Origin: Ilumatobacteraceae bacterium
Lineage (GTDB): Bacteria; Actinomycetota; Acidimicrobiia; Acidimicrobiales; Ilumatobacteraceae
Reading direction: 5' to 3'
DNA: 64,000 bases
Assembly (NCBI GenBank): GCA_035557475.1
Contig: DATMDV010000370.1
Coordinates: 2,336-66,335, forward strand
Every line of letters starts with the position of its first letter. Position 1 is the first letter of the stretch. This document shows, piece after piece, positions 1 through 64,000 of this stretch. A program made the position numbers and the translations under genes. The notes beneath the pieces were generated by a model. That model had not been told where the DNA came from. It did not search any database and worked only from the letters and a program-made list of their open reading frames with translations.

Positions 1-9773: not shown

Positions 9774-10346
9774 ATGCTCCTGTTGGTGCGTCATGGCGAA
9801 ACGCCACCGAATCGGCAGGGGCTGCTGTTGGGACGCGCTGATCCGTCGCTCACCGATGCCGGCCACGAGCACGCGCGACAGCTGGCGGCGACGTTGCCCG
9901 TTCCCGACCTCGTGGTCTCGAGTCCCCTGCGGCGGGCGCGCGACACGGCATCGGCGTTCGGTCGTCCGGTCGAGCTCGACGAACGTTGGATCGAGCTCGA
10001 CTACGGCGAGCTCGACGGTCAGCCGTCGGCCGCAGTCGCGGCCGGTGTCTGGGCGCAGTGGCGATCGGATGCATCGTTCGCGCCACCCGGCGGTGAGTCG
10101 TTGGACGCGCTTTCGATCCGCGTGCGTGCCGCATGTGCGGAGCTGGCGGCGGCCGCCGCGACGTCGACCGTCGTCGTCGTCACGCACGTGAGCCCGATCA
10201 AAGCGGCGCTCGCGTGGGCACTCGACGTGCCGGTCGGGATCGCGTGGCGGATGTACGTCGAGGACTCGAGCGTGTCGCGCATCGACATCGAGCCCCAGGG
10301 GCCGGTCGTCCGCTGGTTCAATCGCGGCCCGGTCCGAGTCGACTGA
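9774..10346 (+). CDS. histidine phosphatase family protein (phosphoglycerate-mutase-like)
   Basis: LLLVRHGETPPN (RHG motif), SSPLRRARDTA, VVVVTHVSPIKA. Confidence 0.8.
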   Translation: MLLLVRHGETPPNRQGLLLGRADPSLTDAGHEHARQLAATLPVPDLVVSSPLRRARDTASAFGRPVELDERWIELDYGELDGQPSAAVAAGVWAQWRSDASFAPPGGESLDALSIRVRAACAELAAAAATSTVVVVTHVSPIKAALAWALDVPVGIAWRMYVEDSSVSRIDIEPQGPVVRWFNRGPVRVD

Positions 10347-11352
10347 GGGCGCCGAAGAACGCGTCTGCCGCGGCGTCCCAGGTCGGAAGCGTTGCACCGC
10401 GACGCAACGCGGCCTCGGCAAGCGAACCACGCCATTCGTCGTCGGTGGCGAGTCTTCCCAGCACGGCGCTCAGCGCGTCGATGTCGCCGGGAATGACGAG
10501 GCATCCCTCCCGGCCGTCCTCGATGAGGTTGGGAAGGTTCCCGGAGCGCCACCCGACCGTCGGCAGCCCGGCGGACAGCGCTTCGGCGAAGACTGTTCCG
10601 TACGTCTCGGCGTAGCTGGGCAGCACGAAGACGTCGGCGCCGCCGTAGAGCCGCCCGACATCGTCACGCGTGACGGCACCGTGGACGACCACCCGGCCGG
10701 CCAGATCGGGATCACGCAGGCGGGCGCCCACCTTGGCCGAATACGACGGGTCGACATCCGACCGTCCGGCGAGATGAAGCGTCACATGGTCGGGCGGCAG
10801 CGCGGCGACCGCCTCCAGCAGTTCGAGTACTCCCTTGTTCGGGAGCCAGTTGCCGACACAGAGGAGCGCGATCCGGCGTCCGTGGCGAAGGTCACCGGAC
10901 GCCGACCGATCGACCGGTAGGTCACTGCCCGGTTCGACGACGCAGATCCGTTCCGCGGGGAGGCCGTAATCGTCGGCCAGCGCGCGTCCGAGCGCCGTGC
11001 TGGCCGCGATCAACAAATCGCATCGCCGGTACAGCGCCTGGTCGAACGGACGCTGCAGTGTCGTACGGAGAGGGCCCTGCCCGACGCCGCCCGGTGGCTG
11101 GTGGAGGATCGCCGCGATCGGTGAACGGCGACGCTGTCGGGCCACTACGTAGGGCGCGACCGCCCACGCCGCGAGACTGTCGACGAGCACGAGGCCGCGG
11201 GCCCCTCGGAGCGGGTTGCGGAACCACGGCACCGAGATGAACTCGATCTCGGCACCTCGGGATGCGGCCGCCTCGGCCATCCGCCGGTGGTAGAGATGTC
11301 CACCCGTCACCTGCGTCGGCGAGCCGCGCGTCACGAGCGAGATGACGACCAT
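10318..11352 (-). CDS. GT-B (GT4-like) glycosyltransferase, last gene of the PTPS-like/ADH operon
   Basis: The N-terminus MVVISLVTRGSPTQVTGGHLYHRRM and the C-terminal FVLPSYAETYGTVFAEALSAGLPTVG (EX7E-like) are typical of retaining GT4 enzymes. Confidence 0.75.
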   Translation of the reverse strand: MVVISLVTRGSPTQVTGGHLYHRRMAEAAASRGAEIEFISVPWFRNPLRGARGLVLVDSLAAWAVAPYVVARQRRRSPIAAILHQPPGGVGQGPLRTTLQRPFDQALYRRCDLLIAASTALGRALADDYGLPAERICVVEPGSDLPVDRSASGDLRHGRRIALLCVGNWLPNKGVLELLEAVAALPPDHVTLHLAGRSDVDPSYSAKVGARLRDPDLAGRVVVHGAVTRDDVGRLYGGADVFVLPSYAETYGTVFAEALSAGLPTVGWRSGNLPNLIEDGREGCLVIPGDIDALSAVLGRLATDDEWRGSLAEAALRRGATLPTWDAAADAFFGALSRLGPGRD

Positions 11353-11367
11353 GCCGGCCTTGACGCG

Positions 11368-11745
11368 TCAGTTGAGTCGATCGCTGTATCCACCGAACGC
11401 CACGGCCGACTCCCACACCCGCACCGACAACGTCTCCGCACCGGTGTTGCGGATCGCGTCCGCGAGGAAGTCGTGCGCCCAGCGCGCGAACACCTCGACC
11501 GTGACGGCCTCGGCGTCGGCGGGACGGATCACTTCGAGGTTCTTGCCGCGCACGGTCGCGTCGATGCCCTGCAGCGCGGCCTCGAGCACGTCGAGGTCGC
11601 AGACCATCCCCCGATCGTCGAGCTTCTCGCGCTCCACGACCACGTCGAGGCGGTAGTCGTGCTCGTGGAGCTCGCCTTCGGGCCCTTCGACACCGGGCAT
11701 GATGTGTTGCGCGGGGAACTCGATCGCGGTGCCGACTTGGAACAT
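11368..11745 (-). CDS. 6-pyruvoyl-tetrahydropterin synthase / QueD-family protein (variant)
   Basis: 125 aa. FPAQHIMPG corresponds to F-AAH-L. LHEHDYRLDVVV corresponds to the HGHNY zinc motif. No Cys is visible at the usual catalytic position before that motif. Confidence 0.7.
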   Translation of the reverse strand: MFQVGTAIEFPAQHIMPGVEGPEGELHEHDYRLDVVVEREKLDDRGMVCDLDVLEAALQGIDATVRGKNLEVIRPADAEAVTVEVFARWAHDFLADAIRNTGAETLSVRVWESAVAFGGYSDRLN

Positions 11746-11748
11746 GGG

Positions 11749-12744
11749 CTACCGGTACCCCAACGCCGCGTGGATCAATCCTTCGGTTCCGGCATCGATC
11801 GCGGCATAGGCCTCACCGGCCTGATCGAACGGGAACGTGTGGGTGGCGAGGCTGCCGAGGGGGAGCTCATCGAGAAGGTCGACGACGGCGCGTCGCCGCC
11901 GGTCGGCAGTCCAGCGATTCCCCAGCCGGGCGGGAATCGTCGACACCTGGGTGCTGCGAATCGTCAACCGGCGGCGGTGGAACTCGCCCCCGAGTGGCAG
12001 CGTCACTTCCTTTGTGCCATACCAGGAGGCCACCAGCACGGTGCCCTCGTGCGACAGCAACCCGAGCGCGGTCCGCAAGGCGTCGGGATTGCCCGACGCC
12101 TCGACGACGAGCGGAACTTGCGCGCGACACCCGTCCGAACCGAGCGCATCGGCCAGGGATTCGGGTGCGACCGCGTCGACGCCGAGACCGCCGATCGCAT
12201 CACGCCGCCAGGCCTGTGGCTCGACGGCGACGACCCGCGCTCCCGCGCGTTGGAGCAGGCACGCAGTCAGGCTGCCGACGACGCCGAGCCCGAGCACGAC
12301 AACGGTCTCACCGAGCAGCGGCCCGGCATCGAGGGTGATCTGCAACGCGGTCTCGACGAGGGGGAACAGCGTCGCATCCCGGGGCGCGACCGACCCGAGC
12401 GCCACGACATCGTCGGCGCTCGCCACGAACATGTCCTGATGGGGATGGAACGCGAACACCACCGTCCCTTCGGCGAGCTCGCCTCGACTCTCCTCGACGA
12501 CCCCGACGCAGCTGTATCCGTAGCGGAACGGGTAGCGGAACGTCCCGGCGAGTGTGCCAAGCGTCTCATCGAGCGGCAGGTCGGGATCGAGCTGACCGCG
12601 GTACGCCAGCATCTCGGTTCCCGCGCTGATACCCGAGAACGCCGTGCGGATCAACGATTGACCGCCTTCGAGCGGCGGGAGTCCTTCGACCCTGACGTCA
12701 ACCGACCGGGGACCCACGAACCAGAGCGATCGGGCGTTCCCCAC
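11749..12744 (-). CDS. medium-chain (zinc-type) alcohol dehydrogenase family oxidoreductase
   Basis: 331 aa. MDR architecture with Rossmann motif VVVLGLGVVGSL. GTG start. Confidence 0.7.
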   Translation of the reverse strand: MGNARSLWFVGPRSVDVRVEGLPPLEGGQSLIRTAFSGISAGTEMLAYRGQLDPDLPLDETLGTLAGTFRYPFRYGYSCVGVVEESRGELAEGTVVFAFHPHQDMFVASADDVVALGSVAPRDATLFPLVETALQITLDAGPLLGETVVVLGLGVVGSLTACLLQRAGARVVAVEPQAWRRDAIGGLGVDAVAPESLADALGSDGCRAQVPLVVEASGNPDALRTALGLLSHEGTVLVASWYGTKEVTLPLGGEFHRRRLTIRSTQVSTIPARLGNRWTADRRRRAVVDLLDELPLGSLATHTFPFDQAGEAYAAIDAGTEGLIHAALGYR

Positions 12745-12788
12745 GCGCGCCAGTTTGCCCTGGACCGCCAGGGGGTAAACGACGGCCC

Positions 12789-14126
12789 ATGATTACGAGC
12801 GAGGCGGTTCGAGTCCCTTTGCCGACCCCCTACGGCGTGTTCGACGTGCACGCCTTCGAACGGGCTTCCGGTCACGTGTACGTAGCGATGGTGCAGGGTG
12901 ACATCGGCGACGGCGACGACGTGCTCGTCCGCCTCCACTCGGAATGCCTGACCGGCGACGCGCTCGGGTCGCTGCGATGTGACTGTGGCATCCAGCTCCG
13001 ATTGGCGCTGCGGATGATCGCCGCCGAGCAGCGCGGGGTGTTGGTCTACGCCACCGGCCACGAGGGGCGGGGCATCGGCCTGGTCAACAAGCTCCGGGCG
13101 TACGTGGCCCAGGACGACGGCGCGGACACCGTCGATGCCAACGTCGTGCTCGGCTTGCCGATCGACTCTCGCGACTACAACGAGTCAGCCGCCGTCCTCG
13201 CCGAGCTCGGAGTCCGCACAACGCGACTGCTGACCAACAATCCACACAAGGTCGACGGGCTCAGGTCAGCCGGCACAGTCGTCACCGGGGTGGTCCCTCT
13301 GCCCACGTCGCCCCACCACCGCAACATCGGCTACCTCAACACCAAGGCGATGCGCATGGACCACGTGCGCCCGACAGGGCTGTCGGCAGCGATGGCCGAC
13401 GATGTGGACACGCCGGTCGATGCGATGGCGCTCCTCGGCGATGTTCGACCCCGTCCTGACCGACCGTTCGTCGTGCTCAAGTACGCGCAGACGCTCGACG
13501 GTCGCATCGCCACCTCCACTGGCGACTCGCAATGGATCAGCAGCGAGGAGGAACGGCGGCTTTCCCACGCGTTGCGGGCGGCGTGTGACAGCGTGCTCGT
13601 CGGCGTGGGAACGGTGTTGCGCGATGACCCGCAACTCACCGTGCGGATGGTGTCGGGGGCGTCGCCGATGCGGACCGTGCTCGACACGTCCCTGCGAATC
13701 CCGTCGACGGCCAAGATCCTCGGGCCGGGCGCCGGGACCACGGTGATCACGACCGAACGATCCGATCCGAACCGGCGCGCCGAGCTGCGTCAGCAGGGCG
13801 TCCGGGTGGAGGTCGTGGCGGAGCAATCCGGACAGGTGTCCCTGCGCGGCGCGCTCGCCGCGTTGCGGGCGTCGGGCACCGAGTCGGTGCTGGTCGAGGG
13901 TGGTTCCGAGGTGATCACCGGTCTGCTCGCGGCGGGGCTCGTCGATCGGATCATCGTCGCGGTCGCCCCGATCGTGATCGGCGCCGGCACACAAGCGGTG
14001 AACGGTCTCGGCGTCCAGAACATCGCCGACGGCATCCGCCTCACGAATCGTGCGATCCAACTGGTCGGCGACGACGTCGCGCTCGCCTGGGATGTCGTCG
14101 CGCCCCACCAGGCCAGGAACAACTGA
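12789..14126 (+). CDS. fusion: GTP cyclohydrolase II + RibD C-terminal (pyrimidine reductase) domain, no deaminase domain
   Basis: The N-terminal half has LHSECLTGDALGSLRCDCG (Zn Cys triad), GHEGRGIGLVNKLRAYVAQDDG and TNNPHK. The C-terminal half has FVVLKYAQTLDGRIATSTGDSQWISS, DDPQLTVR and VLVEGGSEVITGLL. Confidence 0.85.
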   Translation: MITSEAVRVPLPTPYGVFDVHAFERASGHVYVAMVQGDIGDGDDVLVRLHSECLTGDALGSLRCDCGIQLRLALRMIAAEQRGVLVYATGHEGRGIGLVNKLRAYVAQDDGADTVDANVVLGLPIDSRDYNESAAVLAELGVRTTRLLTNNPHKVDGLRSAGTVVTGVVPLPTSPHHRNIGYLNTKAMRMDHVRPTGLSAAMADDVDTPVDAMALLGDVRPRPDRPFVVLKYAQTLDGRIATSTGDSQWISSEEERRLSHALRAACDSVLVGVGTVLRDDPQLTVRMVSGASPMRTVLDTSLRIPSTAKILGPGAGTTVITTERSDPNRRAELRQQGVRVEVVAEQSGQVSLRGALAALRASGTESVLVEGGSEVITGLLAAGLVDRIIVAVAPIVIGAGTQAVNGLGVQNIADGIRLTNRAIQLVGDDVALAWDVVAPHQARNN

Positions 14127-14147
14127 GTCGCCGTCGCGTTCCCCGCA

Positions 14148-14609
14148 TCAACGCACGGCGGCCAACGCGGTCTGGAGGTCGACGAGCCCCTGGTACCGGG
14201 CGAGATCACACACCGTCGGTGGATCGGCCTCGTACCGGTAGCGCTGCACCCGCACGACGCCGTCGACGGCTGTGGCGATGAACACGGTTCCCGGCGGGAC
14301 GCCGTCTGCGGGCTCGTCGCCGGCGACACCGGTCGTGGCGACCGCCACGTCGCTCTCGAACATCCGGCACGCACCGAGTGCCATCTGCGCCGCCGCGTCG
14401 GCGCTCAACGTCGACTCGGCAGTCACGCCGAGAAACGACCGCTTCACCTGATCCTGATAGGCGACCAGGCCGCCACGAAGGAAATCGACGGCCTTGTCGA
14501 CCGACGCCAGCGACTCGGCGAGCCGCCCCGCGGTGCACGACTCGGCAGTGGCGATGCTGCGGCCCCCGAGCAGCCGGGCAGCCTCGGTTGCGAGCTCTAC
14601 GTGCCCCAT
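14148..14609 (-). CDS. CinA C-terminal domain / nicotinamide-nucleotide amidase (PncC-like)
   Basis: ATAESCTAGRLAESL, GGLVAYQDQVK, VATTGVAGD. Confidence 0.85.
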   Translation of the reverse strand: MGHVELATEAARLLGGRSIATAESCTAGRLAESLASVDKAVDFLRGGLVAYQDQVKRSFLGVTAESTLSADAAAQMALGACRMFESDVAVATTGVAGDEPADGVPPGTVFIATAVDGVVRVQRYRYEADPPTVCDLARYQGLVDLQTALAAVR

Positions 14610-14628
14610 CGAGACTCGACGCGCTGGA

Positions 14629-15042
14629 TCAGTTGTTCGGCGGTGCCGAACTGATCTGGCCGAGCGCCGAATCGCGGTCTCGGTACTCTGCGAGGTCCCC
14701 GATCGACAGGATCCCGATGGCGCGACCCCCGTCGACCACCGGGATGCGCCTCACTGCGCTGCCCTCCATCTTCGACACGACCTCCTCGACCTCATCGTTC
14801 GCTGACACCGTCTCGAGATCGGTCGTGGCGATGTCGCCGAGCGTCAGTTCTCCGGGGTCGTTGCCCTCGGCAAGGCCACGCACCACGATGTCGCGGTCGG
14901 TCACGATGCCGCACAACGCGCCATCGCGCTCGACGAGCACATCGCCGATGTTCCGATCCCGCATCGCGGTGGCGGCCTCGACGAGTGACGCGTCAGCACC
15001 GAACACGACGGGGTTCGCGGTCATCACATCTGCGACTTTCAT
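14629..15042 (-). CDS. CBS-pair domain protein
   Basis: Starts MKVADVMTANPVVF, preceded by AGGAG. Two CBS repeats (RNIGDVLV ... GIVTDRDIV; RRIPVVDGGRAIGILSIGDL). The track ORF was trimmed from 15276. Confidence 0.85.
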   Translation of the reverse strand: MKVADVMTANPVVFGADASLVEAATAMRDRNIGDVLVERDGALCGIVTDRDIVVRGLAEGNDPGELTLGDIATTDLETVSANDEVEEVVSKMEGSAVRRIPVVDGGRAIGILSIGDLAEYRDRDSALGQISSAPPNN

Positions 15043-15145
15043 AGCTGCTCCTGACTGTCGGGTCGGGTGTGCGGATACCCCGCGACCGGACCAAGCAAAC
15101 GCGCCCGCGGCCGGCGGACTCGACGCGTTTGGCATCCTTCCTGGC

Positions 15146-16015
15146 GTGCTCGACGCCTCCCTTGTCGTTCCCGACCCCGGTCGATCCGAACTGGTCGTGC
15201 CGGCTCCCGGACCCGGTGCACGCCGATGGGCCGGCGCTCCCAGCGCCCAACTCGACGTGGACGGCACGTTCGTCATCGCCTATCGGCTGCGCGATGCAGC
15301 GGCCGGGCTCGCCCAGAACATCGTCGCCCGCTGGGCACCGGGCCGGCCGGCGACGACGATGTGCACGCTCGATCGCGAGGACTTCGACGCCTACTCGCTC
15401 GAGCGCCCGGCGATCGTGCGTCTCGACGACGGGGCGTGGCGGCTGTACGTGTGCTGCGCGAGCCCATCGTGGCCGGCGAGCAAGCAATGGTGGATCGAGG
15501 TTCTCGACGCGGACGATCCGTCGGCGTTCCGGGATGCAGTGCCGCGCGAGGTGTTCCGGGATGACGACGTGGCGTTGAAGGATCCGGTGATCCGGCGCCG
15601 CGACGATCGCTGGTTCGCCTGGATCTGCTGCCATCCTCTCGCCGAGCGCGACGAGGAAGACCGCATGACGACTGCGCTTGCAACGAGCGACGACGGGTTG
15701 CGGTGGTCATGGCAAGGTGACGTGCTCGCCGGCCGGCCGGGTGCTTGGGACGCGCGCGGCGCGCGCCTCACGGCCGCGTTGCCTGACGGCTCCGCCACCT
15801 ACGACGGCCGGGCATCGAAGGAGGAGAACTTCTCGGAGCGCACCGGCATCGCCGAGCCGCTCGGTGGTGGAGCACTCAGGCCGGTCGGCGATGCACCGGT
15901 CGCGACGGTCCGCTACCTCGACGTGGTCGAGACGCCGAGCGGGTATCGCACGTTCTACGAGCACCCGCTGCCCGACGGCAGCCATGACCTGCGAACCGAG
16001 TTGATCGATCGCTGA
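15146..16015 (+). CDS. hypothetical protein, possibly a glycoside-hydrolase-like beta-propeller
   Basis: Only the C-terminal ~289 codons of track ORF 14378..16015 are free of the CinA and CBS genes on the other strand. GTG 15146 is the first start after them. Repeated patterns (FVIAYRLRD, WRLYVCCAS, KDPVIRRRDDRWFAW, TSDDGLRWSW) resemble 5-bladed propeller GH families. Both function and start are uncertain. Confidence 0.4.
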   Translation: MLDASLVVPDPGRSELVVPAPGPGARRWAGAPSAQLDVDGTFVIAYRLRDAAAGLAQNIVARWAPGRPATTMCTLDREDFDAYSLERPAIVRLDDGAWRLYVCCASPSWPASKQWWIEVLDADDPSAFRDAVPREVFRDDDVALKDPVIRRRDDRWFAWICCHPLAERDEEDRMTTALATSDDGLRWSWQGDVLAGRPGAWDARGARLTAALPDGSATYDGRASKEENFSERTGIAEPLGGGALRPVGDAPVATVRYLDVVETPSGYRTFYEHPLPDGSHDLRTELIDR

Positions 16016-16065
16016 GTCCGGTGCACGGCTGCGCCCGTGGCGAGCCCGCTGGAGTTGGTGTCAAG

Positions 16066-16860
16066 ATGCGCTCCGTGCCAGCGACCACGACTCCCGCCGG
16101 CACGACGGTCCACTACGAGGTGATCGGCGACGGAGCGCCCGTCGTGCTGGTCCACGGCCTCGCCGAATCGGGCGAGGCGTGGGGGACGATCACCGATCGA
16201 TTGTCGGCGACGCGGCGCGTCATCGTCGTCGACCTTCCCGGCCACGGACGATCCGGAGCCGCCGACTCCTATGACATCGTCCACATGGCCGCCGATGTCG
16301 CGGCGGTCATCTCCGCCGAGGGTCTCGACGGAGTACACGTGGTCGGTCACTCCCTCGGCGGTGCCGTGGTGTCCGCGCTGGCCGCGAGCGACGGCCCGGT
16401 CCGCTCGGTGGTCAACGTCGACCAGCCCCTGAAGCTCGACGACTTCCAGGAGAGCGTGCAGGCGGTCGGAGCCGCGCTGCGCGACCCGGTGTCGTTCGCG
16501 GACGTGATGAACACGATCTTCGATTCGATGGCCGGCGATGCGCTCGACGCGTCCGAGCGCGATCGCCTGCAGGAATTGCGCCGGCTGGATCAGGACGTCG
16601 TGCTCAGCGTCTGGTCGCCCCTGCTCGACTCGACACGCGACGCGCTCGCGACACGGATCGAGGAGATGACACGAAACATCCGCTGCCCGTATCTCGCGAT
16701 CCACGGGATCGATCCGGGACCCGCCTACGCCACGTGGCTCGAAGCGCTCGCGCCGGGCGCGATCGTCGAGGTCTGGGACGGGCTCGGCCACTACCCCCAT
16801 CTCGTCGACCCCGACCGCTTCGTGCGTCGGGTCGAGGAGTTCTGGGCCGTGTCTGATTGA
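16066..16860 (+). CDS. alpha/beta hydrolase
   Basis: VVLVHGLAESGEAW, nucleophile elbow VVGHSLGG, C-terminal GLGHYPHL. Start taken at ATG 16066. Confidence 0.8.
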   Translation: MRSVPATTTPAGTTVHYEVIGDGAPVVLVHGLAESGEAWGTITDRLSATRRVIVVDLPGHGRSGAADSYDIVHMAADVAAVISAEGLDGVHVVGHSLGGAVVSALAASDGPVRSVVNVDQPLKLDDFQESVQAVGAALRDPVSFADVMNTIFDSMAGDALDASERDRLQELRRLDQDVVLSVWSPLLDSTRDALATRIEEMTRNIRCPYLAIHGIDPGPAYATWLEALAPGAIVEVWDGLGHYPHLVDPDRFVRRVEEFWAVSD

Positions 16861-16871
16861 GTCAGCTCACT
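16848..16871. repeat. copy 1 of a 24-nt motif CG(T/C)GTCTGATTGAGTC(A/G)GCTCACT, also found at 48040-48063
   Basis: 22 of 24 positions are identical to the second copy. Both copies lie at the junction of convergent genes. Confidence 0.6.
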
Positions 16872-16908
16872 GCCGGTCGCGGTGCCGAACGTCTGGTCGC
16901 GGACTCAG

Positions 16909-17661
16909 CTAGTTGACGACGAAGAACACGACCCCGCCGGGGACGTTGGTCTGGTTGGCGTTCGGATCGAACGCGACGAAGCTGCCCATGAACAGCTCGG
17001 CCGCGGTCACCACGTAGTAGACCCAACCCTCGACCGAGCCGCCCGCGAACGTCTCGGGCTGATCGGTCAACATGTCGCGCTGCGGCTTGCAGCACGGTGA
17101 CTCGTCGCCGACGATCGTCTCCGCCGGGCTGACGAGGTTGATGCCCAACTTGCGCGGATCGCCAGCACCCTGACCGTTGTACACGGCCTTCAGCCGCAGG
17201 CGCGAGTACACCTTGCCGTCGCCGGCCGGGTCGTTGTTGGCGCTGAGCATCGCGACCAGGTCACTGACGTTCGGCTCGAACGCGACCACCGTGTAGGTCC
17301 AGTCGCCGGCCTCGATCGGCCGGCCGAGCGGAATGGGGTTCTCACGTGATCCCGGCGCCGGAGGCAACGTCGTCGTCGGTGCCACGGTCGACGCTGGCGG
17401 CGTCGATTCCGGCGTCGATCCGGACGGCGAGGTCTCCCCGGCTGCGACTGATCCGGCAGGGGCGTCACCACTCTCCGTGTTCGTTGTCGTGTTCGCGGCC
17501 TCCAACTGCGCGCGGAGCGATTCGTTCTCCTGCTCAAGCTCCGCCAGCCGCTCGTCGAGGTCGGAGTCGGTGCCGGAACCGCATGCCGCGAGGAGCAGAC
17601 AGGCGGCGACGCCCAGCGCGACACCTCCCCGCCGAGCGACGGCTCCCCCGCCGTTCGACAT
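16909..17661 (-). CDS. putative lipoprotein with coiled-coil and Ser/Thr/Pro-rich linker
   Basis: Starts MSNGGGAVARRGGVALGVAACLLLAAC-GSG (lipobox), then LDERLAELEQENESLRAQLEA, a T/S/P-rich linker and a beta-rich C-terminal domain. Confidence 0.6.
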   Translation of the reverse strand: MSNGGGAVARRGGVALGVAACLLLAACGSGTDSDLDERLAELEQENESLRAQLEAANTTTNTESGDAPAGSVAAGETSPSGSTPESTPPASTVAPTTTLPPAPGSRENPIPLGRPIEAGDWTYTVVAFEPNVSDLVAMLSANNDPAGDGKVYSRLRLKAVYNGQGAGDPRKLGINLVSPAETIVGDESPCCKPQRDMLTDQPETFAGGSVEGWVYYVVTAAELFMGSFVAFDPNANQTNVPGGVVFFVVN

Positions 17662-17724
17662 GGGACGACCATAGCGCAGCAGGCGACCGCGGGGGTCGGC
17701 GGGACGATCTCGCGGCCAATGAAG

Positions 17725-17753
17725 TTGCATTGTGAGGGCGCAGCATCAAGAAT
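17725..17753 (+). promoter_or_regulatory. candidate sigma70-type promoter for the first operon of the polysaccharide locus
   Basis: TTGCAT (17725-17730), a 17-nt spacer, then AAGAAT (17748-17753), in a locally AT-richer gap ~35 nt upstream of GTG 17787. Sequence pattern only. Confidence 0.3.
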
Positions 17754-17786
17754 GCAGGGACCAGTTCGGAAGGGCGGACGGTAACT

Positions 17787-19709
17787 GTGGAATGGGGACG
17801 TTCCTTGGGGGGACGCGGGGCATCTTGGGTCAGCGGCCGTGGTCCGCGTTCGCCACTCCTCGTGGCGTCGCGGCTACGAATCGGTGTGCCCCTGACACTG
17901 CTCGACGCGATGCTGGTGGCCGGGTCGTACACGTCGCTGCTCGCCGTGCGGTTCGACGGCCAGATCCCCTCCGCCTACTCGCATCGCATGTTCCAATGCC
18001 TGCCGCTGGTGGTCGGCGTGCACATCACGTCGAACCTCGTGTGGGGTCTGTACGGACAGATCTGGCGTCACGCCAGCATCGCCGAAGCGCGGCGCGTCGT
18101 CCTGGCCGGCATCACCGCCGGAGTGATCATCTACCCCTTTGATCCACTCGAGTCGTTCCCGGTACCTCGTTCGGTCGCCCTGTTCGCCGCCGTCGTCGCC
18201 ACGATGTTCATGGGACTCGTGCGGTTCCAGGCGCGGTTGTTCAGCTGGCGTCGCAAGGTCGACCGCACAGGGACGCCCGTCGCCGTCGTCGGCGCAGGTG
18301 TCCCCGGCGCTTCGATCATCCGCGAGATGGCCCGCTCGCCGATGAGCCGCCGGTATCCGGTCGTGGTCGTCGACGACGATGTGCGCACCCACGGCCGGTC
18401 GCTGCTCGGCGTCCCAGTGGTCGGGAGCGTCGCCAACCTCGAACGGGCCATCGAGCGCTTCCGGGCGCGCGAGGTCCTCGTCGCCGATCCGGGCGCCGAT
18501 CAGATACTGCTGCGCACCGCGATGGAGGCCGCCGAGCGGGCCAAGGTGCCGGTCAAGGTGTTCCCGCCGGTCCACGAGCTCCTCACCGCCGCGCCGTCGG
18601 TGCGCGACGTCCGCGAACTTCAGATCGACGACCTGCTCGGGCGCCAACAGGTGGTCACCGACCGCGAGAGCATCCGCGCCACGATCGCCTCGCGCCGGGT
18701 CCTGATCACGGGAGCTGGTGGATCGATCGGATCTGAGATCGCCGCCCAGGTCGCAACGTACGAGCCGTCCCTCCTCGTGTTGCTCGATCACGACGAGACC
18801 CACCTCCACGAGCTGTCGGCGCGAATGCCACCCACGGTCAATCAGCAGCTCGTGCTCACCGACATCCGCGACCGCGTCCGGCTGCAGTCGGTGTTCGAGC
18901 GCGTGCGGCCCGAGGTCGTGTTCCACGCTGCCGCCCACAAGCACGTCCCCCTGCTCGAGGCCGATCCGGTCGAGGCGATCAAGACCAACGTGTGGGGAAC
19001 GGAGAACGTCCTCCAATCGGCCGCCTCGGTGTTCGTGGAGCGGCTCGTGTTCATCTCGTCCGACAAGGCGGTGCGCCCGAGCAACGTGCTCGGGCGATCG
19101 AAGCACATCGGCGAGCAGCTCGTCGTCTCTCGCGCGCCAGCGGGCGCCCGGTGGTGCTCGGTGCGCTTCGGCAACGTGATCGGCAGCCGCGGCAGCGTCA
19201 TCCCGACGTTTGCCGCTCAGATCGCGGGTGGTGGCCCGGTCACCGTCACCGATCCCCACATGACCAGGTACTTCATGAGCGTCTACGAGGCGGTGACGCT
19301 CGCCCTCCAAGCAGCCGTCTTCTCCTCCGGCGGCGAGATCTTCATGCTGAACGTCGGCGAACAGGTCAACGTTCTCGAGCTCGCCGAACGCATGATCCGG
19401 CTGTCCGGGCGAGTTGTCGGTGACGAGGTCCCGATCGAGTTCGTCGGAGCACGCCCAGGTGAGAAACTCTCCGAGCAGTTGCAGGACATCGACGAGGAGG
19501 CACATCCCACGAATCACTCGGCCATCACCCGCCTGGTTCCGATCGCCCTCGGCGGAGATCGCATGGACCGCACGGTCGAACAGCTCGGCCTGCTGGCCGC
19601 GCGCGGCCGAGATGACGAGATCCGCAGGCTGCTCGACGAGCTCACGATCACCGACGTCGAAACCGACGCCGCAAGGGCGCCCATGGTCCCGTTCGGGGGC
19701 ACGTCCTAG
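17787..19709 (+). CDS. membrane-bound nucleotide-sugar 4,6-dehydratase (CapD/PglF/WbpM family)
   Basis: N-terminal TM helices, then VAVVGAGVPG and ITGAGGSIGSEI Rossmann motifs, plus FISSDKAVRPSNVLGRSK (catalytic region). Start uncertain. Confidence 0.85.
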   Translation: MEWGRSLGGRGASWVSGRGPRSPLLVASRLRIGVPLTLLDAMLVAGSYTSLLAVRFDGQIPSAYSHRMFQCLPLVVGVHITSNLVWGLYGQIWRHASIAEARRVVLAGITAGVIIYPFDPLESFPVPRSVALFAAVVATMFMGLVRFQARLFSWRRKVDRTGTPVAVVGAGVPGASIIREMARSPMSRRYPVVVVDDDVRTHGRSLLGVPVVGSVANLERAIERFRAREVLVADPGADQILLRTAMEAAERAKVPVKVFPPVHELLTAAPSVRDVRELQIDDLLGRQQVVTDRESIRATIASRRVLITGAGGSIGSEIAAQVATYEPSLLVLLDHDETHLHELSARMPPTVNQQLVLTDIRDRVRLQSVFERVRPEVVFHAAAHKHVPLLEADPVEAIKTNVWGTENVLQSAASVFVERLVFISSDKAVRPSNVLGRSKHIGEQLVVSRAPAGARWCSVRFGNVIGSRGSVIPTFAAQIAGGGPVTVTDPHMTRYFMSVYEAVTLALQAAVFSSGGEIFMLNVGEQVNVLELAERMIRLSGRVVGDEVPIEFVGARPGEKLSEQLQDIDEEAHPTNHSAITRLVPIALGGDRMDRTVEQLGLLAARGRDDEIRRLLDELTITDVETDAARAPMVPFGGTS

Positions 19710-21491
19710 ATGGAGCCGCTGGCGTATGCGCAGATCGTGCGCCGGTGGTGGTGGCTCATCGCCGGGCTCGTGGTCGCCGCGCTGGGCATCGTCTACGTCA
19801 CCACACCCGCGCGCTTCGTCGACCGCTACGAGGCAACGCACGTGCTCCTCGTCGAGGACACGGGCGATTCGAGCAGGAGCACCGCGGCCAACCCCGAGAT
19901 CGTCGCGCTGTGGGCCGAGGAGACCGAGGTACTCGAACGGGCGGCGGCCGCGATCGGCCCAGGGGTCGATCCCGAGCGGCTCGGTCGCGACATCGAGGTC
20001 AGGACGAACCGCAACGTCGGCACTGTCTTGATCACCGCGACCGATCTCAATCCCCAGCGCGCCGCGCTGAAGGCGAACACGGTTGCTGACGAGACGGTCG
20101 CGTTTCTCGCCGAGCGCGAGGCCACTCGCCAGCTCGAGGCCGAGGAGGATCTCGCGGCCCAGGAGGCGTCGCTGCGCGAGCGCGTCTCGACCCTGGACGC
20201 GGCAATCGCCAACAACCCACCCGACGTCGAGACGTTGACCGCCGAGCGCGACGCACTCATCCGCCAGTTGGGCTCTGTGCTCGAGGCCCAGGACGCGCAG
20301 GCCTCGACCGTCGTCTACACCACGATCGACGAGGCCGACCGCGGCACGAAGCAGGACCGCCTGCCGGGGACGAGGAGCCGCGCCGAGCGGATGGCGCTCG
20401 CCGCCGCTGTCGCGCTCGTCCTCGGATTCGGCCTCGCCCTCACGCTCGACCGCTCCGACACCCGCGTCCGGACGAGGCGGGGCGCCGAGGAGCACTTCGG
20501 CCTGCCCGTCATCGCCGAGGTCGTCAAGTTCCCGTTCTGGTCACGCTGGCGCAAGTTGGTCGTCGTCCGCGAGCCCGACACCGCCGTCGCCGAGTCGTAC
20601 CGGACGTTGCGCAGCGCGTTGATGCTCCTCGAGCCCGACGTCGACCCGCAGTGGAGCGGGGGCGAGCCGCTACCCGGCCCTGGCGCGGATTCCGCGCCTC
20701 GCGGCGAGGTGATCATGATCACGTCCGCCGGCAGCGGCGACGGCAAGTCGACGACGGTGTCGAACCTCGCGGCCGCCTACGGCGAGAGCGGATACTCGGT
20801 GCTGATGCTCAGCTTCGACCTGCAACGGATCCGTGCACGAAGGCGGGCGCGAACCACCCGCAACCCGGGGGTCACCGAGTTTCTCGCCGCCGCGCCTCCG
20901 ATCCCGCTCGCCTCACTCGTCATGGGCACCAACGTGCGCGGCGTCAGCATGGTGGGCATCGGCAGCGCCGCCCGCCCGCCCGGCGGCCAGCTCGCCGATC
21001 AGCAGCGGCTGATCGACGAGGCCCGGGCGTTGGCCGACGTCGTCCTCATCGACACCGCGCCGTTGCTCGCCTCGAGCATCAACCGCGAATTGGCGACGAT
21101 GGTCGACGGAGTGGTCGCGCTGTGCCGTGTCGGTCGCACGACCACGTCCCAGGCCGAACGCTGCGGCGACCTCCTCGCCCAGATCCGTGCCCCGGCGATC
21201 GGTGTGGTGATGACGGGTGTCACGGCGCCGGAGGGCTCGGCGTACTTCGCCTATTGGACCCTGCGCCGCGACAAGCGATCGAAAATGACCACGCTCGAGG
21301 CCGATGGTGCCGCGCCGCCACCATCGGCGCAAGCGCCGTCGATCGGGTCGACCGTGCGGTCGGACAGCGCACCGCGTCGGCCGCGCCCGCCGACCCGGCC
21401 GAGCGCGGTGGGCACCTTCGATGCACCGACAGCCGACAATGGTCATGTCCGCAGGGCGCGGTCGCGCGACGTGCCGGTCGACGAGCGGTGA
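19710..21491 (+). CDS. polysaccharide co-polymerase (Wzz-like) fused to a BY-kinase-type P-loop ATPase
   Basis: N-terminal TM segment, a long coiled-coil periplasmic-type region and a second TM segment (MALAAAVALVLGFGLAL). Then Walker A ITSAGSGDGKST, Walker A' VVLIDTAPLL and Walker B DGVVALCRVG. The C-terminal tail has only two Tyr (AYFAYW). Confidence 0.8.
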   Translation: MEPLAYAQIVRRWWWLIAGLVVAALGIVYVTTPARFVDRYEATHVLLVEDTGDSSRSTAANPEIVALWAEETEVLERAAAAIGPGVDPERLGRDIEVRTNRNVGTVLITATDLNPQRAALKANTVADETVAFLAEREATRQLEAEEDLAAQEASLRERVSTLDAAIANNPPDVETLTAERDALIRQLGSVLEAQDAQASTVVYTTIDEADRGTKQDRLPGTRSRAERMALAAAVALVLGFGLALTLDRSDTRVRTRRGAEEHFGLPVIAEVVKFPFWSRWRKLVVVREPDTAVAESYRTLRSALMLLEPDVDPQWSGGEPLPGPGADSAPRGEVIMITSAGSGDGKSTTVSNLAAAYGESGYSVLMLSFDLQRIRARRRARTTRNPGVTEFLAAAPPIPLASLVMGTNVRGVSMVGIGSAARPPGGQLADQQRLIDEARALADVVLIDTAPLLASSINRELATMVDGVVALCRVGRTTTSQAERCGDLLAQIRAPAIGVVMTGVTAPEGSAYFAYWTLRRDKRSKMTTLEADGAAPPPSAQAPSIGSTVRSDSAPRRPRPPTRPSAVGTFDAPTADNGHVRRARSRDVPVDER

Positions 21492-21540
21492 ACAACGGCA
21501 TGACGGCCGAGATGAAGGTAGCGATGAAGGTGGGGATCCG

Positions 21541-22716
21541 GTGACATTGCTGGCGATGCTCGGGGGAGAACCAGTGTTCCCTGCAGGGTTGAAGTTCGCG
21601 CGGCCGGCGGCGCCGCCGCTCGAACGTGTCGTCGCCCGCCTCGAGCCGTCGTACGACCTGGGGATCCTGACCAACGGGCCCCTCGTCCGCGAGCTCGAGC
21701 TCCAGGTGGCGAACCGACTCGGGGTCGATCACGTCGTCGCCGTCTCGTCGTGCACCGCCGGGTTGATGCTCACGCTGCAGGCGCTCGTGCCACCCGGGCG
21801 ACCGGTGCTGATGCCGAGCTTCACGTTCGCCGCGACCGCCCACGCCGCCGCGTGGGTCGGTGGCATCCCCCGATTCGCAGAGTGTGGCGACGACGACTTC
21901 CTGCTCGACGTCGACGACGCGGCCCACCGGATCGACGGGTCGGCAGCGATCCTCGCCACCCACGTGTTCGGCGCGCCGTGCCATCCCGAGCGCGTCGAGG
22001 AGCTCGGCAGCGCGCACGGCATCCCGGTGGTCTTCGACGCCGCCCACGCGCTCGGCGCCCTCCGTAACGGGCGGCCGGTCGGCGGGTTCGGGATCGCCGA
22101 GGTGTTCAGCCTCAGCCCGACCAAGCTCGTCGTCAGCGGCGAAGGTGGGCTCGTCACGACCAACGACGAAGCGCTCGCGGCGCGGATCCGCATCGGACGC
22201 GACTACGGCAACCCGGGAACGTACGACACAAAGTTCGCGGGGCTCAACGCGCGACTGTCGGAGATGCATGCGGCGCTGGCGCTCGAGTCGCTGGAGATCC
22301 TCGACGACCATCTGGCGCGACGTGCACACCTCGTGGCGCGGTATCGGACCCTGCTGGCGGCAGTGCCCGGGATCATCCCGCAGCAGCTGACGCCCGGCGA
22401 CGCGTCGACGCACAAGGACTTCACCATCGTCGTCGACGAGACCGTGTTCGGTGTCGAACGCGACCTCCTCGCCCTCGCCCTGCGCGCCGAGGGCATCGAC
22501 ACGCGTTGCTACTTCTCGCCACCCGTCCATCGTCATGAGGCCTACCGCGGATTGCTCGCCCCAGAGCTGCCCCGCACAGACCAGTTGGCGTCCCGCGTCA
22601 TCAGCCTGCCGCTGTGGCGCGACCTCGACGAGGCCGCCGTCGAGGCGGTCGCCGACACGATCGCCCGCGTCCATGAGGACGCCGACGCGGTCGGCCAGCT
22701 CCCGAGGTCGGCGTGA
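21541..22716 (+). CDS. DegT/DnrJ/EryC1-family PLP-dependent sugar aminotransferase
   Basis: VTLLAMLGGEPVFP..., AVSSCTAGLMLTL, FDAAHALGA, FSLSPTKLVVSGEGG (PLP Lys). GTG 21541 or ATG 21556. Confidence 0.85.
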   Translation: MTLLAMLGGEPVFPAGLKFARPAAPPLERVVARLEPSYDLGILTNGPLVRELELQVANRLGVDHVVAVSSCTAGLMLTLQALVPPGRPVLMPSFTFAATAHAAAWVGGIPRFAECGDDDFLLDVDDAAHRIDGSAAILATHVFGAPCHPERVEELGSAHGIPVVFDAAHALGALRNGRPVGGFGIAEVFSLSPTKLVVSGEGGLVTTNDEALAARIRIGRDYGNPGTYDTKFAGLNARLSEMHAALALESLEILDDHLARRAHLVARYRTLLAAVPGIIPQQLTPGDASTHKDFTIVVDETVFGVERDLLALALRAEGIDTRCYFSPPVHRHEAYRGLLAPELPRTDQLASRVISLPLWRDLDEAAVEAVADTIARVHEDADAVGQLPRSA

Positions 22717-23660
22717 GAGCGCTCGTCACCGGCGGCGCCGGCTTCATCGGCTCGCATCTCGTCACCGCGCTCGTCGCCGAGGGCACGCAGGTCGTCGTCC
22801 TCGACGATCTGTCGACCGGTGACAGCGCCAACGTGGCGCCCGAAGCCGACCTCGTCGAGGGCGATATCACCGATGCGTCGAGGGTCGCCTCGGCCGTGCG
22901 CGGCTGCGACGTCGTCTTCCACCTCGCCGCGCGTGGCTCGGTCCAACGCTCGGTCGAGCAACCGCTGGCGACCGACAAGTCGAACGTCAGCGGCACGCTC
23001 ACGGTGCTGTGCGCGGCGCACGACGCAGGCGCCGGCCGGGTCGTGCTGTCGTCGTCGTCGTCGGTCTACGGCGGCGCACGGGAACGCCCGACACGCGAGG
23101 ACCAACCGCTGCAGCCGCGCTCGCCGTATGCCGTCAGCAAGCTCGCCGGCGAGCACTACGCGCGGGTCTTCACCGAGCTGCACGGCTTGGAGACGGTCGC
23201 GCTCCGGTACTTCAACGTGTTCGGTCCCCGCCAGCGCTCCGACAGCCAGTACGCCGCCGTGGTCCCCCGCTTCATCGACGCCTTGCGCCGCGGTCTCCCG
23301 GTCGAGATCCACGGCGACGGTGAGCAGAGCCGCGACTTCACGTACGTGACCGATGCAGTACAAGCGAACCTGCGGGCCGCGGTCGCGCCGGCCGAGTCGT
23401 GCGTCGGTCGCGCCTACAACATCGCCAGGGGCGAGTCCCACACCGTGCTCGAGCTCCTCGCGGCGCTCGCCGATCTGCTCGGAGTCGAAGCCATCCCCCG
23501 TCACGTTCCCAGTCGGCCCGGCGATGTCCGCCACTCGCAGGCGTCGATCGAGGCCGCCGGCGACGACCTCGGCTTCCGTCCCCGGGGCACGCTCCGCGAC
23601 GGCCTCGCCGCGACCGTGGCCTGGTGGAGTGAAGCCGTCCCAGCGGGGTCGTGGACGTGA
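22713..23660 (+). CDS. NAD-dependent nucleotide-sugar epimerase/dehydratase (SDR, UDP-HexNAc 4-epimerase-like)
   Basis: MRALVTGGAGFIGSHL, YAVSKLAGE (YxxxK). 4-nt GTGA overlap with the aminotransferase gene. Confidence 0.85.
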   Translation: MRALVTGGAGFIGSHLVTALVAEGTQVVVLDDLSTGDSANVAPEADLVEGDITDASRVASAVRGCDVVFHLAARGSVQRSVEQPLATDKSNVSGTLTVLCAAHDAGAGRVVLSSSSSVYGGARERPTREDQPLQPRSPYAVSKLAGEHYARVFTELHGLETVALRYFNVFGPRQRSDSQYAAVVPRFIDALRRGLPVEIHGDGEQSRDFTYVTDAVQANLRAAVAPAESCVGRAYNIARGESHTVLELLAALADLLGVEAIPRHVPSRPGDVRHSQASIEAAGDDLGFRPRGTLRDGLAATVAWWSEAVPAGSWT

Positions 23661-24961
23661 CCGACCTCGCCGACGCACTGGCGGCCCGCCTCGATCAGCG
23701 TCAGGCGCGCGTCGTGGTGATGGGGCAGGGCCACGTCGGGTTGCCCGTGGCGATGCGGTCGAGCGCGGTCGGGTTCGCCGTCGTCGGTTTCGACACCGAC
23801 GCCGAGCGGGTGGCGGCGCTCCGTGCCGGAACCTCGTACATCACCGATGTGGTCGACGACGAACTCGCCGGCGCGCTCGAGCAGGGCTACTGGCCGACCA
23901 ACGACCCGGCCGATCTGGAGGCGTTCGACGTCGCCGTGATCACGGTGCCCACTCCGCTGCGCGAGGGCATGCCCGACCTCTCCCACGTCGAGCAGGCGGC
24001 CGGACTCGTCGCCGACGCGTTGCGTCCCGGCGCCCTCGTGGTGCTCGAGTCGACGACGTACCCCGGCACGACCAACGAGCTCGTGCGGCCGATCCTCGAG
24101 CGCACGGGATTGCTCGTCGGTCGCGATTTCTTCCTCGGCTACTCGCCCGAGCGGATCGACCCCGGCAATCCGAGCTGGGGCCTGGTCAACACGCCCAAGG
24201 TCGTGTCGGGCGTCGACGAGCCGTCGCTGCGGTGCGTCGAGGTGTTCTACGGGGCACTCGTCGACAAGGTGGTGCCCGTCGGCACGCCGGCCGAGGCCGA
24301 GCTGGTCAAGCTCCTCGAGAACACGTTCCGCCACGTCAACATCGCCCTGGTGAACGAGCTGGCGATGTACGCATCGGAGCTCGGCATCGACATCTGGAGC
24401 GCGATCGACGCGGCGTCCACGAAGCCGTTCGGCTATCTCCGGTTCACGCCCGGTCCGGGTGTCGGGGGCCACTGCCTCCCGATCGATCCGTCGTTCCTGT
24501 CGTGGCGTGTGAAGCGGAGCCTCGGTCGCACGTTCCGGTTCGTCGAGCTGGCCAACGATGTCAACGAACACATGCCCGACTACGTCGTCACGCGGATCAT
24601 GACGCTGCTGAACGGCGATGGGTTGGCGGCGCGGAACAGTCGGATCCTCGTCCTCGGGCTGAGCTACAAGGCGGGGACGTCGGACTGGCGCGAGTCGCCG
24701 TCGTTGGCGGTCGTCGAGCGGTTGATCGCACTCGGCGCCAACGTGCGGGCGTGGGAGCCGCACCTCCCGCCCGTCGGGCTTCCGCAGCTGCCGGTCCCGG
24801 TCGTGCCCTGCACCGTCGACGAGATCGCCGCCGCCGACCTCGTCGTCGTGCTCGTCGAACATCCCGAGCTCCCCCTCGACGACATCGCCGAGCACGCCCG
24901 GCTGGTGCTCGACACTCGCGGCTGCCTGCGCGACCGCGCGTTCCGCGGCGAACTGCTCTGA
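23651..24961 (+). CDS. UDP-N-acetyl-hexosamine (Glc/Gal/ManNAc) 6-dehydrogenase family enzyme
   Basis: VVVMGQGHVGLPVA Rossmann motif, catalytic GVGGHCLPIDP, and a C-terminal UDP-binding domain LGLSYKAGTSDWRESP. Confidence 0.85.
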   Translation: MDVTDLADALAARLDQRQARVVVMGQGHVGLPVAMRSSAVGFAVVGFDTDAERVAALRAGTSYITDVVDDELAGALEQGYWPTNDPADLEAFDVAVITVPTPLREGMPDLSHVEQAAGLVADALRPGALVVLESTTYPGTTNELVRPILERTGLLVGRDFFLGYSPERIDPGNPSWGLVNTPKVVSGVDEPSLRCVEVFYGALVDKVVPVGTPAEAELVKLLENTFRHVNIALVNELAMYASELGIDIWSAIDAASTKPFGYLRFTPGPGVGGHCLPIDPSFLSWRVKRSLGRTFRFVELANDVNEHMPDYVVTRIMTLLNGDGLAARNSRILVLGLSYKAGTSDWRESPSLAVVERLIALGANVRAWEPHLPPVGLPQLPVPVVPCTVDEIAAADLVVVLVEHPELPLDDIAEHARLVLDTRGCLRDRAFRGELL

Positions 24962-24968
24962 AGCCGGC

Positions 24969-26366
24969 TCAGTAGCGCCTGGCGCGCATGGGCACCCTCG
25001 TCGGCGTCGTCCTCGACGGCCGGTCGTCGCCGGTCGACCGGTGGATGCGGGACGGAACCGCCAGGAGCACCAGTACCAACGGGAGCACCTGGGTCCGCTG
25101 GCGGGTCAACAACCCGAAGTTGCCGATGGCTGAGAACGCGAGCACGAACATCGCCGTGTAGGCGACAGCGAACGCCACGTACGGGGTGCGCACCGCATAC
25201 CACGGCAGACATTTGAGTCGGGAAAGCGAGTACGCGAACAGCCCCATGAGCACGACGCCTTCGGCGGCGGCGACCAGCGCCTGGGCGTTGCCCGCCTCCC
25301 ACGGGAACGGGCGGAACAACACCGACACCACCGCGTACGGGTACTCGCTGGGTGACGACAGGCGCGGCGAGTCGAACGCCGCATCGCCGTCGGACGACTG
25401 GTCGTCGGTGCGATCCAGCACCTGTTCGACGGAGCCGCGGTCGATGTTGTCGACGTTGAAGAAACTCGCCGTCTGGGCGAAGATCACCGCGCCCAGCCCG
25501 ACGAGCACGGCGAGGCCGGCGAGGCGGCCGAGCAGACCGAGCCGAGAGTCCCGCCACGATCGACGGCGCAGCAGCGAGCCGCCGAACAGGGCGGCGAACA
25601 CGAGCAGCGACACGTGCGGCCTGACGGCCGCGGTGCCGGCCAGCCCGACGATGAGCACCAGGTAGCCGTGCGGTTGGTACGTGAACACGAGCGCCGCGCC
25701 GTAGGCGACGATGCCGAGCGTGAACAGCATCCACGATTCCTTGCCGATGCTCGACGGCCAGTACAGCAGCGACGGGAGGAAGAACAGCAGGATCGCGTAC
25801 CGGCGGTGATCGCCCCCGGGGAACGCGATCCGGAACGCCCGGTACGAGCAGAAGAGTCCCCAGAAACCGAGCCACCCGAACACGACGAACCCGCCGAGCT
25901 TGGTCGGTCCGGTTGCGATGTAGACGACGCCGGTGACGACCCTGATGAACTCGGTGCCGACCAGCTCGGGGACCTCTTCCCGCAGTACCTGATCCCACGT
26001 GCCGTTCCAGAAGGCTGCCGCGAGGCGCCGCCCCGAACCGTGGTACCCGCCGGCGTCGGCGCGCCCGCCGTACACCTCGAACGTCACGGCGTAGCGGACG
26101 AGCGACCCCAGCATCTTGGCGGCGAACGCGCCGAACAGGATTTTCGCCATCACCGGGTCGGGATCGGCGCGACCGGCTCGCTCGAGGATCGGGATGCTGA
26201 TACCGACGAGGACCGGGCCGACGACCATCGCGCCCCAGATGTCGTACGACACGTTGTCCATCGCCCACACCAACGCGAACAGGTAGCCCAGCGCGAGCGT
26301 GACTCCGATCAGCGCAGTGGCGTTGTGGAGGCCCGACGACCTGGTGAGACGAGGAGTGCTCAGCAT
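24969..26366 (-). CDS. polytopic membrane protein, O-antigen polymerase/ligase-like (Wzy-type candidate)
   Basis: 465 aa starting MLSTPRLTRSS, with ~10-12 hydrophobic helices and a large loop (DRTDDQSSDGDAAFDSPRLSSPSEYPY). This is only the last 465 codons of the 1030-aa track ORF. The start overlaps the upstream GT4 stop (ATGCTGA). Confidence 0.55.
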   Translation of the reverse strand: MLSTPRLTRSSGLHNATALIGVTLALGYLFALVWAMDNVSYDIWGAMVVGPVLVGISIPILERAGRADPDPVMAKILFGAFAAKMLGSLVRYAVTFEVYGGRADAGGYHGSGRRLAAAFWNGTWDQVLREEVPELVGTEFIRVVTGVVYIATGPTKLGGFVVFGWLGFWGLFCSYRAFRIAFPGGDHRRYAILLFFLPSLLYWPSSIGKESWMLFTLGIVAYGAALVFTYQPHGYLVLIVGLAGTAAVRPHVSLLVFAALFGGSLLRRRSWRDSRLGLLGRLAGLAVLVGLGAVIFAQTASFFNVDNIDRGSVEQVLDRTDDQSSDGDAAFDSPRLSSPSEYPYAVVSVLFRPFPWEAGNAQALVAAAEGVVLMGLFAYSLSRLKCLPWYAVRTPYVAFAVAYTAMFVLAFSAIGNFGLLTRQRTQVLPLVLVLLAVPSRIHRSTGDDRPSRTTPTRVPMRARRY

Positions 26367-27499
26367 CGCCCGAGGGCCTCGTCGTAGACCTGCTCGATGC
26401 GACGCACCGCGGCGGTGAGGTCGAACTGCCCGGCCCGTGTCGCGGCGTTGCGGCCGAGCTCCTCGCGGCGGCAGGGGTCGGCGAGCAGGGCCACCAGGGC
26501 CGCTGCCAGGGCGACCGGGTCGCCCGGGGCGACGAGCACTCCGTGATGGCCGTCGTTCACCACCTCGGGGATCCCGCCGACCGTGGTCGCGACGCACGCC
26601 AGGCCGGTCGCCATCGCCTCCAGCAGCGCGATCGGCAGACCCTCGAAGCGCGAGCTGAGGGCGAACACGTCGAACCCGGGGAGCAGGTCGGGCACGTCGT
26701 CGCGCGAGCCGGCCATGATCACGCTGTCGGCGAGTCCGAGCGCCGCCGTGTGGCGGCGCGTCTCGGCGTCGAGCGGTCCTGAACCGATCAGCACGAGACG
26801 GATCGTTGGAACCTCCTTGCGCGCGAGGGCGATTGCCCGCAACAAGGTTTCGTGGTCCTTCTTCGCGGTCAGGTTGCCGACGGTCCCGATCACCGGCTCG
26901 TCGGCGCCGAGTCCGAGCGCCGCCCGCGCCGCCGACCGGGCGCCGGGGTCGCGGCGGACGTCGGAGGACTCCACGCCGTGGAGCACGACGTCGACCGGCA
27001 CGCGCGACTTGATCGAAGCGGCGACGCCGTCGGACACGGCGATGACGGCATCGTTGCGTCGGTACGTCGCTCGATTCGCCCAGCGTGTCGCCGGGCGGTA
27101 GCGCCCCCACAGGTTGTGCTCGGTGTGCACGATCGCCGGACCGCGGCCGTTGCCGACCAGGTGGGCGAAGGCCAGGCGAGCGGCGACGGCCGGCACCGGC
27201 ATGTGGGTGTGGACGATCCCGATGTCGTGGGTGCGCACCAGTTGGCGGAGGCGGCCGATCCAGGCGACGCTCGTCGCGTGCCGGGCGTCGAGGCAGTGCA
27301 CCGGAACGCCGTCGTGGCGGATCTCGTCGACGAGCGCGTCCTTCCACGGCAGCAGGTAGGCGACTTCGGCCCGGAACCGAGCCGGATCGAGGTGACGCAC
27401 CGCGCCCGCGATCAGTCGCTCGGTGCCGCCCAACCCGAGACCTTTGGTCAGCATCAACACGCCGACCGGCTCCCCATCCGCACTCGAATCGATCCGCAC
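26360..27499 (-). CDS. GT4 glycosyltransferase
   Basis: VLMLTKGLGLGGTERL N-terminus; ALSSRFEGLPIALLEAMATGLACVAT (EX7E). Confidence 0.85.
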   Translation of the reverse strand: MRIDSSADGEPVGVLMLTKGLGLGGTERLIAGAVRHLDPARFRAEVAYLLPWKDALVDEIRHDGVPVHCLDARHATSVAWIGRLRQLVRTHDIGIVHTHMPVPAVAARLAFAHLVGNGRGPAIVHTEHNLWGRYRPATRWANRATYRRNDAVIAVSDGVAASIKSRVPVDVVLHGVESSDVRRDPGARSAARAALGLGADEPVIGTVGNLTAKKDHETLLRAIALARKEVPTIRLVLIGSGPLDAETRRHTAALGLADSVIMAGSRDDVPDLLPGFDVFALSSRFEGLPIALLEAMATGLACVATTVGGIPEVVNDGHHGVLVAPGDPVALAAALVALLADPCRREELGRNAATRAGQFDLTAAVRRIEQVYDEALGRC

Positions 27500-27579
27500 G
27501 CCGTCCCCGCGGTGACCACCCTCGTTCGGGGAGGCGACCGCGCCGCAACGTTAGGCGACGGACGTCGATCCGCCCGCCG

Positions 27580-28722
27580 TCAGCCCGCGGCCAGCTCGCC
27601 GACGACCTCCGCCCACCGCTCGCCGACGACGCCGATCTCGAACCGGGCAAGGCATCGCCGGCGGGCCGCCGCACCCATCGAACCAGGGTCGTCGAGAACA
27701 CGCCGAAGCGCGTCGGCCAGCGCCGTGACGTCGCCCGAAGAGACGAGCAGGCCGGTCTCCCCATCGGCGACGACCTCGGACACCGCCCCGACGTCGTAGG
27801 CGACGACCGGGCGCTCGCTGAGGCCGGCTTCGATGAGCACGCCGGGCATCCCCTCGGTGCGACTGGCGAGGACGACGATGTCGGCCGCGGCGTACACCGG
27901 GGCGACAGCAGGCACGGCGCCGACGAAGTGGACGCGGGCCGGCGCGTCACGATCGGCTCGCGCCTCGAGCGCGGCACGCCCGGGGCCGTGACCGGCGACG
28001 AGCAGGTGCGCGCCCGGAAGCCGGGCGACGGCGGCGATCGCGTCGTCGACCCGCTTCTCATGGGTCAGCGAGCCGATGTAGGCGACGACCGGCGCGTCAG
28101 CGGGCACGTCGAAACCACGACGGGCTTCCAGCCTCGTGGCGGCGTCGGGCACCGGGCACCGCTCGGACGCAACGCCGTTGGGGACGACGCGGATCTTGGC
28201 CGACGGCACGCCGTGGCGGGCCATCAACACGTCGGCGGCGCCATCCCAGAGAACAGTGACGATCCGGGCCCGCCTCAGCAACAACGCCGTGCGGACGCGG
28301 CGCACCCCGCGCGTCGACCACGCGCTCGGATCACCGATGCTGCGGTAGGCGAACGGCACGCCCGTCGCGGCAAGCGCCATCGCACATGCCGGGAGCGTGC
28401 GGGAACCGTGTGCCACGGCCGCCGATGCGCGGTGCGCCTCTCGTCGCAGGGCCAGCAGCGTCGACGGCCCGAGCTCGCGCCGACCGAGCACGCGTACCGG
28501 AAGCGGGTTACGTTCGGTGCCCGCCCTCAACGCGACCACATCGGAGCTGATCCCGCGCCGTACCAGGTCGTGCGCCAGGTCGGCGGCGAAGACCTCGGCG
28601 CCGCGCCGCTGGGTCGACACGGTGACGTGGAGCACTCCGGCGGCCGCGCCTGGCAACGTCGGAGACGAATCACCTGACCGCTCGACCTCACCGCCGTCGC
28701 TCACGGGACCCATCCTGCCCAT
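27580..28722 (-). CDS. GT4 glycosyltransferase
   Basis: LHVTVSTQRRGAEVFA N-terminus; VLASRTEGMPGVLIEAGLSERPVVA (EX7E). Confidence 0.8.
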   Translation of the reverse strand: MGRMGPVSDGGEVERSGDSSPTLPGAAAGVLHVTVSTQRRGAEVFAADLAHDLVRRGISSDVVALRAGTERNPLPVRVLGRRELGPSTLLALRREAHRASAAVAHGSRTLPACAMALAATGVPFAYRSIGDPSAWSTRGVRRVRTALLLRRARIVTVLWDGAADVLMARHGVPSAKIRVVPNGVASERCPVPDAATRLEARRGFDVPADAPVVAYIGSLTHEKRVDDAIAAVARLPGAHLLVAGHGPGRAALEARADRDAPARVHFVGAVPAVAPVYAAADIVVLASRTEGMPGVLIEAGLSERPVVAYDVGAVSEVVADGETGLLVSSGDVTALADALRRVLDDPGSMGAAARRRCLARFEIGVVGERWAEVVGELAAG

Positions 28723-28886
28723 CGCCGTGACCGTCTCCGTTGCACCGAGGCTCGCTCAGCGGCCATGATCAGGGCTCAGCGTCTTCGCCGGGGGCGTCCG
28801 GCGGGTCGGATGGCGGGTGTGGCGCGGGCAGCTCGACCGCCAAATGACAGTGCCCATGCGGTGGACCTCTGCGGGAAGGAACGGAC

Positions 28887-29726
28887 ATGAAGACAGTCGA
28901 CGGTCCACCGGCCGAACTGCTCTTCCGCCGCGCGGTCCGGCCGCTGGTGATGCTCCGCGAGCTGTGGAGCCGCAGGGAGCTCGTGGTCGTGCTGGCCGAA
29001 CGCGAACTGCGGGCGCGGTTCAAGCAGACGCGCATCGGCTTCGCCTGGGCACTGATCACGCCGTTCATCATGATGGTCGTCTTCACGGTGTTCTTCAAAC
29101 GGGTCGCCGACGTCAAGACGTTCGGCGTCCCGTATCCCCTGTACTCGTACGTCGGGCTGCTGTCGTGGACGTTCTTCTCGGGTGCCCTGTCGAAGGGCGC
29201 GGTGAGCATCGTCCAGAACCTGGCGCTGCTGAACAAGGTGTACTGCCCCCGCGAGGTGTTCCCGATCTCGTCGATCGCGACCGCGGGCGTCGACACCGCG
29301 ATCGCCACGACGATCCTCGGCGTGCTGTTCGTGATCTATGGCTTCATGCCGCACGCGGCATCGCTGTGGGTCCCGGTATTGCTGGTGATCCAGCTCACGT
29401 TCACCATCGGCCTCACGATGGCGCTGGCCGCAACGGTCGTGTACGTGCGCGACATCCGTCAACTCCTGCCGATGGTGCTCCAGCTGGGTCTGTTCGCGAC
29501 GCCGGTCGCATACGGGCTCGACGTGATCCCCACCAATTGGTGGCGGCCGTACTCGGCGCTCAACCCGCTGGCGCCGGTGATCGACGGGTACCGGCGGAGC
29601 GTTCTCTTCGGCGAGCAACCGCACCTCGACCTCGTGGGCATCGCCGCCGTGACGAGCGTCATCACCCTCGTCGCCGGCTACCTGGCGTTCAAGAAGATGG
29701 AGACCGGCTTTGCCGACGTCGCCTGA
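28887..29726 (+). CDS. ABC-2 type polysaccharide export permease (Wzm-like)
   Basis: LWSRRELVVVLAERELRARFKQTRIGFAWALITPF signature, followed by 6 TM helices. Confidence 0.85.
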   Translation: MKTVDGPPAELLFRRAVRPLVMLRELWSRRELVVVLAERELRARFKQTRIGFAWALITPFIMMVVFTVFFKRVADVKTFGVPYPLYSYVGLLSWTFFSGALSKGAVSIVQNLALLNKVYCPREVFPISSIATAGVDTAIATTILGVLFVIYGFMPHAASLWVPVLLVIQLTFTIGLTMALAATVVYVRDIRQLLPMVLQLGLFATPVAYGLDVIPTNWWRPYSALNPLAPVIDGYRRSVLFGEQPHLDLVGIAAVTSVITLVAGYLAFKKMETGFADVA

Positions 29727-30900
29727 CGGCACGATCGTCGCCTCGAACGTCTGGAAGCGGTTCCGCGCCGATCCGACGAGGCAGTCGCTGCGGGCGCGCG
29801 CCGCCAACGCCAAGCGGCACCGGAGCGGTCGAGGGCGACGCGGCTGGCGCTGGGCACTCGAGGACGTCGACGTCCGGGTCGAGCCCGGTGAGGCGATCGG
29901 CCTGATCGGGATCAACGGCTCGGGGAAGTCGACGTTGCTGAAGATCCTGGCGCGGGTGATGTATCCGTACGCGGGCAGCGTCGAGGTCGCCGGCCGCACC
30001 GGTGCGTTGATCGAGGTGCGCGCCGGCATCCACCCCGAGCTCACCGGACGCGAGAACATCCACCTGTACGGCACGCTGCTCGGGTTGCCGCGCCGGATGG
30101 TGAGCACGCGCTTCGACGACATCGTCGAGTTCGCCCAACTCGAGGAAGCCGTCGACCGGCAGGTCAAGTTCTACTCGAGTGGTATGCAGATGCGGCTCGG
30201 CTTCGGAGTCGCCGCCTTCCTCGAGCCCGACGTGCTGCTCGTCGACGAGGTGCTCGCCGTCGGCGACACCGGGTTCCAGCAGCGATGCATCGACCGCATG
30301 CGCACGATGCTCAGCGCCGGCACCACGTTGGTGTTCGTGTCGCACGACCTCGCTGCCGTCGAGAGCATCACCGAGCGTGCCGTCTGGCTGCACGGGGGGC
30401 GGGTTCAAGAGGACGGACCCGTGCGTGACGTGCTCGGTTCGTACCGCCAGGCGCTCGAGCACGTCTCCGAGCTCACCGCCGACAACGACGGTGTCGTGCG
30501 TCTTGTGAAAGCCAGGGTCGCCGCCGTCGAGGGCGAACTGCTGCAAACCCAAGAGCCTGCCGACATCTTCCTCGTGCTGCGCAGCGGGCAACCCGCCGCG
30601 GGACGCCTGTGCATCGGGTGCAGCGAGGGTCCCGCGGCACCGATCTTCCTCCTCCGCCACGACCTGCACCTCCCCGACGACCGCGAGGTCGAGGTCCGGT
30701 GCCGCATCGATCGCCTTCCGCTGCCCCGTGGTCGCTACTACCTGTGGGTCGGCGTGTTCCTCGCGAGGGGCGAGCTGCTCGGATGGCAACCGGGCGCCTA
30801 CTTCGACGTCGCCGGGCCCGACCTCGACGTCGGCCCGCCCGGGATCGGGCGCCTGTCCCCCGTCCACGTCGCCGCCAGCTGGGAGGTCGGGCAGCAGTGA
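29710..30900 (+). CDS. ABC polysaccharide export ATPase with C-terminal glycan-binding-type domain (Wzt-like)
   Basis: Walker A GINGSGKSTLL, signature YSSGMQMRLGF, Walker B LLVDEVLAVGD. An extra ~140-aa beta-rich C-terminal domain (GRYYLWVGVF...) is arranged as in Wzt. TTG start. Confidence 0.8.
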   Translation: MPTSPDGTIVASNVWKRFRADPTRQSLRARAANAKRHRSGRGRRGWRWALEDVDVRVEPGEAIGLIGINGSGKSTLLKILARVMYPYAGSVEVAGRTGALIEVRAGIHPELTGRENIHLYGTLLGLPRRMVSTRFDDIVEFAQLEEAVDRQVKFYSSGMQMRLGFGVAAFLEPDVLLVDEVLAVGDTGFQQRCIDRMRTMLSAGTTLVFVSHDLAAVESITERAVWLHGGRVQEDGPVRDVLGSYRQALEHVSELTADNDGVVRLVKARVAAVEGELLQTQEPADIFLVLRSGQPAAGRLCIGCSEGPAAPIFLLRHDLHLPDDREVEVRCRIDRLPLPRGRYYLWVGVFLARGELLGWQPGAYFDVAGPDLDVGPPGIGRLSPVHVAASWEVGQQ

Positions 30901-32150
30901 GGGCCGCGGCGCTGCCGGCAGGTCGGCCCGCAGTGCTCTTCGTCAGCGTCCCCACCGGCATCGGCGGATCGACGCGCTCGCTGGCGACCGTGTTGTCCCA
31001 CGTCGCCGACGACGCCGTGTGCATCCTCGCCGGGCCGCGGTCCGGGCGGTTCGTCGATCTCGTCCGCCAGAACGGGATCGATCTGCACCTCCCGATCATC
31101 TCGAGCGGCCGCGTGCGCCCGCTGCGCCGGGCGTGGACGGCGGCGCGGCTGGCGGCGTTCGCCGTTCGGCACCGCCGCCGGCTGGCGGCGATCCACGCCA
31201 ACGGCCTCAAGGAGCTGAGCTTGTCGCTCCCTGCTGCCGTCGTGAGCCGGGTCCCGCTCGTCGTCTGGGTCCACAACTTTGCCGTACCACCTTCGGTGCG
31301 CCTGTTCGGGTGGCTGTGGCGCACCGTGCTGCCGCGGTGCGACGTGCGCTGGGCGGCCGTCTCACCGCTTGCCCGCGACATCGCGGTCGGCGCCCGCCTG
31401 ACGGCGGCCGGCGACGTCGTGATCGTGCCCAACCCGATCGACGCCGCCGACGTGGTCGCACCGGCCAGGCAGGTCTCCGACACCGTCTCCGTCGCCTACC
31501 TCGGTGCGCCGCGCAAGTACAAGGGGTTCGCCCAGCTGCCCGCCATCGTCGAGCAGTCGCAGCGCCTGGTGAGCGCCGAGTGGCTCGTGTTCTCGCACCA
31601 GACCGACGACGATCTGGATGCGACCTGGCAGCAGCTCCGCACGATGGCCGCCGACGGGCTGGTGTCACTCGAGGGCAAGTTCCCCGACGTCCGCTCCGTG
31701 TACGCCCGGTGCGACATCGTGGTGTGTCCGTCGGAGCTCGAATCGTTCTGCCGGGTCGCGGCGGAGGCGATGCTGAACGGCATCCCCGTCGTCGGCAGCG
31801 ATCTGGCGCCCATCCGTGCCTTGCTCGGTGACGACGAGGCAGGCCTGCTCTTCCCGGTGGGCGACACCGAGCGGGCGGCCGCCGCGATCGCCCGCCTCGT
31901 GGAGGACGACGAGCTGCGGGCGCGGCTCGGCGAGGCCGGGCGTCGGCGGGCCGCGCCGTACAACCCGGCGAGCGTGCGTCGCCAACTGCTCGAGCTCTAC
32001 GGGATCGGCGATGCCACCGCTGGTGTCACGGCCGCGGCGAGGGCCGACGCGGGCGTCCCATGGCGCGCCGGACGACGCCGGGCAGCCGGACGCCACCACC
32101 GTGCACCGACCAGCGCACCCGACCCCATGCCGCGGCCGCCCGGGCCGTGA
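30897..32150 (+). CDS. GT4 glycosyltransferase
   Basis: The GTG start overlaps the Wzt stop (GTGA). VLFVSVPTGIGGSTRS N-terminus; VVCPSELESFCRVAAEAMLNGIPVVGS (EX7E). The last ~40 codons overlap the convergent sulfotransferase gene. Confidence 0.8.
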   Translation: MRAAALPAGRPAVLFVSVPTGIGGSTRSLATVLSHVADDAVCILAGPRSGRFVDLVRQNGIDLHLPIISSGRVRPLRRAWTAARLAAFAVRHRRRLAAIHANGLKELSLSLPAAVVSRVPLVVWVHNFAVPPSVRLFGWLWRTVLPRCDVRWAAVSPLARDIAVGARLTAAGDVVIVPNPIDAADVVAPARQVSDTVSVAYLGAPRKYKGFAQLPAIVEQSQRLVSAEWLVFSHQTDDDLDATWQQLRTMAADGLVSLEGKFPDVRSVYARCDIVVCPSELESFCRVAAEAMLNGIPVVGSDLAPIRALLGDDEAGLLFPVGDTERAAAAIARLVEDDELRARLGEAGRRRAAPYNPASVRRQLLELYGIGDATAGVTAAARADAGVPWRAGRRRAAGRHHRAPTSAPDPMPRPPGP

Positions 32151-33018
32151 TCGACGGCCGGGCGGCACCCCGCTCGTAACCGAGCTGGCTCAACAGGTCG
32201 CCGGCGACCGCCTCGAAGCGCTCGAGATCGGCGGGCGCCATGGCGGTGCGCCACGAGCGGGGTCCCGACGACAGCGGTTCGGCGAGCCGCGCGTGCCGCG
32301 GGTTGGCGCGGACCTTGGCCGGCACGCTGTCGCGACGTTCGAAGAACTGCAACATGCCCGGCTCGTAGTCGAGGTCGAGGAAATTGCACAACGCGGCGAT
32401 CGGCTCGGCCGGATCGGCCACGAGCTGCTCGTAACGCACCTCGTGGTAGCGATGCGCGCCGAGTCGCGCGCCGGCCGCCCGACCGGCCTCGACACGCCGC
32501 CGCCAGTCGATGGCGAGGGCGACCGGGTCGTGGCGCTGGCCGGCGATGGCCATCGCCGACAACGCGACGTCCCGTCCGTCGCGGATGATGTGGACGAACC
32601 GCCCCTCGGGGAACATCTCGGCGAGGGCCGGGATGCGCAGCACGTAGGCAGGCATCTTGTCGCCATAGCGGACTTTGCCGCGCTGCGACGCGTAGTGCGC
32701 GAACACCCGCCGGACGGCGTCGGGGTAGTCGGCGACCGGGGCGCCGCCAAGCGCCACCCGCAGATCGTCAGGATCCAGACCGAGGTTGCCGCGGACGCCG
32801 GGATCGGCGAGGAGGTCGGCGGTGAAGGCGTCGACGTCGAAGCCCTCGGTTCGTTCGTACCGCGACCGGCGGCGGCTCATCGGGAAGACGAACCGTCCCT
32901 CGTGGCACACGGCCAACCGGCTGTGACCATCGAGCACGGTGCGCAGCACCGAGGTGCCGGAGCGACCGGCGCCGAGGACGAACACGAACGGTGGGAACTG
33001 CTCAGGGGCCGTCATCAC
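32026..33018 (-). CDS. sulfotransferase, family A, paralog 1
   Basis: 5'-PSB loop FVFVLGAGRSGTSVL; 3'-PB FVHIIRDGRDVALS. About 320-336 aa, like its paralogs at 38002 and 45117. Basic/Trp-rich C-terminal tail. Confidence 0.8.
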   Translation of the reverse strand: MMTAPEQFPPFVFVLGAGRSGTSVLRTVLDGHSRLAVCHEGRFVFPMSRRRSRYERTEGFDVDAFTADLLADPGVRGNLGLDPDDLRVALGGAPVADYPDAVRRVFAHYASQRGKVRYGDKMPAYVLRIPALAEMFPEGRFVHIIRDGRDVALSAMAIAGQRHDPVALAIDWRRRVEAGRAAGARLGAHRYHEVRYEQLVADPAEPIAALCNFLDLDYEPGMLQFFERRDSVPAKVRANPRHARLAEPLSSGPRSWRTAMAPADLERFEAVAGDLLSQLGYERGAARPSITARAAAAWGRVRWSVHGGGVRLPGVVRRAMGRPRRPSPRP

Positions 33019-33905
33019 CCGCCCGCCGTGTAGCCGAACCGGTCCGCGCCCGACGCTGCGAGCAGCTCGTCGAGCCGGGCGATCTGCTCGACGGTGAGCT
33101 CGTCGCGGTGACCGCCGACCGTGCCGCGTCGGGTCTTGTACGTGTCGTGGTCGCCATGGCGGCCCGGGCGCAGCTTCTCGGAGGCGAACGCCTCGGTCTC
33201 CTCGAGTTGGCGCATGTTGTCGAACGAGCCGAACTCGACGGCGTCGGCGACGATCGCGGGTGCAACGTCGCCGGCGCCGGCGAACGTGAGCACCCGGCGC
33301 AGTTCGGCGTCGGGCTGAGCGTGCAGGTCCTCATACCGCACGACGAGGACGGCGCCCGGCGCGTCGAGCTGGTCGGCCCAGGCGTCGTAGAACCGCAGCA
33401 GCGACTCGAACCCCCCGACACGTTCGTCGAGGAACTCGGCGAGCGTGCCGCCGTAACCGCCGTGCCGCCCTCGACGCTGGTGATACAGCGAGACGATCAC
33501 GTCGCGGGGGTCGCGCACCAGCAGGATCACCCGCGTGCCGCGGTAACGCGACTTGTCGACGTCGACCTCTTCGGGCGCCTTCCACTGCGCCTCGTCGTCA
33601 TGCGTGGCAACGATGCACGGGACCCGGGCGTCGAGCTCGGCCAGCCGGTGCAGCTCGACGAGGTCGGCGTCGGCCGGCAGGTCGTACTGCAGCTGGAACA
33701 CCCGGCCGAGCATCACCCGCAGCCACGTCCGCCCGCACTTGGGGAACGAGACGAGGTACACGTCGGTACGCAAGCGGCGGTAGGAACCGAGCAGGCGACG
33801 GGGCAGGATCGCGGCGATGCGCTTGCGGGCCCGCGGCGTGAGCGAGCCCGCGATGCGACGGTGCGTCGCCCTCAACAAACCGCCCATCCCGGAGAGGTTA
33901 GGCAT
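33015..33905 (-). CDS. sulfotransferase, family D (Sulfotransfer_1-like)
   Basis: VSFPKCGRTWLRVML corresponds to the PKSGTTW 5'-PSB loop. ILLVRDPRDVIVSLYHQ is the 3'-PB motif. Start at ATG 33905 or 33887. 4-nt overlap with the family A gene. Confidence 0.8.
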   Translation of the reverse strand: MPNLSGMGGLLRATHRRIAGSLTPRARKRIAAILPRRLLGSYRRLRTDVYLVSFPKCGRTWLRVMLGRVFQLQYDLPADADLVELHRLAELDARVPCIVATHDDEAQWKAPEEVDVDKSRYRGTRVILLVRDPRDVIVSLYHQRRGRHGGYGGTLAEFLDERVGGFESLLRFYDAWADQLDAPGAVLVVRYEDLHAQPDAELRRVLTFAGAGDVAPAIVADAVEFGSFDNMRQLEETEAFASEKLRPGRHGDHDTYKTRRGTVGGHRDELTVEQIARLDELLAASGADRFGYTAGG

Positions 33906-34037
33906 CCGAGCGCAGGGCGTCGCCTTTGCACGCGCGATGCTGCCGCGGGACAATGCCAGCGGGCCGCCGCCGCGGGGCCGAATGTCAGCGGCATGGTCGG
34001 GGAGGAGCGGTCCGACAGGATGAGGCAGGAGGCGGTG

Positions 34038-34916
34038 ATGCAGGCTGGGAAGCAGGCCGGTGAGGCGCGCCATGACCAGCCCGTCGTCATGCGCCGCGAC
34101 GACGGCGGCCATGACGAGATCGAGTTCTTCGGCGACGGTGAGCTGCTGTTCGGCTGCCGCCACGTACCGGCGGGCGATATCCGGGCCGGCCTCGTGGTGT
34201 GCCCGTCGATCCTCTCGGACGCCGGCGCCAACTACCAGCGCGAGGTCCGCCTCGGCCGGCAACTGGCCGCGGCCGGGATCGTCGTGCAGCGCTTCCACCC
34301 GCGCGGCACCGGCCACAGCGACGGTGTCGGTTCCGACCTGACGTTGGGCTCCTTGGTCGAGGATGCACGGGCCGCGGCGGCGCAGCTGCGCGCGCGGTGC
34401 CCGGTCGAGACCGTGATGGTGCTCGGAACCCGATTCGGCGCGCTCGTGGCGGGTGCCGTCGCCGCCGAGTTGGACGACGCTCCGGTCGTGCTGTGGGAGC
34501 CGACGACCGATCCACGGCGCTTCCTCCGCGAAGGCCTGCGGGCCCGCGCCGTGCACCTCGTCCGGCAGGCCGGGGCCGAACGCGAAGATCCCGAGGTCGA
34601 GCTCGACCGCCAGGGCTTCATCGATCTGCTCGGCGTTCCGGTCGGGCGCGGGCTGTTCGAGACACCGGCCGGCCACGACCTGGCGAGCCAGATGGGCGAT
34701 CGACCGCGCCCGGTGCTGCTCGTTCAGATGGACCAACGCGACGATCTCCGCCCCGAGTACGTGAACCTCGTCGACCGCTGGACGGAGCTGGGGTTCTCGG
34801 TCACCACCCGATGCTGCCCGTGCGACGAGACGTGGTGGTACGTCCACGACCGGCTGGCACCCGCCGCGCACCTGCTCGACGCCACCGCTGAGTGGCTCTT
34901 GGCCCGATCGCCGTGA
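34038..34916 (+). CDS. alpha/beta-fold protein (hydrolase 1 of a tandem pair); Arg at the nucleophile position
   Basis: GLVVCPSILSDAGANY, FHPRGTGHSDG, and the elbow region VMVLGTRFGALVAG (G-T-R-F-G instead of GXSXG). ATG 34038 has AGGAGG 5 nt upstream. Other in-frame ATGs are at 33993, 34020 and 34089. Confidence 0.6.
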   Translation: MQAGKQAGEARHDQPVVMRRDDGGHDEIEFFGDGELLFGCRHVPAGDIRAGLVVCPSILSDAGANYQREVRLGRQLAAAGIVVQRFHPRGTGHSDGVGSDLTLGSLVEDARAAAAQLRARCPVETVMVLGTRFGALVAGAVAAELDDAPVVLWEPTTDPRRFLREGLRARAVHLVRQAGAEREDPEVELDRQGFIDLLGVPVGRGLFETPAGHDLASQMGDRPRPVLLVQMDQRDDLRPEYVNLVDRWTELGFSVTTRCCPCDETWWYVHDRLAPAAHLLDATAEWLLARSP

Positions 34917-35851
34917 GTCCGATGTCCGAGACACCCGACGCGACCGCGGCCGACGAGCTGCCGGTCGTCGTCCCGGCGAGCACCGGCGACCTGCTGGCAG
35001 TCGTCACCACGCCAACGGGCCCGGCGGCCGGGCTCGCCGCGGTGCTGTTGCGCGGCGCCGGCTGGCGTCCATCGTCGGGCCCGCGACGCACCCAGGTGCG
35101 ATTGGCGCGCCGGCTCGCGGCGGCCGGGGTGCACGGAGTGCGCTTCAGCTACCACGGCGTCGCCGAGAGCGGTGGCCAGAGCGAGGACATCGTCCGCCTC
35201 GACCAGCCGTTCGTGGAGGACGTCGACGCAGTCGCCCGATGGCTCGCCGGGGAGAACCTGCGGCCGGTTCTGGTCGGGAACTGCTTCGGGGCGCGGACGG
35301 CGCTGTCGTTCGCCGCCGGCCAAGCCGGTGACGCCGAGGTCGCCGGTCTGGCGCTGATCGTGCCGCCCGTCCACGACTTCGAAGTCGCCCGCCGGCTCGA
35401 CCGGCGCCCACTCCCCAAGCTCGCCCGGCGGGTGACGCCCACGCGCGCCTGGGCGGTGCTGCGCGATCCGGTCCGGCGACGGGCGATGGGCCGCACGCTC
35501 CGCGCCCTCTCCCACGTCGGCCGCCATCGGGTGCGGGCGGCGCGCGCCGACGATCCGGTGTGGCTGAGCCGCTCGTTCTGTCGCGAGCTCGACGACGTCA
35601 CCGCCCGCGGGATCCCGGTGCTGGTGGTCTACGGCGACGACGACAACTACTTCCGTGACTTCGAGCTCGCCCGCGCCGGCACGCTCGGCGATGTCGTCAC
35701 CCGAGCCGGCACACGGCTGGAGCTCCGTGTCGTGCCGGGGAAGATCCACGGGCTCACCAGCATCGAGACCCAGGAGGCCACGCTCGACGCGGTCGAGGAC
35801 TGGGTCCACGCCACATTGCTGCCGGGCTCGCGTCGCACGGAGCGCGCGTGA
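34913..35851 (+). CDS. alpha/beta-fold protein (hydrolase 2 of a tandem pair); Cys in the nucleophile elbow
   Basis: FSYHGVAESGG and the elbow VLVGNCFGARTAL (G-N-C-F-G). C-terminal VLVVYGDDD ... GKIHGL. GTG 34913 overlaps the upstream stop; ATG 34922 is an alternative. Confidence 0.6.
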   Translation: MSPMSETPDATAADELPVVVPASTGDLLAVVTTPTGPAAGLAAVLLRGAGWRPSSGPRRTQVRLARRLAAAGVHGVRFSYHGVAESGGQSEDIVRLDQPFVEDVDAVARWLAGENLRPVLVGNCFGARTALSFAAGQAGDAEVAGLALIVPPVHDFEVARRLDRRPLPKLARRVTPTRAWAVLRDPVRRRAMGRTLRALSHVGRHRVRAARADDPVWLSRSFCRELDDVTARGIPVLVVYGDDDNYFRDFELARAGTLGDVVTRAGTRLELRVVPGKIHGLTSIETQEATLDAVEDWVHATLLPGSRRTERA

Positions 35852-37011
35852 CGCGGATGCGGGTGATGCACGTCGTCGATTCGCTCGCCGCGTCCGGTGG
35901 CGCCGAACAGCGACTGGTCGAGGAGGCCGAGGCGATCGCCGACCGCTTCGATCAGCGCGTCGTGCGGCTGTACGGGCGCGACGAGCTGCAGCCCCGGCTC
36001 GAGCAGGCGGGCATCCCGGTCATCGCCCTCGGGATGACCGGCCGTCACGCCGGCCGCACCTGGCCCGTGGCGGTGTTGCGGTTGCGTCGGGCGTTGCGCG
36101 AGTGGCGCCCCGACGTCATCCACACGACACTCTTCTCGGCCAACCTCACCGGCCAGCTGGCGGCGCGGACGCTCGGGATCCCGGTCGTGTCGTCGTTCAA
36201 CCGGACCGGTGACATCACCCTCCAACGAACGCTGCAACCAGGTGTGGCCGGCTGGCGCGGGCGTTCGATGCAGGCCATCGCCGGCCGCGCCGCACGGTGT
36301 GGTGACGTGCACTTCCGGGCCGTCAGCGCGTACGCCCGCGACAGCAACTGCGAGCTGTTCGACGTACCGCTCGAGCGGGTCACCGTCGTCCCCCGGGGCA
36401 TCTCGGTCGGCGGCGCACCAGCGGCGGACCGCGCGGCGTTCGGGATCGCCGACGGAATCCCGCTGTTCGTCAACGTCGCTCGGCTCGTACCGGAGAAGGC
36501 GCAGCACCTGCTCGTCGACGCGTTCGCCGAAGTCCGCGACACGCTGCCCGATGCCGAGCTGGCGATCGCCGGCGCGTCGGGTTCGGCGGAACCGACGGTT
36601 CGGGCCGCGATCGCCCGCCACGGTCTCGACGGCGCCGTTCACCTGCTCGGCTGGCGCGACGACGTCCGCTCGCTCGTCGCCGTCGCCGACGTGTTCGTGT
36701 TCAGCTCGCTGTCGGAAGGGTCGCCGAGCGCGGTGCTCGAGGCGATGGTGATCGGAACGCCCGTCGTCGCGTTCGCCATCGCCCCCGTCGTCGAGCTCAC
36801 CGGCGGTCACGCCCGACTGGCGCCCACCGGTGCGCCGGGACTGCTCGCCCACGAGATGCTGGCGGCGTACAACGCTCCTGAACGGACGACCGAGATCGCG
36901 GGCGCGCAGGCGTGGGCCGCGCGGTTCGCGCTGAGCGACGTCGCCCGCCAGCTCGGCGACCTGCTCGAATGGCGAGCCGGTCGTCGGGCGGAACCCGTGC
37001 GGGCGGCATGA
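35848..37011 (+). CDS. GT4 glycosyltransferase
   Basis: MRVMHVVDSLAASGGAEQ N-terminus; VFSSLSEGSPSAVLEAMVIGTPVVA (EX7E). GTGA overlap upstream. Confidence 0.85.
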   Translation: MTRMRVMHVVDSLAASGGAEQRLVEEAEAIADRFDQRVVRLYGRDELQPRLEQAGIPVIALGMTGRHAGRTWPVAVLRLRRALREWRPDVIHTTLFSANLTGQLAARTLGIPVVSSFNRTGDITLQRTLQPGVAGWRGRSMQAIAGRAARCGDVHFRAVSAYARDSNCELFDVPLERVTVVPRGISVGGAPAADRAAFGIADGIPLFVNVARLVPEKAQHLLVDAFAEVRDTLPDAELAIAGASGSAEPTVRAAIARHGLDGAVHLLGWRDDVRSLVAVADVFVFSSLSEGSPSAVLEAMVIGTPVVAFAIAPVVELTGGHARLAPTGAPGLLAHEMLAAYNAPERTTEIAGAQAWAARFALSDVARQLGDLLEWRAGRRAEPVRAA

Positions 37012-37979
37012 GCGTGGCGTCGTCGTTGTTGGAGCGAGGTGTGGCCGTGGTGTCCATCGACACCGAGCTGGCGTGGGGCGAGTCGCACCACCGCGACGGC
37101 ACCGGGCCGCGACGCGACTACTCCTCGGAGCGCGGGGTCATCGACCAGATCCTCGCCGTGTTCGATCGCTACGACATCTCGGCGACGTGGGCCATCGTCG
37201 GCCACCTGTTCCTCGATCAGTGCGCGGCGGTCGAGGGTCTGCCGCATCCCGAGATCGTGCGCCCGGAATCTCCGTCGTCGGGCGGCGACTGGTTCGACAT
37301 CGACCCCTGCTCGACGCTCTCGGCCGACCCCGCGTACTACGGCCGCGACATCGTGGCCGCGATCCGCAGGAGTCGTGTCCCGCACGAGATCGGCTGTCAT
37401 TCGTTCTCGCACCTGATCGCCGACGGCTGCGGCGAAGCCGCGTTCGGATCCGACCTCGCCGCGTGCCAGGCGGTCGCTGCCGCGGAAGGGCTCGACGTGC
37501 GCTCGTTCGTGTACCCCCGCAACGCAATCGCGCACATCGACATGCTGCGCGGGCACGGATTCATCAGCTACCGCGGGTCGGCGGCGGCGTCGGTCAGCTC
37601 GGCCGGGCGCCTCGTCCGCTACGCCGATCGGCTGCGCCCACTGGCCAGGTCGGCCGTGGTGCCGGCCCTTCACCCGAGCGGCGTGTGGAACGTGCCGCAG
37701 ACCTACCTGTTCGCGCCGGCGACCCGCGCCCGCCACGTGCCGGTCGGGCTGTGGGCGCGACGGCCGATCGCCCGGATGCGCCTCGCGACGCGGGAGCGGT
37801 CGCTGTTCCACCTGTGGTTCCACCCGTACAACGTCACGGCCGCGCCCGACCGCGCGTTGCACGGGTTGGAGGCGATCTGCCGGGCCGCGGCCCGTCTGCG
37901 TGATGCGGGCCGGCTCGACATCCTGACGATGGGCGCCCTGGCTGCCCGCCTCGAGGCTGATCGGCCCGACGCCACCTAG
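37008..37979 (+). CDS. polysaccharide deacetylase (CE4-like)
   Basis: ATGA overlap with the GT4 gene. VVSIDTELAWG, ISATWAIVGHLF, IGCHSFSHL (His motifs of the NodB/CE4 type). Confidence 0.7.
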   Translation: MSVASSLLERGVAVVSIDTELAWGESHHRDGTGPRRDYSSERGVIDQILAVFDRYDISATWAIVGHLFLDQCAAVEGLPHPEIVRPESPSSGGDWFDIDPCSTLSADPAYYGRDIVAAIRRSRVPHEIGCHSFSHLIADGCGEAAFGSDLAACQAVAAAEGLDVRSFVYPRNAIAHIDMLRGHGFISYRGSAAASVSSAGRLVRYADRLRPLARSAVVPALHPSGVWNVPQTYLFAPATRARHVPVGLWARRPIARMRLATRERSLFHLWFHPYNVTAAPDRALHGLEAICRAAARLRDAGRLDILTMGALAARLEADRPDAT

Positions 37980-38001
37980 CGGCCCTGAGGCCGGGGCGGT
38001 G

Positions 38002-38964
38002 TCACCCGCGGTCGAAGACGCGACCGACTCGGCGCCGCACCCGGTGGACCTGCCACCGGCACCAACGGGCGGCGACATCGCGCCGGACCGACGCCGACGG
38101 GCGCCGTTCTTGTCGCTCGTAGCCGTGCTCCTCCAACGCCTCGCCGGCGAGCAGCTCGAAACGAGCCACGTCGACGGCGCTCAGCTCGCGCCGCCAGTCG
38201 CGCATGCCCGGCGTCGGCGGCAACGCGAGTTGACGGTGGTACTCGGGGTGACCCGTCGTGCGCATCACCTCGGCGGCGCGGTCCGAATGATCGAGCATGG
38301 CCGCCGAGAACGGCAGCTCGATGGTCGAGCACATGGCGCGCAGCTGGGTGCCGGGATCCCGCACGAGGTCCTCGTAGCGCAGTTCGAGGTAGCGACCGGC
38401 GGGCAACGCTCGTCCGGCGCGCCGGCCGCGGGTGACGCGGAGTCGCCAGTGCATCGCCGCTTCCTCGATCGAGTCGGCCCAGCCGAGCTCGAGGAACGAG
38501 CACGCCACGTCGCGCCCGTCGCGGACCAGGTGGACGAACACCGCTTCCGGGAACACTCGCGCCAGCTCGCGGATGTGGAGCACGTACACCGGCGTCTTGT
38601 CGGCGTAGCGCGACTTGCCCCGGGCCGACGCCCAGAGCCCGAAGACGTGGCGCACGGCCTGCGGGTAGTCCTGAGGCGGCGACGCCGCGAACGCGGCGGC
38701 GATGACGTCGCGCTCGATCTCCCACAGACGGAACCGCTCGCTTGCCGCGAGTTGGTCGACGAAGGCGCCGGCGTCGAATGGCCGGTTCGCAGCCCGCCCG
38801 CGCGGCGCCAGCTGGACGACGAAGTGCGATTCGGGCGGGACGGCGAGGTCGGGATGACCGTCGCACATCGCGCGCAGCAGCGTGCTGCCGGACCGGCCGC
38901 ACCCGACGATGAACGGGAACGGCGGCCGAGCCGTCGGACCCAGAGCCTCGGACCCCGGCATCAT
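38002..38964 (-). CDS. sulfotransferase, family A, paralog 2
   Basis: PPFPFIVGCGRSGSTLLRAMCDGHPDLAVP; FVHLVRDGRDVACS. Basic tail ...ARWCRWQVHRVRRRVGRVFDRG. Confidence 0.8.
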   Translation of the reverse strand: MMPGSEALGPTARPPFPFIVGCGRSGSTLLRAMCDGHPDLAVPPESHFVVQLAPRGRAANRPFDAGAFVDQLAASERFRLWEIERDVIAAAFAASPPQDYPQAVRHVFGLWASARGKSRYADKTPVYVLHIRELARVFPEAVFVHLVRDGRDVACSFLELGWADSIEEAAMHWRLRVTRGRRAGRALPAGRYLELRYEDLVRDPGTQLRAMCSTIELPFSAAMLDHSDRAAEVMRTTGHPEYHRQLALPPTPGMRDWRRELSAVDVARFELLAGEALEEHGYERQERRPSASVRRDVAARWCRWQVHRVRRRVGRVFDRG

Positions 38965-38977
38965 CAGACCGAAACCA

Positions 38978-40492
38978 TCAAACGAGATACTTGCGCAGGA
39001 TCTTGCCGAGCGGGCTGCGGGGGATCTCGTCGCGGAACTCGACGATGCGCGGCACCTTGAACGCGGCCAACTGCGCCTTGCATGCCGCCAGCAGGTCGCG
39101 GCGAAGAGGTGACTCGTCGGCTTCGGGGTCGTCGCGGACCACCACCGCCTTCACGATCTCCTCGCCGCGGTCGCCCTGCGCGCCGACGACGACGACGTCG
39201 GCGACACCCGGCTGGGCGCGGATGACCGCCTCGACCTCGAACGGGTCGACCTTGAAGCCGCTTGTCGAGATGAACAATTTCGTGCGGCCGGTCACGAACA
39301 GGTTCCCGGCGTCATCGAGGCGGCCGAGGTCGCCGGTGCGGAACCAACCGCCGTCGAACATCTCGTTCGCCGACTCGCCCTCCGCCACGTATCCCGCCGT
39401 GAGGGCATCGCTGCGGAACGTGATCTCTCCCGTCGCACCGCGGGCGTGGCAGACACCGTCGTCGTCGATGACCGCGACGTCGATGCCGCTCATCGGCCGG
39501 CCGACCGAATCCCAGCTGCCCGTCGCATCGTCGTCGAGGTTGATCGTCACCGATCCGGCCTCACTGCATCCGTAGAGCTGCCTGATCGGATGGCCGAAGC
39601 GGTCGTGGAACAGGTCGAACGTCGCCTGCGAGAGCGGCGCGCCGGCCGAGAAGCACAGCCGCAACGTCTGCAGGTCGGCACGCTGGGCGCGCCGGGTCTC
39701 GGCGAGGCTGTGGAAGATGAACGGCACGGCCGGGAACAGTGTGACCCGCTCCTGCTTGATCGCCGCCAGCGTCGCGTCGCGTTCGAACCGGCCGAGCACC
39801 AGCGGAGCTCCGGAATGGATCGCGGCGAGCAACGCGTTGCCCAGGCCGTGGGCGTGGAACAGCGCGACGACGGCGAGGATGACGTCGTCCTCGGTGACGT
39901 CGACGGTCGCCGCGAACTGGTCGGCCTCGGCCGCCAGGTTGCGGTTCGTGCGGATCATGCCCTTGGGCGTGCCGGTGGATCCCGACGAGAACGCGAACAG
40001 CGCCGGCGCGGCGGGGTCGACGGTGACGTCGTGGAATGCCGCGGTGTGTGACGTGGCGTTATCGAACGAGGCGAAGTCCTCGACCCACGGATGGCGCCGA
40101 CCCGGGGCCGTGTACGGCCGATCGCGGAGCACCGGCACGAGATCGGGCTCGGCGACGATCCCGACGACGTCGCAGCCGGCGACCTCGCAGCCGGCCAGGT
40201 GACGGCCGAGCTCCTCGGGCGTGAACAGCGGGTTGAGCGGCACCGCCATCGCGCCGAGCAGCTCGACGGCGAGGAACGTCGTGACGAAGGCGCGGTCGTT
40301 GCCGAGCACGATGGCGACGCCGCTGCCGGGCGTGATGCCGCGAGCCTGCAGCGAGCCCGCCAACTGACGGGCGTCACCGGCGAGCTCATCCCAGGTGCGG
40401 CGCTCGGATCCGTCGACCAGCGCCAGGCGATCGCCGACCCGATCGACCGTCGACGAGAACATCGCCGCCACGGTCGACGGGCGCCCCCTCAC
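38978..40492 (-). CDS. AMP-forming acyl-CoA/acyl-ACP ligase (ANL superfamily)
   Basis: AMP-binding motif FSSGSTGTPKGM, plus YGCSEAG, FRTGDLG and the C-terminal PRSPLGKILRK. Confidence 0.85.
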   Translation of the reverse strand: MRGRPSTVAAMFSSTVDRVGDRLALVDGSERRTWDELAGDARQLAGSLQARGITPGSGVAIVLGNDRAFVTTFLAVELLGAMAVPLNPLFTPEELGRHLAGCEVAGCDVVGIVAEPDLVPVLRDRPYTAPGRRHPWVEDFASFDNATSHTAAFHDVTVDPAAPALFAFSSGSTGTPKGMIRTNRNLAAEADQFAATVDVTEDDVILAVVALFHAHGLGNALLAAIHSGAPLVLGRFERDATLAAIKQERVTLFPAVPFIFHSLAETRRAQRADLQTLRLCFSAGAPLSQATFDLFHDRFGHPIRQLYGCSEAGSVTINLDDDATGSWDSVGRPMSGIDVAVIDDDGVCHARGATGEITFRSDALTAGYVAEGESANEMFDGGWFRTGDLGRLDDAGNLFVTGRTKLFISTSGFKVDPFEVEAVIRAQPGVADVVVVGAQGDRGEEIVKAVVVRDDPEADESPLRRDLLAACKAQLAAFKVPRIVEFRDEIPRSPLGKILRKYLV

Positions 40493-40746
40493 GATGCGCG
40501 CCGCCCGGCGATGTAGCTGCTCATCGATCCGAGGCTGCCGAAGTTCTCGATCGTGATCTCGCGATCGGGCACGTCGATGCCGAACGCCTCCTCGATGCCG
40601 ATCACGACGCTGAGCAGCGCTGCCGAGTCGAGACCGAGGTCGAGGAGCGACGCTCCCTCGTCGACCCTCACACCGGCGTCGAGCTGGAGTCGCTCGGCAA
40701 GGAGCGCCCGCAGCCGGTCGTCGATGTCAGCATGCTCACCGTCCAC
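40489..40746 (-). CDS. acyl carrier protein
   Basis: 85 aa. LLDLGLDSAALLSVVIGIEEAFGI contains the phosphopantetheine-attachment Ser in a DS motif. 4-nt overlap with the ligase gene. Confidence 0.8.
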   Translation of the reverse strand: MDGEHADIDDRLRALLAERLQLDAGVRVDEGASLLDLGLDSAALLSVVIGIEEAFGIDVPDREITIENFGSLGSMSSYIAGRRAS

Positions 40747-40910
40747 GTCCGCCCCTCCGCGATCGATCCTACGCCGAGCCGAGCATCGATGCGGTTTGGG
40801 TCGAGATTCTCCGCGTGGGGCGCGGAAGTCCTCGACGCAAGCGGCGTGGGGCAGACTCGCGGCAGCCCGGTAGCGCTGGGACGGGCGCTTTCGATCAGGC
40901 TGTCGGCGCC

Positions 40911-41765
40911 ATGACGATGCTCGACGCAGTGCGGACCCGGGTCCCGATGGACGTCCGGCATCGCATCGCGCAATTGCGGGTGCGGGCGCGGGTTCCGACC
41001 GGCAGATGGCGACGCCTGCCTGACCTGCTGGTGATCGGCGGCCAACGGTGCGGGACGAGCACGCTGTACCGCCACCTCGGACGGCACCCCGACGTCGCGC
41101 CGTCGCTGCGCAAGGAGGTCGAGTACTTCAGCCGTCGGTACGACCGCGGCGAGCGCTGGTATCGGGCCCATTTCGCGCTCGAAGCGCAACGTCACCGGCT
41201 GTGCTTCGAGGCGACGCCCGACTACCTGTTCCATCCGCTGGCCGCGGCGCGGGCGGCCACCGTCGTGCCCGAGGCGCGGCTCGTCGTGATGCTCCGCGAT
41301 CCGGTCGTCAGGGCGTGGTCGCACTATCACCACATGGTGGGGCTCGGTCACGAGGACCTCGAGTTCGACGCCGCCGTCGAGGCCGAGCAGGGCCGCAGTG
41401 CCGGCGATCTCGCCCGGCTGGCCGACGACCCGTTGCACGACCCGGTCGCGCTGCTGCGGTACTCGTACGTGGCGCGCGGCCGCTACGCCGAGCAGCTTTC
41501 GCGATGGTTCGAGCAGTTCCCCCGCGAACAGCTGCTCGTCGTGCGCAGCGAGGACCTCTTCGCCGATCCGCGAGCCTCGTTCCGCCGGATCCTCGACTTC
41601 GCCGGGCTGCCGCCGTGGGAGCCCGACACCTTCACCAACGTCAGCCGGCCGAGCGGTGAGCGGCCGCCGCCCATCCCATCCGCCTCCCGCGACCGCCTGA
41701 CGGAAATGTTCGAGCTCCCGAACCTCGAGCTCGCCAAGCTGCTCGGCGAAACCCCGAGCTCGTGA
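40911..41765 (+). CDS. sulfotransferase, family B, paralog 1 (heparan-sulfate sulfotransferase-like)
   Basis: LLVIGGQRCGTSTLYRHLGRHPDV, KEVEYFSRRYDRGERWYRAHF, VVMLRDPVVRAWSHY. This pattern resembles animal HS N-/3-O-sulfotransferase domains. Confidence 0.8.
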   Translation: MTMLDAVRTRVPMDVRHRIAQLRVRARVPTGRWRRLPDLLVIGGQRCGTSTLYRHLGRHPDVAPSLRKEVEYFSRRYDRGERWYRAHFALEAQRHRLCFEATPDYLFHPLAAARAATVVPEARLVVMLRDPVVRAWSHYHHMVGLGHEDLEFDAAVEAEQGRSAGDLARLADDPLHDPVALLRYSYVARGRYAEQLSRWFEQFPREQLLVVRSEDLFADPRASFRRILDFAGLPPWEPDTFTNVSRPSGERPPPIPSASRDRLTEMFELPNLELAKLLGETPSS

Positions 41766-41799
41766 AGTTTCGGTGTCCCTAGGACGCCGAAACTTCACG
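41761..41799. terminator. long perfect hairpin between convergent genes (bidirectional terminator candidate)
   Basis: CGTGAAGTTTCGG (41761-41773) pairs with CCGAAACTTCACG (41787-41799). An inner GTCC-CTA-GGAC extends the stem. The TGA of the upstream gene lies inside the 5' arm. Confidence 0.65.
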
Positions 41800-41810
41800 G
41801 GATGGCTTTG

Positions 41811-43952
41811 TCAGGTGTCGGTGGAGACCGCGTTCCATTCGGGGCGGGGGTCGCCCTGCTGGTCGCCGGGGCGGACGGTGTAGGTGGTGGTCCCGTTGAT
41901 GACGCGCAGAACGGTCTCCTCCGCCACGTCGTCGACCAGCCAGAACTCGTTGCCGGCGAACGTGCAGTTGACGAAGTCGTACAGCTGCGGATGGTCGCCG
42001 CCGTCCGGCAGCCCGATCTGGGCCACCGTGCCGCCCTGGAACGTCGAGTCGGAGATCTCGGTGACCCGTCCACCTCGGGCGAGGTGTTTCGTCACGTGCA
42101 CCGCGAAGTCGGACAGACCGGCCTGGTCGACGTACATGCGGGTGTAGGTGATCGTCTCGTCGGAGGCCTGGCCCGCCTTCGCCGGAAGGGCCGAGATCAC
42201 CACCCCGACGTTCTCGCAGGCATAGACGGTGCAGTCGTGGTACGAGACGAGGTTGGCGTACGAGCCGGCGAAGATGCCCTGACCGCAGTGATAGGCCGTG
42301 AACCCGTCGACGAGCGTGCGCGGCTTGCCGTTCTGCCAGAAGTAGATGCCGCTGTGGCGGACGTTGTGGGCCATGTTGCCCTCGAACGCCCACGTGTTGT
42401 CATCGCGCGACAGCGACGGCCAGTTGTAGCCCGCCGACGACTCCGCGCCACCCTCCACGCCGGTCGCCACGCATCCCCTGGCGATGTTGCCGTCGCCGGC
42501 GCCCATCATGAACCCGCAGAGGTTGAACTTGCTGTTGCCACCACTCTTCACGAAGCTGGCGACGCACCGCTCGTAGACGATGTTGTGCGACGGAACCAGG
42601 TCGCGTCCGCCGCCGTCGAGGCTGAGGTCCCACCAGAACGCGTCGTCGACCATGTCGTGGGCGATGCAGTCGCGGAACGTGACGCCGTTGGACAGGTGCG
42701 ACGCGAACCCGTGACCCGTCGAGTCGTACACGGAGACACCGTCGAGGAGCGATCCGCGCGAGCCGTCGTAGCCGGCATGGAAGTGGATCGCGTACCGGCC
42801 GAGGACCTCGTCCTCGCCCTTTCTCGGGCCCATGTTGCGCAGCCCGATGTGAGAGATCTGCTGCGCCGTGGTCGTCGACAGCATGATGAGGTGCGCCTTG
42901 CCACCTGGTGTCCCACCGATGACGACGTTGCGGCTGATGTTGAGGACCTCGGCCCGGTGGGTGACGCCGGGACGGACCGTCGCGGCCGGGTGGGGGAAGT
43001 CGAGTGGACGGTCGAGGCCGATCCGCGCGCCGGAGACGGACGTGACCGTGCGACGATCGTGATGCTCCCAGTGGTTGTCGACGGTGGTCGATTCGGTCGG
43101 GGTGATCACGACCTCGTCGCCGACCCGCCAGCCGGCGGCCGCGTCGACATCGATCGTCGAGTCGCCCTTGTTCGCCGCCCCGCTCAGGTTGGTCCACGCG
43201 GTCTTGGGCGTGCCATGGGCGTCGAGCACGCCGGCGGCGACCACCCACAGCCCGACGTCCGTGGCGAGCGGCTCAGCCGAGTGACCGCCGACGAAGCGAC
43301 TTTCGTCGACCTCGATGAACTCGATCTGGTGGAGGATCTGCGCCGAGGACGGGCGCAGCGTCAACTGCCCGGCCACCACCACGTTGCCTCGCGAAGCGAG
43401 CTTCCGACTGCTGGCCGGGTCGAACGTCAGCGAACCGTTTGGTCCGATGTGCACGCCGCCGACCGTGGCGTCGATGTCGAGCAACACGGGCCGGTCGATC
43501 ATCGCCGTGTCCGTCGCGCCGGGGACGCTGCCGCCCCAGGTCGCCGGGTCGCTCCAGTTCACGGCCGTCGGGTCGCCACCCGGCGGTGGTGTCGTCGTCT
43601 CGACCGGAACCGTGGTTTCGGTCCCTTCGTGGTGCCCAGTCGTCGTCGTGGCAGGGGCAGTCGTCGTGGTCGCCGTCGGCTGGGTCGTCGACGGCTGGGT
43701 CGTCGTGGTCTTGTCCGGCTTGCGGTCGCGCTCGCGTTCCTCTTTCGGAGGCTTGGTGTTGTCGGGTTCGTTCGCTCCCGACCGGCGCCCGGACCGGCCC
43801 GCCCCGGACTCCGCGTCGTCGCCGATCGTTCGCGTCACCTGCCACCCCAGCAGGGCGAGGCCACCGAAGCCGGCGATCGCGATCACCTCGCGGCGCGGGT
43901 AGGACCGCTTCGTCGGCTCACGGTCGTCGGGAACGGGGGGCGTCTCTGCCAT
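41811..43952 (-). CDS. membrane-anchored G8-domain / right-handed beta-helix protein (CEMIP/TMEM2-like candidate polysaccharide depolymerase or modifier)
   Basis: - N-terminal TM anchor: VIAIAGFGGLALLGW.
- Thr/Pro-rich linker: TTTTQPSTTQPTATTTTAPATTTT.
- G8-like segment: VNWSDPATWGGSVPGATDTAMIDRPVLLDIDATVGGVHIGPNGSLTF.
- LGRYAIHFH motif.
- Multiple beta-helix-like repeats. Confidence 0.65.
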   Translation of the reverse strand: MAETPPVPDDREPTKRSYPRREVIAIAGFGGLALLGWQVTRTIGDDAESGAGRSGRRSGANEPDNTKPPKEERERDRKPDKTTTTQPSTTQPTATTTTAPATTTTGHHEGTETTVPVETTTPPPGGDPTAVNWSDPATWGGSVPGATDTAMIDRPVLLDIDATVGGVHIGPNGSLTFDPASSRKLASRGNVVVAGQLTLRPSSAQILHQIEFIEVDESRFVGGHSAEPLATDVGLWVVAAGVLDAHGTPKTAWTNLSGAANKGDSTIDVDAAAGWRVGDEVVITPTESTTVDNHWEHHDRRTVTSVSGARIGLDRPLDFPHPAATVRPGVTHRAEVLNISRNVVIGGTPGGKAHLIMLSTTTAQQISHIGLRNMGPRKGEDEVLGRYAIHFHAGYDGSRGSLLDGVSVYDSTGHGFASHLSNGVTFRDCIAHDMVDDAFWWDLSLDGGGRDLVPSHNIVYERCVASFVKSGGNSKFNLCGFMMGAGDGNIARGCVATGVEGGAESSAGYNWPSLSRDDNTWAFEGNMAHNVRHSGIYFWQNGKPRTLVDGFTAYHCGQGIFAGSYANLVSYHDCTVYACENVGVVISALPAKAGQASDETITYTRMYVDQAGLSDFAVHVTKHLARGGRVTEISDSTFQGGTVAQIGLPDGGDHPQLYDFVNCTFAGNEFWLVDDVAEETVLRVINGTTTYTVRPGDQQGDPRPEWNAVSTDT

Positions 43953-44124
43953 TGCTGAACCTCAGTCCTTACGGCCCCGTTACACCGTCGCAGCGGCCCG
44001 GCTGAACGTATCGGGCGGATCCTGGAAAACCGCAGAAAGCGGTCGAGTAGTCACTAAACCGATTCGACACCGACACCGAGCCGACACGGAAAACACGCCC
44101 CCTTCGAACGATTTCAACTGCCCC

Positions 44125-45120
44125 CTAGAACAATTCCACATCACCGAGGCCGAGGTGCCATCGCCCCGGGTCCGGGATCGTCATCAGACCGAGGTCGCGG
44201 CACACGAGGATCGGTCCCCGACCGACGAGCGGCACGAACCCGGCCCGCGGCAGGTGGTCACCGAGCCGGACGGCATAGTCGGCCCCGGTGGCCTTCAAGA
44301 CCTGGCGGAGGAGCCGCCGGGTCACGCTTGGGTCGCCGCCGGGGACGAGCTCCTCGCACACCGCGGCCTCGACCGCCGGACCGCGCCGCCGCAACCGGAA
44401 CACGGCGAGGCCGCCGCCCGGGCCATCGATCGTGAGCGCCCGGTACCCGAGCGGTTCGAACCCGTACCGCCAGGTGAGGTACGCCGCCGACCTGTTCGTC
44501 CTCAACCCCGCTCGCGGCCCCGACTCGGGGCGCGTCTCGAGCAGCGCCGCTACTGCGCCGGCGTCGGTGAACGCCTCGACAGCGGGGACGCCGACGGTGC
44601 TCGGCACCGACCACTTGTCGGCAGCGGTCCGGGCGCGTGCGATCCGGCCGAGCGCCCGCAGCGAGCCTGGCCGAGCGAGCACGGCCAGGCGCCGCACCGG
44701 CTGCCATCCCATTGCCAGGTAACCCGGCCGGCTGCGCTCGTTGGGCGTGTTGAACACGAATGCCACGCCATCGTCGCGCAGCACGTCGAGGGCGTGGCGC
44801 GTCAGACCGGCGAACACGCCCTGGCCGCGATGGTCGGGATGGGTGGCGGTGTCGACCGCCCGCACCGCCGTGACGACCCTCCCGTCGACGAGGAACTCCC
44901 AGCGCATGAACGTGCGGAAGCCGACGACCCGGTCGGCGACGGTGGCGACCCATGCGGGCGAGGCGCCGAACGGACTCTCGTGGTGTTTCCAGGCGAAGAG
45001 GCGGGCGTGCAGTGCGTCGGGGTGCCAACCGAGCGACGACCCGAGCAACTCCAGCACGACGGCCTCGTCGGTGGGTTCGTAGCGACGCACGTCGAACTCG
45101 GCGACGCTCGAGCCGGTCAT
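44125..45120 (-). CDS. GNAT-family acetyltransferase with an extra C-terminal domain
   Basis: Starts MTGSSVAEFDVRRYEP. Acetyl-CoA motif HPDHRGQGVFAGL. The track ORF (741 aa) was trimmed to the last 331 codons. Confidence 0.7.
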   Translation of the reverse strand: MTGSSVAEFDVRRYEPTDEAVVLELLGSSLGWHPDALHARLFAWKHHESPFGASPAWVATVADRVVGFRTFMRWEFLVDGRVVTAVRAVDTATHPDHRGQGVFAGLTRHALDVLRDDGVAFVFNTPNERSRPGYLAMGWQPVRRLAVLARPGSLRALGRIARARTAADKWSVPSTVGVPAVEAFTDAGAVAALLETRPESGPRAGLRTNRSAAYLTWRYGFEPLGYRALTIDGPGGGLAVFRLRRRGPAVEAAVCEELVPGGDPSVTRRLLRQVLKATGADYAVRLGDHLPRAGFVPLVGRGPILVCRDLGLMTIPDPGRWHLGLGDVELF

Positions 45121-46127
45121 CGGCGGCCGACCTGACGGGCGACGACCCGAGCGCCGGCCGCCACCTGCACCCACGAGCGGGAAGCGCCGTCGGCGGCGAC
45201 CCGGCACCGCGCGGTCGCTCGCCGGCGCACCGACGGTGGCGGTGCGTCGCATCCATAGCCCAACTCGTCGAGCAAGCCGCCGGCGACGGCCTCGAAGCGG
45301 GCGACGTCGGCGGCGGTCATCTCCCGGCGCCAGTCGCGCAGGCCGGGCGTCGGCGGGAGCAGCAGCCGGCTGTGGGCATCGGGAAAGCGGGTCGCGGCGA
45401 TCACGTCGGCGGCCCGCTCGTGGTGGTGCAGCACGCCGTCGTCCCAGCCCAGCTCGAGGAACCCGCACAGCTCCCGCAGGACGCGTTCGGGCTCGGCGAC
45501 GAGCGCTTCGTAGCGGACCTCGCGATAACGATCGGAGCCCAGACGCTCGCCCTCGCGCCGACCACGCACCACGCTGCGGCGCCACCGCACGGCGGCGTCC
45601 TCGACCGTCGTCGGGCCCCAGCCGACGCTCCGGTACGACATCGCGACGTCGCGGCCGTCGCGGATGACGTGCACGAAGCGGGCCTCGGGGAACAACCGGC
45701 CGAGGCGGCGCAGGTGCAGCACGTGCATCGGCGTCTTGTCGGCGTAGCGGGCCTTGCCCCGTCGTGCTGCGGCGAGGGCGTAGAGCTGGCGGATGGCGTC
45801 GGCGAACGACGTCGGGACGGCGTCGGTGAGGGCGGCGCGGGCTTCGGCTTCGGTGATCGGCCAGCGGCGGAACGACGGGTCGGCCACGATCAGGTCGGCG
45901 CACCGCGAGGCATCGAAGTGGCGCGGCCAGCCGTACTGCAACGCGTAGTGCGGCCGGGCGTAGCGGATGATGAACGCCACCTCGTCGGGGACGGCGACAT
46001 CGCGGTGGGCGTCGAACATCGCCCGCAACAGGGTGGTCCCCGACCGTCCGCAGCCGACGAAGAACGGGAACGGTGGGCGGTCCGATCCAACCGACGGCGC
46101 ACCCCCCGTCGTCGTCGGCCCAGTCAT
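45117..46127 (-). CDS. sulfotransferase, family A, paralog 3
   Basis: PPFPFFVGCGRSGTTLLRAMFDAHRDVAVP; FVHVIRDGRDVAMS. Basic tail. 4-nt overlaps on both sides. Confidence 0.8.
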   Translation of the reverse strand: MTGPTTTGGAPSVGSDRPPFPFFVGCGRSGTTLLRAMFDAHRDVAVPDEVAFIIRYARPHYALQYGWPRHFDASRCADLIVADPSFRRWPITEAEARAALTDAVPTSFADAIRQLYALAAARRGKARYADKTPMHVLHLRRLGRLFPEARFVHVIRDGRDVAMSYRSVGWGPTTVEDAAVRWRRSVVRGRREGERLGSDRYREVRYEALVAEPERVLRELCGFLELGWDDGVLHHHERAADVIAATRFPDAHSRLLLPPTPGLRDWRREMTAADVARFEAVAGGLLDELGYGCDAPPPSVRRRATARCRVAADGASRSWVQVAAGARVVARQVGRR

Positions 46128-47146
46128 CGGCCGGTCGGGCCCTGAGCCGATCGCTTGGCCCGGCGTCGCAGCGGCGCGAGCAGCCGGTGACGGCGCACGC
46201 TGGCGACCGGTCCCCGCTCGTACCAGCCGCGGCCCTCGACCGCGCGCAGCAGACGCCGGGCCAGTGGCGGCTCGGGCAACTCCGTGTAGTCGAGCGCGCC
46301 GTGCGCGGCCCGCTCGCGGTTGAAGGCGTCGATGAGCGGGTTGAGGGCACCGTTGCGTGACCGGTAGACGAAGCCCGCGGCGTCCATCTCGTTGTGGTAG
46401 TGCAGGACGAACGGTGGTGTGACCTCGTGGGCGAACAGGGGATGCACGGTCACCGTCGTCGACAGGTTGGCGGCCACGGGCAGCCGCACCACGGGGATGT
46501 CGTCGCCGGCCACCGCGAGCGCGAGCGACAGCTGGTTCGTCCAGTGGCGCTCCTTGGCCGGCACGATGTCGGGTCGACTCTCGTAGACGTCGAGGACGTC
46601 GAAGATCCGCTTCGTCCAGCTCTCGCGCAGCTGGTCACAGCGGTCGCGGGGAACGGCGATGACCCCACTGTTGTAGTAGGGGTAGGTGACCTGCGCCGTG
46701 CTCGTCATCACCGCCGAGCGGCTCGGCTCGGGGATGGCCAGCACCGCGAACAGCTCGCGCCAGCACTGCGGCGGGTACGGGTCGCGGTTCTCGGGCTTGA
46801 TCGCCACCGCCTCGGTGTGGGCATAGCAACTGATGTCGCCGACGACGATCGTGTCGGTGTCGAGCGCGAGGAGGACGTCGAATTGGTGGGTGTCGATGAG
46901 CTCGAGCATGCGGAGCTTGTTGCTCGCGGGCGTCCGGCGGTCGAATCGCGGGACGACGCGGACCTCGGCGTCGAGCTCGGCGAGCCCGGCCTCATACCTG
47001 GCGTCGACGCCGTCGACGAAGTTGACGACGAAGGGCGCGCTGCTGAGCCCGCCCCCGAACCGGCGCACCGAGAGCACCAGGTTGTACGCCTCCTGGTACC
47101 ACCGGTCCCCGTTCTCCGCGACACAAGACACGAGTAACCCGCCCAC
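46124..47146 (-). CDS. GT-A fold glycosyltransferase (GT8-like)
   Basis: LLALDTDTIVVGD (DxD motif) and YYNSGVIAV. GTG start. Confidence 0.6.
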   Translation of the reverse strand: MGGLLVSCVAENGDRWYQEAYNLVLSVRRFGGGLSSAPFVVNFVDGVDARYEAGLAELDAEVRVVPRFDRRTPASNKLRMLELIDTHQFDVLLALDTDTIVVGDISCYAHTEAVAIKPENRDPYPPQCWRELFAVLAIPEPSRSAVMTSTAQVTYPYYNSGVIAVPRDRCDQLRESWTKRIFDVLDVYESRPDIVPAKERHWTNQLSLALAVAGDDIPVVRLPVAANLSTTVTVHPLFAHEVTPPFVLHYHNEMDAAGFVYRSRNGALNPLIDAFNRERAAHGALDYTELPEPPLARRLLRAVEGRGWYERGPVASVRRHRLLAPLRRRAKRSAQGPTGR

Positions 47147-47200
47147 GCGCCGATCGTACCCCTGGCACTACGGCGCGGTCCCAGCGGCGCCTATCGTGGC

Positions 47201-48037
47201 GTGATGGCGGGAGCACGCGTGGCATCGCAGGCGGCGGTGAAGGCGACGTCCGTGCTGGCCGACCAGGTGTGGCGACCACCGCGAGGCGTCGTGATCGTGC
47301 TGTACCACCGCGTCGGTGCACGGACGCCGACAGCCGTCGACCTTCCGGCGCCATTGTTCGACGAGCAGATGGCGTGGCTCGCGTCGCGCGGCCTCCAGAT
47401 CAGCATCGATGACGCCCTGTCATCGCTCGCCGGCCCCGTCCCGTCCGATGCCCCGTCCGATCCGGGCCCGGTCGTGGTCACGTTCGACGACGGCACGGCC
47501 GACCTGGTGGAGGTCGCGCTGCCGATCCTGTCTCAACACCGCATCCCGGCCGTGTTCTACCTGGCGACCGACTTCATCGAGCGCTCCCGGCCGTTCCCGA
47601 ACGACGGGGTCCCCCTCTCGTGGGCGGCCGTGCGCGAGGCCGTGTCGACCGGTCTCGTGACCATCGGTTCGCACACCGACACCCACGCCCTGCTCGATCG
47701 CGTCGACCCCGCCACCGCGGCCGCCGAGTTGGATCGGTCGCGAACCCTCATCGAGGACAACGTCGGCGTGACGCCGCTCGACTTCGCGTACCCGAAAGCG
47801 GTCGCCGGGACGGCCGAGGTCGAGGCGCTCGTCCGGGCCCGGTTCCGGTCGGCCGCGGTGGGTGGATGCCGGCCCAACCCCTACGGGCGCGCCGATCTCC
47901 ACCGCCTCACCCGATCGGCGATCCAGGTCAACGACGGCATGCGCTACTTCGAGCGCAAGGCACGTGGCGGCATGGCCCTCGAGGATCGATTGCGGCGGAT
48001 CGTCAACCGACGCCGGTACGCGAACGCCGTGACCTGA
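47201..48037 (+). CDS. polysaccharide deacetylase (CE4)
   Basis: VVVTFDDGTADL (TFDDG motif), AVFYLATDF, IGSHTDTHALL. Confidence 0.8.
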   Translation: MMAGARVASQAAVKATSVLADQVWRPPRGVVIVLYHRVGARTPTAVDLPAPLFDEQMAWLASRGLQISIDDALSSLAGPVPSDAPSDPGPVVVTFDDGTADLVEVALPILSQHRIPAVFYLATDFIERSRPFPNDGVPLSWAAVREAVSTGLVTIGSHTDTHALLDRVDPATAAAELDRSRTLIEDNVGVTPLDFAYPKAVAGTAEVEALVRARFRSAAVGGCRPNPYGRADLHRLTRSAIQVNDGMRYFERKARGGMALEDRLRRIVNRRRYANAVT

Positions 48038-48039
48038 GT

Positions 48040-48063
48040 CGCGTCTGATTGAGTCGGCTCACT
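48040..48063. repeat. copy 2 of the 24-nt motif CG(T/C)GTCTGATTGAGTC(A/G)GCTCACT
   Basis: See 16848-16871. This copy fills the 21-nt gap between convergent stops and includes the TGA of the GT4 gene. Confidence 0.6.
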
Positions 48064-49264
48064 CCACGCTGCGTCGCTGACCGGCTGGTCGCCGACTGTG
48101 GCGCCACCAGCGGCGGCGCGTCGCGGCACGGCGATAGGTGTCGAGCACCGTCTCGACGATGCGGCGTTCGTCGAAGTTGGCCCGCGCCCTGGCGACGGCG
48201 GCGACGCCCATCGCCACCCGGCGCGCCTCGTCCTCACCGAGGGCATGGATGGCCGCGGCGAGGGCGATCGGCGCCCGCAGCGGCACGAGGATCCCGGTCA
48301 CGCCGTCGTCGACGACCTGACGGCACCCGCGGATGTCGGTCGCCACGGTCGCCAGCCCCGATGACGCCGCCTCCATCGCCGCCCGTGGGAAGCCCTCGCG
48401 ATGCGAGGGCAACACGAACACGTCCATGCCTCGGTACAGCAGGTCGATGTCGTCGCGCAGCCCGAGGAACCGGACGCCCGCATCCGTTCCCACCTGCACC
48501 TGCTCGGTCGTGAGGGCGTCCGGCTTGTCGGGATCGTGGGGCCCGATCACGACCACGAGGTACCGGTCGCCGAGGGCCCTGGCGGCCTCGATCAGCTCGA
48601 GGTGTCCCTTCTCGGCGACGAGCCGTCCGACGGTGCCGACCACCACCTGGTCGGGAGCGGCCCCGAGCTCGGCGCGCGCCCTCGCCCGCTCGCCGGCGTC
48701 GATCGCCGGACGGAAGCGCTCGAGCGCGACGCCGTTGCCGAGCAGGAACGTGCGCCGCGGCGAGTTCAACCGCCACCGCACGAGGAGCGCGAGATCCTCG
48801 GGGTTCTGGATGAGCTCGGCGTCGGAGAAACGGGCGGCGATGCCCTCGAGGGCGAGCACGACGGCCCGCCGTACCCGCTGACCGTCGCCGATGTAGAGAC
48901 CGTGGTTCGTGTTCACCACCACTGGTACCCCGGCGAGCCGGGCGACGACACGGCCATACACGCCCGGCTTCGGGTTGTGGGTGTGGACGACGTCGAAGTG
49001 CTCCGACCGCAGGATTCGCCACAGATCGAACGCGGCCCGCAGGTCGGCGCCCACGTCCCACCCACGTGTCGACGATGTCAGAGCGATGTGACGGACGCCG
49101 TCGCGTTCGAGCGCCTCGACCCAGGGTCCCGGGGCGCTGATCCCGACGACCTCACCGCCCTCGTGGAGCACGGCCAGCAGTTGCGGGCGCAGGAGGTACC
49201 ACAATGTCGAGTCGACGGTGGTGACGTGGGCGACCCGGATCGGGGCCGCGGGCGCAACGCTCAC
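48059..49264 (-). CDS. GT4 glycosyltransferase
   Basis: The GTG start overlaps the ATP-grasp stop (GTGA). IRVAHVTTVDSTLWYLL N-terminus; VLPSHREGFPRAAMEAASSGLATVAT (EX7E). Confidence 0.85.
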   Translation of the reverse strand: MSVAPAAPIRVAHVTTVDSTLWYLLRPQLLAVLHEGGEVVGISAPGPWVEALERDGVRHIALTSSTRGWDVGADLRAAFDLWRILRSEHFDVVHTHNPKPGVYGRVVARLAGVPVVVNTNHGLYIGDGQRVRRAVVLALEGIAARFSDAELIQNPEDLALLVRWRLNSPRRTFLLGNGVALERFRPAIDAGERARARAELGAAPDQVVVGTVGRLVAEKGHLELIEAARALGDRYLVVVIGPHDPDKPDALTTEQVQVGTDAGVRFLGLRDDIDLLYRGMDVFVLPSHREGFPRAAMEAASSGLATVATDIRGCRQVVDDGVTGILVPLRAPIALAAAIHALGEDEARRVAMGVAAVARARANFDERRIVETVLDTYRRAATRRRWWRHSRRPAGQRRSVE

Positions 49265-50244
49265 GTCGTGGCCCGGTCGTCGGCTACGAAGACGGCCGCG
49301 TCGTAGCGCAGCATCACGACGCCGGCGCGCCATCCGTCGGCGCTGGCCGTCGACGGGAGGCCGACCAGGTCCTCGAGGATCCAGCGCGGGAAGTCCGCCC
49401 CCGCCTCGCGCGACAGCGGGAATCCCCCGCCGAAGCGGGCGTTGAGCTCGATGATCGCCAGCTGGTCGGTTCGGTCGTCGACGAACACCTGGATCGTGAG
49501 CGCGCCGAACGGATCGGGCAGCGCGTCGCACACCTCCACCGCCAGCTGCTCGAGCGACGCCGAGCGAACCGTCACTGCCTTGGCCACCTCGCCGGCACGC
49601 ACCTCGAGGCGCCGTCGGGGAACGGCGCAGACGCGCGCACCAGCCCGATCGACGAGGACGTCGATCGTGTACTCAGTGCCGGCCGCAACCGTCTCGACGA
49701 CGACGTCGCCGACTCGCGCCGCGACCTCGAGCTCCGTCGTGTCGCTGACGATGGTCACCCCATGGGCGGCACTGCCGAATCGCGGCTTGACCACGAGCGG
49801 GAACGGCCATGCGTCCGGATCGTCGCGGACGCTCGCCAACGTCGTCTGGCGGACGGTTGGAAGATCGTTCGCCACGAGCCACTCGTGGGTCGCCACCTTG
49901 TCGGCCGCGATGGCGACGACGGCGGGCGCCGACACTGCCACGGTCGTCCCGACGGCAGCCAGCTCGGAGCTGGCGGCCGCCAACACCGGCAGCTCGGGAT
50001 CGATCGTCGGCACGACGAGGTCGACCTGTTGGTCGACGCACAGCTCTACCATGCGCGGGACGAACGCTCGGTCCGTGCACGCCGGCACCTCGAAGCCGGC
50101 GTCGGCGCTGTGCCGCGCGCTGGAGTACCACGACCGGTCGGTGGCGATGACCCGACCGTTGAGGTCGAGGTCGTGCAACGCCTCGCGGAAGCTCCGCAAC
50201 AGCTCGACGCGCCGCCCGGCCGACGACACCAAGACGGTGGTCAT
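49261..50244 (-). CDS. ATP-grasp domain enzyme (carboxylate-amine ligase type)
   Basis: MTTVLVSSAGRRVELLRSF, PLVVKPRFGSAAHGV, IIELNARFGGGFP. ATGA overlap with the sugar transferase gene. Confidence 0.75.
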   Translation of the reverse strand: MTTVLVSSAGRRVELLRSFREALHDLDLNGRVIATDRSWYSSARHSADAGFEVPACTDRAFVPRMVELCVDQQVDLVVPTIDPELPVLAAASSELAAVGTTVAVSAPAVVAIAADKVATHEWLVANDLPTVRQTTLASVRDDPDAWPFPLVVKPRFGSAAHGVTIVSDTTELEVAARVGDVVVETVAAGTEYTIDVLVDRAGARVCAVPRRRLEVRAGEVAKAVTVRSASLEQLAVEVCDALPDPFGALTIQVFVDDRTDQLAIIELNARFGGGFPLSREAGADFPRWILEDLVGLPSTASADGWRAGVVMLRYDAAVFVADDRATT

Positions 50245-50909
50245 TCGCGCCGGGCGGGGAGCTGGGTCATGGTTGCGTGACCTGCTCCCGAGATCCCGCT
50301 GCGCCGCACGACCACCGGGACCGTCCTGGCGAGGATCCGTGCGTCGAGGGCGAGCGAGCGGTGGTCGACGTACCACGCATCGAGCTCGAGCCGGGCGTCC
50401 CACCCGATCGCGTTGCGGCCGTTGATCTGTGCCCAGCCGGTGATGCCGGGGCGGACGGCCAGCCGCCGGCGCTGACGATCGGTGTACCGCTCGACGTAGC
50501 GGACCGGCAGCGGTCGTGGCCCCACGACGGCCATGTCGCCGCGGACGACGTTGACGAGTGAAGGGAGCTCGTCGATGCTCGTCGACCGCAGGAACCGACC
50601 GAGCGGCGTGATGCGGGCGCCGTCGTGGTCGGGGGCCGTCTCTCCCGCACGTAGCGGGCGCATCGTGCGCAGCTTGAGCAGCTCGAAGGGCTCACCATCG
50701 CGACCCGCGCGGGCGTGCCGGAACAGGACCGGACGGCCCATCTTGACCCTGATCGCGAGCGCCGCCGCAGCGAGCACCGGTGCGGCAAACGCGAGGGCGG
50801 CCAAGGCGATCACCACGTCGAGTAGGCGCCGAACCGCGCGGCTCGTTCGTCCCTCGATTCGCCCGTTCGTGCGCCCGGCCCCCGACGACTGAACCTTCCA
50901 GCCCGCCAC
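50241..50909 (-). CDS. small polyprenyl-phosphate sugar-1-phosphate transferase (PglC/WbaP-C type, bacterial sugar transferase family)
   Basis: One N-terminal hairpin helix (VVIALAALAFAAPVLAAAALAI), then GRPVLFRHARAGRDGEPFELLKLRTM, DELPSLVNVVRGDMAVVGPRP and RPGITGWAQINGRN. Confidence 0.85.
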   Translation of the reverse strand: MAGWKVQSSGAGRTNGRIEGRTSRAVRRLLDVVIALAALAFAAPVLAAAALAIRVKMGRPVLFRHARAGRDGEPFELLKLRTMRPLRAGETAPDHDGARITPLGRFLRSTSIDELPSLVNVVRGDMAVVGPRPLPVRYVERYTDRQRRRLAVRPGITGWAQINGRNAIGWDARLELDAWYVDHRSLALDARILARTVPVVVRRSGISGAGHATMTQLPARRE

Positions 50910-50957
50910 GACCGCTCAGTCTTCCGCATCACCGCGCGTTGTGCCAATGTTCCGGTC

Positions 50958-51842
50958 GTGGGCGGACTCCGATCTCGGGTCGCGCGGCGGGCTCGGCGGC
51001 TCCCCGTGCTTCGGCGTTATCCCGTGACGTACATCTCGTCGTGGCTCGACGGGTACCGGCTGCGCGGCGACTTCGACCAGGTTCGCGCGTTCGTGATGTT
51101 CGTCGGCCAACCGCGCACCGGGCACAGCATCGTCGGCGCCCTGCTCGACGCCCATCCGAACACGTTGATCGCCCACGAGCTCGATGCGCTCAAGTACGTC
51201 ACTGCCGGCTACGACCGACGACGCCTGTACGCCCTGCTCGTGCGTGCACAGCAGGAGCGGATCGCCGCCGGCCACATCTCCGCGACCGGCTACCAGTATC
51301 TCGTCGACGGTCAGTGGCAGGGACGGTACGAGCAGCTGCAGGTGATCGGCGACAAGAAGGGCGGTCAGTCGACCGCCCGTCTCGGCGCGGACATCGGCTT
51401 GCTCGACCGTCTGCGCGCGACCGTTGGCGTCGACGTGCACGTCGTCCAGGTCGTGCGCAACCCGTACGACGTCATCGCCACGATGCAGCGCCGGGCGCCG
51501 AATCGCCGGCTGCCCGACGTCGTCGACTTGTTCTTCGACCTCGCCGTCACGGTCGACGAGGTCCGCCGCCGGGTCCCCCCCGAACGGTTCCACGAGCTCC
51601 ACCACGACGCGCTGATCACCGACCCGACGGCCACGCTGAGCAAGCTGTGCACGTTCTTGAGCCTCCCCGCACCCGCCGACTACCTCGCCGCGTGCAGCGC
51701 CATCATCTTCGACACACCGCGTCGCACCCGCGGCGACGTGGCATGGACGCCGGAGCTGATCGAGTGCGTTCGCGCACGCTTGGCCGAGCACCCGTCGCTC
51801 GAGCACTACGGATACGAAGCCACGTCGGCGGAGGCGTCGTGA
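50958..51842 (+). CDS. sulfotransferase, family C, tandem copy 1
   Basis: P-loop FVMFVGQPRTGHSIVGALLDAHPN; VVQVVRNPYDVIATM. Collinear with the next gene along its whole length. Confidence 0.7.
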   Translation: MGGLRSRVARRARRLPVLRRYPVTYISSWLDGYRLRGDFDQVRAFVMFVGQPRTGHSIVGALLDAHPNTLIAHELDALKYVTAGYDRRRLYALLVRAQQERIAAGHISATGYQYLVDGQWQGRYEQLQVIGDKKGGQSTARLGADIGLLDRLRATVGVDVHVVQVVRNPYDVIATMQRRAPNRRLPDVVDLFFDLAVTVDEVRRRVPPERFHELHHDALITDPTATLSKLCTFLSLPAPADYLAACSAIIFDTPRRTRGDVAWTPELIECVRARLAEHPSLEHYGYEATSAEAS

Positions 51843-52714
51843 AGACCAAGCAGGCCCACCGACGCCGCCAGGTGGCGCGCCTCGTCAACGGGGTCCGCGT
51901 GCTCCCCGGCTTCCGCAACTACCCGATGCTCTACGTCAGCTCGGCGGTGCGGGGTCGCCAACTGCGCGCCGACTTCGCCAGCGTGCGCACGTTCTTGCTG
52001 TTCGTCGGGCATCCGCGCAGCGGCCACAGCCTGGTCGGTTCGCTGCTCGACGCTCATCCCGACGCGGTGGTGTCGCACGAGCTCGACGCGCTCAAGTACG
52101 TCGCCGCCGGCTATCGCCGATCGCAGCTGTTCACGCTCGTGCTCGAACACGCCAAGGCCAACGCCGCGGCTGGCCGGAAATCGTGGGGCTACTCGTACGC
52201 CGTGCCCTCCCAATGGCAGGGACGGTACGAGCGGCTCGAAGTGGTGGGCGACAAGCGCGGCCGGCGCACGACCGCCCGCCTTGCCGAACGACCCGAGTTG
52301 CTCGACCGGCTGGCGGCCACGGTGCAGATGCCGGTATCGGTCGTGCAGGTCGTCCGCGACCCGATCGACAACATCTCGACGATGTGGCGACGAGGGCAAC
52401 TCACGCTCGAGTACCAGATCGACGAGTACTTCTCGCTGTGCGACACGGTCGACAAGATCACCGCCGGGATGGATCCGGCGCGCTTTCACCGTGTGCGGCT
52501 CGAGGAGCTCATCGCCCATCCGCACGACCAGCTCACCGACCTGTGTCGGTTCCTCGAGATGCGAGTCGTGCCGGGATACGTCGATGCGTGCGCGTCGATC
52601 GTGTTCGAGGCGCCGCGCCGTACCCGCGACGATGCGCCGTGGACAGCGGAGCTGGTCGACGACGTGCGTCGTCGAGCCGGGCGCCACGAATGGCTGGCGC
52701 CGTACGACGCATGA
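51839..52714 (+). CDS. sulfotransferase, family C, tandem copy 2
   Basis: GTGA overlap. FLLFVGHPRSGHSLVGSLLDAHPD; VVQVVRDPIDNISTM. The track ORF was trimmed from 50780. Confidence 0.7.
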   Translation: MKTKQAHRRRQVARLVNGVRVLPGFRNYPMLYVSSAVRGRQLRADFASVRTFLLFVGHPRSGHSLVGSLLDAHPDAVVSHELDALKYVAAGYRRSQLFTLVLEHAKANAAAGRKSWGYSYAVPSQWQGRYERLEVVGDKRGRRTTARLAERPELLDRLAATVQMPVSVVQVVRDPIDNISTMWRRGQLTLEYQIDEYFSLCDTVDKITAGMDPARFHRVRLEELIAHPHDQLTDLCRFLEMRVVPGYVDACASIVFEAPRRTRDDAPWTAELVDDVRRRAGRHEWLAPYDA

Positions 52715-52727
52715 CGGGCGGCGGACG

Positions 52728-53789
52728 GTGAGGCTGAAGTCGCGGGTCAAACGGCTGCTGCGCTCCGCCGGGTTGCGCCGGCGGCGGTCGCCGTGGGTGG
52801 TGCACGAGGATCAGCCGGCTGGCCCGGACCCGCTCGACTCGTGGGCGTTGTACGCGATCGTGGTGACTTGGATGGAGGCCGACGTGATCGCGGCCACCGT
52901 CCGCAACGCCCTGACGCAGGGATGCGAGAGGGTGATCCTGGTCGACAACGACAGCCCCGACGACACCGTGGCGGCGGCCATCGCCGCTGGGGCCGAGCTG
53001 GGGACGTCGTTCTCGACCCCTCAGCTCGACGAGATGCTGAAGATCCGCCTGCTCAACGAGACGGTCGCACGGGTGTCGGACGAATCACCCCACGACCACA
53101 TCTGGTGGCTGTGGCTCGACGCCGACGAGTTCGTCCACGGTCCCGGCGGTTCGACCGTCGCCGAGATGCTGACGACCTTGGACCGTCGCTTCCGCATCGT
53201 CGGCACCCGGTACTTCAACCACTTCCCCGATCGCCGCCCCGAGCACCTCGTGGGGCTCCACCCGCTCGACTTCCAGGCGGCGTGCGAGGAACGATCGGGC
53301 GACCTCTGCGACCTCGGCCATCGCAAGCACAGCCTCCAACGCTGGGATCGCCACGGACCGCCGATCACGTCGGGGCTCGGGTTCCACGCTGCCCGCGCCG
53401 ACGTCACGCTCGTCGAGCCGACGCTCGCCACGTTCACGCACCACTTCCCCTACCGGTTGGAGGCGGCCACGCGGCAGCGGTTCGATGCGCTCTGTGGCCG
53501 TGACGGCAACGGACGGTCACGCGTCGATCCCTACGACCGCCAGGTGCGGCGCAACGCCCGCACCGACTCCGACATGTCGAAGCGTTACCGGACGCTCGAG
53601 CACGTCTACGCGCGCGAATGGGCGAGGATCGAGAACCTGCGCCGCGCCGGGAACACGCTCGGGGTCGTGCTGCGCCCGTGGTGCGACGCGGTCGACCCGG
53701 CGGATGCGCAGTTCGCGAGGTGGTACTCGCCGACCGAGCTCGAGGCCGCGATCGCCGAGTGGGCGCTCACGGGCGGCGCGCCCCCGTGA
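52728..53789 (+). CDS. GT-A fold glycosyltransferase (GT2-like)
   Basis: YAIVVTWMEADVI, VILVDNDSPDDT, WLWLDADEF (DxD). The GTG 52728 start is uncertain. Confidence 0.65.
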   Translation: MRLKSRVKRLLRSAGLRRRRSPWVVHEDQPAGPDPLDSWALYAIVVTWMEADVIAATVRNALTQGCERVILVDNDSPDDTVAAAIAAGAELGTSFSTPQLDEMLKIRLLNETVARVSDESPHDHIWWLWLDADEFVHGPGGSTVAEMLTTLDRRFRIVGTRYFNHFPDRRPEHLVGLHPLDFQAACEERSGDLCDLGHRKHSLQRWDRHGPPITSGLGFHAARADVTLVEPTLATFTHHFPYRLEAATRQRFDALCGRDGNGRSRVDPYDRQVRRNARTDSDMSKRYRTLEHVYAREWARIENLRRAGNTLGVVLRPWCDAVDPADAQFARWYSPTELEAAIAEWALTGGAPP

Positions 53790-54625
53790 CGCCGCCGCCT
53801 TCCACACCGGCCGGGTTGCTGCCGAACTTCGTCGTGATCGGAGCGATGCGCTCCGGGTCGACGTCGTTGTACAAGTACCTGCAGGCCCACCCCGACGTCT
53901 TCATGCCGCGCAAGGAGATCCACTTCTTCGACGTCAAGTGGGACCGCGGTGTGGCGTGGTACCACACTCGCTTCGAGGGATACGCCGGGCAGACGGCGAT
54001 CGGGGAGGCGACGCCGACCTATCTCGCCGATCCCGTCGCGCTCGACCGCATGGCGGGCACGATTCCAGACACGCGGCTGGTAGCCGTGTTGCGTGATCCG
54101 GTCGACCGCGCCTACTCGCACTACTGGATGGAACACGCCCGCCAACGTGATCCGCGGACGTTCGAGGCTGCCATTGCCGACGAGCTCGCAAGACGGCCGG
54201 GTGCACCCCCATCCGACTACCTCGACCGCGGTCGCTACGCGCGGCAGCTCGAGCAGGTGTGCGAGCGGTTCCCACGGCACCACCTGCACGTCGTGCTCCT
54301 CGACGACCTCCGCGACCGGCCCCACGAGACCTACGCCGCGGCGTGCCGGTTCCTCGGGATCGACGACGGGTTCGTGCCGCCTCGGATCGGCGAGCGGGTC
54401 AACCGGTTCGTGGCGTTCCGATCGATGCGGGTGCGGAACATGCGCCGCTCACTTCCGTCGACGTTGCGGATCGCGCGGATCGTCGGCCGGCTCAACGCTC
54501 GCGAGGGCGCCTACTCGCCGATGGCAGCCGAAACGCGGGCGACATTGCACCAGCATTTCGGCGCCGACAACGAGGCGCTGGCCGAGTGGCTCGGACGCGA
54601 TCTGTCGATGTGGGGTGCCCGATGA
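53786..54625 (+). CDS. sulfotransferase, family B, paralog 2 (heparan-sulfate sulfotransferase-like)
   Basis: GTGA overlap. FVVIGAMRSGSTSLYKYLQAHPDVFMPRKEIHFFD, VAVLRDPVDRAYSHYWM. Confidence 0.8.
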   Translation: MTPPPSTPAGLLPNFVVIGAMRSGSTSLYKYLQAHPDVFMPRKEIHFFDVKWDRGVAWYHTRFEGYAGQTAIGEATPTYLADPVALDRMAGTIPDTRLVAVLRDPVDRAYSHYWMEHARQRDPRTFEAAIADELARRPGAPPSDYLDRGRYARQLEQVCERFPRHHLHVVLLDDLRDRPHETYAAACRFLGIDDGFVPPRIGERVNRFVAFRSMRVRNMRRSLPSTLRIARIVGRLNAREGAYSPMAAETRATLHQHFGADNEALAEWLGRDLSMWGAR

Positions 54626-54683
54626 CCGTGACTGAACGCAATCCCGACCGATCCTCGAACGGCGTCACGCGGATAGCGTTGTC

Positions 54684-55592
54684 ATGGTGACACGGGTCGC
54701 CGGCGCCACCGCTCAACTCGAGGACGAGGCGATCACGATCATCCGCGAGGTCGCCGCCGAGTGCGAACGGCCGGTGCTGCTGTTCTCCGGCGGCAAGGAC
54801 TCGGTCGTGATGCTGCACCTGGCCCGCCGGGCGTTCTGGCCGGCGCGGATCCCGTTCCCGGTGATGCACGTCGACACCGGCCACAACTTCGACGAGGTCA
54901 TCGCGTTTCGTGATCGCACGGTCGATCTGTTCGACGTGAAGTTGATCGTCGCCTCGGTGCAGGACTCGATCGATCGCGGGCGCGTGCACGAGGACACCGG
55001 CCCACGTGCATCGCGCAACCCGTTGCAGACGGTGACGTTGTTGGACGCGATCACCGAGCATCGTTTCGACGCCGTGTTCGGCGGAGCGCGCCGCGACGAG
55101 GAACGGGCGCGAGCCAAGGAGCGGGTGGTGTCTCACCGCGACGAGTTCGGTCAGTGGGATCCCAAGAACCAGCGCCCCGAGCTGTGGGGGATCTACAACA
55201 CCCGACGCAATCGGGGCGAGCACGTCCGGGTCTTCCCGCTGTCGAACTGGACCGAGCTCGACGTGTGGCGGTTCATCGCCGAGCGCGACGTCGAGCTGCC
55301 GTCGCTCTACTTCGCCCATCACCGTCAGGTGTTCCGGCGCGACGGGATGCTGATGGCCACCAACCGGCATGTGCCGCGCCTCGACGGCGAGGAGCCGTTC
55401 GAGGCGCTGGTGCGGTTCCGCACGATCGGCGACGCCACCTGCACGGCCGCCGTCGAGTCGGCCGCGTTCACGGTCGACGACATTGTCGCCGAGACGGCGG
55501 TGGCCAGGGTCACCGAGCGCGGTGCGACCCGCGCCGACGACCGCATCTCGGAGGCCGGCATGGAAGACCGCAAGCGCCAGGGGTACTTCTGA
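54684..55592 (+). CDS. cysD: sulfate adenylyltransferase subunit 2
   Basis: PP-loop LLFSGGKDSVVMLHLA; HVDTGHNF; the C-terminal RKRQGYF is typical of CysD. Confidence 0.9.
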   Translation: MVTRVAGATAQLEDEAITIIREVAAECERPVLLFSGGKDSVVMLHLARRAFWPARIPFPVMHVDTGHNFDEVIAFRDRTVDLFDVKLIVASVQDSIDRGRVHEDTGPRASRNPLQTVTLLDAITEHRFDAVFGGARRDEERARAKERVVSHRDEFGQWDPKNQRPELWGIYNTRRNRGEHVRVFPLSNWTELDVWRFIAERDVELPSLYFAHHRQVFRRDGMLMATNRHVPRLDGEEPFEALVRFRTIGDATCTAAVESAAFTVDDIVAETAVARVTERGATRADDRISEAGMEDRKRQGYF

Positions 55593-56878
55593 TGCAACCC
55601 GACACGACCGCCGGCCGCCAGCGGGCGCCGTTGCGCTTCGCCACGGTCGGCAGCGTCGACGACGGCAAGTCGACGCTCATCGGACGCCTGTTGCTCGACT
55701 CGAAGTCGATCTTCGAGGACCAGCTCGAACACATCGAGGCGGTCAGCAAACGCCGCGGCAACGACTACGTCGACCTGGCCCTGCTGACCGACGGCTTGCG
55801 GGCCGAGCGCGAGCAAGGCATCACCATCGACGTCGCGTACCGGTACTTCTCGACGCCCGTCCGCAGCTTCATCATCGCCGACTGCCCCGGCCATGTGCAG
55901 TACACCCGCAACGCGATCACCGGCGCATCGACCGCCGACCTGGCGCTCGTGCTCGTCGACGCCCGCCACGGAATCGTCGAACAGACGCGACGCCACAGCC
56001 TGTTGGTCTCGCTGCTCGGCGTGCCGCACCTCGTCATCTGCGTCAACAAGATGGACCTCGTCGGTCACGATCGAGACCAGTTCGACGCGATCCGCCAGGA
56101 GTTCACCGAGTTCGCCGCCCGCCTCGACCTGCGCGACGTCACGTTCATCCCGATCTCCGCCCTCGACGGCGACAACGTCGTCGACCGCTCGGCGAACATG
56201 ACGTGGTACGAGGGCCCGACCCTGCTGCACCACCTCGAGACGGTGTACACGGCGAGCGACGAGAACCTCATCGACGTGCGCTTCCCGGTGCAGTACGTCA
56301 TCCGCCCGCAACGCGCCGATCACCACGACTACCGCGGCTACGCCGGCACGGTCGCCGCTGGCACGCTCCGACCAGGCGACGAGGTGCTCGTGCTCCCGTC
56401 CGGCTTGACGTCGCGGATCGCGCGCATCGACACCGCCGACGGCCCGGTCGACGAGGCCCGCCCGTCGATGGCCGTCACGGTGCTCCTGGCCGACGACCTC
56501 GACGTCTCACGCGGCGACATGATCTGCCGCCCGAACAACCATCCGACGCCGTCCCAGGATCTCGACGCCACGATCGCGTGGATGGACTCCGAAGCCCCGC
56601 TGGCCCTGCGGCGCGTGTACGCGCTGAAGCACACGACCCGCACGGTGCGAGCAATGATCACCGACGTCCACTACCGGCTCGACGTCCACTCCCTACATCG
56701 CGACACCGAGGCGACGGAGCTGAAGCTCAACGAGATCGGTCGGGTCACGCTGCGGGCGACGGCGCCGCTGTTCGCCGACGACTATCGCCGCAGCCGTGTG
56801 ACCGGAAGCTTCGTCCTCATCGACGAGGCGACCAACCAGACGGTCGCCGCCGGAATGCTCCGCACCGCCACCGCCTGA
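55592..56878 (+). CDS. cysN: sulfate adenylyltransferase subunit 1 (GTPase); no fused APS-kinase domain
   Basis: The ATG overlaps the cysD TGA by 1 nt. G1 GSVDDGKSTLIGRLL, G3 DCPGH, G4 NKMDL. At 428 aa it ends after the beta-barrel domains. Confidence 0.9.
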   Translation: MQPDTTAGRQRAPLRFATVGSVDDGKSTLIGRLLLDSKSIFEDQLEHIEAVSKRRGNDYVDLALLTDGLRAEREQGITIDVAYRYFSTPVRSFIIADCPGHVQYTRNAITGASTADLALVLVDARHGIVEQTRRHSLLVSLLGVPHLVICVNKMDLVGHDRDQFDAIRQEFTEFAARLDLRDVTFIPISALDGDNVVDRSANMTWYEGPTLLHHLETVYTASDENLIDVRFPVQYVIRPQRADHHDYRGYAGTVAAGTLRPGDEVLVLPSGLTSRIARIDTADGPVDEARPSMAVTVLLADDLDVSRGDMICRPNNHPTPSQDLDATIAWMDSEAPLALRRVYALKHTTRTVRAMITDVHYRLDVHSLHRDTEATELKLNEIGRVTLRATAPLFADDYRRSRVTGSFVLIDEATNQTVAAGMLRTATA

Positions 56879-56891
56879 CGGCTCTGACGAC

Positions 56892-59800
56892 TCACGGCCT
56901 CCATTCGGCGAGGTGCTCGGCCAGGTCGGCGAGCGCGGCCGCGACGGCAGGGTCGCGGACCAGGATCGCGAGCTCGGCGACGTACCGCGTCGGCGAGCCA
57001 CGCTCGCGGGCGGTCGAGCGGTGGCGGAAGACGTCGATGTAGGCCGCCTTGATCGCGTCGAGTGTCGGACCGTCGCTCAGCGACGCGTCGATCAGCGCTC
57101 GGGTGAGCGCCAGCTCCGGATGGGCGACGCGCCCCCAGAAGTCGGTGGCGGGACCCACGAAGTCAGGCGCGTCGATGGCCGCCAGGATCGCCGCCCGTCG
57201 GCTCGGTTGGAGGAGGCCGCCGATCCCGTCGAGTTGCAGCGCGCACAGTGCCCCGTAGGGCTTGCCGTCGAGCCGCCACGCTTCGGCGTAGGCCCGGGCG
57301 GCCGTGCGCAGTGCGGTCGTGCGTTCGCGACCTCGGGTGGACGCGGCGACGGCCTTCCAGAACCCGGCGTTGATGGCGACGCGCTCGGCGGTGCGGCCCA
57401 ACGCCAGCAACGTGGCGATCCGTGCCTTCGCCGTGTCGCGCAGCGTGGTCGCGGTCACAGGCGACTTGGGCTCGAGCGCGATGAGCGCGGCCAGCTCGTC
57501 CTTGTCGGGGGGCTGGGGCGATTCGAGGGCGGCGGCGAGGCGTACCTCGAGGTTGGCGAGCTGCTCGACGGCCTTCAGCGACACGTGGGCATCGGCGCAC
57601 ATGAGCGCCTTGCGGTACGCGCGGACGGAGTCGGCAAGCGCGCCGCACTCGCCGAAGCCTCCGCCGAGGGCGGCCCACACGTCTCCCCGTACGTCCCACG
57701 GGGGGATGGCGAGCCCTTCGAGCGCCCGCACTTCGGTGGCGATGCGGCTCTGATCGGCCCCTGGGTCCCCAGCCTGTACCGCCAGCGCGACGAGTGCCCG
57801 CACGAGCTCCTCGGCCGACACCGGGTGGCTCGCCGACGAGGAACGGGCGCCGGCCGCGGCCAACCGGAACGCGGGGTCTCCGTAGCACTGGTAGGCCGCC
57901 CACGTGTTCGACGCGCCCCCGTCGACCTGGTGGGCCGCGACGCGAGCGGCGCGCACCGCGATTCCGAACGCCTCACCGCCGAGCATCCGGTCGTAGAACA
58001 CCTTGGCGAACTCGGCGGCCGCTCGATCGTCGACCGACCATCCTGCCGCCACCACGGCCCGCACGCCCATGGCCATCAGCTTGCGCGAGAGGCTGGCCGC
58101 GAGCTGGGGGAGGCGGCCACGCTGGACGGCGAGGATCGCCTTGTCCGCAGTCTCGGGTGATCCGTCCCCCTCGCGGGACTCGGTCAGCACACTGCCGAGG
58201 TGGCAGCAGTTCAAGAACACGAGGCTCGGTGGACGACGCATCTGACCGATCTCCACTGCCGTGAGGTACTGGTTACGTCCGATGGCCACTCCGCCCCACG
58301 GTTTGCCGTCGCGCCCTTCGGGGTCGAACCACCCATGTCCCGCGATGTGCAGGATCTGGTAGTCGTCGGCGAGCAACATCCCGATCACGGCACCCGCGGA
58401 GCCAGCCTCTTCTTGCGCGTCGCCTTCGAAGATGACGGGGACCACGCGGACGTCGGCGGCGGCGAGTTGCTCCGCGACCGCCTTCGCCTCGCTCTGCGCT
58501 CCTTCCAATCGCGGGAACAGGGCACCGGCTGGTGGATCGCCGATCACCAGCGCGCGTGGGTGCACCGTCGACACGTCTCCCACGGGTCGGTCGATCAGTT
58601 TGAGCTGACGCACGAAGCCCATCCGCTTCACCAGCGGCTCGGGCCCGCCGAGCGCCGAGCGGTCGGCGAGCGCCTCCCATGGGATGTCGGCGGTCTGTTC
58701 GTCGACGACGAGCACGAGGTTCTCGACTGAACCCAGCTCGCGCTTCAGATCGTTCGGCAGGAGGAGCTCGAACAACGCCACGTTCACCGTGCCGTCGACG
58801 CGAGCCGATCCGACGGCGTCACGAACCATCCGCCCGACGAGACCGTTGTCGACCACGTGCGGGACGAGGTCGGCCCTGGCGCGGGCGCCGAGCGACGTGA
58901 ACATCAGCTCGACCAGGCCATCGCCGACCTTCTCGTCCGGCCCGCTGACGATGAGGCGGCGCCACATGCCTGCGCCGTACTCGGCCGTCGGCGCCGACGG
59001 CCGGCCGCCCTCGCCCACCACGAGGCGGTCGGATGGTCGCACCTCGCCGCCGGCCTGCAACGCCACCGGGAGGTAGCGCTCGATGTCGCGGACGATCCGC
59101 GCCGCGTCCTCCGCGCGCTGTTCGTACAGCTCGACGATCTCCAGCTCGTCGATGCGCACCGGGCGCTCGGTTTGCGACGAGGCCAGTTCGCGGTTGGCGA
59201 GAAGCACACCTTCGACGATGGCGCCGACGACGGTGGGGACCTGCAGCCCGTCCGGGCCGTAGCTGCCGACGAGCACCGAGGAGAGCCCGACGGTCACCGG
59301 TGTCGGCTCGTCGGCGTCGAGCAATGGTGGAACCGACGCCAGCGCGTGTTCGACGGCTGCGTTGTGCAGCGCTCGGGCGAGCGCGGTCGGCGTGAGGTCC
59401 CCCATCTCGCCGAGCCCGATCACGGCAACCCCGGCGAACGCCCCGAGCCGTTCCTCGCCGGCGGGCACGACCCGCAGCACGTCGTTCGGCGTCGCCGGAT
59501 AGCGGCCGAGCACCTGTCGAGCGGTCAGCCTGCCACCCAACAACCAGTCGGCCCACTCCTCGGCACCGCCGAACGGTGTGCCTGCGTAGTGACCGAGCAC
59601 CACGAGGTGGCTGGCGTGCTCGAGACTGGCGTGGCGCACCGAGACCTTCAGGGTGGGCAACGGGGCGTCGACGAGCCGCAGCGTGCCGAGCCAGCTGCTC
59701 GTGGCTTCGTCGACGTACTGCCGAGCGATCGTCGCGCGCTGTTGTCGACTCGGCGCGCGTCCGCGGACGGCACGGGCGAGCGGGATCGGGTCGATGAGCG

Positions 59801-62600
59801 GTGGCAGTTCGAGCTCGTCGCCCGCAACCCAGTCGAGAGTCGTCGGAGCGCGTCGAGCGACGACTGGTGCCTCGGTCGGCAGGATGTCGGTCGCACCCTT
59901 GCGCAGCAGTTCGGACACCGCGGCGACGACGTCTCGGTCGGTCGTGAGGCCTCCGTGATCGGCGGTCGAGTACCAGACCTTCGTGATCGCCGGTCGACCA
60001 TTCGCGTCGCGGGCGATGCCGGCATCGTGGGTGACCCGACCGTCACCGGCTCGGGTCTGCTGGAAGCGAAATCGTCCTGGCCCTTCGATCCGCAGCTTGG
60101 CAGGAGTGTCATGCCCACTGCCGGCGACGTAGAGCATCCGCGCCGCGTCGAACCCGTCGGTGGCCAGCGCGACATGGATCCGTCGCGCCTCGTCGAGCAA
60201 CGGCTTGCGCACCTGTTTCGCCTCCCAGCTGGCCGGGTCGTACAGCCGGGCATGCTCGCTCTCCCCTTCCGGTAGGTCGGGTGACGGAAGGAGTTGGTAG
60301 GCGCCGGGAAAGCTGGCGACGATCTGTTGCACCTCATCGCGGTTGTTGCGCAGGTCGAGCCGGGCGAGCCAGCGCACCATCTTGTCCTCGGCGGTCAGCG
60401 CGGTGGCGATCGACAGCGACCCGAGCGACGGGGTTCCGAGCATCACCAGCCGACCGCCCTTGGCGACGTCGCCACGGTCGAAGAGTCGATCCCACGACTT
60501 GCGGTGCCGGGCCCGCAGCATGCGGCACACGAGGCCGCCCATCGAGTGGGCGACGAGGTGGGCCGGCTGACCCCACTCGTCGACCTTTTTGGCGAGGAGG
60601 TCGGCGGCGGCGTCGATCCCGAGCCGCCAGTCGAACGCCACGGGCACCACGTCCCACTCACTGTCGAGTCCCATGATGAGGGGGAGATAGACGCGATAGA
60701 GGCCGTCAGCGCTGATGTCGTCGCCGGCCGGATGACCCAGACGGCGGAACTCACCGTTGACGAGACGCAGGGGGTTGATCCAAATGCGGTCGCTGTCGCC
60801 ACCCCGCTCGTGCGCCGACAGCAGCGAGCCCATGATGCCGTGCAGCACGAACACGCGACCGGCCTTGGACGCTCCCGCGCCCCGCGCGAACCGGTCGAGA
60901 GCAACCGGGCCGATCTGCGCCTCGAGGGCCCGGCGGTCGCGCTCGGACAGGGCCTGGATGGCGGTCCGAACACCGTCGAGATCGCCGGCGGCGAGGCGCT
61001 CGTCGACGCCGGCGAGCGGATCGGTCTCCTCGGTGCCGGTGAGCAACGCCGGCCCGGCCGCGCGGGCCAGCGTCGTGCCCGCCGCAGCCGGCGTCGCCCG
61101 CAGCGCGGGATCGGCGGCACCGAACCAGCGCTCGAAGGCGGCGATCACATCGGCCGCTGTCCAGAACGACGAATGGTCGACGCCGCGGGCCGCCGGCAGC
61201 ACGACCCGCTCGGTGATCGGAAAGCCGGTCGCGCCATTCCACTGGTAGGTGCTGCTCGTCGGAACGATGAGGTCGTTCGGTTCGTAGTCGAAGACGTGGT
61301 CGAACAGCGCATCGCGGGCGATGCGCGCCAGACCACTCCCACGCGGCGGCTCGTAATCGGAGGCGATCGCGCGGTAGCGGGCGGTCACCGGCCGGGGCTT
61401 GTTGAGTTGGGCGAGGAAGCCGTCGGCATCGTGTTCCGCCGCTCGCATCGCCATCAGTCCGTCGAGACCCTTCATCGCCGAGACCGCCAACTGCTTGACC
61501 ACGCCGACGACGCCAGTGATCGTGTCGAGCACCGGACTGGCCGGGTTGTCGGGCACGAGGTCGACGAGGTTCGTGAGCGAATCGACCAGACCGCCGAGGT
61601 GGTCGGGGTCGGCGAGCGGCGTGCCGTGGCTCGGTGTCGCCACGAACACCACCTGGCGGACGCGAAGACGTCCGGAGCCGATGCCGACGTCGTCGGCGCG
61701 CTCGGTCAGCATGCGGGCGACGAGACCGCCCCGCGAATGCGCGAGCACATCGACTTCGAGTCCGGCGTCGGCGGGAAGCATCTCAGCCAGCCGCCGGCAG
61801 TTCTCGGCCGGGTCGATCGACAGGGTGGGATGGTCGAACGCAAACACGCGGCCGTCGTATTGCTGGTGGAGGCGGGCGACGACATCGTCGGGGAGCCGGC
61901 CGAACCCCGAGTGCGTGAGGCAGTTGACGCCATGGAGCACCAGCAGCGCCGGGCCCTTGGCCAACTCGAGGAGATCCGGTGATTCGCCGGCGGGCAAGCG
62001 GTAGTCCTTGACCGTGAACGTACGGAGCCGGTGCGGTCGGGCCTGCTCCTCCCACCGGCGGACGAAGAAGTCACCCACCTCGCCTGCCACCTTGTCGACG
62101 AGCTCGAACGTGAGCACGTGGAGCACCTTCTTGGCGAGCCGGCCGACGAGCCCTCGCGACGCCACGACATCGTCGCCGTCGTCGGCATCGGTGACGAGGT
62201 TGATCCTGAACGTCGAGCCCGCTGGCGCACCGCGACGCCGTGAGGCGCCGGGCGCTGACGCCTCCGGAAACACCCACCGAAACGCACCGGCGTCCTCGAC
62301 CAGGAGCACCTGGCCCTGACCGGGCGGCGGTGGCGGCGCGGTGAGCTCGACCGACGCCGCGACATCCGGTCCGATCGGCATCGGCCCACCACCTCGCCGG
62401 GGCGCTCGAGACAAGATCGTGGGGTGGGCCTCCACGGTGGCACCGGCGACCTCTTCGAGCCCGGCGGCGGCCAGCGCGGCGCTCACGGAACCGGGCGGTG
62501 CCGATCGGTCCGGAAGTGCGACCCGCACGTCTCCGCGTGTGGCCGCGAGTCGCAGCCCTCCCATCTCGATCGGTGCGCCGCCCGACTCCAACTCGGTCAT
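56892..62600 (-). CDS. 1902-aa multidomain protein: two lipase-like alpha/beta hydrolase domains + CHAT (caspase-like) protease domain + C-terminal helical-repeat region
   Basis: - Nucleophile elbows VLAHSRGG (Ser ~289) and LVAHSMGG (Ser ~686).
- CHAT dyad context: YQILHIAGHGWF (His ~1422) and PSLVFLNCCHLGS (Cys ~1465/1466).
- The last ~380 aa are Ala/Leu-rich, TPR-like helices.
- No signal peptide.
- GGAGG lies 6 nt before the ATG. Confidence 0.75.
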   Translation of the reverse strand: MTELESGGAPIEMGGLRLAATRGDVRVALPDRSAPPGSVSAALAAAGLEEVAGATVEAHPTILSRAPRRGGGPMPIGPDVAASVELTAPPPPPGQGQVLLVEDAGAFRWVFPEASAPGASRRRGAPAGSTFRINLVTDADDGDDVVASRGLVGRLAKKVLHVLTFELVDKVAGEVGDFFVRRWEEQARPHRLRTFTVKDYRLPAGESPDLLELAKGPALLVLHGVNCLTHSGFGRLPDDVVARLHQQYDGRVFAFDHPTLSIDPAENCRRLAEMLPADAGLEVDVLAHSRGGLVARMLTERADDVGIGSGRLRVRQVVFVATPSHGTPLADPDHLGGLVDSLTNLVDLVPDNPASPVLDTITGVVGVVKQLAVSAMKGLDGLMAMRAAEHDADGFLAQLNKPRPVTARYRAIASDYEPPRGSGLARIARDALFDHVFDYEPNDLIVPTSSTYQWNGATGFPITERVVLPAARGVDHSSFWTAADVIAAFERWFGAADPALRATPAAAGTTLARAAGPALLTGTEETDPLAGVDERLAAGDLDGVRTAIQALSERDRRALEAQIGPVALDRFARGAGASKAGRVFVLHGIMGSLLSAHERGGDSDRIWINPLRLVNGEFRRLGHPAGDDISADGLYRVYLPLIMGLDSEWDVVPVAFDWRLGIDAAADLLAKKVDEWGQPAHLVAHSMGGLVCRMLRARHRKSWDRLFDRGDVAKGGRLVMLGTPSLGSLSIATALTAEDKMVRWLARLDLRNNRDEVQQIVASFPGAYQLLPSPDLPEGESEHARLYDPASWEAKQVRKPLLDEARRIHVALATDGFDAARMLYVAGSGHDTPAKLRIEGPGRFRFQQTRAGDGRVTHDAGIARDANGRPAITKVWYSTADHGGLTTDRDVVAAVSELLRKGATDILPTEAPVVARRAPTTLDWVAGDELELPPLIDPIPLARAVRGRAPSRQQRATIARQYVDEATSSWLGTLRLVDAPLPTLKVSVRHASLEHASHLVVLGHYAGTPFGGAEEWADWLLGGRLTARQVLGRYPATPNDVLRVVPAGEERLGAFAGVAVIGLGEMGDLTPTALARALHNAAVEHALASVPPLLDADEPTPVTVGLSSVLVGSYGPDGLQVPTVVGAIVEGVLLANRELASSQTERPVRIDELEIVELYEQRAEDAARIVRDIERYLPVALQAGGEVRPSDRLVVGEGGRPSAPTAEYGAGMWRRLIVSGPDEKVGDGLVELMFTSLGARARADLVPHVVDNGLVGRMVRDAVGSARVDGTVNVALFELLLPNDLKRELGSVENLVLVVDEQTADIPWEALADRSALGGPEPLVKRMGFVRQLKLIDRPVGDVSTVHPRALVIGDPPAGALFPRLEGAQSEAKAVAEQLAAADVRVVPVIFEGDAQEEAGSAGAVIGMLLADDYQILHIAGHGWFDPEGRDGKPWGGVAIGRNQYLTAVEIGQMRRPPSLVFLNCCHLGSVLTESREGDGSPETADKAILAVQRGRLPQLAASLSRKLMAMGVRAVVAAGWSVDDRAAAEFAKVFYDRMLGGEAFGIAVRAARVAAHQVDGGASNTWAAYQCYGDPAFRLAAAGARSSSASHPVSAEELVRALVALAVQAGDPGADQSRIATEVRALEGLAIPPWDVRGDVWAALGGGFGECGALADSVRAYRKALMCADAHVSLKAVEQLANLEVRLAAALESPQPPDKDELAALIALEPKSPVTATTLRDTAKARIATLLALGRTAERVAINAGFWKAVAASTRGRERTTALRTAARAYAEAWRLDGKPYGALCALQLDGIGGLLQPSRRAAILAAIDAPDFVGPATDFWGRVAHPELALTRALIDASLSDGPTLDAIKAAYIDVFRHRSTARERGSPTRYVAELAILVRDPAVAAALADLAEHLAEWRP

Positions 62601-62658
62601 CCCTGCCTCCCCATGCCCTGCCGCCCCCTTGCACGTCGGGACTCAGCAGTGGCGCACC

Positions 62659-63273
62659 CTAGTTGCGCACGTCAGACGCCAAATCCGGATTCGACGGCGG
62701 TGGCACCGGGCGGTCGCCGACGCGGGCGCCGGTGATGACGGAAGCGTCCGGGAACAGCGTCAGCGAGAGGAGCCGCCGGCGGCGCTCGCCACCGGGCTCG
62801 TGGGCGCGAAGCGGTTCGAGGAGCTCGGTCCAGCGCGTCGCCGCCTCGGCGAGCTCGTCGTCGCTCAGCCACAGCGGGATCTGCTCATAGAGGACGCCGT
62901 CGGGTCCGCGGCCGGTTTCGATCGAGCGGAGATAGCGCTCGAAGCCGGTGATGAGCGAGCCGACGAAGGTGGCGAAGTAGCGCAGGTGATCTTCGGCGGT
63001 GGCGGATGCGACGTCGTCCGGTCCGAGCTCGACGGCCGACTCGACCACGGCGTAGGTCCGTTCGACCCCTCCCCGCACGACGCGCTCGTCGGTCACGTGC
63101 ACGAGGCCGGCGTCGACGAGCCGGGCCACGTGGCGATACAGCGAGGCCTGCGGGACGTCACTCAGAACGTCCTTGAGCTGCTGGGTCGTGAGTTGGCGGC
63201 CGACGAGCGCCTGCACGATGCGGAGACGCACGGGGTGCAAGAGCGTGTCGGCCACGTGCCGTTCGTCAGCCAT
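62659..63273 (-). CDS. ArsR-type winged-helix transcriptional regulator with C-terminal extension
   Basis: LLHPVRLRIVQALVGRQLTTQQLKDVLSDVPQASLYRHVARLVDAGLV (HTH plus wing). It lies 58 nt upstream of, and co-directional with, the giant gene. Confidence 0.75.
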   Translation of the reverse strand: MADERHVADTLLHPVRLRIVQALVGRQLTTQQLKDVLSDVPQASLYRHVARLVDAGLVHVTDERVVRGGVERTYAVVESAVELGPDDVASATAEDHLRYFATFVGSLITGFERYLRSIETGRGPDGVLYEQIPLWLSDDELAEAATRWTELLEPLRAHEPGGERRRRLLSLTLFPDASVITGARVGDRPVPPPSNPDLASDVRN

Positions 63274-63290
63274 GCCCGATGTTTCGGTTG

Positions 63291-63322
63291 ACTCTCATCA
63301 TTGGGAATGATATCACTCTCAT
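63291..63322. promoter_or_regulatory. candidate operator in the divergent ArsR / hydrolase intergenic region
   Basis: The only clearly AT-richer gap in this part of the window. Inverted repeat ATCATT-GGG-AATGAT (63297-63311), flanked by direct repeats ACTCTCAT (63291-63298 and 63315-63322). Confidence 0.4.
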
Positions 63323-63369
63323 AGTTCTCATCTTCGAGAACAAACCCTTGGCGGAACGATCGGACAGCA

Positions 63370-64000
63370 GTGACGGAGCACCACATCGACATCTGGTCCG
63401 ACCAGACCCGCCTGGCGGGTGCGGTCACGCTCCCGACGTCCGCCGGTTCCCATCCGGCCGCGTTGCTGCTCAGCGGCTCGGGACCGTTGGACCGAGACTC
63501 GAACACGAAGCGGATGCGTCTCGACGTCTCGAAGTCCATTGCGGCCGGTCTGCTGTCGCACGGCATCGCATCACTGCGGTACGACAAGCGTGGCGTCGGG
63601 GCCTCGGGTGGCGAGTACCTGCCCGCCGGGTTCGACGACGAGACCGCCGACGCTCGAGCGGCGCTGGATGCACTCCGCACCCACGCTCGCATCGACGCCG
63701 ATCGGGTGATCGTCATCGGCCACTCGGCAGGGGCCACGGTGGCGATGCGACTCGTGCGCACGTCGACGCCGCCCGCCGGCTACGTGTTCTTGGCCGCCGC
63801 GGCCATGACCGGCGAGCAGGTGATGGAGTGGCAGACGCATCGGATCGCGGCGACGCTGCCGTCGCCGCGGGGCAAGCGGGCACGCCGCTTCGAGCGCCGC
63901 CAAGCGCGACACCGTGCCCTGCTCTCGGGATCCACCACCGACATCGTTCGCCTCGCGTGGGTGCGCTGGAACGCACGCTGGTTCAGGGAGTACATGACCT
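63370..64000 (+). CDS. alpha/beta hydrolase (partial; runs off the right edge)
   Basis: The GTG 63370 frame is open to the window end, so it is not in the ORF track. VTEHHIDIWSDQTRLAGAVTLP..., LLLSGSGPLDRDSN, and the nucleophile elbow VIVIGHSAGA. Confidence 0.7.
   Translation, partial: MTEHHIDIWSDQTRLAGAVTLPTSAGSHPAALLLSGSGPLDRDSNTKRMRLDVSKSIAAGLLSHGIASLRYDKRGVGASGGEYLPAGFDDETADARAALDALRTHARIDADRVIVIGHSAGATVAMRLVRTSTPPAGYVFLAAAAMTGEQVMEWQTHRIAATLPSPRGKRARRFERRQARHRALLSGSTTDIVRLAWVRWNARWFREYMT

Follow-up and report, generated by a model that had tools for sequence, protein, structure and literature searches.

A core-only bacterial relative of CEMIP/TMEM2, encoded in a sulfated-polysaccharide locus, as a candidate enzyme acting on an exported polymer

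The locus described here raises the question of what a relative of the vertebrate proteins CEMIP and TMEM2 does among the genes for a bacterial surface polysaccharide. The window analyzed, 64,000 nucleotides of a contig from an Ilumatobacteraceae bacterium, contains at least eight sulfotransferases, CysD/CysN, GT4s, deacetylases, a priming transferase, a UDP-sugar dehydrogenase, and an ABC-2 exporter. These genes bear out the view of the first-pass annotation that the gene is embedded in a sulfated-polysaccharide locus. The gene (41811–43952, minus strand) starts with ATG and encodes 713 amino acids; its GC3 of 0.90 is a coding signature, and a 718-aa open reading frame on the opposite strand was set aside as a high-GC shadow. 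An NCBI protein from a MAG is 100% identical and carries the name "G8 domain-containing protein [Ilumatobacteraceae bacterium]". The protein is an already auto-annotated, ordinary member of a very large uncharacterized family: 1,163 clusters (50% identity) were found at E ≤ 1e-30, and nearly all of the best 150 of these align over the greater part of the core (profile positions ~80–668). GTDB species representatives contain 510 relatives, and our literature search found no characterized bacterial G8 protein.

The gene is flanked by the two elements noted earlier, a gap of its own on the upstream side and a strong hairpin downstream. The gap is a spacer of 172 nt (43953–44124, minus strand) separating the gene from an upstream GNAT gene (44125–45120, minus strand; Acetyltransf_9 in Pfam). 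It holds a GAGG ribosome-binding site at 43960–43963, 7 nt ahead of the ATG, and a weak terminator-like site at 44096–44110, directly after the GNAT gene, that was found by a simple terminator scan. The hairpin (41761–41799) lies where the G8 and sulfotransferase genes converge and has a perfect 13-bp stem (CGTGAAGTTTCGG / CCGAAACTTCACG) with a predicted folding energy of −25 kcal/mol (z = −5.3; none of 200 shuffles folds equally well). It has no T-run, overlaps the stop codon of the sulfotransferase gene, and was not called by the same scan; it is likely a bidirectional transcript-end structure.

The folded part of the protein, all of it encoded on the minus strand, opens with a G8 domain (aa 130–257, 43182–43565) that begins NWSDPATWGG and makes the first β-helix turns. 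The Pfam scan of the whole protein missed this domain, which proved to be a false negative: the isolated segment aa 125–263 matched PF10162 with an E-value of 4.3e-7 and 30.3 bits (cut-off 22.9) over the full profile (1–124/124), confirming the G8 segment that had been recognized from its pattern of residues. The G8 model matches 35 of 51 homologs (40–86% identity), and W133, W139, and P144 are invariant among the 51. A small β-sandwich insertion (aa 258–340, 42933–43181), which aligns with TMEM2 chain residues 338–410, carries W275-x-x-G-D-E-VVITPT and AEVLNISRN. It is followed by a right-handed parallel β-helix core (aa 341–605, 42138–42932), in which the previously noted LGRYAIHFH motif is present, with the GRYAIHFH strand at aa 385–392 (42777–42800). 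The core matches PF24606 (CEMIP_beta-hel; 34.6 bits, cut-off 27.3, aa 353–441) and PF13229 (34.3 bits, above its cut-off, aa 519–602). The AlphaFold2 model (pTM 0.81) is all-β, with pLDDT > 90 over most of residues 130–713, and its DSSP assignment gives regular three-strand turns in the core, so that the suspected β-helix holds in both Pfam and the model. The protein ends with a β-sandwich-like cap (aa 606–713, 41814–42137) of long antiparallel strands in the model, in which G700, W706, and N707 are invariant among the 51 homologs; the C-terminal 114 residues had no Pfam match at E ≤ 10. Searches of Pfam and NCBIfam at E ≤ 1 gave no match to pectate lyase, GH28, or any other established β-helix GH/PL family. 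A GH28-like set of motifs (GHG, DD) was dismissed because it occurs in the wrong order along the helix, and an NCBIfam match to GltJ over the linker was dismissed as low-complexity.

TMEM2 was the sole PDB match by sequence (single-sequence E 5e-8, profile E 9.1e-20). Since the profile search at E ≤ 10 returned TMEM2 alone, it provides no sequence bridge to a characterized GH, PL, or epimerase. The Foldseek comparison likewise ranked TMEM2 first (CEMIP2; PDB 8C6I; E 6.6e-18, TMq 0.58), with 13% identity over the structural alignment, and the homology to the G8/β-helix core of TMEM2 and CEMIP (HYBID, KIAA1199) is real. The proteins share the G8 turns, the small inserted β-sandwich, and the CEMIP-type β-helix; in TMEM2, G8 belongs to the continuous helix and the small sandwich is inserted after three helix turns (PMC10206443). 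Like TMEM2, the bacterial protein would have an N-terminal anchor with most of its length outside the cell, and W-x-x-GD, H321, AEV-x-x-x-RN, H354, GRY-x-x-HFH (which includes H390 and H392), and H419 are common to both, GRYAIHFH being aligned with GRYPVHFH of TMEM2. In contrast, the bacterial protein is about half the size, carries a Tat-type signal followed by a Thr/Pro linker, and possesses invariant residues (H432 and W440-W441) that are not conserved in TMEM2. It lacks the lectin-like GG-1 domain (TMEM2 chain residues ~167–337 are unmatched); in the profile alignment, TMEM2 residues 166 and 338 lie just 6 positions apart on the bacterial profile. The large C-terminal sandwich and GG-2 are also missing, only ~270 residues following the GRY motif versus ~770 in TMEM2, and the whole-protein Pfam scan matched β-helix models only, with no match for a GG/lectin-like domain. 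The CEMIP/TMEM2-type architecture assigned by the first-pass annotation therefore applies to the G8/β-helix core but not to the two GG/lectin-like domains or the large C-terminal sandwich, and the bacterial protein is a stripped-down, core-only relative.

The same annotation had taken CEMIP and TMEM2 to be established hyaluronan-depolymerizing proteins, which is contested. One study saw no hyaluronidase activity of the human TMEM2 ectodomain and was unable to assign an active site (PMC10206443); a second report likewise describes no detectable activity of this ectodomain (PMC10276149), whereas a mouse-based study argues for TMEM2 hyaluronidase activity (PMC10474455). The residues that affect hyaluronan degradation in CEMIP/TMEM2 (R187/R265, D273, D286, H248, and A303) are all within GG-1 (PMC10206443, PMC12423501), and no mapped CEMIP/TMEM2 active site was found in the literature. 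Because the activity of TMEM2 is disputed and no active site has been assigned, function is not transferable by homology, and the native substrate of the bacterial protein is certainly not vertebrate hyaluronan. The reported inactivity of the human ectodomain would suit a non-catalytic protein that binds polysaccharide as a tether or scaffold, holding or organizing the exported polymer at the surface or guiding it through the wall; we consider such a role unlikely on balance, for reasons that come with the residues and neighbors described below.

The N-terminus bears on where the protein would work. The hydrophobic stretch earlier read as a transmembrane anchor is present (aa 18–42, YPRREVIAIAGFGGLALLGWQVTRT; 43827–43901, minus strand), but it carries a conserved twin-arginine motif and is a Tat-type signal or an N-terminal anchor. 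R20 and R21 are conserved at 90% or more among the 51 homologs, and within the first 60 residues of 47 of them a pair of arginines precedes a hydrophobic run, as in FTRRQVLTMAGAGG or LSRRRFLTIAGA. The Pfam TAT_signal model matched just one of the 51, a lipobox cysteine was found in two, and no AxA cleavage site is visible in the signal of the G8 protein. The extracytoplasmic location proposed before thus stands as a prediction, backed by the conserved twin-arginine signal. The signal is followed by a disordered Thr/Pro/Ser-rich linker (aa 43–129, 43566–43826, minus strand); AlphaFold2 models residues 1–123 as disordered (pLDDT < 50). The Thr/Pro-rich composition reported earlier was recovered, with TTTTQPSTTQPTATTTTAPATTTT sitting within a linker of 93 aa in which Thr, Pro, and Ser make up 44%. 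We presume that the protein is exported by Tat and stays tethered to the cell surface because its signal is not cleaved, and that the spacer of ~90 residues would raise the folded part above the membrane. A membrane or lipid tether with a long spacer would also be expected of a scaffold. Long members of the family add PKD, Fn3, Big_7, and CarboxypepD_reg modules; such modules are common in secreted glycan-active enzymes, and fused Ig-like, PKD, and Fn3 domains fit adhesins too.

A candidate site emerges from the pattern of conservation. In the alignment of the 51 homologs, 58 columns are invariant, including seven histidines, R341, R386, Y387, D232, D279, E280, D299, E335, and D442. The GRYAIHFH strand, whose G385, R386, Y387, H390, and H392 are invariant, lies at the center of a conserved Arg/Tyr/His face that also comprises the invariant H354, H419, H432, and D442. 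Judging solely from strand periodicity, the invariant residues may form one surface groove, and we infer from sequence conservation that the face is the candidate active site. D279, H321, E335, and R341 are invariant and common to TMEM2; E280 is invariant in the bacterial homologs but Gln in TMEM2, and N342, invariant among the 51 and common to TMEM2, is Ser in Kitasatospora. Nearly all invariant residues are kept by homologs from unrelated genomic contexts, and the stand-alone Kitasatospora and Planctomycete homologs keep those of the face. A surface of this kind would suit a binding site just as well. However, His, Asp, Glu, Tyr, and Arg residues that stay invariant at such density across contexts and phyla fit a catalytic or metal center better than a lectin surface, which has to track variable polymers.

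The structural neighbors point in the same direction. The second Foldseek match was the Klebsiella phage K1 capsule lyase (PDB 7W1C; E 4e-12), and further matches included phage capsule/O-antigen depolymerases, GH110, GH87, the fucoidan lyase FdlA, and the VPS lyase RbmB. Apart from AlgE epimerases and one adhesin, the pneumococcal β-helix protein PfbA, these neighbors cleave glycans; the adhesin would be in keeping with a scaffold, but nearly all of the nearest neighbors after TMEM2 are enzymes. The K1 lyase shares the right-handed β-helix, and the substrates of such phage enzymes are acidic surface polysaccharides. This metal-independent lyase has the catalytic set Tyr311, His373, and Arg397 (PMC8822698), and these residue types, compared as types and not as positions, occur among the bacterial invariants. 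The phage depolymerases differ in that they are trimeric tailspikes without the G8 signature, have no detectable sequence similarity to the G8 protein, and give low TM-scores (~0.3).

The AlgE matches bring up a different chemistry, in which the protein would be a polymer-level uronate C5-epimerase, as AlgG and AlgE are for alginate, making C5 epimers and leaving the chain uncut. AlgG and AlgE are likewise β-helix enzymes working on an exported polymer, and the AlgE4 and AlgE6 A-modules are among the Foldseek matches (E 3e-4 to 1e-3). The catalytic residues of AlgE, Tyr149, Asp152, His154, and Asp178 (PMC7385640), are spaced along the sequence as Y387, H390, H392, and H419 are (i, i+3, i+5, and a fourth residue about one turn on). 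AlgE7-type enzymes, moreover, epimerize and lyse from a single site. The UDP-sugar dehydrogenase in the window, ~17 kb from the G8 gene, makes uronic acids plausible; its co-occurrence in homologous loci was uninformative because the 10-kb flanks are shorter than this distance. On the other hand, the motif residues differ, H390 replacing Asp with no DPH(D/E) motif; the structural match is weak (E ~3e-4) and has no sequence-level link; in the Foldseek ranking, TMEM2 and the phage depolymerases come well ahead of the epimerases; and the stand-alone Kitasatospora homologs have no nearby uronate genes. We therefore regard epimerization as improbable.

The genomic neighborhood suggests a candidate substrate. 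A tie of the G8 protein to sulfation was rejected, since sulfotransferases are missing around most homologs of ~50% identity; the conserved genomic partner is the polysaccharide cluster with the adjoining GNAT gene. In the clade of at least 50% identity, the GNAT gene is upstream and co-directional in all 25 loci in which it was detected and directly adjoins the G8 gene in 21 of them. It is also present in loci L001, L002, and L004, and in some homologous loci (L004) the two genes abut or overlap. The GNAT protein itself had no informative match in PDB or NCBIfam. The G8 gene lies inside surface-polysaccharide clusters in nearly all non-Streptomycetaceae actinobacterial loci examined, with no such neighbors in loci such as L045 and L046.

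The gene stands alone in 27 Streptomycetaceae genomes, where it adjoins an Rpf-like transglycosylase/NlpC-P60 peptidoglycan hydrolase and a sugar-uptake/α-amylase operon. Relatives occur also in Planctomycetota and one proteobacterial MAG. The Kitasatospora homologs are stand-alone, core-genome genes of a cultured genus, so that the basic substrate of the family need not be a cluster product. These facts, and the invariant residues unchanged across contexts, would fit an enzyme for another glycan, such as a cell-wall glycopolymer or a foreign or environmental polysaccharide, with its place in the cluster being secondary. The neighbors in Kitasatospora were nevertheless rejected as a clue to function, because synteny extends over the entire 20-kb region throughout the genus; it reflects vertical inheritance and is a poor guide to function. 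Over a range of 50–85% identity in Acidimicrobiia and Jiangellaceae, the gene remains in polysaccharide clusters beside the same GNAT gene and persists while sulfotransferases, the exporter type (ABC-2 versus Wzx/Wzy), and other genes vary. A substrate from outside the cluster is thus rather improbable for the protein studied here.

We favor, with a probability of roughly 45%, an enzyme tethered to the cell surface that works on the exported polymer's backbone, probably cleaving it, through the conserved Arg/Tyr/His face. AlgL, PslG, PelA, BcsZ, and RbmB are extracytoplasmic glycan-cleaving enzymes encoded inside the biosynthetic cluster of their own polymer. The G8 gene is likewise in-cluster and its product predicted to be extracytoplasmic, and RbmB (PDB 9OZL) also shares the β-helix fold (Foldseek E 1e-3). 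The five enzymes belong to unrelated families, and their activity on their own polymer has been demonstrated, whereas that of the G8 protein is a proposal. The polymer of the cluster would be sulfated in the cytoplasm and exported through the ABC-2 transporter, and the G8 protein would act after export on the backbone of this polysaccharide. Its folded part is one continuous right-handed β-helix composed of the G8 turns, the inserted sandwich, the CEMIP-type helix, and the C-terminal cap. The polymer would bind to the helix face bearing R341, H354, R386, Y387, H390, H392, H419, H432, and D442, and cleavage may proceed by β-elimination at a uronic acid or by hydrolysis, so that the surface layer would be released, trimmed, or remodeled. 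The earlier suggestion of a polymer-processing enzyme is supported in part: the core homology, the predicted extracytoplasmic location, and the cluster context agree with it, but TMEM2/CEMIP function cannot be inherited and the link to sulfation is optional. Among the roles suggested at that time, chain-length control is the least likely, because chain length is normally fixed in the cytoplasm in ABC-transporter-dependent pathways.

In hyaluronan biology, whether the CEMIP/TMEM2 β-helix is catalytic, and where its active site would be, is still debated. The Arg/Tyr/His face may be an active site that is ancestral to the entire G8/CEMIP β-helix superfamily and sufficient by itself, a speculative extension that we think unlikely as it stands. 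Such a site may be metal-assisted, given the seven invariant histidines, the one cysteine, and Tat export of a pre-folded protein. If this reading is true, a cognate substrate could be defined for the first time in this superfamily, for the bacterial core-only proteins, which would also reveal the catalytic center that has escaped detection in CEMIP/TMEM2 and represent a new enzyme family that cleaves or epimerizes polysaccharides. The bacterial proteins keep the helix residues shared with TMEM2, have lost the lectin domains, are abundant, occur in cultured Kitasatospora, and in Acidimicrobiia lie within clusters that point to a candidate substrate; they thus offer a tractable test of helix function. 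For microbial ecology, the protein is a candidate remodeling or release enzyme for the sulfated, acidic surface polymers of uncultured Acidimicrobiia.

The open reading frame at 41811..43952 on the minus strand encodes a 713-aa product, hereafter the G8 protein. Its GC3 (0.90) and codon-position GC signature are those of a real gene in this window of about 70% GC; an antisense 718-aa frame (41802–43958, plus strand) has the wrong codon-position GC pattern and was rejected as a high-GC shadow. The features quoted in the first-pass annotation are present in the translation: an N-terminal hydrophobic stretch, a Thr/Pro run, the segment NWSDPATWGG...LLDIDATVGGVHIGPNGSLTF, and the motif LGRYAIHFH (GRYAIHFH, residues 385–392). 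The flanks were also as described, with a 172-nt gap on the 5' side (GAGG 7 nt before the ATG) and a strong hairpin on the 3' side (41761–41799; perfect 13-bp stem, predicted energy −25 kcal/mol, z = −5.3, no shuffle as stable). The hairpin lacks a T-run and was not called by a simple terminator scan. The convergent sulfotransferase gene 40815–41765 (+) has its stop codon in the hairpin, so this single structure could end both transcripts.

A Pfam scan of the whole protein reported CEMIP_beta-hel (34.6 bits; cut-off 27.3) and Beta_helix (34.3 bits), supporting the proposed beta-helix, and did not report G8. When residues 125–263 were scanned alone, the entire G8 profile (PF10162) was matched at 30.3 bits (cut-off 22.9), and the model matches 35 of the 51 homologues compared. 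These matches led us to conclude that the G8 domain is present and that the whole-protein scan gave a false negative. The AlphaFold2 model, built with the 51-sequence alignment (pTM 0.81), is disordered at residues 1–123 and confidently all-beta at residues 130–713, with regular three-strand turns and a C-terminal sandwich-like cap. In a Foldseek search against the PDB, the best hit was the ectodomain of TMEM2 (E 6.6e-18, TMq 0.58). Phage depolymerases came next (1e-12 to 1e-8), led by the Klebsiella phage K1 capsule lyase, and below these were GH110, GH87, AlgE epimerases, the fucoidan lyase FdlA, and the VPS lyase RbmB. TMEM2 was also the sole sequence relative in the PDB (E 5e-8 in the single-sequence search and 9.1e-20 in the profile search), no other being found up to E ≤ 10.

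The assignment to the CEMIP/TMEM2 type, vertebrate proteins of hyaluronan degradation, thus stood as homology but not as architecture. The profile alignment spans TMEM2 chain residues 61–166 (the G8 turns) and 338–530 (a small sandwich plus helix), whereas the lectin-like domain GG-1 (residues ~167–337) has no counterpart in the G8 protein. Only about 270 residues follow the motif, compared with about 770 in TMEM2, so the large C-terminal sandwich and the second lectin-like domain, GG-2, are also missing. The G8 protein fails two architectural features that define the CEMIP/TMEM2 family proper. Kept in TMEM2 are W275, D279, H321, E335, R341, N342, H354, GRY, H390, H392, and H419 (G8 protein numbering). 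In the TMEM2 structure paper, G8 is simply the start of a continuous helix, the active site could not be assigned, and hyaluronidase activity of the human ectodomain was not measurable (PMC10206443). A second study describes human TMEM2 as non-catalytic (PMC10276149), and another study defends its intrinsic activity (PMC10474455). The known activity-reducing substitutions all lie in GG-1 (CEMIP R187; TMEM2 R265, D273, D286, and positions 248/303). Because GG-1 is absent, and the activity of TMEM2 is disputed and its active site unassigned, the homology is real but enzymatic function is not transferable through it. The G8 protein might be a non-catalytic binder or scaffold, as has been argued for TMEM2; we regard this as unlikely, considering its invariant polar face and its structural relatives beyond TMEM2, which are mostly polysaccharide-cleaving enzymes.

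The N-terminal "TM anchor" of the first-pass annotation needed refinement. The arginine pair R20/R21 is kept in at least 90% of the 51 homologues, and in 47 the hydrophobic stretch comes after a motif such as FTRRQVLTMAGAGG or LSRRRFLTIAGA, which led us to reinterpret it as a predicted twin-arginine signal. Behind the stretch there is often one basic residue followed by acidic ones. No AxA cleavage site is visible in the G8 protein signal, which is therefore probably retained as an anchor, although cleavage is also possible. A lipobox Cys occurs in two homologues: in P0053 and P0088 the anchor-like signal is replaced by a Tat signal ending in a lipobox (..VTGC..), implying lipid anchoring of the same ectodomain. 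The signal agrees with the extracytoplasmic location proposed earlier. PAPS-dependent sulfotransferases are cytoplasmic, so the G8 protein would not meet the polymer until it has been sulfated and exported.

The surrounding genes bear out a sulfated polysaccharide locus. It contains at least eight sulfotransferases (32026–33018, 33015–34934, 38002–38964, 40815–41765, 45117–46127, 50958–51842, ~51900–52714, and 53618–54625), CysD/CysN (54684–56878), GT4 glycosyltransferases (26360–27550, 27580–28722, 35848–37011, and 48059–49531), two polysaccharide deacetylases (36912–37979 and 47201–48037), a priming transferase (50241–50909), an ATP-grasp protein (49261–50403), a UDP-sugar dehydrogenase (23633–24961), and an ABC-2 exporter (28887–30900). 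By analogy with heparan sulfate, the sulfotransferases and deacetylases could perform N-deacetylation and then N-sulfation. An AMP-dependent ligase (38978–40492, minus strand) is followed by a carrier protein of 85 aa that bears a GLDS motif (40489–40746, minus strand); the pair, syntenic in a Jiangellaceae locus (L001), resembles DltA/DltC, suggesting that the polymer is decorated with acyl or aminoacyl groups. Two conserved minus-strand proteins matched neither Pfam nor NCBIfam: the gene at 46124–47146 accompanies the G8 gene in the sulfotransferase-rich clade alone, and that at 24969–26360 is found mainly in non-sulfated clades. Further along the minus strand, a 1,916-aa protein (56892–62642) combines DUF7379/alpha-beta-hydrolase, LCAT-like, CHAT protease, and TPR-S domains and adjoins an ArsR-type HTH regulator (62659–63294); it may be a system for conflict or signalling that has nothing to do with the polysaccharide locus.

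Relatives of the G8 protein numbered 510 among GTDB species representatives, and 1,163 (E ≤ 1e-30) or 4,659 (E ≤ 1e-10) clusters in a 50%-identity library. At ≥60% identity (Ilumatobacteraceae, other Acidimicrobiales, and Jiangellaceae), the G8 gene always lies amid many sulfotransferases, with the same GNAT acetyltransferase, AMP-ligase, deacetylase, GT4, and conserved unknown protein. Loci at about 50% identity mostly lack the sulfotransferases but still contain the GNAT, GT4s, deacetylases, priming transferase, and ATP-grasp protein; at about 40%, export is by ABC-2 or by Wzx/Wzy. Sulfation was therefore rejected as the conserved partner, which is instead the surface-polysaccharide pathway. 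The GNAT (Acetyltransf_9, 331 aa; 44125–45120, minus strand) was detected in 25 loci of the ≥50%-identity clade. In every one of these it stands upstream of the G8 gene and reads in the same direction, and in 21 it is the immediate neighbour; the pairing covers the window and loci L007–L031, L040, L043, and L053, and the genes abut or overlap in some. It had no informative match in the PDB or NCBIfam. The pairing couples a cytoplasmic acyltransferase to an exported beta-helix protein. The longer members of the family carry extra PKD, Fn3, Big_7, or CarboxypepD_reg modules but no additional catalytic domain.

In 27 Streptomycetaceae genomes, the homologue is a stand-alone core-genome gene adjoining a peptidoglycan hydrolase and a sugar-uptake/amylase operon. 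Loci L051–L085, from Kitasatospora and relatives, include cultured Kitasatospora (e.g., L059, 9602–11992), and the neighbouring hydrolase is of the Rpf-like transglycosylase/NlpC-P60/LysM type. This setting might suggest an enzyme for another glycan, which seems improbable beside the polysaccharide pathway partner; the Kitasatospora neighbours were rejected as a functional clue because the synteny is genus-wide.

Fifty-eight columns are invariant among the 51 homologues (40–86% identity), including H321, H354, H390, H392, H419, H432, and H529; R341, R386, and Y387; D232, D279, E280, D299, E335, and D442; and C429 and N530. In the AlphaFold2 model, H354, H390/H392, and H419 occupy equivalent strands of consecutive turns. 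The adjacent residues I389 and F391 are hydrophobic, which should leave the H390 and H392 side chains pointing outwards. The stand-alone Kitasatospora homologues and one from a Planctomycete keep nearly all invariant positions, and this densely invariant polar face is constant whatever the genomic context. The metal-independent K1 lyase uses Tyr, His, and Arg (PMC8822698), residue types also found among the invariants, a likeness that is a lead rather than a test. Likewise a lead only, the AlgE epimerase/lyase site (Tyr149, Asp152, His154, and Asp178; PMC7385640) has the spacing of Y387, H390, H392, and H419. A C5-epimerase would fit this spacing but seems rather improbable; the AlgE enzymes rank far lower than TMEM2 and the phage depolymerases in the Foldseek search.

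The pathway partner, the predicted location outside the cell, the mostly polysaccharide-cleaving structural relatives, and the invariant polar face are best explained by a surface-tethered enzyme whose target is the backbone of the exported polymer and whose action is most likely cleavage, a reading to which we tentatively assign a probability of about 0.45. The polymer would be sulfated in the cytoplasm and exported via the ABC-2 transporter, and the tethered G8 protein would then cleave its backbone for release or remodelling. In ABC-transporter-dependent pathways chain length is normally set before export, so the chain-length control suggested in the first-pass annotation is unlikely.

An identical protein is already deposited, auto-named "G8 domain-containing protein", and domain-level kinship with CEMIP/TMEM2 is already implicit in Pfam. 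New beyond annotation are the GG-less core architecture, the Tat signal, the GNAT–G8 module, the optional link to sulfation, and the family-wide invariant face partly common to TMEM2. Cultured Kitasatospora strains are convenient experimental hosts for the family, and the G8 protein is of value chiefly for giving experimental access to the function of the CEMIP-type helix.

Follow-up and report, generated by a model that had tools for sequence, protein, structure and literature searches.

The 64,000-nucleotide stretch of Ilumatobacteraceae DNA analysed here (the window) carries a large gene that is an intact member of a big, uncharacterised and horizontally scattered family of cytoplasmic multi-enzyme proteins. 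A Peptidase_M17_N-like domain, a CHAT protease and a TPR-S region form the conserved core of ~900 aa, which occurs alone or with one hydrolase only, while the N-terminal effector modules fused to it are variable; in the window protein these are two lipase/phospholipase-type alpha/beta hydrolases (Table 1). Our leading reading, held tentatively and given a little less than an even chance, is that the large protein is a biological-conflict sensor-effector of the abortive-infection or programmed-cell-death type, in which a protease would arm membrane-attacking phospholipases.

Table 1. Features of the large gene and its upstream region, in window positions.
Feature	Position	Strand	Basis or content
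Whole ORF	56892..62600	-	1902 aa + stop; DUF7379/LCAT-like/M17_N-like/CHAT/TPR-S multi-domain protein
N-terminal beta-rich domain, aa 1-166	62103..62600	-	AlphaFold model shows strands
Alpha/beta hydrolase 1 (DUF7379, lipase-like), ~aa 216-495	61116..61955	-	Pfam PF24096 E 1.5e-52
Alpha/beta hydrolase 2 (LCAT / lysosomal phospholipase A2-like), ~aa 580-900	59901..60863	-	Pfam LCAT, profile, Foldseek
Disordered inter-module linker, aa 901-982	59655..59900	-	pLDDT <50, model residues 1-50
Peptidase_M17_N-like (leucine-aminopeptidase N-domain, macro-like fold), ~aa 983-1195	59016..59654	-	Fold, profile, and Pfam in homologues
CHAT caspase-like protease, aa 1275-1576	57873..58778	-	Pfam CHAT E 5.8e-34 (aa 1275-1575)
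All-helical TPR / TPR-S-like repeat region, aa 1596-1902	56895..57815	-	Model all-helical, pLDDT ~90-97
ArsR-family (HTH_20) regulator gene, 204 aa	62659..63273	-	HTH_20 53.9 bits
ArsR-to-large-gene spacer, 58 nt	62601..62658	-	Holds Shine-Dalgarno sequence
Divergent intergenic region, AT-richer	63274..63369	.	Between ArsR gene and alpha/beta-hydrolase (S15/S33-like) ORF

The large gene is the sole long ORF in its interval with coding-type GC3 (0.86), and a Shine-Dalgarno sequence (GGGGAGG) lies ~6 nt ahead of its ATG, which upholds the description in an earlier note of one 1902-aa frame with a good ribosome-binding site. The product is identical to database entry P0001, 'CHAT domain-containing protein [Ilumatobacteraceae bacterium]'. 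It is without a signal peptide and, as had been claimed, no TM segment is seen in it, with a Kyte-Doolittle maximum of 1.42 over any 19 residues. Two structure models of the protein reached pLDDT values of 82.7 and 83.1.

The N-terminal ~200 aa, previously left unassigned, form in the model a domain rich in beta strands, from which two loops stand out as disordered (pLDDT <50 at residues 65-79 and 138-154). The two lipase-like hydrolases that had been proposed around Ser ~289 and Ser ~686 were both confirmed by motifs and by profile and fold matches to lipases and phospholipases (LPLA2, LCAT, Tle4). The first matches Pfam DUF7379 at aa 219-389; its oxyanion motif, His223-Gly224, and its triad of Ser289 (nt 61734-61736, in DVLAHSRGG), Asp443 and His476 are invariant in 33 homologues, and its family profile matches bacterial lipases at ~1e-7, as does its fold. 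The second matches Pfam LCAT at aa 643-772 (22.3 bits; cutoff 21) and has a triad of Ser686 (nt 60543-60545, in LVAHSMGG), Asp853 (in GDGRV) and His882, the latter two invariant in homologues and the serine kept in at least 90%. Its profile matches Group XV PLA2 (PLA2G15; 4x90, E 7.7e-10) and LCAT (1e-8), and Foldseek returned LPLA2 (4x97, E 2.7e-9, TMt 0.61) and Tle4 (4r1d, 2.2e-8). Hydrolase 2 shares with LCAT/PLA2G15 and Tle4 the fold (TMt ~0.6), the Ser-Asp-His order and the GDG Asp motif; however, LCAT and PLA2G15 are eukaryotic enzymes, secreted or lysosomal and stand-alone, and Tle4 is a T6SS phospholipase effector, a secreted toxin with an immunity partner, whereas hydrolase 2 sits within a giant cytoplasmic protein that also contains a protease.

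The middle ~400 aa, which had also been unassigned, contain a LAP-N/macro-like domain; this identity is new here and is backed by both sequence and fold. Foldseek matched the domain to LAP N-domains (7y1s, E 9.4e-5; 1gyt) and to TTHA0132 (2dx6, TMt 0.73), and its profile matched residues 19-99 of LAP 3jru (E 0.0011). Pfam Peptidase_M17_N was matched by 10 of 22 homologues (best E 7.7e-6), with P0125 at 25.0 bits against a cutoff of 23.4, and the window protein's own score was sub-threshold (11.9 bits). Motifs conserved across the family are G1003-H-Y, G1012-x-E1014, D1018 and G1062-L-G1064. The domain is present in 1184 clusters at 50% identity. It stands N-terminal in proteins of ~900-1000 aa that have no more than the core, and deeper in the chain of those that begin with one or two hydrolases.

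For the CHAT protease, the His/Cys pair noticed earlier maps onto the known dyad with a shift of one residue in the cysteine. His1422 (HIAGHG, nt 58335-58337) and Cys1466 (FLNCCHLG, nt 58203-58205) correspond in alignment to the HG/NAC dyad motifs of SAVED-CHAT, a protease of solved structure (8tl0_A); in the model they lie where strands 517-527 and 561-567 finish on their C-terminal side (model numbering). All of 100 homologues have H1422, G1423 and C1466, and H1422 and C1466 are invariant in the 33-sequence alignment too; Cys1465, first named as the catalytic residue, is ruled out, the invariant Cys of its motif being Cys1466. The fold of the core model matches Csx29 (8eex_B, E 5.9e-6, 508 aligned columns), SAVED-CHAT (8tl0) and separase. 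Behind the protease, the proposed TPR-like helices agree with the all-helical model and with TPR-S and consensus-TPR matches; Pfam TPR-S scores 23.3 bits in the window protein (aa 1686-1787), under the cutoff of 27.6, and 32-46 bits in related proteins with the same core.

Alignments and models together show Arg-Gly/small motifs that are kept inside otherwise unconserved loops of pLDDT <50. The N-terminal loops hold RRGG (aa 68-71, nt 62388-62399), with R69 conserved, and SRGL (aa 148-151, nt 62148-62159), with G150 conserved; the inter-module linker holds ARR with Arg916 (nt 59850-59858), which is at least 90% conserved amid a variable stretch. R69, R149 and R916 are candidate protease processing sites. 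Not all CHAT proteases studied to date cleave after Arg. One caspase-like protease from bacterial defence does so strictly, requiring Arg at P1 with small residues next to it (10.1101/2024.10.24.620036). Conservation of these motifs could be over-read, given that R and G are abundant in this high-GC proteome (R 8.8%, G 9.6%) and that aligners stack identical residues in variable loops; low-GC homologues (e.g. P0107) retain them. The inter-module linker is also the split point where relatives carry two genes: in one close relative the gene is divided there into ORFs of 1004 and 915 aa, and stand-alone cores of ~900 aa begin at the same position.

A search for the same architecture elsewhere found relatives in at least 581 of ~185,000 species and in more than 10 phyla, with a patchy spread and some copies on plasmids; none were found in viral contigs. 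Across 85 relatives' loci the neighbourhood is enriched in Peptidase_C14, TIR_2, TPR-S or nSTAND genes, which adjoin the large gene at 35 and are lacking at 50. Peptidase_C14 genes occur at 19 loci, ~14 of them ending 17-131 nt upstream of the large gene on the same strand, TPR-S/MAP3K_TRAF_bd proteins at 14, TIR_2 at 14 and nSTAND1 at 5. TIR joins C14 at only 5 of the 19 C14-bearing loci; at P0025, the large gene lies between TIR_2 genes, and a Peptidase_C14 gene follows at a greater distance downstream. The copy on an Azotobacter plasmid adjoins type I R-M, Fic, recombinase and IS genes. These neighbours are consistent with a role in conflict systems.

The window copy itself is a solo gene between the ArsR gene and the sulfate-activation genes (CysN/CysD/sulfotransferase), with no C14, TIR, TPR-S or STAND homologue in the 64 kb, and its nearest Acidimicrobiia relatives are likewise solo, with housekeeping neighbours such as sulfate-activation, tRNA synthetase and prephenate dehydratase genes. 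The locus is syntenic among close relatives rather than hypervariable, and is not a defence island; some close relatives carry a split or frameshifted copy. The single-polypeptide sensor-effector proposed earlier is partly supported, by catalytic centres that are intact and conserved (33-100 homologues) and by the conflict-type neighbours at 35/85 loci, but not by the surroundings of the window copy.

The ArsR-like gene precedes the large gene on the same strand at a distance of exactly 58 nt, as first described. The spacer showed neither a consensus promoter nor an intrinsic terminator, so co-transcription of the two genes is possible. On the other side of the ArsR gene, the divergent intergenic region holds an imperfect palindrome, TGGGAATGATAT/ATATCACTCTCA, at 63302-63321, which is a candidate operator. 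The regulator may be co-transcribed with the window copy or regulate it, but the suggestion that the large gene is kept under ArsR-type repression does not extend to the family: no ArsR homologue was found at the 85 wider loci, only a few close Ilumatobacteraceae relatives share the synteny, and in a 69%-identical relative the upstream place of ArsR is taken by an astacin gene. The ArsR gene is a lineage-specific upstream neighbour, outside the family design.

A regulated housekeeping or stress enzyme complex, with CHAT and the two esterases/lipases serving normal physiology under ArsR-type transcriptional control in this lineage, would suit the setting of the window copy and its close relatives, which stand among housekeeping genes without defence neighbours, as well as the terminator-free ArsR synteny in several Ilumatobacteraceae and an intact gene with host-like GC3. 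Such a complex might act in envelope/lipid remodelling, protein quality control or development, as does HetF, a cyanobacterial CHAT protein acting in development. We consider this unlikely, however, since the family is patchy across many phyla and plasmids, the ArsR link is missing at 85/85 wider loci, repeated TIR, C14, TPR-S and STAND adjacency would not be expected of a housekeeping enzyme, and close relatives tolerate split or frameshifted copies.

The statement that this domain order is not a described system appears to hold for the exact architecture, for which no PADLOC model matched the large protein and no paper was found in the literature. It does not hold for the theme of caspase and alpha/beta-hydrolase gene neighbours, as Kaur, Burroughs, Iyer and Aravind (2020; PMC7159879) had already predicted such pairs in vWA-MoxR/VMAP ternary and GAP1-N1 NTP-dependent conflict systems, where an alpha/beta-hydrolase gene goes with the caspase domain in every case. 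The terms 'CHAT' and 'TPR-S' are absent from the text of that paper, and the architecture is not described there. Like those systems, the present family shows an obligatory partnership of caspase-fold protease and alpha/beta hydrolase, is found in bacteria with many conflict genes of the TIR, STAND and TPR kinds, and includes relatives encoded as two adjacent genes, hydrolase then core; unlike them, two hydrolases and the protease are fused here in one chain with LAP-N/macro-like and TPR-S regions, and no vWA, MoxR or GTPase components lie near the large gene.

In SAVED-CHAT/PCaspase of type III-B CRISPR-CBASS (Steens et al., 10.1101/2023.06.23.546230; PDB 8tl0), a proteolytic cascade runs from SAVED-CHAT to a second caspase, which it activates. 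There too CHAT is C-terminal to a putative sensor domain, its dyad motifs align and its fold matches the large protein, and the stand-alone C14 gene close to the CHAT gene at 19/85 relatives' loci suggests a two-protease cascade. The large protein nevertheless lacks a SAVED domain and has neither cyclase nor CRISPR genes beside it (Pfam scan), has a macro-like domain in the sensor position with phospholipase modules and a TPR-S tail added, and in the window is without a C14 partner. The best structural match is Craspase (type III-E Cas7-11/gRAMP with TPR-CHAT Csx29; PDB 8eex), which shares the combination of TPR and CHAT from which CHAT takes its name. Csx29, however, carries its TPR ahead of CHAT and is switched on as a protease by the RNA-guided Cas7-11 complex, while the large protein has a C-terminal TPR-S and lipase modules; among eleven window ORFs scanned against Pfam, none matched a Cas protein family. 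Type IV Thoeris (Rousset et al., 10.1101/2024.10.24.620036) is a two-gene system of small proteins, a TIR and an Arg-specific caspase-like protease; its strict P1-Arg cleavage with small flanks matches the conserved [ST]-R-G linker motifs, and TIR_2 and ~290-aa C14 genes flank some family members, whereas the window has neither TIR nor C14, and the macro-like domain is a putative ligand binder.

An alternative is a conflict protein whose hydrolases would act with the caspase-like protease on proteins, peptides or small-molecule esters rather than on membrane lipids, with killing or signalling by proteolysis. Kaur et al. class hydrolase and caspase as a peptidase pairing (PMC7159879), other architectures, too, repeatedly join DUF7379 to a protease of the C14 or CHAT type (P0050, P0088, P0118), and type IV Thoeris kills through promiscuous proteolysis (10.1101/2024.10.24.620036). 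This reading appears improbable to us, as by profile and fold alike both hydrolases match true lipases or phospholipases best (LPLA2, LCAT, Tle4, family I lipases) rather than peptidases, and homologues retain the GDG-Asp and GxSxG motifs of the LCAT type. Very improbable is a toxin against bacteria or eukaryotes that would be exported as a phospholipase effector of the Tle kind and, once delivered, processed by its own CHAT domain: the fold resembles Tle4 and large multi-domain toxins often bear self-processing cysteine proteases, but the protein is without signal peptide or TM segment, secretion-system, immunity-protein, Rhs, PAAR and VgrG genes are absent among the neighbours examined, and the recurrent partners are cytoplasmic immunity-type domains (TIR, STAND, C14).

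For the conflict sensor-effector that we prefer, we infer the following order of events. At rest, the hydrolases would be kept inactive within the single chain. A trigger, possibly a small signal derived from nucleotides or a protein of phage or other foreign origin that the TPR would bind, would be sensed by the TPR-S and/or the macro-like domain; the latter is as good a sensor candidate as the repeats, and we know of no ligand-sensing role for LAP-N-like domains. The trigger would activate the CHAT protease, probably with the adjacent stand-alone C14 caspase also involved in ~20% of relatives, and cleavage after the conserved Arg residues (R69, R149, R916) in the disordered linkers would free or unmask the phospholipase modules. 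These would then break down membrane lipids, and the cell would be killed or arrested. Taken as a whole, the family looks like a self-contained cell-suicide or immunity device.

The reading frame of the 1902-aa protein is the sole long ORF of its region with coding-type codon-position G+C (GC3 0.86, GC2 0.51), in a window of ∼70% G+C. Its ATG lies ∼6 nt past a GGGGAGG, the frame runs without interruption, and the product is identical to a public database entry, P0001, labelled 'CHAT domain-containing protein [Ilumatobacteraceae bacterium]'. A pseudogene or annotation artefact was ruled out on the basis of the open frame, this GC3 value and the intact state of all catalytic residues. Pfam returned DUF7379, LCAT and CHAT followed by a sub-threshold TPR-S, which is the domain order that had been proposed in the earlier note, and the motifs quoted there were found in place. 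The claimed absence of a TM segment likewise held, since no 19-residue window of the protein exceeded 1.42 on the Kyte-Doolittle scale. An NCBIfam scan of the protein gave nothing meaningful and a single-sequence search of the PDB gave a spurious haemoglobin match only; the single-sequence query being uninformative, PDB comparisons were performed with family profiles. Conservation was assessed on a full-length alignment of 33 homologues (24-49% identity to the protein) and a C-terminal alignment of aa 900-1902 with 99 homologues (100 sequences), and AlphaFold models of aa 1-900 (pLDDT 83.1) and aa 900-1902 (pLDDT 82.7) were built from 38-sequence alignments.

The CHAT domain (PF12770; aa 1275-1575) was detected by Pfam at 118.3 bits against a cutoff of 24 (E 5.8e-34). 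His1422-Gly1423 and Cys1466 were present without exception among the 100 homologues. Of the catalytic pair originally proposed, His1422 stands, but the conserved cysteine in the alignments of both 33 and 100 sequences is Cys1466 and not its neighbour Cys1465, which was below 90% in the former, ∼90% in the latter and never invariant. In the profile of the CHAT region, 'ilhiaaHG' and 'lvFlncC' aligned with ILHFIGHG and LVVLNAC of the SAVED-CHAT protein 8tl0_A (E 1.6e-6), a solved and active protease, and the His/Cys motifs therefore map onto the CHAT dyad, the point on which the earlier proposal had been staked in advance. Foldseek matched the C-terminal model to Csx29 of Craspase (8eex_B, E 5.9e-6), SAVED-CHAT and separase, with H1422 and C1466 at or inside the C-terminal ends of strands 517-527 and 561-567 of the aa 900-1902 model. 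By sequence and model alike, the protein carries a caspase-like CHAT domain with a conserved dyad and is a predicted protease.

Two alpha/beta hydrolase domains occupy the N-terminal half, behind a beta-rich domain in the AlphaFold model (aa 1-166). The first, DUF7379 (PF24096; aa 219-389), scored 178.8 bits in Pfam against a cutoff of 33 (E 1.5e-52), and its His223-Gly224, HSRGG elbow with Ser289, Asp443 and His476 were invariant or at least 90% conserved among the 33 homologues. The second matched LCAT (PF02450; aa 643-772) marginally, at 22.3 bits against a cutoff of 21, while the family profile matched PLA2G15 (4x90, E 7.7e-10), LCAT (E 1e-8) and also lipases in the PDB. Here the residues that were invariant or at least 90% conserved comprised Gly588/Gly591-Ser592, the HSMGG elbow with Ser686, Asp853 in GDGRV, and His882. 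These include the triad of GxSxG Ser, GDG Asp and C-terminal His, with Ser686 at least 90% conserved and Asp853 invariant; His882 was invariant among the 33 aligned sequences and kept by at least 90% in the alignment of 38. The aa 1-900 model matched LPLA2 (4x97) by Foldseek with an E of 2.7e-9 and a TMt of 0.61 over ∼405 columns overall.

Part of the middle region that had been described as unassigned can now be given a probable identity. A stretch of ∼190 residues unexpectedly matched the N-terminal domain of leucine aminopeptidase (7y1s, E 9.4e-5; 1gyt) and TTHA0132 (2dx6, TMt 0.73) by Foldseek, and a profile of aa 975-1215 from 22 homologues matched residues 19-99 of the leucine aminopeptidase 3jru (E 0.0011). 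Pfam Peptidase_M17_N was matched in 10 of the 22 homologues (best E 7.7e-6), and in one homologue, P0125, at 25.0 bits it exceeded the gathering cutoff of 23.4; the protein's own segment, at 11.9 bits, fell below that threshold. Because fold matches and sequence evidence agree, the middle region is predicted to contain a LAP-N-like domain. An assignment as a separase-like pseudo-caspase was considered and set aside, since the sequence profiles side with the LAP-N/macro-like fold matches. The LAP-N-like type falls within the macro-like fold class, and LAP-N domains are not known to act as ligand sensors. The tail is all-helical in the model, and consensus TPRs were matched by both fold and profile; TPR-S (PF20308; aa 1686-1787) reached 23.3 bits, below the cutoff of 27.6, and the equivalent region of relatives sharing the core scored 32-46 bits.

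The full architecture was found in 143 database clusters by word-index search, with relatives in at least 581 species-representative genomes. Among them are Acidimicrobiia, a Mycobacterium sp., Chloroflexota, Acidobacteriota, Nitrospirota, Methylomirabilis, Beta-, Gamma- and Deltaproteobacteria, Bacteroidota, Planctomycetota and Verrucomicrobiota; a scan of viral contigs found no relatives. Among cultured bacteria, copies are plasmid-borne in Paracoccus (P. yeei), Azotobacter (A. chroococcum), Rhizobium, Ensifer, Ruegeria (R. pomeroyi) and Burkholderia, and chromosomal in Thauera and Mycobacterium sp. RTGN6. Homologue P0073 comes from Thauera sp. WB-2. The middle region alone, searched exhaustively with phmmer, was recovered in at least 1184 clusters at 50% identity (751 at E <= 1e-10). 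It lies at ∼aa 850-1200 in proteins of ∼1800 aa, at ∼aa 500-850 in proteins of ∼1450 aa with DUF7379 only, at ∼aa 300-600 in proteins of ∼1200 aa (the single one scanned, P0179, with LCAT only), and at the extreme N-terminus of ∼900-1000-aa proteins consisting of the M17_N-like, CHAT and TPR-S domains alone. Because its position shifts with protein length and hydrolase content, these sequences indicate a conserved core of LAP-N-like, CHAT and TPR-S domains to which the hydrolases are added as modules. Further variants carry a metallo-beta-lactamase-fold domain (P0032-P0041, P0048 and P0253; ∼2200 aa), a trypsin-like domain (P0099; 3173 aa), or Peptidase_C14 alongside or replacing CHAT, together with DUF7379 (P0050, P0088 and P0118). 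In two close relatives the ArsR-linked gene is disrupted: on the P0265 contig (JGI 3300041965) it is split at the inter-module linker into ORFs of 1004 and 915 aa, and at locus L088 (1843-7567) the reading frame shifts about six times in the hydrolase half, with an open 917-aa CHAT half. Errors of assembly or a decaying effector half may account for this.

Genomic neighbourhoods were compared across 85 loci of relatives by clustering the flanking ORFs and annotating the clusters by Pfam; the two largest clusters were discarded, as their ORFs lay within the N-terminal part of the big gene itself, either antisense to it or in another frame. At least one of four neighbour types was present in 35 of the 85 loci: Peptidase_C14 in 19, separate TPR-S/MAP3K_TRAF_bd proteins in 14, TIR_2 proteins in 14 (two ORF clusters of 10 and 5 loci, one in common) and nSTAND1 NTPases in 5. 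In ∼14 of its 19 loci the C14 gene lies upstream, shares the strand of the big gene and ends 17-131 nt before it, an arrangement suggestive of a two-protease operon for about one in five family loci. Examples of such stand-alone C14 genes, of ∼290 aa, occur in locus L083 (8966-9760; Thauera sp. 2A1) and, among other loci, in L008, L016, L019, L055 and L069. The surroundings of homologue P0025 (locus L005, 6362-15954) form a dense conflict-type cluster, with the order TIR_2, a 147-aa unknown, the big gene, a second TIR_2 that overlaps its stop by 4 nt, SnoaL_2 and Peptidase_C14, and with a large TPR protein and a BTAD/AAA regulator nearby. A cultured organism, Azotobacter chroococcum HR1 (NZ_CP066312.1; L089, 1-16182), provides a defence or mobile-island setting: its family member, a 5.4-kb CDS at 5462-10849, resides on a 76-kb mobilizable plasmid and adjoins type I R-M subunits, a Fic protein, a recombinase and three IS transposases. 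On Paracoccus yeei pYEE1 (L090, 3170-11860), two same-strand genes that overlap or adjoin come ahead of the CHAT gene, one for a 481-aa hypothetical protein and one for a 'transporter substrate-binding domain' protein of 616 aa; the three possibly form an operon, one not seen in the other loci.

None of the PADLOC-DB v2 families was matched by the 1902-aa protein, and our literature search found no paper on this architecture, including CHAT with a lipase or phospholipase in a conflict or anti-phage context, in agreement with the initial impression that it is not a described system; database labels for the family read only 'CHAT/DUF7379 domain-containing protein'. SAVED-CHAT proteins, accessories of CBASS or type III CRISPR, fuse SAVED to CHAT and have a cyclase or Cas10 nearby, whereas Pfam detected no SAVED in our protein and the neighbours examined were unrelated. 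Type IV Thoeris pairs a short TIR gene with an adjacent caspase-like gene, neither of which was found in the 64-kb window by tblastn. Unlike in the VMAP and vWA-MoxR ternary systems, no vWA or MoxR was present among the scanned neighbours in the window, nor as a cluster among the neighbours in the 85 loci. In predicted conflict systems an alpha/beta-hydrolase gene always accompanies caspase domains (Kaur et al. 2020, PMC7159879); relative to that theme, the family represents a fused, duplicated-hydrolase form with an extra LAP-N-like domain. The proteolytic cascade from SAVED-CHAT to PCaspase (10.1101/2023.06.23.546230) is a precedent for the family's pairs of CHAT and C14 genes. The general logic of caspase-centred conflict proteins with hydrolase partners was anticipated.

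Three arginine positions are conserved in otherwise unalignable, low-pLDDT loops: R69-G70, R149-G150 (usually [ST]-R-G) and R916 (usually x-R-G-A, R-R-A in the window copy). Low-GC homologues, P0107 for example, retain them too. A bacterial caspase-like defence protease has been reported to require Arg at P1 and to prefer small neighbouring residues (10.1101/2024.10.24.620036), and by analogy the three positions are candidate processing sites. A caveat is that this proteome is rich in Arg and Gly, and that alignment programs may line up identical residues within variable loops.

The evidence fits a conflict-system sensor-effector in that a conserved regulatory-protease core is combined with swappable lytic modules, the distribution across phyla is patchy, and TIR, caspase and STAND neighbours recur. 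A trigger would be sensed by the TPR-S and/or macro-like domain, CHAT would then be activated with or without C14, the Arg linkers would be cleaved, and the phospholipases so released would damage the membrane. Our data establish only a parts list and its conservation, and the order of events is one that we infer. We hold this reading tentatively, as nearly but not quite evenly balanced; it is weakened by the copy at hand, which is without defence-island context. Together with two other Acidimicrobiia copies, it is a solo gene amid housekeeping genes, and none of the partner families (C14, TIR_2, TPR-S, nSTAND1) was detectable across the 64-kb window, where the TIR and C14 neighbours of relatives served as tblastn queries.

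The local setting bears on the alternative of an ArsR-controlled function in housekeeping or stress, which we consider unlikely. The big gene converges on CysN, CysD and a sulfotransferase, part of what looks like a sulfated-glycan or metabolite cluster; the scanned neighbours also included one ORF without a Pfam match. Upstream, the ArsR-family gene reported 58 nt away is indeed there (HTH_20, 53.9 bits against a cutoff of 27; HTH_5, 23.6 against 22; NCBIfam PRK06474, 121 bits, equal to its cutoff), followed by a divergent alpha/beta hydrolase. Metagenomic relatives with ArsR proteins of 76-87% identity share this arrangement of hydrolase, ArsR, big gene and CysN-CysD. A big gene of 69% identity has an astacin gene upstream instead, and tblastn found no ArsR homologue in the 85 other loci, the regulator being common only to close Ilumatobacteraceae relatives; on these sequence comparisons the link is one of lineage synteny and not a family trait, and ArsR was ruled out as a family component. 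A consensus promoter and terminator scan of 56.5-63.6 kb returned nothing, including between the ArsR gene and the big gene. An imperfect palindrome, TGGGAATGATAT/ATATCACTCTCA, within the AT-richer divergent intergenic region is plausible as a putative ArsR operator.

Features of the window around the big gene and at its far end
Feature	Coordinates	Strand	Basis or remark
Another very long ORF, 1271 aa	1475-5287	-	coding-type GC3
Sulfated-glycan or metabolite cluster (apparent)	41811-56878		downstream of big gene
Beta-helix protein	41811-43961	-	Pfam
Polysaccharide deacetylase	47138-48037	+	Pfam
ATP-grasp enzyme	49261-50691	-	Pfam
Sulfotransferases	50826-51842, 53618-54625	+	Pfam
CysD	54684-55592	+	Pfam
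CysN (∼55.6-56.9 kb)	in ORF 55154-56878	+	Pfam; no APS-kinase domain detected
Big gene, 1902 aa	56892-62600	-	
ArsR-family gene	62659-63273	-	Pfam
Divergent intergenic region	63274-63369		AT-richer
Imperfect palindrome	63302-63321		putative operator
S15/S33-type alpha/beta hydrolase	63325-63999	+	

That the protein serves in conflict but its hydrolases attack substrates other than lipids is improbable; the Foldseek matches of the aa 1-900 model also include LCAT and many bacterial lipases. We found no paper mentioning DUF7379, a Pfam family without assigned function. An exported Tle-like toxin, as a match of the same model to the T6SS phospholipase Tle4 (4r1d) could suggest, is highly improbable.

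Returning to the conflict sensor-effector, its most elaborate form would be an 'executioner' complete in itself, whose caspase-like protease would license the phospholipases by cuts at the conserved Arg linkers, coupled to a macro-like sensor and a C14 cascade; taken together, we judge these elements a distinctly doubtful combination. It would place a death pathway from protease to membrane destruction within one bacterial polypeptide. The LAP-N/macro-like domain would then be a new type of sensor for a small nucleotide-derived immune signal, e.g. TIR-made ADP-ribose derivatives, paralleling the SAVED, SLOG and Macro sensors of CBASS and Thoeris, and versions with an adjacent C14 gene would form a two-tier caspase cascade.

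Caspase-fold proteases, together with TIR, STAND and TPR modules, form a bridge between bacterial immunity and eukaryotic cell-death machinery, and the bacterial caspase-like systems understood in any detail are few, namely Craspase, SAVED-CHAT/PCaspase and type IV Thoeris. The present family is large (core domain in at least 1184 clusters at 50% identity, relatives in at least 581 species), carries three intact predicted enzyme centres per chain, and had no literature that we could find. Experiments are feasible because cultured bacteria carry plasmid or chromosomal copies. The family offers a testable link between proteolytic activation and membrane-lipid destruction, along with a candidate new sensor domain; if its role is not defence, a conserved giant with two lipases and a protease still calls for a physiological explanation.
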